Shown here: piece by piece, positions 1 through 64,000 of the stretch | Layout of the letters: every line of letters starts with the position of its first letter | How positions within the stretch are numbered: the stretch's first letter is position 1 | DNA from: Laetmonice hystrix | Taxonomy: Eukaryota | Reading direction: 5' to 3' | Assembly: GCA_965235115.1 (NCBI GenBank) | Contig: OZ249451.1 | Coordinates: 12,028,001-12,092,000, forward strand | Length of the DNA stretch: 64,000 nt | Position numbers and translations under genes: made by a program | Notes under the pieces: model-generated | Database searches by the model: none | Seen by the model: the letters and a program-made list of their open reading frames with translations, nothing else | What the model was told of the DNA's origin: nothing

Positions 1-1560
1 GTTATTGCTGACGAACCACCTTGTTTCAACAAAGGAAACAAATTTCATGAATAAATGAAATCTGGGTTAACTTTATTTCACTTTCTGAAAGTAATAATAG
101 TCGGTTCACATATTTATATACGTTTTCAAATCATTTCAAGGGTAAAGTATATTGTTAAGACGTTAACTGTAAGTATTTGCTTTGAAAGTTTCTTTTTTGT
201 TCATTTTTTCTGACAAATTTTATGTAAGGGTTGATAGTTAATGGAGTGGATGTTTCAGAGGGAGGGGACATGTTGGGAACTCTCCTAAATATATAATGTA
301 GCACTTAGGGTGGATGGATCCTTACAGGTTAGGCCATTGTTTTACATATCCAAAATGACTTGATTATGAAAATAAATTGAGTTCTATCCCCATGGAACAA
401 AGACGGGGTAGACAAAGGAAGGACCTTAACCTTCCAGAGATTGTAGAGGAATACAAGGCAACTGTTAACTGAGTGAAGCGAAGGTGCAAACATGATATTT
501 GTGGTGGTCATTGTAACCGTCAAAACACAGAGCGGAATAAAATAAGTGTGATTCCTGCTAAGAAATTTAATTATCTTGTTATGTCCAGAGGACAAAATGT
601 ATGTGATCAAAGGATTATAAAAACATATAATTTCACAATTTGATATTTTCTTATGTCTTTGATGAGTAGACTTCCCTTGATATGTGACAGAACCCAACCC
701 CTTGCCGATCTATCACTATTCAAGACCTGAACTTAACATACGTGTATATCAAAATATCGAAGTTTATTTAAAAGATGCATTCCTGACTCAGAAATAATTC
801 ACGTAAAACGGGTTGTAAGAGTCGTAAGTATTAATGTCTCCGTGGAGTTTATTGAATGAGGACACAATATAAATAGTCGTATATAAACAAAAGTGTAGGA
901 CTTCGTCAGGCCTACCACATAAAACAAACGTGTAGGAGGACTTGGTTAGGCCGACCAAATCCCGTAGATCCACGTACGATATCATTTTCAAGTAGAAGCC
1001 AAGCACCATTTCATATCTGATGTCAAGCACCATTTTGTATCTGGTGCTAAGCACCATTTCACATGTGGTGGACCAGGAGCTCAAGCAGGCATGTTAAAGT
1101 TATATAACATGATCAGATACGGACTTGTCCGTCCTTCAAAGGTAGACAATTATATTCCTTGTTTTATCTTTGTCTGAGGGTCGTCTGGATGCAATAGAAA
1201 TATCTATACACGTCTAAACATTATTCACAAAGGATGTCACATAGAATTTCCAGCAATGAATAAACATGATGTCTTGTTATACATATATGATCATTACAAA
1301 ATATCAAATTATTCCATCTCACATAGATGATGTCATAGACGCCCGGCGTTGCAACGTAAACGTCACTTCCTGTTTCTGACAGTTTGAGCGGGGTGGAAAC
1401 ATTTTCTGTTCCTGGAACGCGTTCACAAGTATCTTACACAGAGGGTGACGTCTACACATGATATTGTTTCAGATTAAGCATTATAATAGTATCCCGAAAA
1501 CCGGATTAGAAGACGATTACCACACTGTCATCAGTACCCTTCTATCCATCGCATACCCGA

Positions 1561-1625
1561 CTTGATTTCAACCAATCACGCCTGGCCTTGTGATGCTAGA
1601 CGGCCTGTGATTGGTTGAAACCAAG
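1561..1625. repeat. Short inverted repeat (19-bp arms, 1 mismatch) carrying CCAAT motifs
   Basis: cttgatttcaaccaatcac ... gtgattggttgaaaccaag. Confidence 0.7.
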
Positions 1626-2233
1626 GCAGCCGAATACAAAGAGAGCACGTGATTGGTTGAAGGGGACTAGTAACAGGATGTTGATTAGTGACTGGCTGAC
1701 GCGTGCGCAATGGGATCCTGAGTAAATAACCCCCACCGGCAAGTGTGCAGCACGACAGTTCTCTGTCAATAATTGTTATACAATTATATTGATATGTGTA
1801 ATTTCATACAGGATTCCATTATCTGTCATTATGACATAATCATTACATCTGTATCACAACCCGATGATTCCGCTAGTGGAGGTTGGGGGGGGGGGGTACT
1901 TGAAATTCTGGGTTATGTAATACAAAACAGGGCAAAGCCATGCTGTGGGCCAGTGCCTGGAACAGTACTAGTTGTATTAGCGCTGGGATACTGTTCAGAC
2001 AAATCTCTGTTGAACTGAGTCGATGACGTCATTCTGAACAAATGACTGATCATAAACTGATGGTGTCGTAACTAATCAGGATGTTTTATACAGGCACTTT
2101 CGATCGGATCAGTGCAGGTGAAAGCAACATGAACGGAGAGATATCATTGGTCGCAAAAAGTAGGTCAGTGATGACGGAAACTTGCTTCTCAATACAAGAT
2201 ACTCGCTGATGTTGACCCAGCGCCAATCGTCGC

Positions 2234-2372
2234 AAAGCTTGTCTGGGGGTCACAGAGCTTGTCCGGGGTCACAGAGCTTGTCCGCGGTCACAGAGCTTGT
2301 CCGGTGGTCACAGAGCTTGTTCGGCGGTCACAGAGCTTGTCCGGTGGTCACAAAGCTTGCCCGGTGGTCACA
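2234..2372. repeat. 19-20-bp tandem repeat, about 7 copies
   Basis: Unit about cacagagcttgtccggtggt. Confidence 0.9.
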
Positions 2373-2740
2373 TGGAATATGAGACATCGCTAGTCGAAGT
2401 CCTCCGTCTTTTAATGGAGAAACACGTAAATTCTCCCATTGATAAAATGTTTCATCGATTCTTCGTAAGTTTTATTCAGTTCTTGTGCTTCTTCTAGAAC
2501 TCGTAACTATCTTGGAACTAGATCTCGGGATAACCTGGCGGTTTGTTTGTTGGATCGAGAAGTTTTTTTTTTATTATTTATGTAGCGTTGTGCTTTCACT
2601 TCAAGTGGGTTAAATCTAAAAACCTCGGCGACAGACAGGAACGCCATAGAGTCAGTGTCACGGCTAAACACCATTTAATAACAAGGAGGTCTATTGTTAT
2701 GTACAGACGCTGGGTCAGGTAATGACGTATGACGTACGTA

Positions 2741-3452
2741 CTAAAGTCGCGTGCTCACGTCAATGTCACTGTAGTAGAGGTCACCTCGCCGAGGGTTCCG
2801 TTTTTCACCCAGTTCTACGACATTCTCGTGAGAACTGACCGGTCTGATGTCGACGGTGCTGGTCTGGCTGGGAGGCAGGCGTCCCTCGTTATAATATTGC
2901 ATGTTTAGATCAGGTTGACTGGCGTGCTCGTCCTTAATCTCAATCTCCGTGATGGACTCCCCACGCGGGTGGACGTATTTGACCCCAGCGTCGTCAAGTT
3001 CCCCGATGTAGGCAGACGACGAACTGCTCACTGACGTAACGTCCGATCGGTCGAGGGCAGGGACGCCCTCTGACGACCCGGATGTGGCGGTAACCGTGGC
3101 GAAGTCTGGGTAATCCTTCTCCTTGACGTCATACCCCGGCAGACCCGTCAAGTGGTAGTCGTCTGCTAGCTTTGAATTTGGCGACACGACGCTGACGGGT
3201 GTGTGTTTGTCGTGTATGAAGGCGTTGTTAGGGACGACCGCTACATACGGGGCCTTCTCAAGGCCGTTACGTTTGGTTTCGACGAAAGGGGGCGCTGCCG
3301 GCTTGATGTGACCTGATTTTAGTTTGTCACCGTCACCGCCGGAGTAAGCGAAGTCGGCGTCGGATACGAAGCCTGCTCTGTTCGTGTAACCGTTCTCCTG
3401 CCGGCTCGGCTGCTGCAGTATCTGCTCTTTCTTCTTTCGATACATCTTGCAA
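2741..3452 (-). CDS. Exon 13: cytoplasmic tail (CKMYRKKK...DLYYSDIDVSTRL*)
   Basis: Acceptor ttatcag|T at 3453/3452, phase 2 matching the TM exon; basic stop-transfer RKKK; TAG at 2741-2743; matches the 234-aa ORF. Confidence 0.9.
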
Positions 3453-6400
3453 CTGATAACAAAACATTAAAAAATAGATAAGACATAAATAAGTGTAACG
3501 CTGGCACAGGTTAGAATGGTAAAATAGTCCGCGCGGAGTCGCTTCCTTTTCCTAAAATTATGTAGGCCTACTTTAATAGAGAGCCGTGTACTACGTGACT
3601 GCTGTTCTTACACGTGTGAGCGATAATATGTGTAATCATTGGTTCCGTGAAGCTAAATGAGAGGTCACTTTAGCGTCAAAGTTTATATGTACTTGTGATA
3701 CTATAGGGCGAAACTTTGTAGGCCCCTGTAGTTGCTCCATAGGTTGTCAACATCGCACTTCACAACGAACAATTAGGGTTAGTATTTTCACCTGTGACCG
3801 ACAGAACTTAGAAGTGCTTCTCTGGTTATTGGCACGTTGACTATGAAACCTTGGATGACGGCCAGGGTGGTTATCGGTCGAGTATAAAGAACGCTACTCG
3901 GGTAAACTCAACGCCCTCTACAGGTCATCGAGGGAACGAAAGGGAGAGAACTGAGGCAGAGCGTTATTTCCTCATGGTGACTTTCCAAGAAAGTCCTAGG
4001 ATTAGGTTTGAGGCTTGGGAATGTGTGACGTCATATTGTTAGCTCCTCCCACCAGTGTCACGGGGGTGTTACCATGGACACAGGTGGAGTGGAGAGAACA
4101 GAACGGTTTAGTATATAATCACAGAGAGCATGGTGACTCGCTGTGTGGTTATGCCAGATAAACTTGAAGTAAACACTTTTGTTTCCTACCATTTCCAGAT
4201 GGTGACTAGGACAATGACGAGGAACAGCAGTACAGCCACCGCAATGCCAACGTACATAGGAATCAAATCCGCTAGGGTTCAAGGAAAAAAAGTAAATTAA
4301 TCACCTGTTAACCCCCATAAATATTATCAATATAAAACTTTAGGCAACATCCTATTACCTATTCATCGAACTAGCTACATGGGCGGATAGGGGAGGAGTA
4401 AGGACCTTAAGGCGTCGATGGTTTTTTTGTTTGTTTGTTTGTAATTGATCACATTGGGCCCCCTCTCTAAGATTCTAGATCTACCCCGATCTATAGACGA
4501 CACGTGTCTAAGATATGGCCGTATCAGGTGGGACATTCATTCAGAAGAAACACTGCATGAAGTTACGTGTGATACAATTTTAAAGACTTATATTTTAAAT
4601 CTGAGCAGAGTGTCATATAATGGGGCAGGATTGGAGACCAGAGTCTATACTTACGGTCCTCCTTCACCCCCGAGGTCGTTTCCGTCACTGTGTTATCTGT
4701 CGGCAAAGGAAGCAGAACAGAATGTTTACACTAAGATCATAGAATCATTCAAATAGTTGAAACATTAATATCAGATCTCTGAAACTGTAAATCGCTTAAG
4801 CAGCAATTATACACTGTACATTATTTGTGGACTTGGACTGGGACTGCTATACGTAACACGCCATACAAATGTGTGAAGAAAAAGCAGCCGGTAGACCTCA
4901 GTCTTCACCGAAACATGTTTTCATGAATCCCCGATAAGAAAACATCGAGGGGACCAGACATATACTTAAGTCTGGTCTTATACAGATACAGACACGCATG
5001 CAAGTATCACACAGTAAGACTTGGCCAACCGTCAGCAAAATGTACAATGACTTTCCTATCTGAGGACAGAGGAAGAACTTTGGGGGAACTTGTAAAACAA
5101 GATCTATTGAAGACTATTCTTTACCATATGTCCTCACCATGATCTGTAATTACATGTACCTCCTGGTCTTTGACACAAAGAACGATTAACTTGAATGACT
5201 CCGGGGCAATTCCCCATCCGACCAGGACAAAGCCTGAGGTATATGTGATTCAGGCTTCCCTCCTTATTACGTTCATACCTTTAGGTGACACCTAAATGGG
5301 TTAAAAGATGATCTCTGCTTACCGTCTGGGGCAGCGTTCATGGTTAGTCTCTATCCAGATTCCGAATCATCTGCAGAACGCTGGACTGGTGACACATATT
5401 CACGCAAGACGGTGGGGGAGGGTGGAGGGAAGGCAAGAGGGAATTCAATGCAAATCTAGGTCGGTCTTTCATGACTAGCTCAAGGCAGGTGGTTTTTCTA
5501 CCCTCTTATATTCCATGAAAGGTGGGTGGTGTGATGGAGCGGATGTTTTATACTAATTGACGGGCCTAACTCATCTATCATCTAACAGATCAAACGTGGT
5601 ACTTGGCACCCCATGAATTACAGTCAAACCGTACCATCAACATCTGCTCAGGCCCCCTCCCACTTCTGAAAGTATTTACCCCCGTCCTAGGACAAAACTC
5701 GCCCAATTCCTGACAAACTTCACGGCCTCCCCCGGGCGCATCCAGAAATATGCGACCCTACAGGTCCAACCCCAGAACATCATTTTGTTTGTCACAGTTA
5801 TCTATGTGAGAGGATGGTCAGTTTGTGTCATGCGTCTTGACTAGCTACCCGTCACGTTTCAGTGAACACATACGGCTTTCCAGGCGAGGGGAGGGTTGGT
5901 AAAAATGTCACAACCAAATCACATGGTTCACAAAACTCATACATACGTGGAAATCACGCGAGAATTCCTGGGAATTATTGACCTTTAACGTCGATATCCT
6001 AACACCCTCCCGCGGTCACCTCAAGCTTGGCGGAATCGAGGCTTGCCCGGGTTTAACATTGCCAGCTTTAAAAACAACCTGTTGTGCATCTTTTTCTTTT
6101 GGCAGCAACGAAACCTTCATTGTTTACCCTTGAAGATACATTGAGAATATAATATCAAAACGTAGATTTAGATCGGGCGTTGCTCACGCAGTGATCTGTT
6201 TTCTAATCCAGAACCATTCTGGCAGCTTTCGGCGGTTTTCATTCGACAATGTTCGGATATTTCCGTCGGCCGGAGCGCGTGATTCATATGATTGCCGCTT
6301 GGTGGCCAGAGTGGACCGGTTTGTTAGAACACTACTCACCAGGTGGCGCGCCAGGCGTGGACTTGGTGGGGACGCCGGGAGATTCCGGGCCGCCACCGAC

Positions 6401-9400
6401 GCCAGGGTCGATCGGGGGGACACCTGGCTCGAGGGTCGTACGACTGGCGTCAGGTATAAGCGTCGTCTTGTCGGCTCCTGGAGAGACGTCACAGAATCAC
6501 GATGATACAATCAGACAAATCAAAGAACGAAAACACGGCAATATCAGCTACCGACATAACAGAAGCACAAGCTGAGAAGCTTAGATCTATACACTCATCC
6601 CAGACCGAATGGCATATGGACCTCCCAGCATGTGGCTGCATTCAAAGCAGCGGCACAGACTTAACCCTTATACCTTCAAGGACCCCTCAAACACTGACAT
6701 ACGGTGGGGTTACCAAGGTTTTATTATAATGACGTCACCAACTTCTGTCTATTATACTCAAACAAAGATCGAGACACGGATCCTTACCAGACACGAACAT
6801 TAGCAAACGGTTAACTGAGCAAGACATTAACTGAGCGGTCTATGTTGGCATAGCGATTGGCAGGTGGCTTTCCCGAGGGTTTATTAAAGGCTAGAGTTCT
6901 CTTTCCCGGGGTTTTATTACAGGCTAGAGTTCTCTTTCCGCGGTTTTATTGAAAGCTAGAGTTCTATTTTTAAAGGTCCAGTTTCAAGTGTCTGCATCCG
7001 ACAGAGCATAATGATGGTTTGCACTGTTATAAAAGATTATAGGTATATCTACCTATGTCCTTTCAAATCTCCTACTCGGCTAAGTGCTTGCTCCATTCTT
7101 GGTGCCCAGAACAAGGACGTGGTGGACTAGATTCAATGCATTGGTAACCCCATGTCAAAAAATGAATACATGATATAATTATGACACTGTATTAAGCCTC
7201 TAATGGACTTAATCCCTGTTTCTTCCTGTCATCAATGACGTGGGTTCGCCCGTGACGTGACGTCAGACCGTATTTGGAAGCGTTCCTTTCCTAGCCTCAC
7301 ATCGTCCGCGTGGAGACGCAGATGTAAGGTTTGGGACAGAGGGACATTAAGAAACAAAATCTCCATGATTCCGGGAGGATAAATGACTCACAGAGCCTAC
7401 ACGTAGTCAGGTCAATCATGGTTACCATGCCAACTGATTTATTACATTACCGCACATAACGTCACAATAGAACATGACAAACATTACTGTACAGGGGTCA
7501 AACGTATCGGGAAACTGTGCAAGGAATTGTTTTACAGCAAAACTGTGCTACCTAACCAGACAATAGATTTGTTGTGTTGGGAATAATGATTTAAAACAAT
7601 ATTATAAATAAATATCTGTGGCCGCCAGGTGGAGTACGGCAAAGGTAAGAGTTATTGTTATAATAATAATGAGGATCCGGGGATTTATTAATTAAATATT
7701 ACAAGTAACATTGACAACGAGACATCGTGTAACACTGACATTGGAAGGCGATTAAACACTTGAATCAACTCTTTAATGTGGGTCTGATATTGGTGTATTA
7801 GAGAGTTAACACTACATTGTGGGTGACTGGTGTCCGTTTCATAGGTTACCATGGTTACGTAATAATCATTGTCGTGCCACAACGTTTTATCAGATTTATC
7901 AATGGCAAAACGTTTTGATTCCTGATGACGAGATGAAACGGACCCCATAGCAGTTTACTTTCATTAATAGTTCTATGTGAATACTTTCTGTTCCTACTCG
8001 ATTAGATGATAGTAAATTTGAACTTCATTAACATTGATAGGCAGGAGTTACTCTCATTATTTCTGAAGCTTTGCGTGACTTGAGCTTGTGACGATCGCGC
8101 GGTTAAGACTACTCGTAACTTCGGTCACTTGAACCTTACCTCAATGACGAGCGATTTTGGCACTAGGCGGCGCCACCTACAAAGCCTCTACTGCACGGAG
8201 TTAACGCTGATGGCATAGCACAGGGGTAGACAAGATGGGAATGAAGCAAGAGACGCCAGTCAAATCTCCCCAACTGTCCGCAATGCTTCCTAATGGAATA
8301 ACTTTAAGTGCACTGTTTAATTATATACCAATTTAAAAAGAAGAATAGAAAATAATTGACATAGACACAGGCGAGGAAAGATAAAACGACAAACAAGACC
8401 AAGACGTCGGAATAGCTCTACTACTTAACGTTAACGTTTCAGGTGAGGGACAGGACCCTAAAAATCATGCCTTTTTTCGAAAACCAGTGTGAAGTGAATG
8501 GTTTTGTCAAACACCAGTGGGAACAGTCTAACGTATCCCTTCTCCCCGAAGCCTAATAGCCTCAGTTTTCCTTGGGAACAGTCGGGGGGGGGGGGGGGGG
8601 GGGCTAGATGCTCACAATTCAAATATATAAAGATAGAAGGGGAGAAAAAAAATATGGTAGGCCTAATATGGTAGAGAAGGATGCCACCAGGGAAAGTAGG
8701 GCCTATCCTACATTGATCTGGTCTGAGAACCCGTGGTATAAACTGTGGCTGGACAGCATGCGATAGGTGTGAAGGGTTGACTGGGTGTTAGTAGTTTCAG
8801 GCAAGCTATATACGCACTGGGGATGGACGATACTGTTGGCATAGTTGGCCCACTCGTCGGGGACACAGACAGTGACGTCACACTAGGCCATGTCGTGCCG
8901 ATAGGGGGCGTTGTTGTAGTACTTGTTAAGTCAGGGATAGACGTGCCTGTCGTTGTTGTTGTTTTCCTTGAGTAACGCGTACTGGCTGGAGTTGTAGTTG
9001 TAGATGTGGTCGATGATGATTCCGTAGAAGGTGTACTTGTTGTAGATGTTGTAGAAGTTGTTGATGTTGTTGTAGTTGTTGTAGTTGACGTTGTCGATGT
9101 TGCTGAGTATTGCAACACAATCGTTCTTTGAGTATTGTAACTTCGCGTCTCAGTTAGACAAAAAATACTCGCCAAAACCGCCTAGTCGCACGCATGGGCT
9201 TCAATTATTTTTTTTTGCGTTTTTTGCGTTTTTTTGCGTTCTTATACATCTTTTTTAGAGATCCGTTAACAGTTATTTTTACATAACAAGCTTTCGGCGC
9301 ATGCGCACCCATGCAATACACATACTTTGATAATGAGTCCCGAAAGACAATGCGACAGTTAGGCAAAGCTGTATGAAGTTGGACGGCGATATGATTAAGA

Positions 9401-12400
9401 GCAATTGACAGACAAACAGACAACACACATAGGCTTCGTATCCTCGTTATGAGACCCAATCACTTCTGGTGAAAGCGATCACCGCAAAGTTAAAGCCAAA
9501 GTTACCAGAAGAAGGTTGACACAAAGCATATCGGGGTCATATTCAGGGTTTGCTTCTGACTTGGACTAATTATTTAATTTGTCCAACGGTCTAGGCAGAC
9601 GCATGTGCTACAGACGCATCACAACAAATGTTTTAAAGAGATTTGGTTAACCAGATCCCAGAAGAGGGGGTAGGTGTGGGTTTGAGCAGGTAATTGGAGT
9701 CAATTAGTCACACGAATTTTGTAAACAAAGGGAGGAAGTTGGTAGATGGCAGTCTACCAACACACTCTGCAAGACGCCACTAGTGTCGCCACCTATCACC
9801 AAACACATGAACCTCCTGCGTCCTCACGTGTCTGACCTAGGTCTACGTAATACTGGTTTCGTGCGAACACACTGATTGGCTGTTTTAGACAAAACACTTG
9901 GACAAGACAATATAATACATTTATACGCCCATATATCCGTCCGCCCATACAGAGCTATCATATAAACGGACTTGGGGACTGGGATTCCTGGAATTCCATA
10001 TCAAAACTTTTAGATTTGGACTCAAGTTCGTCCCTGGTTGACCTTGAGGTCGGTGTCGAACTGTCGATCTTTTAGTCCTGGCGTGACAAGCGCATGCGTG
10101 TATGGTTCGCGCATATCGTCAAGGCAACACAAGGGGTCAACAACATACATGCATGCTAGAGCTGCCATTGCACGACGTCATCTCAACAGGAAACATCTAC
10201 TCAAACTCAGGCTAGGTAATAATTTGTGTGTAAACTTTGCTAGAAGAAATGAGGTCACCCATGTAGGAAATCTGGTGACTGCAACTGGGAGATAACTGGT
10301 TTACCCCTCCCCCCTCCCCAAATAAAATAAAATTACAAATACATAATAAAATAAATCATTCCTTCTTTTGTTCCTGCTTTTGTTCCTTTTGTTCCTGCTG
10401 CCCAAACAGACATATGTTTTTCATATGCTACATCTTGTGTTGCTTTAAGACTTTACATATGAAAACATTGGTACGATCCAAGCACAAGGGGCATTAAGCA
10501 AGAAATTGGAGGTCCAGAAAATCGCAAGTAGAAGACTGAGGGGATGGGGTTGAGACGTCGCGCGCCTTCCAATTCTTACATATCCTAGCTACGTATACTG
10601 TAACCAACTTGCTAACTTTGCTTTAAATCCTTCATTTTGTAATCGCGCATTTAGCTGCAGCCTGATACTGATAGAAATACCCTATAGGTTTAAACTCACC
10701 TGGAAGTGCTGCTGGTGACGTGGTTGGACTTGAAGGTAGGGGACCTAATGTAGGTTGTGTCGGTACAAGCGCTGTATCAAAGAATGAAGGAAAGAACACA
10801 TTATAGATATATGCATGTGACGTATGGGGCACCGGGTGAACCTGACTGTGCGTAGTGCACATAGTAGTCGCTAGGGGGCCCACCTTTACGTGAAACCTTT
10901 GCATCCTGTTAATTTAATCCAACGTTAAATTTAAATATTTCCGTTGTTTTTGTTTATCACTAATCTCTTTTTTAACTGCCACTTTTCCAGTTTCTACTTG
11001 AATATCCCTATTTGCGGCCATTGCGACATGATTAGGCCTACTATTTTTGTGCAAAGATAATATTGGGATTCTCGAGTGCATTTGAGGATTTAGGGTTCAA
11101 GGTATCAGTGTATACTAATTTGATCACTAAATTAATTTTCTTCTAATCAATGCTCGGTTGCTGTCTGCCAGGGAGTCTAAATACTAAGGAATTTAAAAGT
11201 ATATATTAAACAGCTAATTATAAATGTTCATACGGTCATATGTAAACATTTCTCAGACCACAATTATTATGTTTAAGATGGTAAGTACCAAAGGCAAGTT
11301 GTTTTTTATTTGTGTGTGTGGGGCATTACAGTCGCACTGTCGTGAATTTAAGGAATGCATGCAAAATAAGCTACACCTGTAACAAAGTTACAAGGTGTCA
11401 AGTTACTCTGTGATAAGGTAAACAACCCTGCTTCTGATGTGACTTAGTGAACAGCCATGCTTCTATGACAAGGTGCACAGCCCTCTAGCCCAACAACCAC
11501 CTCTTCTGTGACAAGGTGCACAACCCCCTAGCCCAACCACCTCTTCTGTGACAAGGTGCACAACCCCCTAGCCCAACCACCTCTTCTGTGACAAGGTGCA
11601 CAACCCCCTAGCCCAAAAACCTCTTCTGTGACAAGGTGCACAACCCCCTAGCCCAACCACCTCTTCTGTGACAAGGTGCACAACCCCCTAGCCCAACCAC
11701 CTCTTCTGTGACAAGGTGCACAACCCCCTAGCCCAACCACCTCTTCTGTGACAAGGTGCACAACTCCCTAGCCCAACTACCTCTTCTGTGACAAGGTGCA
11801 CAACCCCCTAGCCCAACCACCTCTTCTGTGACAAGGTGCACAACCCCCTAGCCCAACCACCTCTTCTGTGACAAGGTGCACAACTCCCTAGCCCAACTAC
11901 CTCTTCTGTGACAAGGTGCACAACCCCCTAGCCCAACCACCTCTTCTGTGACAAGGTGCACAACCCCCTAGCCCAACCACCTCTTCTGTGACAAGGTGCA
12001 CACCCCCCTAGCCCAACCACCTCTTCTGTGACAAGGTGCACAACCCCCTAGCCCAACCACCTCTTCCGTGACAAGGTGCACAACCCCATACCCCAAAAAC
12101 CTCTTCAAAAGTGGTGAAATAATAGTCATGACGTCAAAGATGCATGGTTTCGCATTTTACTTTTAACCCACTACTCTTTGTGAAGAGTTATTCACATACG
12201 ATGGGCTATTATTATAGTAGTCAAGAAGCGGCAACATGACATTTGCATTTAGGTCGATGTAGTCGGACGTTTAGGTGAATCACCGTATCTCTATCCAGTG
12301 GCGGTATTAGACTATTGTTAGTACTGTACATTAGAAGACTTTGCCATACGTAGTATACCCTATAGATTAACTAGAGGAGATTTGGGTGTCCTTAAGACCT

Positions 12401-15400
12401 CGGCAATGGACATCTTCATGTAATCTCTTTGGATATATAGAGGGAGCACCAGTCAATAATACCGTGAAACGGATGAACTTTTCTTGGATCGCAAATATTT
12501 TCAATCTCCTGGTAGTACTGACTGGGCCATTGGAGTTTCATGAAAAGCCAGAGATAGAACATGATGGGGCGACTCAGTACCAATGAGGGGGTACTTTGTC
12601 CTACGAGGTGGGGTATTCTGCTCTAATTTATGCACTATTTAGACTGTCTAACATTATAACTAGACATCAAGTTTCGGCATATCTAAACTACGTTATAGTG
12701 TTGATATAGCCGTCAGATCATTAGATATCGCAGGGGTACTATAGGTTTACGCAATGCTAACCCAGTGTCTATTATGACGTCAGAGCGTTCGTGGGCAGTT
12801 AGAAAGCATGACGGTCAGTGATAATACTGTCATTTTGTTGTCAGGTAGGGGCACTACGATCATACAGGAGGACTAAACCATGACACTGTCATTTACTTAA
12901 ATTATTTACCTCTGATATATTCTGTAATATTATACTGAATGAAGTAATTAGTTTGGTAGGGATTTTACAAGTTGATGCCGTGTATCATACTTGCCTGTTG
13001 GCGACGGTGGGAAGTATTCTACGTGTACATAGAATAAGACATTATTTTTCTTAAATATAAATGAGAATGGCTTAATGTCCACATCATGCCTGAGTAGACC
13101 GATTAATCCAATAATCGTACAAAGTACATGGAGGCTAACATAGGTAATTTTTATGATTGGCTTCTCAACCTTAATTGTATGGTTCAGTATGAAGCATAAT
13201 TAACGTCATTTACATTAATAAAATGTAGCATTTAAAACTTGATGTACAAACCTTTACTCTAGGTAACCCCTAACAACCTTGCTATGCGTTGACGTCGACT
13301 TCCGGTTTTAAGTATAAACCGGAAGTGGTCGACGGTTTCGACCTTGACCCCCTTGACCTCCCTTTGAATTGACACTTACTGGTGTTGTATGTTTCCGTAT
13401 ATTTTATTGTGTATGCCTACATATACAGTACGTGCGAAATATCGAGCTACATTATGGTATCTAAATAGGGCCTACCGGTAACCGGAAACCCAGCACTGTC
13501 AAAAGCTACGTTAAGAATGTGAAGAAAACGTGAATCCGATTCACACCATCCAACCAACTATTCTGTTCGGAAGAGGAGTTGGGGCGACTGAGAACAAAAT
13601 ACTCACGTCTTTCACAAATAAAACTCTGGTGTTCACTGCAGCCGACGTCGCTCCATTCGTAGGTAACTGAGACCTTGTAACTCATGACGACACACTTCTC
13701 TCCCTCATTGGATGGAACCCCTCCGGCCCAGGGGGCAAACCGCAGCCGGTCACCTGTCGGAAAACCAAACCATTCACATGTTATCATTTTACGTCCAAGG
13801 CCCTCGTTGGAGTCACCCATGATTAGGGTATGAATCTTTTTTCTGAAAATATTAGGGGTTAGTGACAAGTTCTTGGCTGCGAGCACATCCATTTTATAGG
13901 CTGTCCTCGTACGTGCAGATACATATGAAACAAATGAAAGAAGAAGAAGAACTTTGTTGTCTTTTTGACACGAAAGCTTTTCTTCAAACGTTAACACCAT
14001 ATCAGAAGAAGAAATGTTAAGGTGAATGGTTGGCAAGTTCAACTCTAATACCCCGCCTTGACCTTGCTCATGTTTGAGCTCACCGTTAGCCCAGGCCCAG
14101 TTGACCTTGGTTGCTCCAAGCCAGAATATGCCCTGAACGCATGGCAGAACTTCCCGGATAGCGTCGTGACTCGCCTCCGATGTAATCTCCAGTAATCGAG
14201 CACCCTTGGCGAAACATCCGTTACGGGCTCCGAACCACGTGTCCTCGGCGTACTGATCGTAAGATATACAAGCCTCTGCCGTACTCGTCAAACCTTTCAA
14301 CTGACATTCGCTCTTATCATAATCTAGATAAATAAAAGCAAACGATTCCATCATCGTAACTATGAATGACGTAACTGAGTTCAATAACACCCCGAGGGAG
14401 CGTCTCACAACCATCGTTATATCTTGTAGGTTAAAATCCCAAATAAACATGGTTTTAATGCTACATTCTGATACACAACTCTTTTCTATATTTTAACGTG
14501 TTTTTCAGCCACTTAAAATGGAATACATATTTCTGAAAAGAAACATTGAAATACATAGTGTGCTAACAATGTTAGGGGACCATTATGATTAGCTTGCAGC
14601 GACCTCTGACGACTCTCAAAGAAACTATATGTAACGTTCGCCAACATGTCTATTTGATATCGTAACCCTACACGTGTCGGTATCCATGGAGACAGTTACC
14701 ATACATGCAGATGTACTTGAATTTCCTGGCGCACCTCTCGCTCTGCCACCGCCAACTCTCGCTGTCACTCTCGCACTTGTAAACCATGCACTCCATGTCA
14801 TCAATCCCGCCGCTGCCGCCAGAGGGCGACCCAAAGGCCCACCCGCCGGACCAGATACCTGGGGTCAGAGGTCAAGATGTAAGCTGACAGAACATGAAAA
14901 CTGTTGCAATGGGTATTTAATATAAACTTATGGGAAGAATAAAAAAATTCTTATATAAAATTCACGGCTCCAAAGTGGAGTGAGCCTGTGCAACGCTTCG
15001 TATCATGTTAAGTATATGGCGGGTTGCGTTCCTTTTCGGTTACCTGCTATGTAAAGCCGGGTACACGAAAGGTGATATAGATACACTAATTATAAAAGAA
15101 ACCCCCAACAGTTGTGAAATAATTACCGTCCACCAAGAAGACCTGGTTAGAGCTTGTGCCTCCACAGTTCTGGTCGAAGTCTCCCAGACATGGCTGGGTG
15201 CATTCTGAACTGAATCCATACGACCCGAACGAATTGTCACAGTTACAGAGGATGCCGGACTGTGGCAAAACAAGGAAAATACATTGATGTAGATTATCTC
15301 ATATATTTCTAAACGCATAGATTACATATTGTAGTATTTCTAAGAGCCATTTTAAGAGTTAGGATACATTTAAAGTCGAAATAGGCGCTTATACGAGTAG

Positions 15401-18400
15401 GTCTGTATAGGCCTCTGTGACACCATGTGATCAATTTTCTTCATTTATGTTGTTAAAAAAACGGCAGAACGCTTTGTTCTTGAGCCTCAGGCCGGGCTCA
15501 AGTCAGTAAGCCTATAGCTGTGACGTCACGTGACGTCACAAGACCACTAATGCCGACTGGTGGTGCTCCCTGTGTATGTTCGACTGTACCATCGGCCGAT
15601 TCTCTAGTTCAGGTCAAGGAGGACTCTCCTGGTCGGGACTAGCAGAGCCCCCTTTGTGCTGAACTGGGAAAAAGAACCGGGCTAACTGTATCACAGCGAC
15701 ATCTACCGGAAGTCGCCTGACTCACCTGGACGCCGGCGTAACGGTAGCCGGCTCGGCGACACCCTTCGATACATTTCTGCGGTGTGACATCATTAATCTG
15801 AACTTGGAAATTCAGGTCCTTGTCGACCGGGTCGTCCTGGAAACAGCCCTGAGAGGAGAGGTTCACCCGCCCTTAAAGAGGTCAAAGTAATTGCATTACA
15901 ACATGATGTTTGATAATAAGGCCAGACCCTGGCGCTGTCGTGCCACCCGATTAACGTCATTCTTCGGTGGCGGAGTTACTTAAGGGCCTAACTTCCTACT
16001 CCCGGTTGCTGCCTTTACTGAAACTGTTAAAAGGACACACCCCTTACCAAGAGTTACTGAAACTGTTAAAGGGACACACCCCTTACCAAGAGTTACTGAA
16101 ACTGTTAAAGGGACACACCCCTTACCAAGAGTTACTGAAACTGTTAAAGGGACACACCCCTTACCAAGAGTTACTGATTTTGAAAAAGGGCATCAAGCTG
16201 CTACACTGGTTTCCGAATTTACCTTCCCATGAGGTCTATACTAACGCACCTTCAGTGACTTACATACAGGATTATTTACAGGCCTACCCATCCCTTACTT
16301 TAAGTGACCTACCTGTCACCCAGTTCCAATCACCAACCACTCCTCGTAAACCAATCCACGTATCCAAGGCCGAGTTGTCATTCAATAGCTTGTAAAGCAT
16401 CTCCTGAGAAACAATAAAAGACAAAAATAACCTTCACAGCGCCTCGAAACCATCCGGGAATTATAAATCCCGGATGCCCGTGTTGTAATTTAATGAAACC
16501 ACAAAGTATTAACCGATGCAATGCCGATCCGATTCTACGCACTCAAACCAGCCACTCTCACCCACGCCATGTGTGGGAGAATGACAGCTGTAGTTCAAAT
16601 AATGACCGCTAGATGGCAGTACAGTGTAGACGAGGCGATACGGCAACACAAACCTTTAATACATATCTAGAAACCGTAATATGTAGGCTAATTGAACATA
16701 TGAGCCATGAGGATTAGAAAAACACTTCTAAATTCTGATTTATTACCTGGAGACTTTTATCTTGAATGACCGCTAGTTGACCTTGATATACTTCCTGACA
16801 GTATTGGTTGGCCTCGTCCCACGTTTTTCTACAGTTACAGAGCAGGTATCCCATCCCATTCCTCGTCTTCTCTTGACATCGGTCACACGTCTGGCCTGTA
16901 AAAGTCACATCATTAGTAGAGTATGAGTTCATTATACTAATTCGTTAACGTGTAAGTTCATTTTGTGCTTAGGACCACTGTACACATATCCAAAAACACC
17001 ATTACGACATATCTCTATCTATCTGTCTGTGTCTGTCTGCCTGTCTGTCTGTCTGTCTGTCTCATTTTGAGGGCCACACAGCCTACAGCGGCCCCTGGCA
17101 ACTTTCAGAGAAACTATGTTAAACTGTCAGACAGGACGAAATATTCATTTCATCTGGTTGAAGTAAAAGAGATTGTTTCCCGAAGACTGAGCCAACCTTT
17201 TGGCGCTCGACCATCTATCTGTCCAATCTATCTATCATTGTCTTGTTATAAGATGATTGTAAATCTTGGTCGTCCTCTTCCAGGTCTAGAATTGTCACCA
17301 GCCAGACAATTAAGCTTGGCTCTACCTTTTAGACTTTCAGAGGAAAACCAAGAAGTACACATCTAATTCATGCTGGAAAAAGTCGTGTTTTTTGAGGCGC
17401 TTGTCGATATTTCTTCTTTAGAACGAAGCAGCGCTGAAGCAAAAAGGGGGATGGCGAAGTGACGTCAATTTTCTAGCAACTTTTTATCGTCTATGAATTA
17501 CCAGCAGTCCTTGAAACCGCTTTTAGAAAACATTTTTCTTTCTGCATGCAGACAGTTGGCTGAAGAATGCGCCAGACCCTCGGCTGTGGATTTGTCTGAA
17601 TGTTGAAAATAAAATAATGTTTTATGCTGAAGAAAACTTTTGATATCCCCTTATAGACGTATTTATATGTTAACGGGCGAGTCGGTCAAAGTCGACAAAA
17701 GGAACACTTTTCTGTGGTATTAGACAAATTTTATACACCTCGGCTACTTTATTAACATCTGGCCAGGCTAAGGTGAATGCGAATGACAGGCAGGCCTTCA
17801 GATCAACCTTTTCATCTCAGGAATATGATAAGAAAACTGTACAGTCTCATTATGAGTGAGATGATCTTCAGCGTCGGTAGCTATCTACCTATGTGTTTTT
17901 TAAGTCCACCCTGCAATATACATGTCCAGTTCACGCCCTGATAACATAGAATATGCCATTCTAAGAGCATTTCTTTCAGGAAGTACTCTGTTTAGAGGGA
18001 GTCTATTAGAGAAGGTTGGCAGATCGGAACCTGACTAATGTTTTCATGGATGTAATTTTGACAGGGATGCGATGAAATATGTGACTTTTAGTAACGTCGT
18101 CCTTTTGAAAAGAACCTTCGACTGTGTGCTCTCATTTCATAGTGTGAGAACTACATACATTTACCAATAAAACGGGTCAAATTAAGAGGCCTTATACCGT
18201 AATCCCTGAAACGCTACAACTGTGACGCGTTCAGTAAGGCGAACTGGTGCGAAACGTTCTGCGCGAGAGTTTTGGTTCGGCTGAAACGTTTCCATGACGC
18301 CAACCGAAGAGGACGCGGCGAGAGCTATCCTCCTCGAGGAGTTTATGGTGGCTTCAGTCTCTGACAAAATGTGTAAAACCATCCCCATCCTACACCTGTG

Positions 18401-21400
18401 AGAGTGTTGTCGAGTTATGTGGACACACTTGGCCAGTGACGGGACCAGACGACACTTAAACCCGCATTCCCCTCACTGAAAGCAGACGATAGTGGCATTG
18501 TGACGTCATCCTCAAACATTATGGATGTCCACGGTCGGCTGGGTGCGGACTATGTGCATGTTTCTGTTTATTGTCACCAGAAGCCGAGCAGTAACATCTT
18601 CAATAGTGTCATGTGCCGGAGGCCTTTCAATAAGTATATTAAACATTTCAATAAGTTATGAAACATTCCATAAAGAAGACTTGCAAGATTCTTTCACCGT
18701 CCATGGAGTGTTGTCCCAATGTGTCACAACATTTAGTGCAGCAGTCACTGACTGACACCCATGTAATGACCATGTCTGTTCTCAACTAAAATCATCCGAA
18801 TGTTTGAATGACTTAATGGATTTTTGAATACATACACAGTGCTTTTATGTCGTGTAGGCATGGATGTATGCGTGTATGTAGGCCTTATGTATGAACAAAA
18901 ATGTATTATTTATGAAAGTATGCCAGCTTGTAGGTGTCTGGTTACAAGTCTGGTTTATGCATTGAGCTCGGTATCAATATGCTGGACCGTAAGACGGCAT
19001 AATCTAATACCGAGTTTTATGGAACCACAGTCCACTCAGAGAGGTGTACGCCACTGGGAGCAGTCCTTGCTCTCTCCATGTAGCTTTCCCCTAACCCGGA
19101 TATAAAATCCCAGACACTCCGTTTTTCTTGGTTTCGGACTTACGTGAGGCTATTGCAGACAGGGACACAGGAGCATTATAGCGGCAATGATCGCGTAGTA
19201 AGTAACTTAACACATTTTAGTTATCCGCCATTCACAAATGCCCTTCAAATATTTACCCTTCACAACGACGTTTGTGGACTGAATAGATTTTTCTCCTTCC
19301 AAAAACATACTCAAGTTTCCGCCAGGAGGCGCCGTGGCACCATGACCTGCCGATCTCGTTAGCCCAATTGTGACGTCACTATTGGGCAGACGGCTGGAGG
19401 GATCATTACGTATTCGGTGCGTGTCTGAGATGTGCCGTGGTATGGCGTCTCGAGGGGTGGGAGTAGGGGCTGCCGAATATTGACAGACTTCTGCCTAACG
19501 TGCCATTTTACATAAGTCAGGGGTAGCATAAACGTTACCCTACACCCCACCTGAAACACCCGGCTAGCCTAACGGCAACCTATCTAAACGGATGTCAGGA
19601 TACATTTAGAATGTCAAGATCTCCCTCTGTCAGTCTAGCGGATTAGTCTGATCCATGAGACCGATGTCAATTGTCAAAAAAGAGTTATCAAGGAGGATTT
19701 ATTTCTCTCCTTTTATGTGCTTTCCGTTTTGTATATTTACCCAAACATAACTTACATATATACACACATGCTGTCTACGTTTGCAGGATGTTGCTAAGAA
19801 TCGCGCCTATTGTAGTTGTTTATGCCAGATGGCGAATAGCATGAACCAATAATATTCACCTTCAAATATATACAACACATGCGCCACCTATAGCTTATAT
19901 TTCATACATCTAAAAAAAGGTATCAGTACCGCACGATAACATCAGCGGTGTACGCCGTGATCCTTGCACAAGGCCGAGCAATTGCACTTGATGTCTCAGT
20001 CTTTTACTTTACCCGAGACGCCGCTGTCACAATCTGCCGGAAGCACATCTCTTAAAGGCGTATATCAATCGTGAAAACAGATTTACGTTTTTCCGAGTAC
20101 TAGCATAACGGGCCGAGCAATAAAAACATCACTACTCATAAAATCACGCTGATTGCTACGTTTTTACTGCGTACAGTCACCAAAGTTGGACATTTCTCAT
20201 AGCAGAGGAACGGTGACCCGACGTGTCAAATTTGGCAATTGCACTGGCACTGAAAACATGTCAATTAATCAGTTTTATGGCGGACTTTAAGAATTTCTAG
20301 AAACTTTACACCTTTACAAATCATTGTTAATCTCATATGTTTTGCAATTTTCCCCGCTCATCAAGAATGAGACTTATTTCACAAAATTGATCGTAGCATC
20401 GCTTAAGCTTTAGCAAATGTGTCGAGTTTGAAAAAAAGTTTGTTAGTATCATTTCCAGTGTGCCAACCCGCAGCCTTTCCGCAGTAGGGGGTCTACGTGC
20501 ACCCGATGGGATTCCTAATCCGTAACTGATGTTCCACAGGTCTGGATGTTCCACCTTGATGTTCCACCCTAGGTCTGCCCTCCTTCTGCTTGGGACACTC
20601 CGCTCAAACTGTCCATTCAAAGATGTCCCGCTGTCTCATCCACATGAGTACTTCATGTCATGCTGTTAGTTGAGCCGACAATGGGATCTGGGCTGAGGGC
20701 CGGCGGGGGACGGGATATCGTGCCGGGATCTGCGGGGTGGGAGTGCCGGGGTTCGTGACCCGTGCCCAGCGGGTCGTACCGTCCCCCAGCCGGGTCCCAC
20801 ACGGACCTAGCCAGGGCAGGACGGGAGGGGGTGACGGGAGCGCCGGCCAGGCGGCCGTGACCTGTCCCACACGGACCTAGACAGGGCAGGACGGGAGGGG
20901 GTAACGGGAGCGCCGGCCAGGCGGCCGTGACCCGTACCCCGGCCGGGTCCCACACGTACCCAGCCAGGGCACGACGGGAGGGGCTGCCTCTATACTCTCA
21001 CCAGCCGTTTGGATGTGTGCCCAGGCTGGGGTGACGGGGTGCAGCAGTAGTCCCCATGCCCGGTCCCGGCCCGTGCCTCTGGCAGGTCCCGGGGTGAGGT
21101 CGGGGGGGGGGGGGAGTCCCTTGTTTGCCCGGACCAGGCCAGTCTATAGGTAAGCATGACCGGCCGACCCTGGAGTTCATCCCACGCCGACCGACTGTAC
21201 AGACACCGGGGTTCAGACACACGTCTGGGGACTGGGATCAGATTATCACCGGCTACCCTGACCGGATTTACCGGTGGCCGGAGCAAATAGGTGGAATCCC
21301 CGGCTAATATACACAGCCCACCGTAAACCGGCGGTGAATCTACTCCGTGAACCCAAATACGGCAAGGATCGACCTGCTGGACGTGGGCAAGCCACCCGTC

Positions 21401-24400
21401 TTGACACAAACTTATACATACAATTAGACCTCAGGGAACGCTTCGACCCAAAGGTTACTTTCACATGGTCTCGGGAAAATGTTGGATCGCCAACTGGGTA
21501 ACGTGCATGTGTATTATACAGAATAAATTTGGCTTTCACAATGCTTGAATCCACTCTGAGATTTTCCTTTGCGACTTTCCTGGGAGAAATTGGCCACAAT
21601 GGGACTGCCCATCTTAGAGGAACATGTCATGGTTTTACATGGTCTTCAATATCGGAAGGTTTCCTTCAAAATCGTAAAAAGTATGCAGCATGCAGACACG
21701 AAAAATGACAATGATAGCCGTTTTCCTCGCGAGGTGACTTGATATAAGGGCCTTCATGCAGAATCCACCGGTGGCTTCCCTCTATATCATGTGGAAATGG
21801 TAGAGAACGTGGCATGAGACAACTATGGTTGTCTCTGTGTCTCAGCCACGTGTAGTTTTGTGACTACATATGGAGGTACATGAGGATTTTGTGCGAACAG
21901 GACGCCTGCCTATATTATGTCAGATTGTAAAATCATCAATCCTGAATTTTTCTTTCATACGCCCTGCCATGCCCGTGACCAGGGGTCAGCTGGTCTGCAC
22001 GACAAAGAACTGGTCTCCTCTCTGCGGTCTGTTGTCCTTACATCAAGAACCCATCCCAATATTCTTGCTTACATCTCAACGTAAACGGTAAACGTAAACC
22101 GTAAACGTAAACGGTGAACGATTCTCAGAGTCTTCTCTCCTTCACAACCTGTGTGCAGGTCTTAACTGACAACTGCTTTAAACTGACAACAGTTGTCAGT
22201 TTAGATCTAGGTCTAAACTGACAAATAATGATCACTATAGTGCTGGAATGTTAATCACTAATATGAATAGATTCTCCATGACAGGAATGTAGCCGGCATT
22301 GCTTCTCACATCAACCAAAAATATTGGCAGTGCACATTTTGTTGTTTTGTGTGTCGCATCTAACAAAATACTTGGAATACCTGTAAGAACAATATTATTA
22401 GAGAAAATCATAAGTGGAACCTTTATTTCTATAGTGCCTTTCACAGAGAGCAATTATCGTTAGATACTGTCATCATCTGAATCAGTTCAAATTAGTGATT
22501 ACCATTTCAGCGGCTAGTAATCATTATTTGTCAGTTTAGACCAGGATCTAAACTGACAACTGTTGTCAGTTTAAACCAGTTGTCAGTTTAGACCTGCACA
22601 ACCTGTCGTTAGCTTGTCGTATCGTTAATGTATGTTCAATGGTGATTTTAACGGACGACAGGATAACGATAGTTGTGAAACGCACCCCTGTGTCGTTCAC
22701 TGGACCACCCAGGTATGCCATCACCTTGAAATACTATCTCACGTACCTACTGGATAACAGATAACTTCTCATGTCTTTAGGTTCGTACACAGGGGGAAAC
22801 AGTTTTCAAGTCGACTGGCGCTTTTGTTTATGAGGTCATATTTCCATTAATTTGAAAACGAACCTGCTTGCCCAAATGGGTATATTGTACGGATTTATTG
22901 GGGCAACGACTACTCCTCCCCCACCCCCGGTGATTAAATCCTGTACGGAAATAGATGAAGTAGTGCATGTAATGAAAAGGTAAGTTATTGCGATACGATG
23001 CTGTGAAATCAACGAGGGGGCGCCCTCTGTGGGCCGTTTCTGGTACATGTACTATGGGAAGTGTAGGGCCCGAGTGAGGATGTGGTGGTGGGGTGGGGGT
23101 GGGGGTGGGTGGGGGGGATTAGGAGACAATCCTGACGGCGACTGATGGTCTCTTACAGATAACTGGCAAGGGTTCTGTCACGTGTAACATTCACAGATAC
23201 AGAATTACACGCCCCGCGTTTGATAACCTAACGGAGTTCTGACTTCTTATACCACATCCAATCCGTGCTACCTCCGCTGGCTTTCCCTTCCCGCCCCAGT
23301 TTCCCTGCACCCCGACATCGCAAACTGTCAGAGTTACCCGCTCCCAGGGAGGTAGATGAGACAGGTACGTTACGAGTTGGTGGAGATCCAACTAGGCTGA
23401 AAATCCAAGGTAATACCCAGGGTCAAAGGTCAAGTCTAACACGCAATATGTTCCCCCTTATATGGGTATAGGGTGCGGTGAATGGGGTAGGGTACACCAC
23501 CCTTTTCGGCCGCAGGTAGGGGTTGACTGTGACCTCGTATGTGTACCGGGATTCCATGGAGGAGCTCCCAGTAAGCGTAACAGAAACGTCCCAAATGTCC
23601 ATTGACACTCAAAACATTCCGTTTAATTAACTTTGGGGTACAAATGCACGTAATCCGTGTAAAATAGCAGAGTAGTTAAAATGTCCGTGTGTACTCTGGA
23701 GTGGGGTGATGGTCACTGACCACTCCAGCACAGTTTCTAGTCTAAGTAAAAAGTTCTCACCGAATTTAGATTAAATGTCTGGGAAAGTACTTAAAATTAC
23801 TGGGGGGTTCGTATGACCCGGTGGAGGTCAGAGGTCAAACTGGCCTGAACCTCCACACGCAGCGACACGTTTGACATAGTGCAGCTGTTCATGAATGTAT
23901 GTAGTTTGTGTGAGAAAAAGATGTCCAAAATGTCTCTGTGGCTATAGTATAATCCAATACACCGGGAGGGTGGGGGTCGCTGCGATCGGAGGTTCAACCG
24001 GCAACAAGTTCAAGACTCTCTTGTATCCCGTCTCCATCCATCTGATCGTAATCCCATGGAACGAGTAGTGCCAAACGCTGCACACTCCGAATCACCACAA
24101 CGTCCTTAGCACCATTATATGTCTCTGTAGTCTCCCCGACCTTGTACTGCTTATAGGAAAGGGACACCTTGCGGACCTTTCCATCTGCACCTGGAAAAAC
24201 TTCTTTGATGAGGCCAAGTCGGTACTCGCCTCGCAGGGGGTTACTGTCTGCAACAATCACCACATCTCCCGCACAAAGATTGCGATGTGTGGTGTGCCAT
24301 CTCTGCTGTATCAGTAGGGTTGGAGCATAGAGCTCCGTCCACTTTCTCCAAAACTGCTCCGTGACAGCCTGCACCAATCCGTAGCGTGTATGCAAGTTCT

Positions 24401-27400
24401 CCTGCAACTGCCAACCACCCGGATTCTTTGCTGTGGCGCGACCCAATAGCAGGCTGTTGGGTGTGAAGATGGTGACATCCGAGTCATCCTTGGATCGTAC
24501 TCCAATTGGCCGTTCATTCAAGAGGTTAGCAACCTCTGTACAGACTGTCATGAGCTCTGGTACAGACAAGCGCTGGTTGTGGACAGCGAAGTGGATTGCC
24601 CTCTTGGTGCTCTTCACCAGAGACTCGACAGCCCCCTGATGCCATGGGCTGTCTGCCGGCCCAAAGATCCACTTCAGTCCGCTGTCTGAACCTTTTTTCA
24701 CGACCCTGTCACGGTCAAGGCTCTCCCAAGCCTCCCTGAGCTCCCGTTCTGCACCAATCAGCTGGGATCCTGGGTCACTGTAGATGGTGTCTGGCCAACC
24801 ACGGATGCACGCAAAACGGCTGAGAGCCATGAGGAATGAGCTGGTGTCATACCCAAAGACAACTTCGATGTGGACAGCTCTCATGACCAAGTCAGTGAAA
24901 ATGACTCCATATGCCTTGCCACTGGTGCGCTTCTGTACTTCTCCCCTTACACGGTAGGGGCCAAACAAGTCCAACATGACCTTGCTGAACGGCGGTGAGG
25001 GTTTGAGCCGGGCTTCCGGCAGTGGAGCCATCTCCTGCTTCAGGAAGACGGCCTCTCTCAGTCTGCATTGCTGACACTGATGTTTGACCGACTTGGCCAG
25101 CTTGTCACCATGTGGAACCCAGTACTGCTGCCGGAACTTGGCCAATGTCGCGTCTCTGCCACCATGCCCAGACCTGTGTGCACGCTCCATGAACAGACGT
25201 GTTCCCCGATGGCCAGGTGGCAATAGCTTCTGTAGGTTCGAGTCCAATGTCATGGCGTTGTGTTGGATCAGGCGAGTTCCAACTACCCATTGGCCTTGAC
25301 CATCCTGAACTGGTAGGAGCCTCCCAAACCTCCCACCGCTTCGTCCTTTTCTGTCTTTTTTGTTTAGTTCTTCTTTGATGGAGGCTTGCAGGTCACTCAC
25401 AATGAAGTCCTCAGCATCTCTGAGATCCTGTGGACTCACCAGTACGATCCTTCCACCATGAAACGTCTTGTGCTTCGCAATGTTTTTAATTCGGGCGATG
25501 ACCCAAATTAACTTGTTGATGTCGCTGACCCTGCTGTAGTCAATGAGGGCAGCACTCGCCTTTGTTGCTGCAGAGGAGTAGACCTTCTTCTCTCCGGGCA
25601 GTGGATCCCTCGTCTGTAGGCCAAACTTCAGACCCCACTCCACAGCAGGCTGATAGAGAATTGGTGGGCCTTTCCACCAACTCGAGTCCTCATCAAGATC
25701 CCGAGGCAATCGACCTCTGGTTAGCCAGTCTGCAGTGTTGTGCTTTCCAGCCATCCAAGCCCAGCATCCCATTTCACCGTCTGTTGCTGCTTGGATTTCG
25801 CCCACGCGCACACCTTCATAAACCTTGAAGCGAGTGCTTGTCTTGTTGATCATATTCAGTACCGTTTCTGAATCAACGATTTGCAAAACTTTCTCATACT
25901 CGAATCTTGTTTCCAGTTCGATCACTTTCCTCCCCCTTTTTGACAGGAGAGCTGCGTTCAGCTCCATCTGGGGAGTTGAGAGTCGGTTAATTGGGGCTAT
26001 CCTACACTTTGCCATGATAAGCCTGCACCAGTAGCTCCCATCCTTCAGCTGCCACCGGATGTACGCGGCGAATCCATAAGCCAAATCACTGCCATCACTG
26101 AGAATTATCAGCCAGGGGCGTCCAACCGCGTCTCGTGGGTGCAGGCAGCGTTTCAGCTCCAGCTGTTCCAGCTCAAACATTGATGTGAAGAAGTTCACCC
26201 ATTTGTCCCTTAGATCATCTGGAAGTTGGTCATCCCATCCAAGTTTCTTCATCCAAGTCTCCCGCAGGTAGATCTTCGCCCATAGCGTGAAGGGACAGAC
26301 GAGTCCAAGTGGGTCATAGATCCTCATCACCTGCTCCAAAACTATTCTCCTTGTCAACACTGATGGTAGACATCTAGGGAGGTCTTCTTTCGATAAATCT
26401 GTCTCTGTATGCACTCCTCTCCTTTTCTTGGAAAAGTTGAGTGACACCTGATACACTATAACGTCCTCTTGTGGCTTCCAACCAAGGCCAAGCACGCGGA
26501 GATTTTCATTGCTGCCTTTGAGCATGTCCCTAAATGGCCTCCCGCTCTCCTCTTCTGGAGCTTCACCATCCAGGTCACCACCTTTCCGCGAGCCAGCATC
26601 GCCACTGAACTGCCAACACTTTACCTGAAACCCGCCTTTGGAGAGCATGTTTTCGGTAGCTCTTGCCACTTTTAGGGCCTCAGGCTTGTCCTTGAATGAG
26701 TCGATCAGGTCATCTACGTAACTTGACTTTCTTAGCAGGTCAGCTGCAGCGGGGCTGTCGTCTTCAAATCTACTTGCCGTCTGATACACGGCCTCAGAGC
26801 TGATAGCAGGTGCAGGGGTGTCGCCCATGTTGACACGCTCCATAACAAAGACTTCAGGCTCCTTGCTCTGATCCAAACCCCTCCATAGAAAGCGATGACA
26901 ATGTTGCTCCAGAGGCTTCAAGTAGATGGAGTTGAACATCTTTCTTATGTCTCCCACTAAGGCAATTTCCTCCTCTCTCCAACGAAGCAGTATGCCGACC
27001 AAGTTGTTCATATAGCAGTCTGGTCCCTTTGCCAGGCAGGAATTCAGGGATGTCCCCTTGTAGACTTGACTGGAGTTAAACACTATTCTCACTGGTGTGG
27101 ACTGTGAGTGAGAGTTGACCACAGCTAGATGACTGATATAAAACTTTGGGCCCTTCCAGCTCTTCATCTCCTCCTTGGACAACTTACGCGCCACTTTCCG
27201 GCAAAGCATGTCTTGGATCTGTGCTTCGTACGTAGCTGCCCACTGATCATCCTTTTGAAGCTTGTGCTCCGTGTTTCTCAGTGTCCCCAAGGCTGCACCA
27301 TAGTTGTCAGGAAGCGTAGCTGGGTCCACTAGCCAGGGGTAACTTGTTATCCAACGAGAGTTGACGTCATCATACTCCAGATTGTCTCGTATCATTTTCA

Positions 27401-30400
27401 ACTCTTGTTCCTCTTTGAATGAGTAAGTCTGCCCCACTGTCGGACATTTTCCACAGCGACAGGCACCACAGCGCGGGGTCGTCTCAGTCGCAATCTCTTC
27501 TCCTAAAATGAAATCAGTTATCCGCCCCTCAGCACCCTTCCTCCACACCGACTGTGTGGTGTGTGCAGCCGATGGCTGATCTTTATCAGCGTCCTCACCT
27601 GGTTCATCACTCAAGGCTGGCTTGCTTTGGATAACCATTGGTGCTTCTTGTACACTGACATTAGGATCTTCACTTGGTTTACTATCCCTCGTGTCCACGG
27701 GATCGTCAAATGAGGCTGCATCTGATGCACACCTCGCCGGCTTCATCACTGAGAAAGTCTCAGATGTCCAGCCCCTCTCGAACTCCGGATGTGAAAACTT
27801 GCGTAACTGTACATTGAAGGAATCGCTCTTCAGTCTGACCTCATGAACCGTCTTGGCCAGGTTCACATCCATGCACGTGTCTTCCTTTAACTCGGGGTGA
27901 GCTCCTTGAAGGCAAATGCCAAACTCTCCATTCATGATGCTGAGATGATCTCCCGCCCTAATGATTTCATGCTTGGGATGAAGACCGAAATAATCACAGC
28001 CCAGTAGTATATCCACTGATGTTGACCGGCGCTGGAGTGCTTCTGGTTCATAGTCGGGAAACAGTCTTGTTATCACCTTGAGATCCAACTTGCTCACTGG
28101 ACCTGTTATTCTGTCCATGCCAAAAGCGATGATCTCCACTTTCCGTCCAGCCTGGGTCATCAATGGTATCTTATACTGACAAGTTTCATACTGTTTCTCC
28201 ACGCCACCCATTGTTGTAACATCCAACGTGAGACGCTGCAGTTTCTTTACCTTGAGTCGATCGGCAGCTTGATGAGTGATGTAGGTTGTGTTGGAGCCAC
28301 CATCACAAAATACGGTAACCGACTTGCCACTCCCCGAAACTGCTGCGTGCTGTATGGGATACAGCGCCATGGTGGGACTCTGTGCTGTGTGACTCTCAGC
28401 TGTTGTACGATGGTAATCAGACTCCCCAGTACGGCCCATGCACAGCAGGGGGTGATGTCCATGCCTGCCACAGACCGAGCAGGCCCCGTTTACAGGACAC
28501 CTGCTCCTCCGGTGGTTCCCAAAACATCTAAAGCACGCACCCACTTGCTTCAAAGCTTCATACTTTTCATTTCTGGGCATTCTCTGAAATTCCTTGCACT
28601 CCTCAGTCACATGCTTCATATTATCTCTGCGGTGAGCTGGGAAAGCACAGTTGTGAAACTTGATCTGTCCACTGCCCTCACCGTGGTGAGACTGACCACG
28701 TGCTTGCTGGGCAGAGATCCCTCTGCGACCTTCGTCTCTACCTCGGTAATTACAATCTTCTCTTCTTTTATGTTGCATCTCAGCCATTCTCATGACAGCA
28801 GCACGTTCATCGTCCAAAAATGTCATAAAAGGCACAAAGGGTCTCATCCTCTCACCTTGCGTAAGTGTGCGCTGTTTCCTAACCCATTCAAGCCTCAGGT
28901 GCATTGGCAGAAGTGAACTGATGTGGTCCACATCTCTCATCGTCAACGCGTTTAACTCTCCCAGTTCCTCCAGCTGGCTGTATGCGGCTTCCACCTCGTC
29001 AACAAGCGCGATGAGGCCACGGTAATCCTCCGCGTTAACATGTTTCAGCTGGATGAGACTGTCTAGTGCCGCCTGGACACTTGCACTGGTGTCATTGTAA
29101 TAGTCTTCGAGCTTTCTCCACATTATATCATATGCCTCGGGCTTGGTGATATACACGGACTTGATTCTCTTACTAGCCTCTCCTTTTACGCTCCTCTTCA
29201 ACTCATACGCTAGTGCCTTTTTATTTTCATATGTGTTTTCAGCTAGCTCCCTCCAGACAGATCTGAATTCTGGCCAGTCTTTACGCAGACCAGAAAATGT
29301 GGGTAACGCAATCTTGGCTAACCTGATGTTACTGTGGGCGCTACCCGTGCTGAACGCTGCATGTGTTGGGCTGCTGATGAACGGTTGATTAATCGGCGAC
29401 CATCCTGCGTACGGTGCATACACTGGAGCAGTGGCAGGCCCAACGGATACCAAACTTGTCGCAGGTACATGTATAAAGTTCTGAGCAGCTGACACACTGG
29501 AGACACAGGCTGGGCTACCTGCTGGGAGTGATGCCAAACTTGTCACAGGTATAAAGTTCTGATCAGCAGACACACTGGCATGGGCAGGGCTATCCGAAGT
29601 GAGTGATGCCAAACTTGTCACAGGTATAAAGTTCTGAGCAGCAGACACACTGGCATGGGCAGGGCTATCCGAAGTGAGTGATGCCAAACTTGTCACAGGA
29701 ATAAAGTTCATATCAGCAGACACACTGGCATAGGCAGGGCTATCCGAAGTGAGTGATGCCGAACTTGTCACAGGTATAAAGTTCTGATCAGACACACTGG
29801 AGACATAGGCAGGGCTACCTGAAGTGAGTGAGGTGCCACCGCCCAACGCAACACCAGCTGTTGTTACTGCCATTTTCGCCTTGCTCCTGGTCCACTTCAA
29901 TTCATCCACATTCGCCATGACTCGAGATTCGTCTTCAAGCTGTTTCTTCAGTACTTGGCTGGCAAGACTCTTTAAACAACTTCTTCACAAACTCAAGTCA
30001 GGTGTCGTAGTAGATACAATAAATCACGGACTGTAGATGTGTCGTTCTGCAGCACACTGATGGTCATATGCGTATGTCACAGTTCACTTGGATGTGCTGA
30101 GGGCAGGCCGATCAGCAAGTTCGCATAGGCCGTGGAGTCACTTTGGCTGTAGATCCGCTTAGTTAATTAAACTGTACCGGGATTCCATGGAGGAGCTCCC
30201 AGTAAGCGTAACAGAAACGTCCCAAATGTCCATTGACACTCAAAACATTCCGTTTAATTAACTTTGGGGTACAATTGCACGTAATCCGTGTAAAATAGCA
30301 GAGTAGTTAAAATGTCCGTGTGTACTCTGGAGTGGGGTGATGGTCACTGACCACTCCAGCACAGTTTCTAGTCTAAGTAAAAAGTTCTCACCGAATTTAG

Positions 30401-33400
30401 ATTAAATGTCTGGGAAAGTACTTAAAATTACTGGGGGGTTCGTATGACCCGGTGGAGGTCAGAGGTCAAACTGGCCTGAACCTCCACACGCAGCGACACG
30501 TTTGACATAGTGCAGCTGTTCATGAATGTATGTAGTTTGTGTGAGAAAAAGATGTCCAAAATGTCTCTGTGGCTATAGTATAATCCAATACAGTATGGGT
30601 CATGATATCTCAGCGGTCCAAGCGGGTCCACATGGAAAGATATAAAGTACATCTAAACATGCCCGTTTACTGACTGCCATTCAGGGGCAACGGTTTATAA
30701 TAATGTGAAAAAGTAATAGCTAAGGTCATGACTGAAATCAGAATTTTATTCTCCTCAGCATGATTTATTGACTTGAAGTTTTCCCTCTTAACGTAGATCT
30801 GAAATATGCGCCATCATGGCTTAAAGAAGTTGTGCTCACATAAAACTACACGGCCTGTGTATATAAACAAAGTGTCCGGGCACGGCTGTTCTTAACCTCC
30901 ACTCGCCGAGAGCTCTCCTGTTTGGTATAACTGACAGATCCTAAAGCGGACGCATCTACCACAGACGATCATCTCTAAACACAATATTTATTCATTTTAT
31001 CATGTTTTTCCACATCATCGTTTGGAGAGGTAATGATTTACCGAACTACAACTCGAGTTTTGATTGGAAATAATTCGAGTTTTCGCCGGCACTTTATCCC
31101 AAAGACACGCGCCTGCTATAAGCTTTGGTATGGTCGGCGCCTGTCTGTACATGGGGAAACCAGTCATAAATAGACAGTTTACTGTTAGACAATATTGTCT
31201 TAGAAAACAGCGGATGACCTTTAAGTTACTGAAATGATCAACTACGTTGTTTTCTGACCTAAGTCCGTTTTGTATTTAAAGGTCCTCTTTTTCAGTTTTC
31301 TTTTCGATTTACGCAAAGATGACAGCAATGATGAAAGTTCAAAGAAATCTCCGGTATTCTCGATCATTAGGCCCAATTAAAATGTCCGACTGGATGAGAA
31401 GTGGGTTCTTTCTGACGTTTTGGGGCCAGGAATATATTGTATATTGGCGAAAGCGACAATAGGCTCACCGTAGATGGAACCCTATACATGTATATTCTTA
31501 CCTTAAAACGGTAGGGAAAAAACTATGCTTACAATTTCATACGTGTCATCCTGAAAACCATGACAACCTCCTGAAAGGGGTTAATATAAAACTTGATCAT
31601 TAAGTTGGTAAATATAAGGCGGAGCACTTTACCTACGGTTAGCAATTACCAGACAACATCAAACGGTATGCAGCGTAAAGGTTAAATAATAATATTATAT
31701 ATGGACGGTTACAGAGATGATTTTGAATTGCTCTAACCATTAATGAAAACTAATCTGAATGGTTTGTCATTCGACGCTCCGTCAAGGTCTGTGACATTCT
31801 TTGGTCCACTGAATTTGGACATCACTATGTACGCATGTCTAACCGGCACCATAGTGCAAGATATAATCAAAACTCTTGGGTCATAATTTAAAAAAAAACA
31901 CAATTGAATAGAAATGTAACTCGAACATTTAGGCGCATATTTTTGAACAGGCCGACATAGAAGAATGTACATACAAGCAATTGCCCTTGATCGTTTAGGC
32001 ATTAAAAGAATTTCGCTAGCGCATTTATCGTGTGACTTTGATAATGGTACTGGACAACTCCTAATGGAGCATTTACTCTGATCTAGGAAGAAACTAGCTT
32101 TACCGTTAGTTAAAAAAACGAATAATGATTTTTTTTCTATAAATGTACCCCTCTATAATTTATTAGTAAGACGTGCCTCACCTGGTCTGCAATATTCGGC
32201 AAGTATACCAACTATATGTGATCCTTTCAAGAAAGTCTTGTTCAATTTCTTTATGAAAAAAAAGAAAGTCTTGTTCAAGAGATACAATACATTGGTGTAC
32301 AATCGGACGCGGAGATGGTACTTATCCACAATTACTCATGACACCCACCTTTTGTATGGTACACACCTTATTGCTAATGTTGCGATAGCAAAGTGTTACT
32401 TCAGTCTCCCGATTAAAGAGCACCAATTGCAATCCTATCTCCCGTTGGAAACTGACACCTGTCGAATTTAACAACAACGGTCTGGGATCCTAAAAAAATG
32501 TCTGAGTTGTGGTCTGAATAGACAGGTCAGGATGCAGCAGGGTAAACTGTAGACAAAGTGTTGTCTTACAGGTTGTGCCTACGTGTGGCTGGACGGACCC
32601 TGGTAAGGTATAGGGACGCACAGAGGGAGGTTGATATTGAAAGTTTGTCCAAACCAAGTGTATAGTTGTGACATGTAAACGTCTCACACAGGGACATGGT
32701 GGGCACTGCTTGCTGTTCAACATCAGTTTGAATGGTTTAGATGAGATCTTGTGGCATAGAGTGAGTGAATGCATGGGGGGGGGGGGGGGGATGCCATATT
32801 GCAGCCATACTCGGAGAGAAAAAAACTTTCAAACTTGCTCAGTCATGGGACAGTATAGCCTACTCTCACAGACACGGCTGGTCATACCAATACTTTGGTA
32901 GCCCAGTTGCGGAGCACTGGGGAAGGCCAGTAACAGTTGCGGAGCACTGGGGAAGGCCACAGAAGCGGTATAGAGGAGTGATTCAAATACATCCGCTTCA
33001 TAAAGCTGATCCTTCAACCTTCACCCCATGCGTCACCCCTTACAAACACCTAGGGGTGCTCACATTAAGGTTATAAGTCTATGCATGCTCCTACAAGGGC
33101 AAGCACTCGGAGAACATGACGAAGACACGAAAGCGCTACATGTTAGCTAACAATTACTCCTATTTGTTCATTCCTAATAAGTTGGTGGCAAATGTACTCG
33201 GAATATAACTTGTCGCTTAAGATCACGACGTTCTGTTTTGAATGGATTCCTTTTGGTAATATCTCTAGGCGCTATCAATGGATCCTTTTATCCCATGTAG
33301 AATTTCCTTAATTCCCGCTTCACAAGGAATGCGTTGTTAGTTGGTTAAAGAGGATCTTTTTTAGCAGTGTCGTCAGATCGGGCTATATTTGTGAGGAAAT

Positions 33401-36400
33401 CCAAGCCACCGGCAGCAGACATGACCTATGACCTCACCCTGAGGACATGCATGTCAACCAAGCGAAGTTCCACATCAGTCGTAACATGGCGAGCACACAC
33501 ACGGTAATTTTTATTCAAAGATGTTCCCCGCCTGTTCTGCTTTGTCAGCGAACCCAGAACACTTGCACACCCGACTGCTCAGGATGAGAACCAGCATAAG
33601 GGGACCCGTGAAAAGGCCAAAGCTTTAAGTGCAGCGCACTCTGGTCAGAGATACAGAGGCTTTCAGGATGTAGAGGGCACGGGAGTTACTAACTTCAACC
33701 ACAAAAATCCACGGAACGGTAGGCTACTTGGTCGCACTCGTACTTTGACGTACACTGAATGACGTGTACTGAAAAGACAGACGCCTGAATGTGTTAAATG
33801 GTAAGGACTAGAAAGATACTTGGGCAGATATAGGGCCTACTTGTTCTTCTCATCTACACATCTTCAATAAAACTCAACCATTACGTAGGCAGGGTCTTTC
33901 GTCCCGTCTACATCAAAGGATTGGGTATGTTATCACGTGATCGTAGGCGAGATGAAGGTGACGTATCGCCATTGTGACGTCATAGTCATACGACGATTTT
34001 AGTACAGATCTGGGATAAACTGGTCAGGAAATGAGCAGTTTAACGTCAGTGACTATCTTTACAGCAGTCTGGTTCTGTTATTAAATCGGTTGTTTACAAA
34101 GGTAATATTACTCAGCAGGATTCTAACTTACGATTTACTTTATGTCCTACTTGTTATTCATCATGGCACCATACCAAGCGACCGATCGAATAATTGGCAC
34201 ACCAAAAAGATTTAACCAGACTGTATTTATATAAGCCGTGACATGCATTTAAAATATTTTTTCCCGATATTTTTTGAATTCTAAAGAAGGCTATCGCCCC
34301 TTTTCTATGTCAGTATAGTACCACTTTCGAAAAATAATGAGACTTTCGGTTTTATTCTTGATTTCGCATGAATCCACAGGAGGGGCTCTGATGACTCCAG
34401 TTTCGGGTGAGGGTGGGATTAAGGGGTGTGAGAGAAGGGGTGAGACATACGACTCAGCAACAAGACTCGGGAGCACGTCCCTCATGAGACGCCTGACCGG
34501 TTCCCAATGATCATCGAAATTCTACCGACCTCGATCCAAAAACTTCCTTCAGTTCTGTTATCGACACGTTGGGCCATTATTCTGAATTCACAGGTAAAAT
34601 TGCTCATGGCCGCACGGCACTCTCTCGTTAAAAAGGGGGAAATAGGAAAAAACGGGGAGAATGGTTTATCGTACAAAATAAAATATGCACTAAGATATAC
34701 CTAAGTGGCTGTTTACAATGACTAACACCAATTGAAGCAGACCGTAAGAAATGCCAGATTGATCTTCTTTGTACTTCGGTCTTTGTTTGATGTTATTATG
34801 AAAGGTGTCGAGGGCGTTCCAGATGTTGCAGAGATATCATTGGTTATGAAGAGTCACGTGATTATGCAGTCAGTAAACATCCCGGATGTTCAGGTTCTCT
34901 TCAGATAGCGGGCCTCCACTAACATGCCGAGGACTAGACTCTATGACTGATCGTTTTCTTTGGTTCCTTTATGAAGTGGAGGTTTTCTTAGTGGCGCACC
35001 CACTTTTGTGTGACAATGAATTAGAAGCCGGCAAAAAAGTAGGCCCATCCAAAGAAATAAAGATAAAAACATATGTAGGTTTCCCAACTATTCATGAAAA
35101 CGTTGCCAAGTAATATGGTCTGAGAATGTCACATTTGTTTGGTCTACATATAGTTAAAAGTCACACAGGGATTCTTCTATTTACGTCGTCGGAATTAACA
35201 CGTAAACATTACGTCAGCCAACACTCCGCCCTGACTACTGCATGAAACAGCTGAACATTCAAAATGGTATGTCATGAGGTTTCAATCATCAAAAGAATCT
35301 TTAAAAGAAACTCGACAGACGCGCGGCTTGCCAGTAAGGGCTGACAAGGGTTGGTCAGTGTCAGGGTCTTTCTCAGGTCATTGTGACGTCACAGAATGGC
35401 CGACACGTCATCCGAATATCTTGGTAAACCGTAACACAAAATGTTGCTCTTATGGGAACGCTGTGTGACAGTACTGCTATTCATGACTAGTACCTAATAC
35501 TAGTGTCCATTCGATTGTAAATCACACGAAGACATAATGATCCTTTATCGTTTTGGATTACTATGGGATGGATCACACGTTACGTAGGGTTGTGTTTCGG
35601 ACGGTACTTTATCAAAGACGCTTGGGTCTTTAGATGAAAATCCGGGATATCCATTTTGTAGAATCAAATTACCATTAATTTATAGACGTACGAGATAGGG
35701 GGTCTGCCACCTCTGGCTATAGAGTCAGATAGCTACTAGACAGGTTGTGACGGTTTCGATGAAATAAAATCTACGGTTACAGTAGTCGTATCAACTATCG
35801 TGGCTCTAAGAAAACAACTTTGCTGGGTAGAACGCAGACAATAAGCGGTTCCTTTCGTAGAAGTGATTCAAGTCTGCACTGTTTACAAAAATCGTTTTAA
35901 AGGTGAGGGGATGGCTGACTTTCTAACCTATAGTATCACGAGGATAATGCAGGTAAAAACATCCAGTTAAATTCTCCCTGACCATTTCTCCACAACTGCT
36001 CAGATCTGCAGACCTCAGAACTATGGAACCAGCCAGTAACTATTTTCATCCTGACAGTCGCCATTTTATCTCTCAACTGCCCTCTAGTGGAGGTTAGGCG
36101 AACCACTCAATAACGAGGCACACAACGCACTACATGGGCAGCAATACATGACATCGCCAAATCCAAATGAAATTATATAGCACATAATCTTTTTACTCTA
36201 TAAAGTTGGAGTGGAACGATTTGGTCCTGGCAATAGTGCGGACACACGTATCATCACGCTGGCTACATGTTGGCTTGGCCGGGGACGAACGCAGGTTACC
36301 AGGGTAACGACCCTCATAACGTCGTGATGCCTGGAGGCCAACGACAGTCATGCTATGTCACTGTGTGCGTTGTTCAGGCGATCTTCACAACATGATCGGG

Positions 36401-39400
36401 CCGACATGAGATGCGTCTTTAATATTCCGACAGTACCTCACAGAGACTGCAGTCCACGGATCGAGTAGCGCTGAAACCATCGTTTGAACCCGCTGCCATT
36501 GGATGTTTACATTGACGTCATAGTGACGTCGTTTTCCTGAGCCAATCGCAGCTGCTATCTCAAATCGAGCACAACGTTGCTGTCTGCCTGACAAACTAGC
36601 CCACCTGCTGCATTCGCTAAATGTAGGGTTGTATGATGAGGTCCATGACTGAAGAAATACTTCTGGTTTTTAAAGGGTGAGGGAGATGGTTCAGTTTGAT
36701 TCACAGCTAGGTTGTTCACAGATTCCACTGCTCACGGAAACAACTTGTAAACTACTCTCGCTATGCTGGCGACAATGTAACAAACATGCCTTGCGGAGAA
36801 GAAGAAGAAGAAGAAGAAGAAGAAGAAGAATACATCAATACAACCAAGGATAATACAGACGAAAACATGCCTAACTATAAGGCGAACAAAGAGGGAAACG
36901 CGAAGAACCATTTAAGCTGGCCTTCTGTCAAATCTCCGAAACTGTGATGGCTTCTGCAGCACTGGTATCATCCTCATTATCGTCGTAACAAGCCACGGGA
37001 TACCAGAAAACACCCTCTCAATGTATAGCCGTATAGGGTATGTTATAGCAGCTCTAACTGCAACCCCTATTTCAGGATAATTATCGTGGCTACCGTCCAA
37101 CTCAAACTAGGGTAAACATTTAACAACACAAGATTGAATCTGCATAACCTTTAAACAGTGTTGTTTTTCCAGGTAGAAAGAAAATGGCAAAAGCCCACAA
37201 GATATCTGGGACAGATCCAAAAGATGATCTAGTTTCGTGTCTGTGCTTGGAATCTTCATCTCGACGGCTAGTAATTACTGTCGGAACGTTCGAGCATTCT
37301 CTCACGACATGACAAAGATATTTACTGACGTTCAGTTCCAAGTGAGCATTACTGGTGAACTACTGCCAGAAGGAGATTAAGAAAAAGGATTGTTCAGACA
37401 TGGACTATCCTACGTGACCTTGAAAATTACCCCGTACACAGATCACGATCAGGATCTGCTACAAGAGTTGGATGACCACGTGCTTGGTATTGTACATTGT
37501 TTTTCTCTCAAGGAACCTTTGCTGTGGTTCTTCTTAATGTATGTATGTAAAGAATCTGTTCGTAGCCATCAACAGGCAGCCAGAGAAAGCATAAATGTTG
37601 ATGAGGTATCTTGGACTCCAGGAGGTCTTCCAAAAAAGGTCCGCTCATTGTTGTGTATAATGGTGGGATGGTGTGGAAATAAACGAGAGTATATACCATT
37701 TCAAGAAAAATATTTAACTTGACATGATTGTCAATAGGGTGTTGAGTTTTACCCGAGGGTTAAAGGATAATGGATGGTTTGGTAGGCTACCAGCACATTC
37801 AGCAGGCTGTTCAACCCCCCACCGGGTTAAATCAAGTTTATACTAGCTCTAACTGAACACCGACAATTAGGATCATATTTCCTTTGACTGGTAATCCGTT
37901 ATAACACGTTCCGTTTCCTATATGACGGGGTGGACACAGACTGGCAGTAAATCAAATCGTGAGGTCATCCACTGACAGGTGGCATCCGGGACGACAAAAC
38001 AACAGGGCTGTGTGCGGGAAGGAACAAGGAACATCTCTACGTAGACTTATAGCTATAAAGATATAGATAAAGATTAACCTATAGATAAAGATAATGCTTC
38101 TAGATAACTGGACAGTCGGATAGATAAAGGAACAGAATCAGGTAGGCAAACATACGTTCAGATGCAGATGATAAAAGAACAAGACTATAGTCATAAAGAG
38201 CAATACATAAACAAACACTATAGTCATGAAGAGCAATAAATAAACAGGTAAAGAAAAGTCTAAAATTATGCATCATAATTTCAAAAGTTATAGAAACAGG
38301 TCTAGTCAGTTAGAAGCGGACGAACTAGTACACGCATAATATAATAAGTTTGACAAAGAGCAGAATGATATATGTGTTAGACATTGTGTAATATTCTCTA
38401 GACTGCGCCAGGCCTGAGGGGCTGAATGGATAAAACTGTCGAGCTGAGATAAAGCACGGATTCAATCGTTGATTTAGAACAAAAAGAGAGCTCTACTGGT
38501 TATGGCAGAGCTTGCGGCGGGACTGGACCAGCACAGCGAGCTACCTCATTATATCATCAATAACATGAACGGTATGGCATACCAAGCGAGCCAAGCTGGT
38601 CCTGCTCGAAATCCACGTCTTGGAATCTTTAACTGTAACTTAGGGCATATCGCAAACCGGGGGCGTTAAGACGGGGATGCACAGCAGAAAAATGGTCCTG
38701 AGAAGATCTAAAAGANNNNNNNNNNNNNNNNNNNNNNNNNNNNNNNNNNNNNNNNNNNNNNNNNNNNNNNNNNNNNNNNNNNNNNNNNNNNNNNNNNNNN
38801 NNNNNNNNNNNNNNNNNNNNNNNNNNNNNNNNNNNNNNNNNNNNNNNNNNNNNNNNNNNNNNNNNNNNNNNNNNNNNNNNNNNNNNNNNNNNNNNNNNNN
38901 NNNNNNNNNNNNNNNNNNNNNNNNNNNNNNNCATCATAAATGAGGCGAAACATGACGTTCATTATACCGCTTCCGGTCGACACATGTCATTTATCCTTTA
39001 TTATCGCCCACTGTCTCTCCCATCCCTGACTCGGCCCAGAGTTTGCCGTATTCGTGAAGACTGAACTCTACGACCGCGGTATTCTGACATCATAACAGAC
39101 ACACCTGCTGGATGATCCATCCCATAATGTGACCAAGGTCACGTGGGGCAGCGAGATTTACCAAACGTAAAGTAATGTCAATGCCAAATCACCCCCACTC
39201 AATGCCACGAGTTTGTGAACGATTTTCCCGACTATGGCGCGGGAGCTTATATTGGCACAGGCCCTCAAGGGGACGATTTCGTATCGTTTCCACTAAGGCA
39301 TGCTGTGTATAATTTAAACTCGTGCTATTTTTTGCCGGTATTTCGTGATCGGAGTAAGAACATCAGGCGAAGACCAATGGGGTATGGATGGGTATGTGCT

Positions 39401-42400
39401 GCAACCCCCCTTCTAGCTATGCCTACCGTGTAAGCCGTGCATACGAAATCAGGTGAATTCTGTAATTCATATTGTTAGCTTATACAAATCGGTATTATGG
39501 AAACCTCGGTGGATGACCCTCTGACCTTGTGTAAACATACGTTTTCTTACATCAAATACGGTACATTTTATGCAATATTAGCCAGCTATTCGCACGGAGA
39601 TATAACTTACCCTCGTGTTGGATAAAATAAGGAGGAGACTACAAGAGGTCGATAACGTGTTTGAATATAATTGAAAATCAACGACCTTACAATTCACTGT
39701 GTTCTGGTAATATCATTGGTACGTTAATGTACATAGCTAGGACCGCGTTGGTGAGGTAGGGCTACTATTTAATGTGATGTTCAACATGAGCATGTTAGTC
39801 ACATACTGCCTTGTGTGAGGACCCCCCCCGCCCCCCCCCCCCCCCCAAGTAGACTGTTACCAGGGGATGAAACGACGGTCAAGTACTACGAGGTGTGCTT
39901 CAAGACGTTCAACTGTGTTATGGCTAGGATGAAGCACGTTGCGATTGACATTAAGACTATAGTTAACCATCGTTCGCATGTCCCGTTTGGAAATACTGTA
40001 TCTATACCAATTGCCCTCATTCGCCTTGGCTAGATTTTACGCTGCCTTTCAAGCATGTCAAGAAGTACTAAGAAGTGTAAGAATATCAGTGCTTAATGGG
40101 CCTCCAGTAATATTTCATATTTCACTGTTGTACTAGCCTGGCCATTGGCATACAGGTAAGGCACGAGCTTACCGTCAAAGCGATCTATAATTAAAAGAAA
40201 GTCTGCCATCCGTAAACTTGTTTTTACATCATAGGCAATCATACCAATTATAACGCTCTTGATTTACGTTTCCGTAATTTAAACCGGTCTGACGACAAAC
40301 GGTTCATCTTTATTTTTTGTATCTTTACTGTATCATCACTGCCTTCCTCTCCCGTGTCCTCACACGTAAACTCGAACAATCAGTCCATTACAATAAACTC
40401 ACTCAACACCGTGTCCATCATGCCGCGGGCATCTGTTATATACTTGACATTAGCAGAAATCGCAAAACCTCTTTACGAATTGCTGCTAGGAGATTTATTT
40501 GCGATCGATTATCAGAAAAGTCCGCTAAAGTGTCATACACCGGTGCAGACGGCCGGCAGGGCTGGGAGGGTACAACATAGCAAGGGAAAGATACCGACTT
40601 CAAACCCGACAGCTGATTTAACTCTAGAGGATAGACATCAACTACAAATGGCTAGGAATCTTCTCGTGCAACAGAGCCTCCGGTAAAATACTTTTCAAAA
40701 GCACCCTCCACTCCTTCCTCTGAAAATGAAAAAAACAAAGATATTTACAAGCCTAGTTTCAAAATCACTTCGGTGCCGTCACCTTAACGATGAAAGGCCT
40801 GGGGGGGGGGGGGGGGGTGACTGTGACCCTTTCCCGGGTCTGTCACCTCCTCTGTAGTGTGAATACACGCACTACTTGTATTCAATCATGCAGCCTCATT
40901 GTCCAGCTCCAAATTGTGTTTACCCTGGGCATAGCGTACGAAACGAACGTGCTGGATCGAAAAGTTCGCTTCCACTGGAAGGTCGCCAAGGGTCCGTCTT
41001 ATGGGTTTGGTAAAGATTGGGCGTCAGGGTTTCACAGAACGGAACGTTTTATTGTGTGATTTAGCACCTCAAGGAGCTCAGTAGCTAATACTGCTCCCCT
41101 AAAAAAACTGAGTGAAAAAACAACAAACAATCCCAAAAATACTGATAGTAGCAAAATGTCAAGGAAACTGGAAGGTTGATCTTGAACGTGTTTACAAACC
41201 AGGTGTGGGGGTGTTTGTGTGTGTTTTAGGGGGGTGAGATTACGCACCTACCATCTCCAACCCCACCCCCACCCCACATCCCACACCTTCATTCCAACCC
41301 CCACCGTCGACCCAAACAAAATGCAGGGTAATGCAAGTAAATCATTCCTTACTTCCCAACAGTGAGTATTTCCATGCAAACGTCGCAGGAGATCACCTTT
41401 GACTTATGAGGTGACCCCTAAATAAACAGTTTTAACTGGGGAAACCCTGGACATCTATTCTTGAAAAACCGGTCAACTGTCACATTTCATTCGCAACAAG
41501 ATCTAGGCCTATAGATGGAGAACGTGGAGAATTTGGTCATCATGGTAGAGCTGTGATTTGAAGGACTTGGCCCTCGCTCTAAATCCACCGCAGTGAATTA
41601 AGCCTATAAGAAGCGCGGACTTCCCGCATTTCCCTTCATTGAATTGATACTTAAAGAAACCGCCAAAGTCACATTTAGGAAGTCCCACCTTTAAATTTGC
41701 TACACCTGTCTTTAAAAAAGTTACACGTGCGTGGTGGTTGATGTTGGCAGCTCCATCTCGGATATAGAGCCTGGATGGACGGTTAACGACCGTGAAGTGA
41801 CTGCCAACTGGTAATTTCTGGACCTATCCCAATCTGTGTGACATCTTGATGACACCCAGGCCGTATCGGGTTAGGGTAAGTCCTCGGTTCCTTCTGGCGT
41901 GTTGACAGTCCTGATGACACCCACCTGAAACTGGTCCCGGGTTACGACTAGAGATCCTCCATTGCCACAATAGAGACGCCGGGAGTAATAGACACTACCG
42001 ACAGAGGTCAGCACCGCTGTTTGTGAAGGTTACGTAAGGTCTCGCTGCAGTCTATCAACCAGAGTCCCTGCCCGCCTCGCGTTCCAACGTTACATTATAT
42101 GATACTGTGGAGACACCCCTATAATACGTCATCAGGACGTTGGTTAGGTAGTCTGCCAAGTACATCTACATGTATGCTTAACATGAATTGTTAACTGGGT
42201 AATATTTGATCTTCTCCCAACATCCTCAGTCAGACTAGAGGGTCCTCCAGACGACAGAGGACTAGATTTATTAAGGTTCTCCACCTTGGCTGTCAACACC
42301 AGTACAAAACAACCCCCTTGGTGACAGGAGTAAAGGACACAGTCCTTGACGTCTTCCATGTTCTGTACAAGAGGCGACGAAGGCCTTCTGCTGCATAGAC

Positions 42401-45400
42401 TATACTCATCAATACTCCCTCTCTGTCTCTGTCCAGTGGCGGGATAGAGGGATTAACCCCCACTTGGCAAATCCCCCCATAGAACTTTCTGAATTGACCA
42501 TGACGAACCCCCCCCACCAAGAAAATACTTCCCCTAATCCCCCCTTACCAAAATTCTCTCTTCCTATATAATAGGCCTATGGTGTTTGTCTATGTGTTTC
42601 TCCCCCGCTCGCATATTATTTCTTAAAGGAGGGGGCACATCTCGATTCGACTTGTGAGAGTCCGTGACATCTCTGCCTACCAATACAAACTTTAAGCATC
42701 TGCACCCCCCTCCCCCACACCCCCCCCCTCTGCTGATGTCTGCCCCAGGCACACAATAATCACCTGTACCTGTTCCCTCTGAACCGTAACAAACAAGACC
42801 ACACTGAAACTACAGGTCCCATATTAGTCTAACAGATACTTATCTCATAATTAGAACTGCTATGTTTTCTGGCTGATTAAATATTTAACATTCTCTCTGT
42901 AATGTTGAATCAGCTAGCGCATGTGGCTCCACTTCCGGGACTAATGAGCGCGCGGAGTATGATGGGATATGACCTATACTAATTGTCCGCCCGTGTTTGA
43001 ACACGTGGCATGCGGTATTTGAACACTATGCGAAGGCCAAACATTGTAATAACTGGTTTCATGTTTTTCCTTGTATACTAAATTATTGTGAAGAACATTT
43101 TGTTCCTTACAACAATATTTAGAATAGAAAAATAAATAAGTAAATAAATAATTATGAACTCAAATAGGCCTACATGAAATTTAAGTTGTGCCAAACCTGA
43201 TCTGTATCGGTAATGTTTACCCGCCGTCAAAAACAAAGAATTGTTTCTTCAGAAAATATCTTTAAATGTATTTACTCACCTTACTCAGCTAAATTAAAAT
43301 TTCCTATTAAGCTAAAGGTATTTATTTTCAAAGGTACAAACATACTGCAAACAGAATATTTTAATTTCACAGCTACTCTTTCCCCCATTTCCAACGTATT
43401 GTATATGTAAACTGACAATATAGTTTTTTCGATAGCTGCACGCCCAATCACTGACATCGGACAACTAAAACTGTTTGTTAATCTTGACAGCGTCCTGTTT
43501 GCAACTACCACAGTGATATCACAGTGTTTGAAACTGATGTTGGGTGAGCCTAATCTTAGCACAAAGTTATGCGTGATACCGCAGCTATTATCGGAGTTGT
43601 CATGCAGGATATAATACCTGAAAATAAACGCTAAATAACGTTATTAACTCCCTGAACGACAGGCATTGTGTAAGGTTTTTTTCCTTAAGTATATTCCCTA
43701 ATGGTACTGCTCTGTAATGTCGACGTTGGCGGCAGAAATGAAGTTTCTGAAGATTCCCACATAAAAAGAGATCCTTTTACATGGATGTATTCGAGGCCGC
43801 AAGTCAAAAAGGAACCTGGGCAATCTAATCCCATTTGAACAAAAAACTTCACGCATCTTGATATTCTCCTGAGAGCTCTTAAGCGGGTCTACCCAAGGCT
43901 CTGAGCATTTGCTGCCCCATCGGCTTTTGTCCAGCTACCAATGACAGCACTCACCATGGTGACCCCCGCCCACCCAACTGTCAAGGAAGGGCCCGGATGA
44001 AAGAAAAGCGCCCCCTACCCACAGCCGGGTAATGGCTGCTTGCCGACTGCTTTGATCCAACATGTCCACGTCCCTCGCCAACTGTCGTGTCAAGGTCACG
44101 CGTTCCAAGCACCCCGGCACACTTGAGATGATCATGGGTAGGTCACGTGATGAATAGACGGGTCCTGACTTAAGAAAAGTGAAGAAGATTTCAATATGGT
44201 GAATGTCCGGACACCGCCCACGGCGCGTAGGTGGGGGTTGTCTTCAGCCGTGCTCCATTAACACTATGCCGTGTTTATACAGTAAGGTCGTGTTTTAAAA
44301 GTAAATTTTGATATCTATAACGTTATACGGTAATGCAATGACGTTAGGGAGTAATATAGAGTTTAATACTCAACCAGAATGAAGGTTTTTACCGTCTTTT
44401 GCCGTCTTTAATGGGTTAAATGTGCAGTGCCGTTTAAATAGTTTCGATATTCACCAATCAATGAGTTGATGGGTATGTGTTTTTGTACTAAAGATATAAG
44501 AGAGGGGCACATCAGCTTTAAGGGAATGCAAATTCATTCCCAAGAATACAAACTTTTAAATCACGATTAAATGTCGGCATCAAGGGAGAGAGATCAATAG
44601 AAGTTTGTCTATGGAAACTATTAAAATATTTGGCAATATCTTGGGCAGTAAATGATTTCATATTGAATCTATATGGACTTCTCTGCTTTCACAAAACATA
44701 ATTGATGATATGGGTGATAGTTTGGCAAGGTATGCTGGCAGAAGCAACACTTATCACGATGATAAGATACTTTCTGTATGTAATCAAACCAGTTCTGTCC
44801 TCATAAAATCACTCATGTCTACAGTAACCCGTCATGGTCATCAAAACCTGCCAAACTATCCAGTCTGGTTTATTCTTCACAACTTATCTTTCATAACTGG
44901 GTCAGGACTCGTTTTAGAAATCTGATGACGTTCATGTAAATCTGAAATTAGAAAACCGTCAGTGTGCGAAGGATTGGTACACAGATGAGTGAGCATCAAT
45001 TTGAAAAGTCTCCTAAAGTTCCCGAGGCGTTATTTTCACACTATGTGACTCCCTTCGTACGTTATAATATCGAGGATGATTAAACCACCTGGGCAAGAGG
45101 TCACAGCGCAGAATGAAGTCAGTTCACTGAGAGATTTCTGACCTTACCACATTTCCCTATAGAAATCACAACCTTGTAGCCGAATTCAAACCTTCCCGTT
45201 CCCTCCTGATCAATCGATCTTCGGGTGCACGAATCCCTAAAAGTTGTCCGCTCAGTCTCGCTACAGCGATTAAAATTGGCGGCGTCCTATGGTACGATAA
45301 TAGGGGAAAAGAGCCACTTCTGGGGAATAGTGCAGGGTTGTAAACATAGGAGAATCACCGCATGTGAAGAAATAAGCAGAGTTTAAAATATTTTGAGACT

Positions 45401-48400
45401 AGATTTAGACTTATCGTTCAGTGCCAGAAATAACCTGTGCAAAGTTGGAAATTAATAATTGCAATAGGCGTGGGGGGGGGGGGGTCGTATTTTGTCACAT
45501 TGCTTTCACCATTGCATACCGCCAAGCGGAGTATTCGCCGGAATTGGAAAAATCCAACTTTACTTTTAGTCTCTATACGTTAAGTTGAGATCCCTGTGCA
45601 TGCAGGGCTACTTCTTCGCGTGATGTTCCCCTTTGTGTTGTGTTTTTTATTACATCTGAAGGTTATCTTGAGAAGCAGAGCGTTTCGCAGACAATTAACG
45701 GTATGGCTATAACACCGGTTATCATGGAAGGGCGCGCGCATCCGACAGCGCCTTCTCGTGAGAGGTCGCGAGACCCTCGACCTGAACGTGACAAACATAG
45801 CCAGGGTCGACGTCATGTAGGCCTACTCTGTTACAAGGAGGGAAGTTTGCATAGTTATCTCTCAATTAAACTTAATTTTTCTGTAGGTTAGATTACAGTT
45901 TATGAGTTTTCTTACAGCGATGGGTAAAAAAGTATCAGCTATGTCACAATTTAAGGTATACCACAGATATAATTTTAAATGGGAGGACGGTGAGCACTAC
46001 GTTTGGGCCAAATTCTCTATAATACCATGAGAAAAAACGTCAAGGTTAAAATTGTTGGAACAATACAAGGTGTCTGACGGTGTCAAGCACACCTTGAGGG
46101 ACATACCTGGCACGGGCACGTTTTAATTGTTGTTTGACCTCAAACAATTCTCTTCCCTGGTGGCATATTCTCTAAGCTACAAATCATATGTAAAAAATCA
46201 TATATATTTTTATGATGGGGCAAAAAGACGTCATATGTTGGTATGTTTGTTTTCACCAAGCTATGTTGACGTAGAGTATAACCCTGAACATTATCCATTT
46301 ATATACACCATATCATCTTTTTTTATACAGAATTTCCACTCGCTTTGCGTGTTGTCACCAAATTATCAACACAAACTAGTCCATCAAACCATGTCAAGAT
46401 GCTATGCAGGCCTCTACTCTGAAAAGACCCTCCAAAGAAACGATGTTTTTCAATCCCGGTATAATTGGGTCATATGCTGAAGGACGGCAAAACTATTTAG
46501 CAGCAGAATAAAGTAGGCTGGAATGATTTTCAATCCAATTTACTTTTCATCCTTATGAATAGCTCATGGATACTTAATATTTTTTTATATAACCACACTT
46601 ATACTCTTCCATTATAAATGGTAAAAACTGTTGTTAAGGTGCGGTTGGCAGCTAAGTAGTAAGTACGCAATTACTGTATCTTACGTCTGTATCTACGAAT
46701 TCCACCAGAGTGGAGACAGATCCTTGTGAAACATTTGACAAGACATCCGTCTTGATGTATGAGGGCTGTGTGTCTACACAACTCTCACCACAATCATACC
46801 ATAGCAACTACTGTCATCTCACCTAGTCACCCCCCACGTCACTAGCTGGCTTAACTACCATTTGGAAATACAAACATATTTCAAATGACCTGTGCATATG
46901 TCGCCCTGAGCGTCAATAAACCATAAAGTCCATAGCGCCGTGGCAATAACGTGAAACTCAATAACTAGGAAGATTGAAGTATCCCGGACAAGGTATGACG
47001 TTTTTATGCCGGTAAAGTTTACTCGTTACGTGCGGAAAATCTTACTTAAAGTGTACAATTGTCCTGTCGCTAATAAATCACTGCGTCAAGATCCGCTGGT
47101 CTTCTGCGCATCGCAACGCGCAGGTTGCTTGAGGCGTTGGGCGTGGTTGTATGGTCACGTGAATAAGTTACGTCAAAAACTTGGTCGCTGTATGAAAGAC
47201 GTTTACACAATACGGCCCACATATTCTTGTCACTTTCATTGGTAACGTGTGATTCTAACTTAAAGAGGGCGTAATGGTCGTCATTTAAGGATCAGGTTTA
47301 AGGACTTTACTTGCGCCTTAAAAAGTTTTTGGAGTGTGATTGAGACGTCACCCCAAACGTAGGCCTACCGTTACCTTCTCCTTTCACATATTTGAGAAGG
47401 TTTGTCAGTTACCTGCTGGCAGGATTCTCGGGTATTACCCTGGCTTGCTCTTGCGGAGGCGTTGACCCCCAATCTAGATTTCGTGTCTTAGCACAGTCAA
47501 AATAAGCGCCAGAAGGAGTTAAACGTACTGTCAGTTTGTGGTAATACCTAGAAAATTTCATTAAGGACAGATAAAATGTCTGTGTGCATACAACAGGGGC
47601 TGGATGTAATATCATAGGTCTACTAATTAATAGAGGTGTTAGGGTGTTAAGTTTGACTTGTAAACCAGCGTTAAATGATCCATTATATTATCTGTTGACC
47701 GTTAACCCAGGGGTTTTACGACCAGGTGTTTAAACCTATCGGAGGGGGATTACTGGCCTGTAAGGTTGACCCAACCCTTAACATTGCCCTCCACTCGTGT
47801 ATATTTCTCAAACTAGATATGTGGGTCTCTAGTCGATCCTTGCATGGCTGGTTGGTTTCTCCTGGGGCTATGGGGGATAGAGGTTTGGGTAACACTATAG
47901 GGGGCTTTGACTTGGATGGCATTGTTACCTGCTGACTGGTGGGAAATTACAATAAATGGTATGGAAATAAGTGGAGTGGTTGGATTTGATGTGGGCTGGG
48001 CCAGCCACCCTCTCTGCCCTCTATGGGTGGGAGGGTGGGGGGTTGGTAGGGGGGTGGTTGGTATAGGTGGAGGGTAAAACTACCATGGTAACGTTCCCAC
48101 GAAATGTGGGGGTAATAAGTAAAGACCCCACCCCTCCCTTAACACTTACATGTCTATCCTAGCGTACCCGTATCACCCTGCTGCCCATACCCTAACCCTT
48201 CCCCACGTTCATGGAACTGTCAGCATGGAGCAGGCAAGGTTTAAGGAGGTGGGTGAGTTTTGATAATTGAGGGTCACCACTAACACATGGATGCCATCTG
48301 ACAACTTGACAATCTCCACACCACACTCGAGTTGCGTAGTGCACGGCGAACCACGCACCGACTAGCTCCGTTCCGTGTTCTATCACAATCAATCACGTTT

Positions 48401-51400
48401 TTTTCACCAACCACCTGTAATCTGCGATCCCGGCGCGCCATTACTGCCTAATCACAGTCTCCTGTAGGATGGCGAACCAATAGAGTCCTCCCCTCCAATA
48501 TAAACGTTGAGAAGGCGAGAAATTACGATGTAGAAAAAAGTACTCTCCCACATAAACCGAGATTCCTACGCAACCTCTATCGCTTCTTGCGGAGGGTTTA
48601 CCGTAAATCGCCGGAAGGCAGGTAAAGGTGAGTAAACGTCGATGTAGAACGTAAACAATGAGGATACGAAACCTTCCACCCTGCCCGCTTCGAATTGCCC
48701 CAGAGATCTATCACTGGTTGGGGATTGCCTGGGTTAGAGAACTAGTGGTAGGCCTACTCTTATACCAGCGGTAAAGTCTCCTCAACAAGGGTTGGGATAT
48801 TTGGAGTGGAGTGTCCGATTAACATACCATCTCCTTATCAAAGAAAAAAAACCTTTAGCGCGACAGTAGTATCACATAGTACATGACATGGGGAACGCCA
48901 ATTATGTAAACTTCCTTATATAGAGGAGGAATATTTGAAATGAGAATAAGTGGTTCGCTTTAACGAGGTCTGACTGCGGTAACGAAAAAGTAACCGTCAC
49001 AAAAAAGACTTACAGGGACACCAATATTAGATGTGATATTTCACAAAGCCGAAATGTAAAAAGAATTTTCCAAGAGCAGTTCGGCAGTCATGATGCTTCC
49101 GATCGCGTCAAAAATTTAAACTAGAATTGATTAAAAAAAAGGGCCTAAAGTAAGAAATGTTTGCTGAATCTCACTACCCTCTTTTCACACGAGACCCTCA
49201 TTTTATTTGACACTAGCCTCAATGAAAATAGTTTTATTTGACACATAGCCTCAATGAAAATGGTTATGTTAAAACATCTACACTTGTGCTCCCTTTTGGT
49301 AACGTATCTTTTACTGATGTCACTGACTTCTCCTAACTAAGCAGCGTATGACCTCTGGCGTTTGTCTAACTCTTTCAGTTTCACATCATGTAGACATACA
49401 GAAAGCATTACAATGAATAAGGTAATTCGGTATGGGAAGAGAGAGACGCTGAACAAAAATAGGGGAAGACGGCCCCAATTTTTCAGGTTAGAATTACAGA
49501 ATGCCGCCCATCGACCTGTCAGTACCCAGTACCAAAAGACACACATTTAACCCTTACCCCCTATAGCTACCCTTCACGTTAACAGATTACCAAACAGATA
49601 CAAACAAAGCTACTCTCCTCTCCCGCCAAGTAATGAGAGGGTCTTGTCATAGCCTTGTAACCTGACGGACCCTATCATTCATACCCAGACTGGTGTGATA
49701 ACAACACTCTACCTGCTATCACACCCATGGAGACCAATGTGAAGGTCATCTAGCAATGAAGATTACTACCTCTCTATCCTGGCACACAGAACTCCACACA
49801 CCAGGGTGAGAAATGGAAGGAGAAAAAAGAACTCCACGCAGACAGGTAGAGTTCACAGTCTTACAGAGTTACAGAAAAGGAGTTCATCATTAACCAGAAA
49901 ACAAGGATAGAGAACAGGAGTTCATCGTTAAGCAGGAACCAAATCAGAAGTTCGTCTTCCAACAACTACAACAACCTCAACAACTGATGCAAAGTCAGGA
50001 ACCAAACGTCCGATGAACTTCGATCCACCGAATTACCTATCCCACGACACTGCGTCTGTGAACCCAACGAACGCTGCACCTGAGTGTACAACACATGGAA
50101 TGGGAGACGCCGTCACCAATCCCTCATTATGACGCCACAACAAAAAACAAGTTTTTAGATGGTGTCCCAAGATAAAACCTTAGACAAATATAAAAATATC
50201 CACCCCCGCAAACCATAGCGATCAAGGAAGTTCCTCAGTTACCCTCCAAGTAGAAAGAGACATGGGGGCAGGTAGGTTTTTCTAGATGATATTTGAATAC
50301 AGCTACATTCCTGTATTTTTTAAATTTCTCCTCCTAGCTGACAATGTATTCTCTAAAGACACGCCCAGTGTGACAAATAACTCCAGACTTTAGTTTAGGC
50401 AGCCTGGAGCACCACTGATATGCCAACCGGGTCCCTCCAACTCAGGTTGCAGGTCAAAACGACTTTTTCTCCACCAAAAAGTTTCAGTTTGAACCTAACC
50501 TTTACTACCTTGAATCCCTTCGAAACATTTGAAGTCACGGACTTGCCGTCAGCAGAAGGTGATCGGAAAGTCGTTGTATGCTGTATCATTACAGCTTAAC
50601 TACGCAGTAAGTAGAAACGCTGCTTTCTTAGAAAACTTTGACAAGAAGCTGTTATTGTTATAGTCTGTGTCCGCCCGCGCATCTTTCCCTCCTGACTCTG
50701 ACAATTCGACAGGTGCCCTGACTGGTACCAGAGCTGAACGCACGGTTGACTCTGATATTCACCTGGACTGTGTGAACGAAGGTGAACGACACCACCCTAA
50801 GATCCACGGCTTGCTGAGTTGTACACCTGTCCTACCCTGACACCGAGTCACCCTACAAAAACAACCCCTGTCATCGTATCCAGGACTTATTGTCAAAAAC
50901 CACTTTGTGATTTTGAGAGGGTACAACCTTCAAAGGACGCGGCGATATTTTCCGAGGTGCCTTACATTGAGTGTCCCACGCATACCTGGGTCACGTGGTT
51001 AACGAGATGAGCAATATGGTCCAACCGTAGCCAAGAGACACGTTCAACCGTGCCATACTGTCACGTTAGGAGATTAATGCCATGACTAAGATAAATTGAA
51101 ACATCAGGGCCATGGCAGATGAAATAATGTCAAAAATAAAGAAAAGAAATCTCACTCCATTCTGTCATGGGGATATTTGGGAATCTATAGTTTAGGAGAA
51201 GTCATTGAGGATCCAAAATATGCTCCATATAATTATCTCTTCGTTCCATGATAGATTTATGAAGCCTTATTCACAAAGCACACGCCAGACTTGCGGACTC
51301 ACAAACTATTGTTGTCCAGCTGTTTAATAATAGTTTGCGAGTCCGCAAGTCTTGCGTGTCCTTTGTGAATAAGGCCCCAGCAGGTTCTTATAATATTTGA

Positions 51401-52982
51401 CAGTCTTCCTGTCCTGTCATTATTTCCCTACCCTCACGCCCTAAGTTCCCACCTGTGTGAGCATACACATCTGCCTGCCTGAACACAGTTGCATGTTCAT
51501 CTTCTCTCTTCCTCTCTCTACATGTTTTGCACACAATGTTTTACACGCAAGTTTTTACACACAAGTTTTACGTGCATGTTTTACACGCAAGGTTTTACAC
51601 CTAAGTTTTACCTGCATGTTATGACACTCTCCTGTGTATCATCAGTAAAATATCGCGTGTTTACGGCCTCTCCGCGAGAGTTTCAAACGGCATGTTTTAC
51701 AACGGTCTTACGTCTATTATGGAGGATTTCGGGAAGGCGGAAGTCGGGGATAGGGCTTCTGTTCACGTTCAGATCACAGCGCCACCTCTAGGCCATCGCC
51801 TTAACTAACCACGCTCTATTTCAACTGTCCCAGTAAACTTTCAGCCAGCCACTGTTCGCTAACCTATCATCTTTTATTTTAACTCTTAATTATTTCACGG
51901 CCTGCAGACAAATAGTTGTCTGATCATATTTGACCGTGGGGGTAGCCTGCAGGGCCCGGTCGTCACATAAAACCACATGCCATACTCATTTCACTTTTTT
52001 TGGGTCCCAGCTTGCCCTAGTATTGGCTTGTTTTCAGGAATGTGCAGCAAATATGGAGTAACTCAGCTATTGGTGCCATGTACCCGCGCTACGACCGACC
52101 CACAATAAATGTGGGCATGGGTATGGATGTTGAACAAACCTTTGTCTAGCTAAAATTCGAAAATGTAAACAAACGCTGTTTATATTTAACATTGGGAATC
52201 CATAATGTCTGGAACACGATAGACGTCAATATTTACCCATAGGATAATACAGGTTTACCCCCTGACATCGACGTCTCTATAATAATAATAAATGTATGTA
52301 TGTCACAAGTAAATGTCATCCGTGAAATTGTGGGGGGAAAGTATGTTGTTCTATAAAAATATGTAATAAAAAATTGACCGATCTTGATTAAAACTTTAGC
52401 CAAATCTTTCCCCTTTGCTCCTGACAATTTGTATAAAGTGGAAGGTCATCTGTATTACAGCTACTACGACAGAAAGATCGGTAAACTAATAAGTTTTTTT
52501 AGATTTACCAAAAGGATTGTGACCCTTCAATCTTGGGATCTTCGGATTAGATGGGGTTTGTTATTTTTATCAGTGTGGCGGCAGTAACTCCTCAACCTTC
52601 GCACTCATTGCTTGTGCCATCCTCCATGTGGTCCTAGTGATGTACGGCATGCCGAAAATCTGTACGATCTCTAACACATAATCTTGATCTCCCTCCCACG
52701 CTGACTTATTGTGGAGCAGGACAGACACAGAGTTTATGTCGGTCTTGAGGAGTGGGTGGCTAGTATATATAGTCATGCTCCTCTCTCTCTCGTCATCTGT
52801 CCCTCTCTCTNNNNNNNNNNNNNNNNNNNNNNNNNNNNNNNNNNNNNNNNNNNNNNNNNNNNNNNNNNNNNNNNNNNNNNNNNNNNNNNNNNNNNNNNNN
52901 NNNNNNNNNNNNNNNNNNNNNNNNNNNNNNNNNNNNNNNNNNNNNNNNNNNNNNNNNNNNNNNNNNNNNNNNNNCTCCCCCT

Positions 52983-53018
<36 letters not shown>

Positions 53019-54891
53019 CTCTCTCTCTCAGTAGATATAGTACCTCCCCCATGTTAATCTCTCTGATCATAACTTGTTAAGAGAACCTTTAGGACTGAGT
53101 TGGGCGGTCTGTCTGTCGGGACACAGGACCTGTTTACCCTGTGAAAGGTCACGGTTCCTTGCTGCTTACCCTTGCGTGACCTGTGCGGGGTAAGAGGTCA
53201 CACCCTCTGTCTTGACACAATGGACCGGCTAAGATGAGTAAATGTAATACGACCATGATCCCTGAACATCAACCCGGTCAATGTACACTCTGGTCGGACC
53301 GGTCAGTGTGTACACACTCCGGTCCGACCGGTCAGTGTGAACACACTCTGGTCGGAACGGTCAGTGGACCCGACACACCCTGGACTGTGGGTGATGAAAG
53401 GGTTGGTGGCATGCACCCCTCCCACTGTGACCCTTACAGGTAAAGGTAAAAGGCTATACATGTACACACTCTAGGGAGGGTCCTATTGCCCACCGGGAAA
53501 CGGTGCCATGTATTAACCTACTTATATATGCACGGATATATATACCATAATCAACATAACATTCCCACGAAGGCGTTATGGTAACGGTCTGGCCCCGGTT
53601 TTTAGTTCGCAAACTAGGACCAGGCCTATTCTTGACATTTGTTTTATGGCTTCTGATTGACTGGTCAACTGAAATCAGCCAATTGGAAACCAGAAAACAA
53701 ATTTCCAGTCTAGGTCTGGGGACCGAGGGTAGGGATTAGGATTAAGTTTTGGGTCAGGATTAATGAAAGATTTTTAGTTCATCTGTCGCGAACTGTGTGG
53801 AGTTGTTACCATAGTCTGTACCAACACTCCTGTCTCTATTCAGGGAGTTGTGTATAGTTTCACTGGGCACGAATCCATGACTTGAGCTTCCTCGTTGCCA
53901 ACATGACATAAAATGTTTGAATTGAAGTTCACTTTATAAATTATTTATGTAATTATGTTAGCCGGTCGAGGCGTTCCGTTTAGAATCGACGTCATCCATG
54001 CGAGGGAGTGTATACCGCTGTGTTGAATTTGAATCTGACAAAGTCGAAAAAAGCGACTTTGTTTGAACTACGTTATGCTACAGGTAGAGGGCCTGGTGTC
54101 ACGTTGTGTACACTGGCACAGATCGTACTGGCTGTTACATAAAAGTAGAAGCAGTGGAAAGTAGGATACGACAACTCTTGATCAAGAAAGAAAAACACAG
54201 CAGGACAAGACATCTGTTTCTCTTCCTTCAACTAGTCCTTACTCATCCAATCACACACATAATACGCACACACAACACGCACAGGGCACGCACACACAGG
54301 ACACGCCCGGTCCCTGATTACAGGTTTGTCACACTGGCGACTCCTAGCGCTCCCGTCAGAACGAATCAAATCGATCTATTCCATACATAAATGTCACGTG
54401 ATCGCTCATTAATCAATTTGACCTTGTCTGGACAGCGTGACGTGCGACCTTCACAGGTGACCTTGGGGTCAAGAATCCCTCACTTGCCTTTTTAGGGTTG
54501 ACGGGAAAAGGGCTATTTCACCCCACGCGTCAATGATTGTCCATAGTACGGTGTACAGTGAGCAACCAGTGGTATCCGCGTTTACATCCCCCCCCTACCA
54601 TGGTACCGTCCCACGAAACGGAAGGTAGGATTATGGCTAGCAACCAGGGATATGGATAGAGATCATGATGGGTTGGGAGTTGGAATAGTAATAAATTTTT
54701 AATTATCATCCCAATATGTGGATATATCCCCATGGAGGACGTACTGTGTACAGCAGGGAAGGGGTGGTGGGGATACAGTAAGGCAGAATGTTGACACGTT
54801 TAAAGGTAAACAGTTGGCTGAAGGTTGACCCACCTATGACAGTCTGCAGTAGGGCGCAGACCAGCAGCAACGCTCGCAGTGTATTCATCAT
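2741..54891 (-). CDS. Whole gene model: type I transmembrane C-type lectin/WSC receptor (SP - CTLD split by WSC - CTLD2 - S/T/P stalk - TM - cytoplasmic tail), 13 coding exons, 803 aa
   Basis: Exons 54891-54834, 16895-16747, 16403-16313, 15871-15726, 15259-15127, 14858-14700, 14323-14084, 13753-13607, 10771-10700, 9102-8818, 6477-6340, 4271-4190, 3452-2741. All introns are GT-AG with matching phases; total 2412 nt is divisible by 3 with no internal stop. Extra small exons may have been missed. Confidence 0.8.
4190..4271 (-). CDS. Exon 12: transmembrane helix (DLIPMYVGIAVAVLLFLVIVLVTIWKC)
   Basis: Acceptor ccctag|CG, donor TG|gtagga; 82 nt, phase 1 to 2; about 21 hydrophobic residues in a frame absent from the ORF track. 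Confidence 0.9.
6340..6477 (-). CDS. Exon 11: Pro/Gly/Thr-rich stalk (ADKTTLIPDASRTTLEPGVPPIDPGVGGGPESPGVPTKSTPGAPP)
   Basis: Acceptor tctctccag|GA, donor G|gtgagt; 138 nt, phase 1-1. Confidence 0.85.
6868..6965. repeat. About 33-bp tandem repeat, 3 copies
   Basis: Unit about ctttcccgggggttttattacaggctagagttct. Confidence 0.8.
8818..9102 (-). CDS. Exon 10: Thr/Ser-rich mucin-like stalk
   Basis: Acceptor tactcag|CA, probable donor A|gtgcgt (less certain); 285 nt, phase 1-1; poly-Thr/Ser inside ORF 8708-9175. Confidence 0.8.
10700..10771 (-). CDS. Exon 9: Pro/Thr-rich linker (LVPTQPTLGPLPSSPTTSPAALP)
   Basis: Acceptor ttctttgatacag|CG, donor CAG|gtgagt; 72 nt, phase 1-1. Confidence 0.85.
11468..12106. 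repeat. 40-bp minisatellite, about 16 copies (intron 8)
   Basis: Unit acaaggtgcacaaccccctagcccaaccacctcttctgtg, near-identical head-to-tail copies. Confidence 0.97.
13607..13753 (-). CDS. Exon 8: C-terminal half of CTLD2 (GDRLRFAPWAGGVPSNEGEKCVVM...WSDVGCSEHQSFICER)
   Basis: Acceptor ttttccgacag|GT, donor C|gtgagt; 147 nt; CTLD W-x-x-x-x-P, C, WxD-x-x-C and FICE motifs. Confidence 0.9.
14084..14323 (-). CDS. Exon 7: N-terminal half of CTLD2 (ECQL...ACISY...TWFGARNGCFAKGARLLEI...IFWLGATKVNWAWANG)
   Basis: Acceptor tttatctag|AT, donor G|gtgagc; 240 nt; WLG (WIGL-type) and WxWxxG motifs. Confidence 0.9.
14700..14858 (-). CDS. Exon 6: C-terminal half of CTLD1 (GIWSGGWAFGSPSGG...ECMVYKC...WRWQSERCARKFKYICM)
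   Basis: Acceptor ctgaccccag|GT, donor G|gtaact; 159 nt, phase 1-1; terminal C...W...C...YIC pattern. Confidence 0.85.
15127..15259 (-). CDS. Exon 5: second half of WSC domain (SGILCNCDNSFGSYGFSSECTQPCLGDFDQNCGGTSSNQVFLVD)
   Basis: Acceptor ttttgccacag|TCC, donor G|gtaatt; CxC...C..PC.G....CGG WSC signature. Confidence 0.9.
15726..15871 (-). CDS. Exon 4: first half of WSC domain (RVNLSSQGCFQDDPVDKDL...TPQKCIEGCRRAGYRYAGVQ)
   Basis: GCFxD and T...C...C...Y.YAG.Q WSC motifs; donor CAG|gtgagt. In-frame acceptor is ctctttaag|GG (phase 1); an alternative phase-0 CAG acceptor lies at 15849/15848. Confidence 0.85.
16015..16177. repeat. 39-bp minisatellite, about 4 copies (intron 3)
   Basis: Unit gagttactgaaactgttaaagggacacaccccttaccaa. 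Confidence 0.95.
16313..16403 (-). CDS. Exon 3: CTLD1 middle (EMLYKLLNDNSALDTWIGLRGVVGDWNWVTG)
   Basis: Acceptor ttgtttctcag|GAG, donor G|gtaggt; canonical WIGL and WxWxxG. Confidence 0.9.
16747..16895 (-). CDS. Exon 2: CTLD1 N-terminus (QTCDRCQEKTRNGMGYLLCNCRKTWDEANQYCQEVYQGQLAVIQDKSLQ)
   Basis: Acceptor cttttacag|GC, donor CAG|gtaata; TWxxAxxxC...GxLAxI CTLD helix-1 pattern. Confidence 0.9.
20794..20985. repeat. GC-rich 70-bp tandem repeat (2 full copies plus 1 partial)
   Basis: Unit gtcccacacggacctagccagggcaggacgggagggggtgacgggagcgccggccaggcggccgtgacct, starting at 20794, 20864 and about 20947. Confidence 0.85.
22153..22599 (-). mobile_element. Non-autonomous Mutator/MULE deletion derivative (about 447 bp) with about 95-bp TIRs
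   Basis: Left arm gtgcaggtcttaactgacaactgc...aaataatgat mirrors right arm atcattattt...gtcagtttagacctgcac; flanking direct repeat aacctgt; internal fragment ILLDATHKTTKCALPIFLVDVRSNAGYIPV resembles the first catalytic-Asp motif of MULE transposases. Confidence 0.75.
23542..23961 (-). repeat. 3' LTR (420 bp)
   Basis: Direct repeat of 30173-30592; begins 32 nt after the Gag-Pol stop codon. Confidence 0.97.
23994..29918 (-). CDS. BEL/Pao Gag-Pol polyprotein, 1974 aa, uninterrupted
   Basis: Gag core (LPTFSG...WPEF), Cys/His knuckles (CFRCFGNHRRSRC, CSVCGRHGHHPLLC), aspartic protease (FCDGGSNTTY), PRCGACRCGKC motif, RT (GDIRKMF, YVDD), Pao RNase H (SDGSDLAYG, ELNAA, DSET), integrase (GHGG...CQQC, DLFGP, SDPG, AVESLVK) and C-terminal W...Y...L...W tail. 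Confidence 0.97.
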   Translation of the reverse strand: MANVDELKWTRSKAKMAVTTAGVALGGGTSLTSGSPAYVSSVSDQNFIPVTSSASLTSDSPAYASVSADMNFIPVTSLASLTSDSPAHASVSAAQNFIPVTSLASLTSDSPAHASVSADQNFIPVTSLASLPAGSPACVSSVSAAQNFIHVPATSLVSVGPATAPVYAPYAGWSPINQPFISSPTHAAFSTGSAHSNIRLAKIALPTFSGLRKDWPEFRSVWRELAENTYENKKALAYELKRSVKGEASKRIKSVYITKPEAYDIMWRKLEDYYNDTSASVQAALDSLIQLKHVNAEDYRGLIALVDEVEAAYSQLEELGELNALTMRDVDHISSLLPMHLRLEWVRKQRTLTQGERMRPFVPFMTFLDDERAAVMRMAEMQHKRREDCNYRGRDEGRRGISAQQARGQSHHGEGSGQIKFHNCAFPAHRRDNMKHVTEECKEFQRMPRNEKYEALKQVGACFRCFGNHRRSRCPVNGACSVCGRHGHHPLLCMGRTGESDYHRTTAESHTAQSPTMALYPIQHAAVSGSGKSVTVFCDGGSNTTYITHQAADRLKVKKLQRLTLDVTTMGGVEKQYETCQYKIPLMTQAGRKVEIIAFGMDRITGPVSKLDLKVITRLFPDYEPEALQRRSTSVDILLGCDYFGLHPKHEIIRAGDHLSIMNGEFGICLQGAHPELKEDTCMDVNLAKTVHEVRLKSDSFNVQLRKFSHPEFERGWTSETFSVMKPARCASDAASFDDPVDTRDSKPSEDPNVSVQEAPMVIQSKPALSDEPGEDADKDQPSAAHTTQSVWRKGAEGRITDFILGEEIATETTPRCGACRCGKCPTVGQTYSFKEEQELKMIRDNLEYDDVNSRWITSYPWLVDPATLPDNYGAALGTLRNTEHKLQKDDQWAATYEAQIQDMLCRKVARKLSKEEMKSWKGPKFYISHLAVVNSHSQSTPVRIVFNSSQVYKGTSLNSCLAKGPDCYMNNLVGILLRWREEEIALVGDIRKMFNSIYLKPLEQHCHRFLWRGLDQSKEPEVFVMERVNMGDTPAPAISSEAVYQTASRFEDDSPAAADLLRKSSYVDDLIDSFKDKPEALKVARATENMLSKGGFQVKCWQFSGDAGSRKGGDLDGEAPEEESGRPFRDMLKGSNENLRVLGLGWKPQEDVIVYQVSLNFSKKRRGVHTETDLSKEDLPRCLPSVLTRRIVLEQVMRIYDPLGLVCPFTLWAKIYLRETWMKKLGWDDQLPDDLRDKWVNFFTSMFELEQLELKRCLHPRDAVGRPWLIILSDGSDLAYGFAAYIRWQLKDGSYWCRLIMAKCRIAPINRLSTPQMELNAALLSKRGRKVIELETRFEYEKVLQIVDSETVLNMINKTSTRFKVYEGVRVGEIQAATDGEMGCWAWMAGKHNTADWLTRGRLPRDLDEDSSWWKGPPILYQPAVEWGLKFGLQTRDPLPGEKKVYSSAATKASAALIDYSRVSDINKLIWVIARIKNIAKHKTFHGGRIVLVSPQDLRDAEDFIVSDLQASIKEELNKKDRKGRSGGRFGRLLPVQDGQGQWVVGTRLIQHNAMTLDSNLQKLLPPGHRGTRLFMERAHRSGHGGRDATLAKFRQQYWVPHGDKLAKSVKHQCQQCRLREAVFLKQEMAPLPEARLKPSPPFSKVMLDLFGPYRVRGEVQKRTSGKAYGVIFTDLVMRAVHIEVVFGYDTSSFLMALSRFACIRGWPDTIYSDPGSQLIGAERELREAWESLDRDRVVKKGSDSGLKWIFGPADSPWHQGAVESLVKSTKRAIHFAVHNQRLSVPELMTVCTEVANLLNERPIGVRSKDDSDVTIFTPNSLLLGRATAKNPGGWQLQENLHTRYGLVQAVTEQFWRKWTELYAPTLLIQQRWHTTHRNLCAGDVVIVADSNPLRGEYRLGLIKEVFPGADGKVRKVSLSYKQYKVGETTETYNGAKDVVVIRSVQRLALLVPWDYDQMDGDGIQESLELVAG
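29455..29830 (-). repeat. In-frame 75-bp (25-aa) tandem repeat, about 5 copies, at the Gag N-terminus
   Basis: Unit about SPAHASVSADQNFIPVTSLASLTSD repeated in the ORF translation; boundaries approximate. Confidence 0.9.
30161..30172 (-). promoter_or_regulatory. Primer-binding-site position, non-tRNA (GTTTAATTAACT), complementary to LTR-internal AGTTAATTAAAC
   Basis: Directly abuts the 5' LTR end; does not start with TGG; exact reverse complement of 30252-30263. Confidence 0.7.
30173..30592 (-). repeat. 5' LTR (420 bp)
   Basis: Identical to 23542-23961 by eye except one base (30275 T vs 23644 A on the + strand). Confidence 0.97.
38716..38931. other. Assembly gap (216 N)
   Basis: N run. Confidence 1.
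51264..51375. mobile_element. Hairpin MITE-like element (47-bp arms, 3 mismatches)
   Basis: gccttattcacaaagcacacgccagacttgcggactcacaaactatt ... aatagtttgcgagtccgcaagtcttgcgtgtcctttgtgaataaggc; termini reminiscent of PIF/Harbinger-type TIRs (inference). Confidence 0.7.
52811..52974. other. Assembly gap (164 N) inside a (CT)n microsatellite
   Basis: N run flanked by ctctct on both sides. Confidence 1.
53280..53370. repeat. About 29-bp tandem repeat, 3 copies, with partly palindromic units
   Basis: Unit about acactctggtcggaccggtcagtgtgtac. Confidence 0.7.
54834..54891 (-). CDS. Probable exon 1: signal peptide MMNTLRALLLVCALLQTVIG
   Basis: Typical signal peptide followed by phase-1 donor G|gtgggt; joins exon 2 in frame (VIG|QTCD). 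The link across about 38 kb is inferred. Confidence 0.7.
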
Positions 54892-56890
54892 TCCAGGCCG
54901 AGAAAACTTCCCGCTTTAATAAGAGACAACTGTAGTTATCACACACAGGGGGTCCTCCTTCTATACCGCCGGTCCTTGTGGAAGCTCGGCACTGGCTCCT
55001 GCTGTCAGTTTGGTACTCAATGATATCACACTTAGCAATAAAAGTATAGAGAAACCGGGCTCAGCGGTTAACAAACATGTTGAGAATTTGTCGGCATCCA
55101 CGGTGATTTCAATGCTCACACCAACGTGTTTCAGGTGAAGCTGGACACATCCACTCCCAGTCCGAGTAGATCTGGTAGTAAGATTGTTTATATGGTCAAG
55201 GCAGTTTCCGCATCCACCCTGGAGGTGATCCTATGGATTGATGTGGATTTCCCCCGTGATTTCCCAATGGGGAGCTGCGGCAGAGATGGGACCATATGCT
55301 ACACGCTTGCTCCGTCCGTATCCACCGTTATAAAAGGGGGCGAGGGGTGCTCCACTTGGGAATGGCGTGATCAAATTAAAAGTGGCATGAAATTCACAGA
55401 CAGATGATTCACTCAGACCGGCCAGGTGTTCAGGGGTGATAGCCAAGTTCCGCTGATCAAGCTCTCAGGTGAAGCCTGTTCTGACCACCTGTTTTTGATT
55501 ACCTGCGTGATGATGTTGTAATTATTACCATAGCAATTCCCTAGATGACATGCTATGTACTGCCGGGTGACTGCAGCGGTCTTTCCCGGCCTCCTCAGTG
55601 GGATCCAAGCTTGGTAAGCCGTGCTCTGAGAGGGGCAAACACCACAATTCCCACCGGGCCAACCCTACTGGATCCTCTTCTTCTTCTAGATGACTGACCC
55701 CACTTGAATGAATCCACCGCTGCCCCAATGTCCGCTCTTGTTCTGACACCAGCCACACGTCTCTTCAGCAGAGGCCAGCACGTACAACTCTCTCCTGGCT
55801 GTCTAGAGGGGTACGTGTGACGTTTCCCGCCGGTAGCCCTTGTTGTGCCGGGATGGGTCCCCTGTCCGTCCTGTCCCCGTAACCCCCGATCCCTGCCAGG
55901 TGAACTCCTCAGTGACAAGGGTGGGTAGGCAGCGGCTGGCACTGAGACGACCTACTGAAGACACTCCTTGGCTCGGCTCGGCGGTGGCGATGTCAAGGAC
56001 GTCAATGAAGCAGTCTCAGCGCGTTATGACAAGCAGGGGCCAGTGGTTGTACTCTGTGGACATCCCCTGGTAGCCAGTATCTCCTGCCAGACGTTCGCTG
56101 TAAGGTGAGTCCTCCTGGATCGTTCCCGGCTGGCTGGGTTGGGCTGGCAGGCTGGGCCCGGGTCGGTCGATGGATGGATGGATGGTTGGTTGGTCCTTGC
56201 CCGCCTGTCGAGCTCCCTGCCGTCACCAGAGCGTGTCAGTGGAGCAGCTCTGCGTATGGTGGTGAACCAGTTCAGTCTCGGTCCGCGAGCTCACCGAGGT
56301 GGAGTCGAGGCTCCTGGGCTTACCCCCCGCCCTCCCGCCAGCTCTCACTGACTGTCGGCGGCTGAAGCTCCTGTAAACGCTCACAATATGGGCAAATTCT
56401 TTATATTGAAAAACAAAACATCGGGTCCGACCAGACTATTGAACTGTCAGCACATCCCTTGACCTACTCTTAGTGAATGCCCATCAAACTGAATTGTATA
56501 AACATCTTTTTGAGGCTGCCAGTGATGTGTCCGTAGTTTAGGTCCCCTCCAGGCACAAATCATTACCACACACCGGCACAGTCTCATTGCTGACGGCCAC
56601 TACAACCTAAGGTCAATGAAATGTAAAAATGAATCCCACTATTGTCATAGATACCGAATGCCTGAGGTGTTCTCATTTGTGAAAGAGGAAAACTATAGGA
56701 AGACAGATGATAGTAGCGACTAGAAAAAAATCGGTTACTTTCTTACATCCGATGTTTAGGCTTCTTAGACTTGGGGAAGAGGTCAGTGATTCGGCCTACA
56801 ATTCGGACTGCCAGGCCTGCTCCTCTTCCTGTCGGTGTCCGGCTTGATGTGAGGGTGAAGTGGCCGTAACGGAGATTCATACGCCTTATT

Positions 56891-57120
56891 TCAGACACGG
56901 AGATCCAGACATCTTACGTCAGACACGGAGATCCAGACATCTTACTTGAGACACACAGATCCAGACATCTTACTTCAGACACGGAGATCCAGACATCTTA
57001 CTTCAGACACGGAGATCCAGACATCTTACTTCAGACACGAAGATCCAGACATCTTACTTCAGACACGGTTGATCCAGACATCTTACTTCAGACACAGAGA
57101 TCCAGTTTTACTTTAGACAC
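56891..57120. repeat. 28-bp minisatellite, about 8 copies
   Basis: Unit tcagacacggagatccagacatcttact. Confidence 0.95.
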
Positions 57121-58591
57121 AGCCAGTAATCGCTCTCGTCAACCGACAGAGTCTCGTCACCATGAAGCTCGATTAATTTTCAGGGAGACTATCCAAATTT
57201 TACTTGGCAAGACGTCAAAACAATTACACATTATTTTGTACATAATTTCGTAGGGACATGTTGATTTCTTGACTAAGTTTTTCTCTTATTTCAAATTAAA
57301 GTACAAATTTATAATGCCGATACGGGTTGAACTCAGAGGTCATCACATGCATATATCTCAGTTGTCAAAATGTGTCCATAGCTTCGAACTACCTCAAATG
57401 TTCTTCTAAGCGGGTACACTGATAAATCAGTTGAAAGTTGAAAGCGTGACTTAAATACCGATTCGGTACGGTAATCAGGTGTCAATGTTATCTTCATGCA
57501 TCCACTGATATCCATTAACCTAACCCAAGGCAGTGAACTCAGCTCAAGACCAGTTTTAAAACTGACTGATGCTGTTTCTGTCGTCAGGAAGAAACCACTC
57601 GGTTACAAAGAAACCTGATCCCAAACCCTGTGGTTTAGGGCTACGTCAAGCGATGACAACATGTGGCATAGACTGGTTTTTACTTGAAAAATTACCACTA
57701 CAGAAACTGTACATGATTGTACGGACACATAGGGATGACACACTACCAAATAATGGCTCATAATGGTAAATTTATGGATATATTTTCAAGCTACCAATTT
57801 TATTTTACCGGTTGGCCTATACTTTTTACTCTTGTACACCATGATGTACAACGGAAATTGCATGAGTGGTCAACATTATTCTACCTATGTGTATAAAAGA
57901 CTAAAATAATTTCATTACAGAAAACTATTAGTCTAAAGTGACTTATGTATACCTGGTCATTCTACCCATCTGGCCATGTATGGCCAGAAGGTGATCTTGT
58001 TCGGTGTCTGGGAGAATTGGTAGAAGAAACCGTAACGACTTTTATGACTGCGTGTTTGTAAAACATACCCAAGACCATGAATAAGCTTGGTTTCTCCAAG
58101 GTCCCATTTAGTTTGTAAATGTTCGACCTATGAACAGTCCTCTCATGTTGCCGGACACCAATGGTGTTCCAAGCCCAGCGGCTACAGTATACGACTAACT
58201 TTCTATGGTTATATGCGCACCGTTTGCGCACACTTTAGTTCTGGCAGCGCCCCAAGCGGTTTTCTTTTGTGGCGTCTGAAGTTTGAACCAGTGAAGCTCA
58301 CATATAGGTCGCGGAGGAGGGGGCGGGCCAGGGTCGTGAGAATTATAGGAGTAAATAATGCTGATACTAGTAACAATAAGGTGGTCAGGACAATTGAACG
58401 TAGACATTCCTAACGTTTGGAGAGGCTGGAACGGGGACAGGTTACGGTACGAACCGAGCGTTCATGAGGGAACGTTCATGTCCTGTTTCCCCACCAGATG
58501 GCGTGGTGTTAAACAAAATCGGCACTGTTAAGTTCATATGCGATACCCAGTAGCACGGAGAGGGGTTGAGGGGGTGGGGGTTAGTACCCCA

Positions 58592-58762
58592 GGCCCTGGT
58601 TTTTAGTTTGCAAGTCGAACCTTAAGATTCAAATCGTTAGACTCAACTCTTGTTTCAAAGCTTCTGACTGGCCCTTCAAATGAAGTCAGCCAATGACAGA
58701 CCATACCACTAGTCAGTCTTCAAATTCCAGTCTTATGATTGGTAAAACTAAAAACCTGGTCC
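58592..58762. mobile_element. MITE-like element with 18-bp imperfect TIRs; diverged relative near 53591-53720
   Basis: ggccctggtttttagttt ... aaactaaaaacctggtcc; internal ttctga...tcagccaat block shared with the 53.6-kb copy. Confidence 0.55.
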
Positions 58763-59506
58763 AGACCTACCAGATACCGTAAATATTTTCTGATACAAAG
58801 GGGGTCGTATATCTTGCGTTTTGCCTCCAGGTCATTTCTTAAAGTGGAACAGATCGTGGACCCGACAAGTTTTTTTTTAATTATTTATTTAGACTCGTTG
58901 CGTATTACACTGTAGGCCTATCTGCTACCTCGTCAAGACCCCCATAATGGCCATTGTTCTTGCACCCATTTTTATCGGTTATCGCAATTTCTTGTTGCTT
59001 GAAAGGAAATTTATAAGAAGGTCGGTACGTCACGGTGGGTCAGGGGTTTCTCGTGTAACAGATGAAATGTCTCACTCCTGCTTCTAACACTGTTTATTTT
59101 AGTCTCGATCACCAGACCCTTTTTGCCACTAGAGGCCGCTCGTCGCTCGAAAAAAGGTCTGAAAAAAGGTCTGGACACAAACGCCTATCTAGGTTACAAG
59201 AACACGGTGACCGTGATGGAAAACGATCATCGGCGCTGATTGGACGAGCACGGCATTATGACCTGGAAACCTCGACCCTACTCTAGTCCCCTGCTCTAAA
59301 TGCTGGCTCCGTGAAGCGAGACAGTCAGGGGACCCGTCTAGGCCACATCCAAATATAGGAAGTCAATAGGACTGGTGGTCGAGTCTATGTTTACTTTAGA
59401 CGTTTACGTCTATTTGCGTGGAAAGATCTACCCGTTGAAAGATACTTTTTATGTTTTGATGCGAATTGGGGGTGGGGGGGGGGGGGGCTCCTCCATACGA
59501 AACCAA

Positions 59507-60420
59507 TTACGACTTCCGCTTGAATGAGCCATCTCGCGAGATCTTGTCCAAGTCGTCCCTGTGTGATGCCCGTCGTAACGTGCAGGGGGAGCCACCATAC
59601 GAGGGGCTAGTCGATCGTGACGACCCACTTCCCAGACCCCCAGCGGACCCCACGAAGATTGGTGGGAGGGTGTTGTCATCCTCCACCGGTAGGTGGCTGA
59701 GCGTTCTCGCTCGTCTCCGTCCCTGGACTGATCCGATCACATCCGCAGTGGCTCCATCTATCTCCTCATCCGCGCGTGACAGGAAATCGCCGGATTTTGA
59801 AATGTCAGGAGTGCTGAGGTCTCCCCGCAGACTCGTCAGGCTCGGCTGGGGTGATAAGAAGGCCTGTTTGACGGGCGGCCAAGGTCTGGAAGCCGAGATG
59901 AGGCGCCCCCTACTGGACGGTCTCAGTTCGAGGTTGGAGAAAGCCTCAGTCATAGTCTCACTCGCTCTCACCTGGCGGCGCTTGTGATCCTTCCAACTCT
60001 GTGACCGTGAGAGGGCTCCGTCAGTGGCAGGGGACGCTGACAGCGATGACCTTGCCCTGATCTTGAGACTCTGAGACCGGCCAAGGCCGGTTGTTCCCTT
60101 TTCCACGTCAACTTCCTCTTTCCCGCTGACGGCCCGCGAGAGAATACTATTCAAACGTTGCTGGGCAACTGTTTTACGAGGCCGGCGGATGGAATGAATG
60201 GCGTTCGGGTCACCAGCCCAGAGGTCATCATCCGGGTCCCGTGGGCTGCTCGAGCTGACAAGCCGGATGTTGAACATGGAGTCTGCGCGCTGCAGACGTG
60301 GCGGCCTCTGGCGGCGGGTTCCCGAACCCAGAGGTGGGAGCACTTTTCCTGTTGATGTCTGAACCTCGAGGTCTTCAAATTCAATGGACATTCGTCGTCT
60401 CCTCTGACCGCCCGACAACC
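59507..60420 (-). CDS. Exon 3 (terminal) of the same gene: Ser/Arg-rich disordered region; full protein about 443 aa
   Basis: Acceptor tcctctcag|GG, phase 1; 303-codon open frame ending TAA at 59507. Confidence 0.8.
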
Positions 60421-61082
60421 CTGAGAGGATGTCAGTAATTGTTTGTTACTTGATATAAGCATTATTAATTATGATGAACTTCAATTTGGTAGGTGATGTA
60501 TTCAGAATACACAAGCATCCTTGATGTAAACAACAACTTGGAGGTTACGAAATATGGAAAGCAATGCACAGCCTCGTCATGACTTCTCAGTTATAGGATA
60601 GAGATGTGCTGTTCATTAGCAATATTTACGTTTCCCTTTATTCGTTTTTATTCATGTATAACCTTCCGAATTTAAATTAAATAGAAATACATCCGTTTCT
60701 GCTGCTCAGAATGAAGGTGATTTGACCTTAAATAAACTTGTCACAGAATACGAAAAGAGGGAGAGAAATCTATCAACATCTCCAGTTTCTCTGCGCTCTC
60801 TACCCAGATCGTGTGTTACCAGCCTGCCGGGGTCAATCATTGCATTCACTGACAACCTGGTAAGCTATACCCCTACACCCGACACCTGGACAATGACGTG
60901 GACCACTCCTCCTGCGTCATCAACCGCCCCAATTTGCATCTCATGACCTAGTTTAGCCTCGCAGTTGATTTGTATATTCAAAGCATGCCTGACATTACAA
61001 TGTACCGAGAAAGTCTAACGAAAAAGTCTAACGCGGATTCAGAAGAAGTTGACTGTGGAGTCGGGTTCAGTCGGGTTCAGAT

Positions 61083-61206
61083 AACCAATTACAGCGTTCG
61101 TTTCTCAGAAAATTAATCAGAACCAATCACAGCGGTCGTTCCTCAGAGAACCAATCACAGCGTTTGTTCCTCAGAGAATCAAGCACAGTGTTCGTTCCTC
61201 AAAGAA
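61083..61206. repeat. About 28-bp CCAAT-containing tandem repeat, about 4 copies
   Basis: Unit about aaccaatcacagcggtcgttcctcagag. Confidence 0.75.
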
Positions 61207-61593
61207 CTACGCTATGCTGATTTTCAAAATGGCGGGTCGCCCCCCCCCCCCTCCGAGTTTGCAGGATTGAACCTGGCATAGTTTTTAACCATTTTACTTA
61301 TGGTATACATACGGCACAACGCCAGTGCTCCCTGGCACAAAAAATGGCCCTGTAATACATGACTTGTAATAAGCGTCTAGCCTAATTATCCTTCAGGGTA
61401 AAGGTCAATTCGACATATTTTGACGATTTGATGATTGCCCATTTTGACGACTCCTCAAAGAAACTGAACGTTCACCCTCTTGGCCAATCGCAACATCTCG
61501 CGCTTTCCGTACACAAAACACCTGGCAAAACAACCGGAAATGAAAACGTTCCGATTGTCTCTCGGCGTTACCGAAGAGCTCCAATATACCCAC

Positions 61594-61764
61594 CGTGGGT
61601 CTGGGGTTCGCTGCCCTCCGCCGTAGGACAGGATCTCAAGCCCTGGAGGGCCACCGGGTAGGGGTTGACGACTGCGGGTCCAGCATCCCCCAATTCGTCA
61701 TCCTCGTGACCTCTGCCCTCCAGCAGGTCGACCACCACTTCCGCCGTCACCGGAAGTCCTCCAC
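61594..61764 (-). CDS. Exon 2 of the same gene (GGLPVTAEVVVDLLEG...SEPQTH)
   Basis: Acceptor gacatag|GT, donor G|gtgggt; 171 nt; only the phase-1 frame is open. Confidence 0.7.
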
Positions 61765-61991
61765 CTATGTCCATGAGAAAACAGTGACTTCACAATATTT
61801 TATCTCAGGAATAAGTAGGCATAGGCCTACATGTATAACCCGGCTTAGGTCGTTGGACTTGACATCGTAGGAATTAACCCCCTTCACCCATGGCACTATT
61901 TTAAGGCAGCGTCGATTCTCGATTCTGAACACACAATTCAGAAACAGTTGCAGAAACCTGGAGAGAACAGAGAAAGGGGTACGACCCTTAC

Positions 61992-62238
61992 CCTGCGGGT
62001 CCCTCTGGAGCAGCCGTTGCTCCCGCTGCAGTTGCTGGAGGTAATGTCTCAGCTCCTTCTCCTGTCGTGCCAGCTCCGCCTGTTTAGTTCTCCTCTCCGC
62101 CTCCAGGGATTGTTTGTGACGGCTGCACACGATACGCTCCATGTTATTGCGAGACACTAGGTGGCGCTTCTGACGTACGGTAGGATCGAGGTCAGCAGCC
62201 TCGATTTGAGATACAGTCGGACGTGCGGCGTCTGACAT
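61992..62238 (-). CDS. Exon 1 of an unassigned gene: N-terminal coiled coil (MSDAARP...EAERRTKQAELARQEKELRHYLQQLQREQRLLQ)
   Basis: ATG at 62238, E/Q/R/L heptad-like stretch, donor G|gtaagg (phase 1); further upstream exons are possible. Confidence 0.75.
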
Positions 62239-63059
62239 GATGACCTTCAGCTGGTCCTGTCTTTATCAAAACCACGTGTGACGTAGACGCTTCAGGAGGA
62301 GCGGAATAATTACATATTCTACAGATTATACATTCATTATAAATAGAAAACATGTTACTTATAGTAAAAATACGTTATGAATTTACATTTTATTATCCTT
62401 GCTATATTTATCTAGGCATAGATAGAGGTGCCTACTTAGTCTAGGCATAGACACTACGCTAGTCCTTATTCGCACTAGACTAAATGACGTTATCTCGGTA
62501 ATCAATATCTTAAATTCAACTTTGAAAGATGTTATGAATCAAAATGTTTCGGTTTAAGAGAAGGCTTAGTTAGCATTAATCGGACTTAGGCTACTATCCT
62601 ATGTAGGCCTACTCGCCAACGTAAGCCTAATTATAGTCTCTTTTTAATCTATTCAGAAGAGGGACTTCGCGTAGACCTTATCAACATCTGCAACGCGCAG
62701 GTTATTTCCAGCACAGAACAACTACTTGTATTTCTTACCCTAATAAATGATACTACCTTACGACTAAAGACGAGCCTAGCGTTCTGATGAGACTGATGCC
62801 GTCTTGCCAGGAGAGTTGACCTCGTCGCCAGTAGAACAAACGTCCTCCTGTTGATTCTCCAGCAAGTTGTTCTCTACTCCAGGCTGGCTAAAGGTCTCCA
62901 GGTGCTTGCCTCCAGGTGAAGTGTCAGCGGCAGCCTGGAGATGGCAGTTGGCGGTCAGTGTTTGCTTAGGGTCACTCCGTCAATATTGTGCATGGAGTTT
63001 CAGGCCTGGGACTCCAGCAGATGGTGAGTGAGTCCACTGTGATCTCGGTCCTGTGTTCA

Positions 63060-63452
63060 CAATGGAACCAGCTATAGGATCTTAGTCCATTGCCAGGTTA
63101 CAATGAAACCAGCTACGGTCTCAATCCAGTTTTCAAAATGAAATCAGCTTCAATCTCAGTCCATTTTCTGGTCACAATGAAACCAGCTACGATCTCAATC
63201 CAGTTTTCAAAATGAACGAAACCAGCTATACGATCTCAGTCCATTGTCTGGTCACAATAAAACCATCCACGACCTCGGTCAATTGCCTGGACACAATGAA
63301 ATCAGCTACGAACTCAGTCTATTGCCTGGTCACAACCAGTTACGATCTCAATCCATTGCCTAGTCACAATGAAACCGACTACGATCTCAGTCCATTGCCT
63401 GGTCACAATGAAACCAGTTACGATCTCAATCCAGTTTTCAAAATGAAACCAA
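63060..63452. repeat. Degenerate 36-39-bp tandem repeat, about 10 copies
   Basis: Unit about cacaatgaaaccagctacgatctcagtccattgcctggt, with a recurring variant ctcaatccagttttcaaaatgaa. Confidence 0.85.
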
Positions 63453-64000
63453 TGTAGTAGACTTTTTTTCCTAAAGCAATGGCGAAAGATGAATTAGATC
63501 ATTCATCTCTCCGGTAGGTAATGTTTACAAACTGGGAACTTGTGCTATACCGGAGGTACCTGTTTCAGGGAAGTGTCGGTGGCACTTGTTTTCCTGTGAA
63601 CTGCTTGGCCATTGATACTGTCGTTAAGCGTGCCTTGGACGAATGTATCAGGGCCGAATAATTAAAGAGAGATTAAAACAACCAAACAACTGATACCTGA
63701 TGCTAGAGGGCGCTGAAACATGAGAAGTAGGGCATGGCAGGTCTGTGCGACGGGAGGTCTAGGGATCGAGGGAGACACGTACTGCCGGTCTCCACTAAGT
63801 TGTCGGAATAAGGAAGGGGAGGACCGGGGTGGAATGGGGGGTGGGGGTGGGGCTGCTTTTTCGTTCTCTTTCTTGTTCTTCTTTTTTTGAATAAATTGTT
63901 TGAGTATGGCCCCGGCAAATGGCAACGTTTTCTACAGAAAACTATTCATTACATGTATATCTTTATTGACAAAAAAACAACAAAAAACACGTAGATTATA

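What the first reader, a model, noticed from the sequence alone, without database searches (positions are those of the whole stretch)
14700..16895. WSC domain nested inside a C-type lectin domain as a phase-1/phase-1 cassette
Seen: exons 2-3 give the first half of a CTLD up to WIGL...WNWVTG; exons 4-5 give a complete WSC domain; exon 6 gives the missing CTLD second half (IWSGGWAFGSPS...C...W...C...YIC). I found no second-half exon before the WSC and no first-half exon in the 268-nt intron after it. The two WSC exons are bounded by phase-1 introns, so skipping both restores a contiguous CTLD (WNWVTG-IWSGGW). Established: this position is the entry to the CTLD long-loop region, and both folds are associated with carbohydrate binding. 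Inference: a domain-in-domain insertion by exon shuffling, possibly switchable by alternative splicing. I cannot tell whether this architecture is already catalogued.
Basis: partly seen in the sequence, partly recalled or inferred. Interest (0 to 1): 0.72.

Follow-up and report, generated by a model that had tools for sequence, protein, structure and literature searches.

The report
WSC domain nested inside a lectin domain
A worm cell-surface receptor gene really does carry one sugar-binding-type domain (WSC) spliced into the middle of another (a C-type lectin domain). The arrangement is transcribed, is shared by at least 14 sister genes and one other species, and still shows how exon shuffling into an old intron built it.

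Summary
[quoted passage not shown] Exons 15871-15726 and 15259-15127 encode a complete 8-cysteine WSC domain. Exon 14858-14700 encodes the missing CTLD half. Intron phases are 1/0/1/0/1/1.

Spliced, RNA-derived contigs of run X4 join these exons in that order with the WSC included and nothing in between. The skipped form was not seen.

The gene encodes a roughly 662-aa type I membrane protein: signal peptide, CTLD1 with nested WSC, CTLD2, Ser/Thr/Pro stalk, transmembrane segment, tyrosine-rich tail.

CTLD2 has an empty phase-1 intron at exactly the position where CTLD1 carries the WSC cassette. Free-standing WSC repeats are the same two-exon 1-0-1 cassettes.

Fourteen loci in this genome, and one in an unrelated GC-poor assembly, share the layout, the intron phases and nearly fixed junction lengths.

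A fragment co-fold of the three CTLD1 exons gave weak support: 0.56 against a best control of 0.02.

The core reading (domain-in-domain by exon shuffling) is supported. The splicing switch has no evidence. I found no paper describing the architecture and could not query domain-architecture databases. I rate it a new variant of a known kind.

The parts
54834..54891 (-). Exon 1: start codon and signal peptide (MMNTLRALLLVCALLQTVI-G), phase-1 donor. Intron 1 is about 38 kb.
   Evidence: The loose end of RNA contig 25 beyond exon A matches here uniquely. Sequence read; frame checked.
16747..16895 (-). Phase 1 in, phase 0 out.
   Evidence: Pfam Lectin_C positions 2-25; spliced to exon B in contig 25.
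16313..16403 (-). Exon B (exon 3): CTLD1 alpha2 and beta2, WIGL...WNWVT-G. Phase-1 donor in the Gly codon.
   Evidence: Junction 16313>15871 in contig 25. Aligns with the second part of the single-exon N-halves of paralogues.
15726..15871 (-). Exon C (exon 4): first WSC exon (Cys 1-3). Phase 1 in, phase 0 out after YAGVQ.
   Evidence: Pfam WSC positions 2-45, E 8.4e-8, 32.8 bits, above the gathering score; RNA contigs 24 and 25.
15127..15259 (-). Exon D (exon 5): second WSC exon (Cys 4-8, CGG motif). Phase 0 in, phase 1 out.
   Evidence: Pfam WSC positions 49-82; junctions 15726>15259 and 15127>14858 in contig 24.
14700..14858 (-). Exon E (exon 6): CTLD1 second half (long-loop region, beta3-beta5, C2-C4). 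SPS stands at the EPN/QPD position and WQS at the WND position. Phase 1 in and out.
   Evidence: Pfam Lectin_C positions 78-106; in-house profile 60-95; contig 24; alignment.
14084..14323 (-). Exon F: CTLD2 first half, ending WAWAN-G with a phase-1 donor at the position homologous to the exon B donor.
   Evidence: Pfam Lectin_C positions 3-57; junction to exon G in contig 24.
13607..13753 (-). Exon G: CTLD2 second half (VPS / WSD).
   Evidence: Pfam Lectin_C positions 75-107; contig 24.
10700..10771 (-). Exon H: Ser/Thr/Pro-rich stalk.
   Evidence: The loose end of contig 24 beyond exon G matches here uniquely.
4190..4271 (-). Transmembrane exon (YVGIAVAVLLFLVIVLVTIW). Inferred.
   Evidence: Strongest hydrophobic segment downstream. 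Good AG/GT sites in the frame required by exon H. Not covered by the reads that were laid.
2743..3452 (-). Last coding exon: CC-KMYRKKK stop-transfer sequence and a roughly 235-aa tyrosine-rich cytoplasmic tail (YVAV, YSDI), with the stop codon at 2743. Inferred.
   Evidence: Open frame continuous with the transmembrane exon. The total is compatible with the 1115 unplaced bases of contig 24. No Pfam family.

Best explanation
This is a transcribed gene for a single-pass surface receptor of about 662 aa. In its first C-type lectin-like domain a complete WSC domain is inserted in the long-loop region, between the W.W..G segment that follows strand beta2 and the segment that normally carries the EPN/QPD calcium and sugar ligands.

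Shown:
- The exon structure, the phases and the mRNA with the WSC included.
- The two CTLD halves are complementary in sequence and together keep the cross-half cysteine pattern (C1 in the first half; C2, C3 and C4 in the second).
- The same architecture, [CTLD-N / WSC / CTLD-C] followed by an uninterrupted CTLD2, occurs at 14 loci in this genome and in one other species.
- Intron phases are conserved (1-0-1-1).
- Junction lengths are almost invariant: 11-12 residues before the first WSC cysteine, and 15-16 (19 at one locus) after the CGG motif.

Inferred origin: a two-exon, phase 1-1 WSC cassette was shuffled once into a pre-existing phase-1 intron of a CTLD. Such cassettes build tandem-WSC genes in the same genomes, and the same intron is still empty in CTLD2.

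Inferred working: the first and last strands of the WSC fold are neighbours in an antiparallel sheet, so its two ends can lie close together. The domain can therefore loop out of the CTLD without breaking it and is held rigidly next to the CTLD's canonical sugar site. Together they would form a two-module glycan-recognition head on a stalk, with tyrosine motifs in the tail for uptake or signalling.

Most paralogues keep QPD/QPN and WND-like residues in the interrupted CTLD. The window's copy has SPS and WQS there, so its CTLD1 probably serves mainly as a scaffold for the WSC or binds without calcium.
For: - Exons, phases and splice sites.
- Pfam on exon pieces, with complementary Lectin_C coordinates and a complete WSC.
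- Spliced contigs of X4 with six GT-AG junctions, WSC included.
- Exon 1 and exon H located from the loose ends of those contigs.
- In-house CTLD2 profile: two complementary hits in seven nested units, and one full-length hit after in-silico removal of the WSC.
- Family loci.
- Foreign locus L024 with N-half, WSC-C, WSC-D, C-half (QPD), then CTLD2.
- Conserved splice phases at every boundary in seven loci.
- Alignment with all CTLD and WSC cysteines and the junction lengths conserved, and no stop codon in any spliced unit.
- Solved CTLDs (asialoglycoprotein receptor 1, PLA2R) match the N-half only up to W.W, and others (conglutinin, MBP-A) match the C-half from Y..W..GEPN to the end.
- Tandem-WSC genes use identical 1-0-1 two-exon units.
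- The Kremen WSC also has an internal phase-0 intron: PMC3927609.
- An intron downstream of WIGL is a recurrent CTLD intron position: PMC514892.
- WSC topology beta1-beta5-beta3-beta4-beta2: PMC5014086 and PMC9024836.
- WIGL in beta2, EPN in the long loop, WND in beta4: PMC7618208.
- Fragment co-fold of exons A, B and E: ipSAE 0.56 against a best control of 0.02. The runs agree in at least 90% of contacts and the partner's pLDDT is at least 58. Verdict weak support. The mark was reached by 51 of 78 solved complexes and 2 of 108 mismatches, but scores of 0.60 or under are weak.
Against: - No full three-dimensional model of the spliced module could be made, and the co-fold gives only weak support.
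- The N-half was not found within about 15 kb upstream at L013, L015 and L017, nor within about 5 kb upstream at L030 and L032.
- The transmembrane and tail exons are inferred, not read from RNA.
- No binding data exist for either domain. The solved WSC domains lack an obvious ligand cavity (PMC9024836), so carbohydrate binding by this WSC is an assumption.
- The window's own CTLD1 and CTLD2 lack the calcium and sugar ligands.
- RNA evidence is one run of one sample, seen only as contigs.
Confidence: 0.82

Rival explanations
1. The WSC pair is a regulated cassette. Both an interrupted and a plain CTLD1 isoform are made, because skipping both exons keeps the frame (phase 1 to phase 1).
For: Both flanking introns are phase 1, and the skipped product is a contiguous CTLD that scores as one full-length domain. 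The acceptor of exon C is a weak AAG site.
Against: Contigs 24 and 25 run straight through both cassette boundaries, with no branch there and no 16313>14858 joint. Contigs do drop rare variants. All 15 loci keep the WSC exons open with 8 conserved Cys and fixed junction lengths, so the included form is under selection.
Confidence: 0.12
2. The halves pair differently. The C-half of CTLD1 and the N-half of CTLD2, joined by a short linker, form a circularly permuted CTLD, and N1 pairs with C2 around it. Alternatively the halves swap between molecules, as the long loop does in snake-venom CTLD dimers.
For: The two ends of a CTLD lie together (PMC7618208), so a C-half followed by an N-half is topologically possible. 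Both CTLDs are split by introns at the same site. CTLD1 and CTLD2 of the window protein have odd cysteine counts, 9 and 7.
Against: The nearest-neighbour pairing needs no permutation, and the adjacent ends of the WSC explain it. Junction lengths around the WSC are conserved to within one residue at six of the seven loci, which fits a tight hairpin insertion. The exon E / exon F boundary looks like an ordinary domain boundary. The co-fold places exon E against exons A and B at 0.56 against 0.02, but it did not test C2 as a competitor.
Confidence: 0.04
3. The half-domains are decaying remnants. Only the WSC and CTLD2 are functional, and the CTLD1 halves act as linkers.
For: The window copy has lost the EPN/QPD and WND ligands (SPS, WQS) and carries extra cysteines.
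Against: C1-C4, WIGL, W.W and the hydrophobic core positions are kept in the window copy and in all paralogues. Most paralogues keep QPD/QPN plus WND-like motifs. The two halves give significant complementary profile hits.
Confidence: 0.03

Closest known systems
Multi-CTLD type I endocytic receptors (mannose receptor family: MRC1, MRC2, PLA2R, DEC-205)
   Same: Type I membrane proteins with tandem CTLDs on a stalk and tyrosine motifs in the tail. They are the best solved-structure matches of the N-half (PLA2R E 7.5e-10, DEC-205, MRC2).
   Different: This protein has only two CTLDs, no ricin-type or FNII domain, and a WSC inside CTLD1. No orthology is shown.
Polycystin-1 / sea-urchin REJ proteins
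   Same: Animal surface proteins that combine a WSC and a C-type lectin domain (PMC1934368 and PMC9672506, listed). That the two domains stand side by side in polycystin-1 is from my own knowledge.
   Different: There the two domains are separate beads on a string. Here one sits inside the other, and there are no PKD, REJ or 11-TM parts.
Kremen1/2 WSC domain (PDB 5FWS) and yeast Wsc1 CRD (7PZ2)
   Same: Eight cysteines with the C.C and CGG spacing. Kremen also has an internal phase-0 intron at the equivalent place (PMC3927609). The beta1-beta5 neighbour topology brings the ends together (PMC5014086, PMC9024836).
   Different: In Kremen the WSC lies between Kringle and CUB, and in Wsc1 it is N-terminal. 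Neither is nested. Their ligands are proteins or cell wall, not a defined sugar.
Bivalve-specific CTLD proteins that contain WSC (PMC10140915)
   Same: Lophotrochozoan, uncharacterised CTLD + WSC combinations described as unique architectures with a presumed immune role.
   Different: The paper's text and the supplements held here do not say whether the WSC is nested. Relatedness to this family is untested.
Tandem-WSC genes of the same genomes (C10:10.596-10.600 Mb, C30:0.13 and 0.93 Mb; L022)
   Same: They use the same two-exon WSC unit with phases 1-0-1 and 38-50% identity to the nested WSC. They are the likely kind of donor.
   Different: They have no CTLD halves around the units. The WSC tree cannot resolve which is the donor.

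Membership tests
C-type lectin-like domain (Pfam PF00059, CTLD fold) | A profile match covering the whole domain | tested here: met
   The pieces match Lectin_C positions 2-25 and 78-106 (window) and 2-58 and 68-106 (paralogue L019). The in-house profile matches 1-55 plus 60-95, and 1-95 contiguous after removing the WSC. Single window pieces fall below Pfam's gathering score because they are fragments.
C-type lectin-like domain (Pfam PF00059, CTLD fold) | Four core cysteines C1-C4 (C1-C4 and C2-C3 bridges) plus the WIGL motif | tested here: met
   C1 (QYC) and WIGL are in exons A and B. C2 (MEC), C3 (ERC) and C4 (YIC) are in exon E. All are conserved in seven aligned family members. The bridges themselves were not observed.
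C-type lectin-like domain (Pfam PF00059, CTLD fold) | The two halves fold into one domain | tested here: inconclusive
   Co-fold of exons A, B and E: 0.56 against a best control of 0.02, partner pLDDT at least 58, verdict weak support. A full model of the spliced protein could not be submitted.
Calcium-dependent C-type lectin (functional CRD) | EPN or QPD motif plus WND at calcium site 2 | tested here: not met
   The window's CTLD1 has SPS and WQS, and its CTLD2 has VPS and WSD. In paralogues CTLD1 has QPN/QPD, with a full WND only at L019 and Asp-containing variants (FSD, MGD, WGD, YDND) elsewhere. CTLD2 often has EPN/EPD.
WSC domain (Pfam PF01822) | A profile match above the gathering score covering the domain | tested here: met
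   Exon C alone scores 32.8 bits (cut-off 27.8) on positions 2-45, and exon D covers 49-82 of 82.
WSC domain (Pfam PF01822) | Eight conserved cysteines, including C.C and the CGG motif | tested here: met
   All eight are present and invariant in seven family members. The spacing is as described for Kremen1 and Wsc1 (PMC5014086, PMC9024836).
WSC domain (Pfam PF01822) | Carbohydrate or cell-wall binding | not testable with these tools
   No binding data exist. This needs glycan arrays or pull-downs.
Exon-shuffled class 1-1 module | The module is bounded by introns of the same phase (1-1), and the same module with the same structure occurs elsewhere | tested here: met
   Phase 1 on both sides with an internal phase-0 intron. 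About a dozen tandem-WSC units in L022, and one unit in L018, have the same 1-0-1 structure. The recipient intron is still present and empty in CTLD2.

The most novel reading that the evidence does not exclude
The WSC-in-CTLD unit is a so far undescribed composite recognition module. It would be the first documented whole-domain insertion into the long-loop region of a C-type lectin domain. It is fixed in a receptor family of annelid-like worms, and perhaps wider among lophotrochozoans. The WSC would be held rigidly beside the calcium/sugar site and so extend or re-aim its specificity. In some members, or under some conditions, skipping the cassette might convert the receptor to a plain CTLD.
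Probability: 0.4. Interest if true: 0.65.

Novelty: new variant of a known kind. Interest (0 to 1): 0.55.

Why it matters
Textbook accounts of exon shuffling rest mostly on modules placed side by side. Here a class 1-1 module sits inside another domain, and every step can still be read:
- the recipient intron, still empty in the sister domain of the same gene;
- the donor-type cassette, still used in tandem-WSC genes;
- the product, conserved in a multigene family.

For lectin biology it shows that the variable long-loop region of the CTLD can accept a whole folded domain next to its sugar site. That suggests a way in which invertebrate pattern-recognition receptors, and perhaps engineered lectins, could gain combined specificities.

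It also has a practical side. Domain annotators will report such proteins as two partial lectin domains flanking a WSC, so the family is easy to misread as broken gene models.

Tried and rejected
1. The search for homologous proteins with the stop-free CTLD2 frame (314 aa) found nothing. Its length window of 173-550 aa would miss a 662-aa protein.

2. The search of protein representatives with an exon-C profile: the best 150 hits were all multi-WSC proteins, and none had CTLD halves. Only P0117, an exon-level ORF from an ENA assembly, was useful.

3. The search for homologous proteins with exon-level ORFs gave eight ENA exon fragments. Their gene tables still show Lectin_C ORFs on the same strand beside the WSC ORF. 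L022 turned out to be a tandem-WSC gene, not a nested one.

4. I tried to reach full-length proteins by aligning exon C to a 585-aa scaffold protein (A6). The profile took in the scaffold's caspase domain and returned only bacterial caspases.

5. The ESM Atlas look-up of exon C returned generic WSC clusters.

6. A tree of WSC units from nested and tandem genes was unresolved: 13 of 24 inner branches were open, and the nested label needed 2 changes. A single origin is not excluded.

8. Literature searches for a nested or split CTLD, or for a WSC insertion, found nothing specific. The supplements of the bivalve CTLD paper do not mention WSC.

9. No run is on record as RNA. X4 was recognised as RNA-derived only from its spliced contigs.

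10. The listing of cluster members gave no names for the ENA fragments, so the other species remain unidentified.


Full report
**What is there**

The gene lies on the minus strand. I re-derived every exon boundary from the sequence.

| Exon | Coordinates | Intron phase before | Intron phase after | Content |
|---|---|---|---|---|
| A | 16895-16747 | 1 | 0 | CTLD1, N-terminal part |
| B | 16403-16313 | 0 | 1 | CTLD1, ends WIGL...WNWVT-G |
| C | 15871-15726 | 1 | 0 | WSC, first exon |
| D | 15259-15127 | 0 | 1 | WSC, second exon |
| E | 14858-14700 | 1 | 1 | CTLD1, second half |

All exons have AG acceptors and GT donors. Scanned one by one against Pfam, exon A matches Lectin_C positions 2-25, exon C matches WSC 2-45 (32.8 bits, above the family's gathering score on its own), exon D matches WSC 49-82, and exon E matches Lectin_C 78-106.

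**Is it expressed that way?**

No run is catalogued as RNA. However, run X4, from the same sample as the genome runs, holds two contigs that lie on the window only as exons. They are joined by six GT-AG junctions with no mismatch: A-B-C (contig 25) and C-D-E-F-G (contig 24). They are therefore cDNA-derived.

- The WSC exons are included.
- Nothing is spliced in between B and C or between D and E.
- No 16313>14858 joint is present. Contigs cannot exclude a rare isoform.

**The whole gene**

The unplaced ends of the two contigs match the window uniquely.

- One matches at 54836-54865: a signal-peptide exon ending at 54834, separated by an intron of about 38 kb.
- The other matches at 10742-10771: a Ser/Thr/Pro-rich exon.

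Downstream I infer two further exons: a transmembrane exon (4271-4190) and a last exon (3452-2743) with a CC-KMYRKKK stop-transfer sequence and a tail of about 235 aa containing YVAV and YSDI. The joined frame is open for 662 codons. The length fits the 1115 unplaced bases of contig 24.

The protein therefore reads: signal peptide, CTLD1 with nested WSC, CTLD2, stalk, transmembrane segment, tail. The tail has no Pfam family.

**One domain or two fragments?**

1. Pfam coordinates of the halves are complementary, both here and in paralogues (2-58 and 68-106 at L019). They are split exactly as the two exons of the uninterrupted CTLD2 are (3-57 and 75-107).
2. A 96-position profile built only from the CTLD2s of eight family members hits seven nested units as two pieces, 1-55 and about 56-96, which are 95-115 residues apart. 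It hits the same units with the WSC removed in silico as a single full-length match.
3. The cysteine that normally bridges alpha1 to beta5 (C1) is in the first half, and its partner C4 is in the second half, together with C2 and C3. All of these, plus WIGL and W.W, are invariant in the alignment.
4. Solved CTLDs align to the N-half only up to W.W, for example residues 8-71 of the 128-residue asialoglycoprotein receptor CRD. The C-half aligns from Y..W..GEPN to the end, for example residues 84-127 of the 128-residue conglutinin CRD.
5. A co-fold of exons A, B and E as three chains scored ipSAE 0.56 in three agreeing runs, against 0.02 for the best of three controls. The partner's pLDDT was at least 58. 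The tool calls this weak support: the mark was reached by 51 of 78 solved complexes and 2 of 108 mismatches, but passes at or below 0.60 are unreliable unless the prior was high, and the job differs from the tool's calibration.

**Where the insertion sits**

[quoted passage not shown] The WSC enters five residues after W.W and leaves four to five residues before the conserved Trp that precedes the QPN/QPD position. That places it inside the long-loop region, next to the canonical sugar site.

The WSC fold is a beta1-beta5-beta3-beta4-beta2 antiparallel sheet packed on one helix (PMC5014086, PMC9024836). Because the first and last strands are neighbours, I infer that the domain's ends are close, as an inserted domain needs.

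**A family, not a one-off**

Searching the genome (627 Mb) with exon C and with a profile of it, then fetching flanks, gave 14 loci with the order WSC-C, WSC-D, CTLD C-half, CTLD2 N-half, CTLD2 C-half.

- At nine of them the CTLD N-half was found upstream. One of these lies across a 9.7-kb intron.
- At L013, L015 and L017 it was not found within about 15 kb upstream. At L030 and L032 it was not found within the roughly 5 kb of upstream sequence fetched.

In the seven loci I spliced (the window, five paralogues and the foreign locus L024):

- Every boundary has a good site in the same phase (1, 0, 1, 1).
- No spliced unit has a stop codon.
- Junction lengths are nearly fixed: 11-12 residues from W.W to the first WSC cysteine, and 15-16 (once 19) from CGG to the next conserved Trp. 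This argues for a rigid, selected geometry.

Most paralogues keep QPN or QPD and a WND-like motif in the interrupted CTLD, and EPN/EPD in CTLD2. The window copy has SPS/WQS and VPS/WSD.

**Other species**

Exon-level ORFs from ENA assemblies match exon C at 73% identity (P0117) and 60-64% (P0151-P0153). Lectin_C ORFs lie beside some of them on the same strand.

One assembly could be read (ERZ25073217; GC 27% against 45% here; introns of several kb). It shows N-half, WSC-C, WSC-D, C-half with QPD, then a second CTLD (L024). The organisms are not named. Earlier notes of this scan call the present genome annelid-like, which I did not test.

**Origin**

- CTLD2 of the same gene has a phase-1 intron in the Gly codon after W.W.., homologous to the exon B donor, with nothing in it.
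- Tandem-WSC genes, in this genome (L018) and in another (L022, about a dozen units), build each repeat from two exons with phases 1-0-1, exactly like the nested cassette.
- The Kremen WSC also has an internal phase-0 intron (PMC3927609).
- An intron downstream of WIGL is a recurrent CTLD intron position in vertebrates (PMC514892).

This is the footprint expected of exon shuffling of a class 1-1 module into an existing intron. A tree of WSC units is too poorly resolved to show a single origin or a donor. The shared architecture and phases are the argument for one event.

**Function (inferred)**

The protein is probably a surface glycan or pattern receptor whose head combines a WSC with a CTLD sugar site. 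In the window copy the calcium ligands are gone, so the CTLD probably acts as scaffold. WSC ligands are not established, and the solved WSC domains show no obvious ligand cavity (PMC9024836).

**Novelty**

I found no paper describing a domain nested in a CTLD, or a WSC nested in anything. A bivalve survey mentions uncharacterised CTLD proteins with WSC but says nothing about nesting.

I could not query architecture databases, and my protein searches failed to reach full-length annotated relatives. The family may therefore already sit unremarked in databases. The scan had listed this same stretch once before, with the same reading and no follow-up.

**Verdict**

- Observation: confirmed.
- Domain-in-domain by exon shuffling: well supported at the sequence, transcript and family level, and weakly at the fold level.
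- Splicing switch: unsupported.
- Classification: new variant of a known kind.
- Interest: moderate.

Noticed in passing
window 16015-16177: A 39-bp unit repeated 4.2 times (99% identical) sits in the intron between exon B and the first WSC exon. On the gene strand each unit carries an acceptor-like TTTAACAG and, 15 bases later, a donor-like TTG|GTAAGG. DNA contig depth here is 2-3 times that of the flanks. None of it is spliced into the RNA contigs. Earlier notes of this scan report tandem 3' splice-site arrays in front of other lectin exons in this genome.
   Followed up: partly
L015:6079-7593 (G000 C21:13518078-13519592): In a paralogue, the intron before the CTLD2 first-half exon is filled by a minisatellite of about 1.3 kb. 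It reads as an open frame (LLHPLPLLV repeats) continuous with the exon, giving a spurious 505-codon ORF.
   Followed up: no
window 16896-54833: Intron 1 is about 38 kb.
   Followed up: no
family loci L012-L021 and L029-L032: Across paralogues the interrupted CTLD1 usually has galactose-type QPD/QPN, while CTLD2 usually has mannose-type EPN/EPD. The window copy has lost both (SPS/WQS and VPS/WSD).
   Followed up: partly
window 13607-16895 (protein): CTLD1 has 9 cysteines and CTLD2 has 7, both odd numbers. One extra cysteine in each (YKC in exon E, LPC in exon F) could form an inter-domain or inter-chain bridge. This is speculation only.
   Followed up: no
G000 C21:12003281-12016720 (L027 and L016), about 14 kb beyond the 3' end of the window gene: A paralogue of the same nested family lies on the opposite strand, tail to tail with this gene. 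Further members cluster at C21:13.41-13.53 Mb, 10.45-10.49 Mb and 3.75-3.85 Mb.
   Followed up: partly
G000 C10:10596326-10600081; C30:137145 and 935824-954819; L022: These are genes made of tandem WSC repeats, each repeat a two-exon 1-0-1 unit. A few units are fused into one exon, for example in L011 and L033.
   Followed up: partly
window 17014-17062: A (TCTG)n microsatellite of about 13 copies lies roughly 120-170 bp upstream of exon A, inside intron 1.
   Followed up: no

What the first reader, a model, noticed from the sequence alone, without database searches (positions are those of the whole stretch)
30147..30214. Predicted U5 inverted-repeat stem and U5-leader stem framing the self-priming site
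Seen on the element strand: ACUGGGA (30203-30197) can pair with UCCCGGU (30182-30176), 7 bp with one G-U, ending 3 nt before the LTR end. The adjacent upstream CGCUU (30208-30204) pairs with AAGCG (30160-30156), the first five bases after the PBS. Past an internal loop, CUGU (30214-30211) pairs with ACAG (30150-30147). The PBS is thus held single-stranded between two stems. Established: U5-IR and U5-leader stems of this kind flank the PBS in Tf1 and avian retroviruses. Inference: independent structural support for a functional priming complex at this site.
Basis: partly seen in the sequence, partly recalled or inferred. Interest (0 to 1): 0.7.

Follow-up and report, generated by a model that had tools for sequence, protein, structure and literature searches.

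The report
Hairpins beside a retrotransposon's self-primer site
A young BEL/Pao jumping gene that likely starts copying itself with its own RNA end has one predicted strong hairpin just before its primer site, but the full set of stems known from yeast Tf1 is no more common than chance across 48 related families, so these stems are likely a family quirk, not the shared mechanism.

Summary
All pairings are at the stated coordinates. The host is a young BEL/Pao element, not Tf1/sushi. The U5 inverted repeat is robust: pairing probability about 1 in every fold, p about 0.02 against shuffles. The two U5-leader stems (5 and 4 bp) are not distinguishable from chance (p 0.12-0.16). They form only when the PBS is blocked, and cross the primer duplex as a pseudoknot. 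Across 48 BEL/Pao families whose PBS matches their own LTR, a Tf1-type three-duplex 'pretzel' occurs in 15, against 16.4 expected; implanted stems were detected in 40-47 of 48 controls. What is conserved is the bare primer:PBS duplex (9-15 nt, intron-split in 28). So the stems give little independent support for priming. This scan has reported BEL/Pao self-priming and split primers before, on other DNA; my paper searches found no such report. No RNA data were available.

The parts
30173..30592 (-). 5' LTR, 420 bp, TG...CA
   Evidence: one mismatch to the 3' LTR (position 30275)
23542..23961 (-). 3' LTR, 420 bp
30593..30597 (-). 5-bp target-site duplication, upstream copy (CATAC)
23537..23541 (-). 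5-bp target-site duplication, downstream copy
23994..29984 (-). single gag-pol frame, 1996 codons stop to stop (first ATG 29918): DUF1759, DUF1758, RT, Peptidase_A17, Integrase_H2C2, DUF5641 = BEL/Pao
30252..30263 (-). predicted self-primer, 12 nt, perfect complement of the PBS; contiguous (no good intron candidate)
   Evidence: 0 of 200 internal control starts match the LTR as long
30253..30258 (-). ATTAAA, the only poly(A)-type hexamer in the LTR, lying inside the predicted primer
   Evidence: 15 hexamer variants scanned; use as a signal is inferred
30214..30251 (-).
   Evidence: -16.5 kcal/mol, z -5.7; opposite strand -2.3, z -0.1
30175..30204 (-).
30161..30172 (-). primer-binding site abutting the LTR end; no TGG tRNA-type start; holds the palindrome TTAATTAA
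30204..30208 (-). 5' arm of the proposed U5-leader stem (CGCUU); chance level
30156..30160 (-). 3' arm of the proposed U5-leader stem (AAGCG); chance level
30211..30214 (-). 5' arm of the second leader stem (CUGU); C30214 is claimed by the 17-bp hairpin
30147..30150 (-). 3' arm of the second leader stem (ACAG); weak
23962..23986 (-). 25-nt C-rich tract where the polypurine tract should lie; conserved in relatives from other hosts

Best explanation
This is the primer region of a young BEL/Pao retrotransposon that likely primes reverse transcription with the first ~12 bases of its own RNA; the flagged U5 hairpin is predicted to fold but is specific to this family, and the leader stems are likely incidental. 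Shown: the 12-nt match ends exactly at the LTR boundary; the same arrangement recurs with different sequences in 48 families; the U5 hairpin and a 17-bp hairpin are predicted far above shuffles; the three-duplex pattern is not enriched across families. Inferred: transcription starts at or just before 30263; the 5' end pairs with the PBS; RNase H cuts after about base 12, as in Tf1; DNA synthesis starts at the LTR end. The two hairpins would fold the 79-nt stretch between primer and PBS into a three-way junction with only 11 unpaired bases, which would favour pairing within one molecule. Because the only poly(A) hexamer lies inside the primer, the same duplex would also mask the 5' copy of that signal. 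The feature shared by self-priming BEL/Pao families would be the bare duplex with a sharp edge, not a Tf1 pretzel.
For: (BEL/Pao, LTRs, TSD); 33 of 39 own-genome families with a readable 5' LTR end, plus 15 metagenome families, carry a 9-15-nt self-complement; the PBS starts with GT in 39 of 48; the base after the primer can pair with the base before the PBS in only 2 of 48; the three-way junction is the predicted fold (z -4.0 and -4.7) and does not change with RNA length; the window's primer-to-PBS stretch is the most structured of 48 (z -4.8; family mean +0.1); no enrichment of either stem across families, with a power control; a hexamer lies downstream of the primer in 41 of 47 other families, which fits the primer being the RNA's 5' end.
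Against: No RNA data: start site, cleavage and poly(A) site are unseen. Covariation gives no support for either hairpin: 6 of 13 variant pairs kept in the 17-bp hairpin (about 5.7 by chance), 2 of 6 in the U5 stem (about 2.1), with one two-sided change; those copies are old and partly descend from one insertion. Within the element's own clade (9 families) leader helices are slightly better than shuffles (p = 0.037 with the window, 0.098 without). The window itself passes the pretzel test at p = 0.016. Families and boundaries were picked by hand from script output.
Confidence: 0.5

Rival explanations
1. One reading: this family has a true Tf1-type pretzel, and U5 stem, primer duplex and leader stem together are needed for primer cleavage.
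For: On the leader side of 8 copies, the 3 substitutions fall in the internal loop and none in the stem bases. There is a weak leader-helix signal in the clade.
Against: The significance comes from the U5 stem; the leader part alone has p 0.12-0.16. 15 of 48 families form a pretzel against 16.4 expected; the nearest relative with a readable leader, L150, has none. One of 8 copies breaks the outer leader pair without compensation (L193). A rigid 12-bp duplex bridged by 3-4 free bases is strained (own estimate), which the blocked-PBS folds ignore.
Confidence: 0.2
2. The hairpins serve 3'-end control rather than priming: they hide or loop out the cleavage site and G/U-rich element behind the poly(A) signal, as retroviral poly(A) hairpins do (recalled).
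For: The window family is the only one of 48 with the hexamer inside the primer and is also the most structured. The closest relative L150 has a hairpin starting at the same place with AAUAAA across its loop (z -2.6).
Against: No 3'-end data. The U5 stem lies 50-80 nt from the hexamer and next to the PBS. Only two families show the pattern.
Confidence: 0.15
3. All flanking stems are chance: the best of many LTR ends, noticed because it looks like Tf1.
For: p about 0.02 in a set of 48 families is expected about once; 5 of 48 families reach p <= 0.05 for the U5 helix; no covariation excess.
Against: Two independent hairpins (z -5.7 and -3.2) stand side by side, and the first works only on the RNA strand through 7 G-U pairs and no A-C mismatch.
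Confidence: 0.15

Closest known systems
Tf1/Tf2 and the Tf1/sushi group (Ty3/gypsy chromoviruses): self-priming with a three-duplex 'pretzel' (PMC10085805, PMC7175516, PMC4600332; passages seen)
   Same: PBS abutting the LTR and complementary to an LTR segment that fits the RNA's 5' end; 11-12-nt primer; this family can be drawn as a pretzel.
   Different: The element is BEL/Pao. [quoted passage not shown] Many BEL/Pao primers are split by an LTR intron. Here the primer overlaps the poly(A) hexamer and is followed at once by a 17-bp hairpin.
Belpaoviridae / BEL-Pao as described by ICTV (PMC8742986, whole text read)
   Same: Domain order, LTR length, element length, single gag-pol frame, animal host.
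   Different: ICTV gives an 18-nt tRNA-Arg/Gly PBS and a ~10-nt polypurine tract. This element has a 12-nt self-complementary PBS and a C-rich tract. Only 3 of 39 readable own-genome families have a TGG-type PBS.
U5-IR and U5-leader stems of avian sarcoma/leukosis viruses (recalled; the Lin and Levin 1998 title was seen only in reference lists)
   Same: A 7-8-bp stem ending a few bases before the PBS.
   Different: Those viruses use a tRNA primer and their stems were tested by mutation; here the leader stem is at chance level and nothing is tested.
TAR / Houba / Osr-1 (Ty1/copia) and Tcn1, predicted self-primers (PMC6317226, passages seen)
   Same: Self-priming predicted from sequence outside fission yeast.
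   Different: Other superfamilies; plant and fungal hosts.

Membership tests
BEL/Pao (Belpaoviridae) | Pao-type Gag, protease, RT, RNase H and integrase in PR-RT-RH-IN order | tested here: met
   PF03564, PF05585, PF00078, PF05380, PF17921, PF18701 in that order
BEL/Pao (Belpaoviridae) | LTRs of 0.2-1.2 kb and element of 4.2-10 kb (ICTV); TG...CA ends and a short TSD (recalled) | tested here: met
   420-bp LTRs, 7051 bp, 5-bp TSD
BEL/Pao (Belpaoviridae) | 18-nt PBS complementary to a tRNA 3' end (ICTV description) | tested here: not met
   no TGG within the first bases after the LTR; 12-nt match to its own LTR. The host tRNA set itself was not searched.
BEL/Pao (Belpaoviridae) | polypurine tract before the 3' LTR (ICTV description) | tested here: not met
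   C-rich tract, identical in 7 copies and conserved in 9 metagenome loci
Tf1/sushi self-priming group | Ty3/gypsy chromovirus polyprotein | tested here: not met
   BEL/Pao domains, no chromodomain hit
Tf1-type self-priming mechanism | PBS complementary to an LTR segment downstream of U3 | tested here: met
   12 of 12 bases; recurs in 48 families
Tf1-type self-priming mechanism | primer is the true 5' end of the RNA and is released by RNase H cleavage | not testable with these tools
   needs RNA ends or a biochemical assay; indirect support from hexamer position in 41 of 47 other families
Tf1-type pretzel | U5 inverted-repeat stem next to the PBS | tested here: met
   predicted, p about 0.02, in this family only
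Tf1-type pretzel | U5-leader duplex next to the PBS | tested here: inconclusive
   can form, p 0.12-0.16
Tf1-type pretzel | three-duplex structure conserved among relatives | tested here: not met
   15 of 48 against 16.4 expected (controls with implanted stems 40-47 of 48); 9 against 7.7-8.4; no covariation excess

The most novel reading that the evidence does not exclude
Most BEL/Pao retrotransposons of marine invertebrates self-prime by a route distinct from Tf1: a bare 9-15-bp duplex with a sharp edge at the LTR boundary and no flanking pretzel, often completed only by splicing an LTR intron. This family has gone further: its primer doubles as the poly(A) signal, so priming and suppression of premature 3'-end formation are one RNA switch, and its plus strand is primed from a conserved C-rich tract instead of a polypurine tract.
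Probability: 0.3. Interest if true: 0.8.

Novelty: new variant of a known kind. Interest (0 to 1): 0.5.

Why it matters
BEL/Pao elements are described as tRNA-primed (PMC8742986). If most families self-prime without the three-duplex structure that Tf1 needs (PMC10085805), their RNase H must recognise the primer by a simpler rule, and the Tf1 pretzel is not a general requirement of self-priming. The practical point: a Tf1-like stem beside a BEL/Pao PBS should not be taken as evidence of priming, since such stems appear at chance rates. The flagged stems alone are of modest interest. The primer that overlaps the poly(A) signal and the C-rich tract are the more testable oddities of this family.

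Tried and rejected
RNA evidence: no RNA holder listed (three contig sets of one study). Rfam: two chance-level matches inside the ORF, none at the LTR. No tRNA genes in the window. Viral contigs: 43 pattern matches, no relative. An intron-split primer in the window element: the best spliced pairing (12 nt) is no longer than the contiguous one and the donors are weak; rejected, though not excluded. An extension of the primer duplex into the U5 end as the shared structure: worse than swapped controls (p 0.97-0.99). General folding of the primer-to-PBS stretch: mean z +0.1, 2 of 48 below -2; the first 40 nt after the primer show a marginal trend (p = 0.048) that includes the window's own value of -7.4. 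A pairing partner for the C-rich tract: no conserved partner; best sites are imperfect and differ among 8 elements. A common fold in the element's clade: none seen in 9 families. PBS palindrome as a dimer signal: considered, not tested. The tree is the quick version; 4 rows were left out; it is used only to name the nearest relatives. Lin and Levin 1998 is not held, so Tf1 could not serve as a positive control and random sequences with implanted stems were used.

Full report
1. Observation. They lie at the 3' end of the 5' LTR of a 7051-bp element with 420-bp LTRs that differ at one base, a 5-bp target-site duplication and one 1996-codon frame. Pfam places it in BEL/Pao, not in the Tf1/sushi group. 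Seven copies in the genome cover LTR and leader at 97-100% identity; older LTR relatives are 68-72% identical.

2. Folding. The U5 stem has pairing probability 0.93-1.0 in all 14 folds. The leader stems have probability 0 in the intact RNA, because they cross the primer duplex and the program folds nested structures only. With the primer removed and the PBS blocked, the four outer CGCU/AGCG pairs reach 0.35-0.99, the fifth pair 0.19-0.34 and CUGU/ACAG 0.11-0.59 (0.92-0.96 if the 17-bp hairpin is left out of the input). Blocking treats the PBS as a floppy loop. A rigid 12-bp helix bridged by 3-4 free bases would be strained, so these values are probably too high (my estimate, not computed).

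3. Chance in this element. U5 hairpin: z -3.2 on the RNA strand, -1.7 on the other; best-helix p = 0.019. 17-bp hairpin: z -5.7 against -0.1, with 7 G-U pairs and no other mismatch. Leader stems: p = 0.16 and 0.12, 0.13. Joint pretzel p = 0.016, of which the U5 stem supplies -10.1 of -13.4 kcal/mol.

4. Relatives. I fetched 80 own-genome stretches around RT hits and 78 metagenome loci. LTR pairs were resolved by script and checked by eye; 10 of the 80 gave no pair and several gave nested or truncated ones. Of 39 own-genome families with a readable 5' LTR end, 33 have a 10-15-nt self-complement, 3 have a TGG tRNA-type PBS (L057, L062, L097) and 3 stayed unclear (L033, L064, L099; left out). Of 36 metagenome loci with upstream DNA, 15 gave a 9-14-nt self-complement; near-duplicates and unclear cases were dropped. 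In 28 of these 48 the match is completed across a GT...AG intron, often with a full GTAAGT or GTGAGT donor; in 20 it is contiguous. L050 and L098 are one family with LTRs of 911 and 342 bp, and the difference equals the 569-nt intron. The PBS starts with GT in 39 of 48, and the duplex cannot extend by one more pair in 46 of 48 (L054 includes a G-U pair, and the L169 boundary was set one base off).

5. Are the stems conserved? No. U5 stability: mean z +0.13, Wilcoxon p 0.95. U5-leader gain against swapped leaders p 0.76 and against shuffled leaders p 0.59. Strict three-way geometry: 9 of 48 against 7.7-8.4. Relaxed pretzel: 15 of 48 against 16.4. The test has power: random sequences with implanted 7+5 or 5+4 stems scored 47 and 40 of 48 (p 7e-15 and 1e-7), and unimplanted ones 21 against 18.9. 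Against my reading: 5 of 48 families reach p <= 0.05 with swapped leaders, 5 of 48 for the U5 helix, and in the element's clade leader helices are slightly favoured (p 0.037, or 0.098 without the window). No common fold is visible in that clade. In nine aligned LTR ends of the element's own lineage, 92% of cells pair, but distinct variant pairs keep pairing at chance rates (6 of 13 and 2 of 6). Among 8 copies with a leader, 5 are identical here, one breaks the outer leader pair, and two change loop or PBS bases.

6. What sets this family apart. It is the most structured of the 48 between primer and PBS. Its LTR has one poly(A)-type hexamer, ATTAAA at 30258-30253, inside the primer; no other family has that, and 41 of 47 have a hexamer downstream of the primer. 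The sister family L150 has a hairpin starting at the same place with AAUAAA across its loop. Before the 3' LTR there is a C-rich 25-mer instead of a purine run. It is identical in 7 copies and nearly so in 9 metagenome loci, whose RT matches are mostly 64-75% identical, with similar ends in L124 and L134.

7. Mechanism. Shown: sequence matches, predicted folds, the counts above. Inferred: transcription starts near 30263; the 5' end pairs with the PBS, helped by two hairpins that shorten the loop; RNase H releases a primer of about 12 nt, as described for Tf1 (PMC7175516, passage); synthesis begins at the LTR end. The same duplex would hide the 5' poly(A) signal, while the 3' copy has no PBS behind it. 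The leader stems may form briefly but are not needed to explain anything seen.

8. Literature. PMC10085805 (passages) describes the Tf1 three-duplex pretzel as required and as shared in Tf1/sushi. PMC4600332, PMC7175516, PMC6317226, PMC5443660, PMC3601003 and PMC8220671 (passages) place self-priming in Tf1/sushi, Tcn1 and TAR, or do not discuss it. PMC8742986 (whole text) calls Belpaoviridae tRNA-primed with a polypurine tract. Term searches inside PMC3118150 and PMC554778 found no mention of a primer site. Nine library searches (listings, with passages read for some) showed no report of self-priming in BEL/Pao; Repbase and most subscription journals are not covered, and no supplements were read. 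Lin and Levin 1997 and 1998 were not read; details of avian U5 stems and retroviral poly(A) hairpins are recalled.

9. Earlier notes of this scan. After I had found the self-complement and split primers, look-ups showed that the scan reported both on other DNA, once in this genome. Look-ups on the flanking stems, the poly(A) overlap, the C-rich tract and this sequence returned nothing.

10. Verdict. Observation confirmed; interpretation partly supported. One real, family-specific hairpin; leader stems at chance level; no conserved pretzel. The wider system is a BEL/Pao variant of Tf1-type self-priming. Interest 0.5.

Noticed in passing
window 23962-23986 (-); L111, L112, L114, L115, L116, L119, L123, L149, L150, L153: Conserved C-rich 25-mer ending CCGG directly before the 3' LTR, in place of a polypurine tract; its reverse complement resembles the purine tracts of other families such as L031 and L093. 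No pairing partner found.
   Followed up: partly
window 30253-30258 (-): The only poly(A)-type hexamer of the LTR lies inside the predicted primer; unique among 48 families.
   Followed up: partly
window 30214-30251 (-): 17-bp G-U-rich hairpin starting at the first base after the primer, folding on the RNA strand only.
   Followed up: yes
L050 and L098: Two copies of one BEL/Pao family, with and without a 569-nt LTR intron that splits the primer; exact intron loss or gain.
   Followed up: partly
L020-L024, L026-L030: An old 3' LTR of this lineage (about 69% identical) sits in the same flanking sequence at many places, so it was spread by a larger repeat; several copies have a further insertion in U3.
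   Followed up: no
G000:C11 21.63-21.70 Mb; C5 37.85-37.87 Mb; C8 27.22-27.23 Mb; C4 39.94-39.95 Mb: RT hits at regular 6-8 kb spacing: tandem arrays of whole BEL/Pao elements.
   Followed up: no
window 29508-29866: 75-bp tandem repeat (about 4 copies, 25 codons each) inside the N-terminal part of gag.
   Followed up: no
window 30430-30483 (-): U3 holds a TGACCT-C-TGACCT direct repeat, resembling a nuclear-receptor half-site pair (recalled), within two short inverted repeats.
   Followed up: no
window 13506-14492 (-), 59507-60445 (-), 2741-3466 (-): Open frames of 328, 312 and 241 codons, not examined.
   Followed up: no
window 11374-12226, 15976-16209, 56841-57094, 63059-63447: Minisatellites with units of 40, 39, 28 and about 39 bp.
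   Followed up: no
L057, L062, L097: The three tRNA-type PBS families form one branch (support 81, quick tree) among otherwise self-complementary families.
   Followed up: partly

Follow-up and report, generated by a model that had tools for sequence, protein, structure and literature searches.

Boundary-anchored pairing between the post-LTR site and the LTR in a clade of BEL/Pao retrotransposons, and its probable use in Tf1-like self-priming

The ICTV describes the Belpaoviridae as having a primer-binding site of 18 nt that is complementary to tRNA-Arg or tRNA-Gly, together with a polypurine tract about 10 nt long (PMC8742986), and the Achilles element of this family carries a tRNA-Tyr site (PMC4580426). 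An element of the same family in Laetmonice hystrix raises the question of how minus-strand DNA synthesis starts where a site of this kind is missing. The element lies on the minus strand of a 64,000-nucleotide stretch of contig OZ249451.1 (positions 12,028,001 to 12,092,000), which we call the window. A sequence-only reading of the window had suggested that the element primes reverse transcription with the 5′ end of its own RNA, as Tf1 does, and we followed up this proposal in the element and its relatives.

An intact BEL/Pao element and the sequence that follows its 5′ LTR

The element is a complete LTR retrotransposon of 7051 bp (23542–30592, minus strand). Its 5′ LTR (30173–30592; 420 nt, TGTATTGG...CCCGGTACA) and 3′ LTR (23542–23961; 420 nt) have TG...CA ends and are identical at 419 of 420 positions, the sole mismatch being 30275 versus 23644. 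The 5-bp target-site duplication CATAC flanks it upstream (30593–30597) and downstream (23537–23541), and a single uninterrupted gag-pol ORF of 1974 aa occupies 23994–29918. The window element is a young, intact copy. Six Pfam families match this ORF, in the order DUF1759, DUF1758, RVT_1, Peptidase_A17 (Pao; E = 4.8e-39), Integrase_H2C2 and DUF5641, and Pao domains are present in all 120 homologues among the matches listed. The assignment to BEL/Pao (Belpaoviridae) made from the sequence alone is thus borne out by the protein. Because the type of primer-binding site is descriptive and does not classify, the failure to find a tRNA site leaves this membership, which rests on protein phylogeny, standing. 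Elsewhere in the window, a homologue search with a C-type lectin ORF (13506–14450) returned none.

The 5′ LTR ends in CCCGGTACA and is followed directly by GTTTAATTAACT (30172–30161, minus strand), the predicted primer-binding site, in place of TGG. The exact 12-nt reverse complement of this site, AGTTAATTAAAC, lies inside the LTR at 30263–30252, with its first base the 91st from the LTR end and a spacer of 79 nt separating it from that end. The pairing halts on both sides, at A/A on the outside and G/A on the inside, and the core of the 12-mer, TTAATTAA, is its own reverse complement. A TATA-like box, TATTTTA, lies upstream (30297–30291), its first T 34 nt before the 12-mer, and the hexamer ATTAAA (30258–30253), inside the 12-mer, is the only poly(A) signal of this LTR, which has no AATAAA. 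The 3′ LTR holds a second copy of the 12-mer (23632–23621), at the start of what would be the 3′ R. The sequence-only reading had described the missing TGG, the complement and its spacing, the limits of the pairing and both flanking motifs, and every one of these statements holds.

Co-variation of the two arms across one clade

If the 12-nt match serves the element, related elements should be informative, and they are. In six further families, with 57–77% protein identity, the sequence that follows the LTR also pairs with a segment inside the element's own LTR. The paired length is 12 nt in the window element, 23 nt in its sister L001, 14 nt in L002, 15 nt in L008, 11 nt in L003 and 10 nt in L010; in L012 it is 8 contiguous nt, with 2 more past a 1-nt bulge. 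The duplex starts at the first base after the CA of the LTR in all seven families. The anchored sequences themselves differ between families, and both arms change together: each site best matches its own LTR, over 8–23 nt as against 3–7 nt in cross-family comparisons, barring three families with one common sequence. A per-position table of pairs places two-sided changes at duplex positions 3, 4 and 7–14, and positions 1–2 and 5–6 are invariant and so carry no co-variation signal. Between the window element and L001, for example, TA becomes CT in the LTR and TA becomes AG in the primer-binding site. The compensatory co-variation expected under the earlier proposal is therefore present.

A single clade, supported at 100/100, holds every carrier of the pairing. 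It is missing from three more distant relatives, and a whole-element search of the outgroups L007, L011 and L013 found no self-complement at any offset. A TGG site is absent from all 10 elements (the window element and nine relatives), and the window copy is therefore no mutated version of a tRNA-primed element, a possibility that a canonical site in its relatives would have favored. The match has been lost in L004, an older copy whose LTRs are 97% identical. A scan of metagenome contigs for relatives yielded two partial loci only, and a scan of viral contigs yielded no relative. One partial locus, L005, has the LTR end and the post-LTR sequence of L002, on a contig that begins too late to include the LTR arm.

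A self-priming model and its alternatives

To our knowledge, Tf1, whose mRNA may start with AGUU, is the only element for which self-priming has been shown; the Tf1/sushi group of Ty3/gypsy and a single Ty1/copia lineage have been added by inference. The mRNA of Tf1 begins with 11 nt that anneal to the primer-binding site, and RNase H severs it between nt 11 and 12 (PMC7175516). We consider it likely, from the pattern of pairing described above, that the BEL/Pao clade starts minus-strand DNA synthesis in a similar way. Transcription of the window element would start within the 5′ LTR, at 30263 or an adjacent base and ~34 nt past the TATA-like box, making AGTTAATTAAAC the first 12 nt of the RNA. 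These would fold over the 79-nt spacer and pair with 30172–30161, and the element's RNase H or another nuclease would cut after nt 12 (after 30252), freeing a 3′-OH on the C paired with the first post-LTR base. Reverse transcriptase would then extend this primer and copy the last base of U5 first, which would explain why the LTR ends exactly where the duplex starts. Plus-strand DNA would in turn copy the retained primer, so that the primer-binding site is rewritten from it. Under such rewriting, a change at the RNA 5′ end would be passed to the site, and duplex length would follow the distance from start site to cut.

Features of the promoter and of the predicted RNA fit this scheme. The counterpart of the TATA-like box in L001, TATTATA, stands 36 nt before that element's own duplex start, and the duplex start shifts by 11 nt between the two elements relative to homologous sequence. 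A spacing of 34–36 nt that is kept despite the shift supports the idea that the duplex start may coincide with the transcript 5′ end; a recognizable TATA-like box is confined to these two elements. Logan contig L009 was considered as a possible transcript, the end of which would reveal the start site, but it stops precisely at the LTR end and is therefore genomic. Should the ATTAAA inside the 12-mer direct polyadenylation, R would be short, roughly 25–35 nt, and would leave little homology for the first strand transfer after primer removal. Folding predictions place two hairpins in the spacer (30251–30173), made up of the rest of R plus U5, with the duplex of primer and primer-binding site closing around them. 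The minimum-energy fold of the R-U5 region of the window element has −43.3 kcal/mol (z = −5.4), and single-sequence predictions give the same closing duplex with predicted hairpins in all seven families.

A duplex that closes a strongly structured R-U5 in every fold could instead be a purely structural long-range stem, acting in packaging, dimerization, translation control or primer placement, with another RNA as the primer. Retroviruses offer a precedent, in that stems flanking the primer-binding site are reported, in work cited in PMC5445492, to assist tRNA priming. We regard this reading as unlikely. The end of an LTR marks the 3′ end of the primer, and it is precisely there that the duplex begins in 7/7 families; moreover, neither TGG nor a tRNA-like site follows within the 5′ UTR, and the post-LTR sequences are family specific, so that no single host primer could serve all of them. 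The same variability bears on priming by a host tRNA, a tRNA half or a mitochondrial tRNA with a fortuitous match to the AT-rich site, which we consider very improbable. Although BEL/Pao elements are officially tRNA-primed (ICTV, PMC8742986), half-tRNA priming has precedents in Ty1/copia lineages (PMC6317226) and the invariant GT..AA core could in principle reflect a host RNA, the site lacks TGG, and positions 3, 4 and 7 onward vary and are always matched by the element's own LTR. Neither the window nor the 10 fetched loci yielded a tRNA gene, and the window gave no match to an Rfam family.

The primer might also act in trans, supplied by the 3′ R, by a co-packaged second genome or by a small RNA from LTR transcripts. 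In the 3′ LTR the 12-mer precedes the poly(A) site that its ATTAAA would direct, and cis and trans priming are indistinguishable from sequence alone. Such an arrangement nevertheless seems to us distinctly unlikely, as the distance from TATA-like box to duplex, in both the window element and L001, points to a transcript 5′ end, and in Tf1, for which alone there is bench work, the first 11 nt of the element's own mRNA serve as primer (PMC7175516). Finally, the AT-rich 12-mer could match by chance, the more so as its self-complementary core leaves only two flanking dinucleotides on each side informative beyond it. Only 1 of 20,000 composition-preserving (dinucleotide) shuffles of the window-element LTR, however, produced an anchored match of 12 nt or more, and for ≈0.09% of all window 12-mers the reverse complement occurs within the preceding 420 nt. 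Matches at 200 downstream control offsets in the window element reached no more than 8 nt, and those in its host flank no more than 4 nt; across the pairing-positive elements, the maxima were 9 nt at control offsets and 5 nt in host flanks. Shuffle counts were 0–14 per 5000 for the window element and five of the related families, and 133 per 5000 for L012. With the same anchored feature in six other families, in different and non-palindromic sequences, the relatives already refute a chance match, to which we assign virtually no probability. Overall, the co-variation, its mapping to one clade, the absence of TGG and the TATA spacing support the Tf1-like self-priming suggested by the sequence-only reading as the probable mechanism.

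The 3′ LTR junction and comparison with known elements

A second departure from the family description concerns the plus strand. At the position expected for a polypurine tract, the window element has a conserved pyrimidine-rich tract (...ATCGCAGCGACCCCCACCCTCCCGG; 23993–23962, minus strand), in which only three of the final 15 nt ahead of the 3′ LTR are purines, and no stretch of 8 or more purines occurs within 200 nt. The C-rich tract is conserved in all relatives in which the 3′ LTR junction was read, and the clade is thus without a polypurine tract at the 3′ LTR and has a pyrimidine-rich tract there instead. No conserved complement of this tract was found elsewhere in the elements; a 9-mer complement in the window LTR is absent from the relatives. 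It is conceivable, if doubtful, that both canonical primers have been replaced, the minus-strand primer by the element's own RNA 5′ end and the plus-strand primer by the pyrimidine-rich tract (ATCGCAGCGAC, a C-rich stretch and CCCTCCCGG), and that self-priming arose independently in all three superfamilies. If true, this would imply a selection of the plus-strand primer of a kind not described for LTR retroelements.

The closest parallels are Tf1 and Tf2 of Schizosaccharomyces pombe and the Tf1/sushi Ty3/gypsy elements of fungi, vertebrates and the plant Tcn1 clade. They resemble the present clade in that the primer-binding site adjoins the 5′ LTR, is not of the tRNA type and pairs, over about 11 nt, with a stretch within the LTR that forms the mRNA 5′ end or is expected to; they also have a structured U5 between the two arms (PMC7175516, PMC6317226), like the one predicted here. 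Unlike these elements, which are chromoviruses, the window element encodes a BEL/Pao protein (Peptidase_A17, DUF1759, DUF1758 and DUF5641); its clade has duplexes of 8–23 nt depending on the family and no polypurine tract, and is known from sequence alone. Judging by the Pfam matches and the homologues among the matches listed, the element probably works like Tf1 while belonging outside the Tf1/sushi group. The TAR lineage of plant Ty1/copia (Houba, Osr-1) is a further case in which self-priming has been predicted from sequence within an otherwise tRNA-primed superfamily (PMC6317226), although its domain order differs and it is unrelated to BEL/Pao. Ty1/copia elements primed by half-tRNAs (1/2 tRNA-Met, 1/2 tRNA-Ile) likewise have primer-binding sites that do not begin with TGG (PMC6317226), but there the site is conserved and corresponds to a host tRNA, whereas the sites described here are variable and match their own LTR. 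Canonical Belpaoviridae (Semotivirus: Tas, BEL, Pao, Achilles) share with the window element the same domains in the same order, the TG...CA LTRs and the 5-bp duplication, and differ from its clade in having the tRNA site and the polypurine tract (PMC8742986, PMC4580426).

We found no report of self-priming in BEL/Pao in the accessible literature, a scope that excludes Repbase and most subscription journals; within it, this result and the ICTV description of the family as tRNA-primed (PMC8742986) support the view that self-priming is new to BEL/Pao. Annotation pipelines that search for tRNA sites will report "no PBS" for this clade, because its site is complementary to the element's own LTR and not of the tRNA type. 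Since the copy in the window is intact and young, host tissue offers a direct place to look for the predicted transcript start and cDNA primer. The ICTV description of the Belpaoviridae would be corrected by a well-supported clade that departs from its tRNA rule as well as from its polypurine-tract rule. If true, self-priming would occur in all three superfamilies of LTR retrotransposons, which bears on the proposal that tRNA priming was a late acquisition (PMC3601003).

A young BEL/Pao element with a self-complementary LTR boundary

The window element (23542-30592, minus strand) is a complete, 7051-bp LTR retrotransposon, delimited by an LTR pair and a target duplication. Its 5' LTR (30592..30173, minus) and 3' LTR (23961..23542, minus) are each 420 nt long, start with TG, end with CA, and differ at a single base (30275 versus 23644); a 5-bp duplication, CATAC, flanks both. 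An uninterrupted ORF of 1974 aa (29918..23994, minus) contains DUF1759, DUF1758, RVT_1, Peptidase_A17 (Pao), Integrase_H2C2, and DUF5641 domains. Because the LTRs are nearly identical, the duplication is present, and the ORF with its Pao domains is unbroken, we classify this as a BEL/Pao element that is young and apparently intact. A 75-nt tandem repeat (29467-29831; 4.8 copies, 87-89% matches) occupies part of the N-terminal gag region of the ORF and leaves the frame intact. Elsewhere in the window, a 314-aa ORF (13506-14450, minus) encodes a C-type lectin domain (E = 4e-09) and has no homologue in the protein search, and runs of N occupy 38716-38931 (216 nt) and 52811-52974 (164 nt).

The 5' LTR ends in CCCGGTACA and is followed by the 12 nt GTTTAATTAACT (30172-30161). 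As the sequence-only reading had reported, the exact reverse complement of these 12 nt, AGTTAATTAAAC, lies within the LTR at 30263-30252. A spacer of 79 nt separates the two arms, and A/A and G/A mismatches block extension of the pairing on either side. The signals described there are likewise present: TATTTTA lies in the 5' LTR at 30297-30291, and the 12-mer includes ATTAAA (30258-30253). The LTR has no other poly(A)-type hexamer. The sole difference between the LTRs falls downstream of the TATA-like box, 12 nt before the predicted primer start. When the LTR was shuffled 20,000 times with its dinucleotide content preserved, a match of 12 nt or more anchored at the boundary arose once. Among all 12-mers of the window, about 0.09% find their reverse complement within the 420 nt before them, and 200 control offsets gave no match longer than 8 nt. 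The RNA spanning 30263-30150 is predicted to fold at -43.3 kcal/mol (z = -5.4) into two hairpins enclosed by the 12-bp duplex.

Pairing and co-variation among related elements

A protein search returned many full-length BEL/Pao polyproteins, and DNA was retrieved for eleven relatives and one partial metagenome locus. Where a locus had both an LTR pair and a target duplication, these set the LTR boundaries. Six further families share the feature: their post-LTR sequence, from the first base after CA, has its reverse complement within the family's own LTR. The sister of the window element, L001 (77% protein identity to it), pairs over 23 nt with a 79-nt spacer. The corresponding values are 15 and 136 nt for L008 (63%), 10 and 73 nt for L010 (62%), 14 and 151 nt for L002 (58%), and 11 and 201 nt for L003 (57%); L012 (59%) pairs over 8 nt, plus 2 past a 1-nt bulge, with a spacer of 182 nt. 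The observed match was reached by 0-14 of 5000 shuffles in the window element and five families and by 133 of 5000 in L012, and controls in all seven gave at most 9 nt at other offsets and at most 5 nt in host flanks. Recurrence of the feature in relatives rules out a chance match. L004, L005, and L009 group with L002, and one post-LTR sequence is common to all four; L004, the LTRs of which are 97% identical, is an older copy that has lost its LTR arm. In L005, several tandem repeat copies (unit ~60-90 nt by eye) lie in the 5' UTR (130-400), downstream of the primer-binding site and ahead of the start codon.

The compensatory co-variation that the sequence-only reading had proposed as a test is borne out, in that both arms change together and pairing is kept. 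The match between a post-LTR sequence and the LTR of its own family runs to 8-23 nt, against 3-7 nt with the LTRs of other families, except that L003, L010, and L012 have one sequence in common. Duplex positions 1-2 and 5-6 (G-C, T-A, A-T, A-T) are invariant, whereas positions 3, 4, and 7-14 show two-sided changes. Between the window element and L001, the LTR arm changes from TA to CT and the paired post-LTR positions from TA to AG; in the sisters L002 and L008, all positions from 7 onward differ and pairing is still perfect.

L001 also bears on the LTR arm as a transcript 5' end. Its TATA-like box stands 13 bases further from the counterpart of the window 12-mer than in the window element, and its duplex reaches 11 nt further upstream; since these offset each other, the distance from the first T of the box to the duplex start is nearly constant (36 nt in L001, 34 nt in the window element). 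Such spacing would be expected if the start site sets the 5' edge of the duplex and each cycle rewrites the post-LTR sequence from the primer. For retroviral tRNA primers, it is established that the retained primer is copied, and the title of a 2006 paper by Atwood-Moore and colleagues implies the same for Tf1. No clear TATA box was found in the other families.

A maximum-likelihood tree of 15 polyproteins groups the eight elements with the feature (seven families and the decayed L004) in a single clade with 100/100 support. The outgroups L013 (52% identity), L007 (50%), and L011 (46%) show no self-complement at any offset and, like the seven families, no TGG site, with LTR ends that are firm in L011 and drawn from terminal motifs only in L007 and L013. 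In L011 (1456-nt LTRs), the LTR is followed by GTCGAACCGTCGGCCG (3976-3991), the reverse complement of which includes GGTTCGA, a tRNA T-loop motif, and priming by an internal tRNA fragment is therefore possible. Three element copies with single shared LTRs between them (element-LTR-element) appear in tandem at L007 1-12482, either a real array or an assembly effect.

Probable self-priming and competing explanations

In Tf1, the primer-binding site pairs with the first 11 nt of the mRNA, and the RNase H cut falls between nt 11 and 12 (PMC7175516). We consider it likely that the window element primes itself by the same scheme. The first 12 nt of the transcript would fold back onto 30172-30161, and a cut after the 12th nucleotide would leave the C opposite the first post-LTR base with a free 3'-OH, from which extension would copy U5, beginning at its last base. 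That starting point would explain why the LTR boundary is the duplex edge in every family. A main weakness of the self-priming reading is that R in the window element would have to be very short, because the only poly(A) signal sits inside the predicted primer.

A purely structural stem, with another RNA as primer, appears unlikely; it leaves the coincidence of LTR end and duplex unaccounted for, and no other candidate primer site is present. Use of the same LTR segment in trans, with the 3' R or a second genome as its source, is compatible with the sequence, and we give it a small probability. Priming by a host tRNA, tRNA half, or small RNA is highly improbable, as it fits poorly with post-LTR sequences that differ by family and track their own LTR. 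The pairing itself is confirmed, and its interpretation as self-priming is supported by the comparative evidence.

A pyrimidine-rich tract and known priming systems

The 32 nt from the stop codon to the 3' LTR (23993-23962, minus) end in CGACCCCCACCCTCCCGG. No polypurine tract is present: purines account for only 3 of the final 15 nt before the LTR, and within 200 nt no run of them reaches 8. The tract adjoining the 3' LTR instead consists of ATCGCAGCGAC, a C-rich stretch, and CCCTCCCGG. It is conserved in 8/8 clade members (the window element, L001, L002, L003, L004, L008, L010, and L012), whose LTRs do not otherwise align. In L002 and L009 it is non-coding, and its 3' part is retained in all three outgroups. 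No conserved complement of the tract was found elsewhere in the elements.

Self-priming has been demonstrated for Tf1. Two further groups are inferred to use it as well (PMC6317226): the Tf1/sushi group, of which the plant Tcn1 clade is part, and the TAR lineage of Ty1/copia. The window element is not a member of the Tf1 group, as its proteins place it in BEL/Pao. The ICTV profile of that superfamily gives tRNA priming from an 18-nt tRNA-Arg or tRNA-Gly site and a polypurine tract of ~10 nt (PMC8742986), and a tRNA-Tyr site is known in Achilles, another BEL/Pao element (PMC4580426); a large BEL/Pao survey of 2011 did not treat primer sites. No paper attributing self-priming to BEL/Pao was found in the searchable full texts; an earlier mention, for instance in Repbase Reports or a subscription journal, is possible. 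The non-purine tract at the position of the plus-strand primer is a second anomaly of these elements, which would bring a known mechanism to a superfamily without a description of it.
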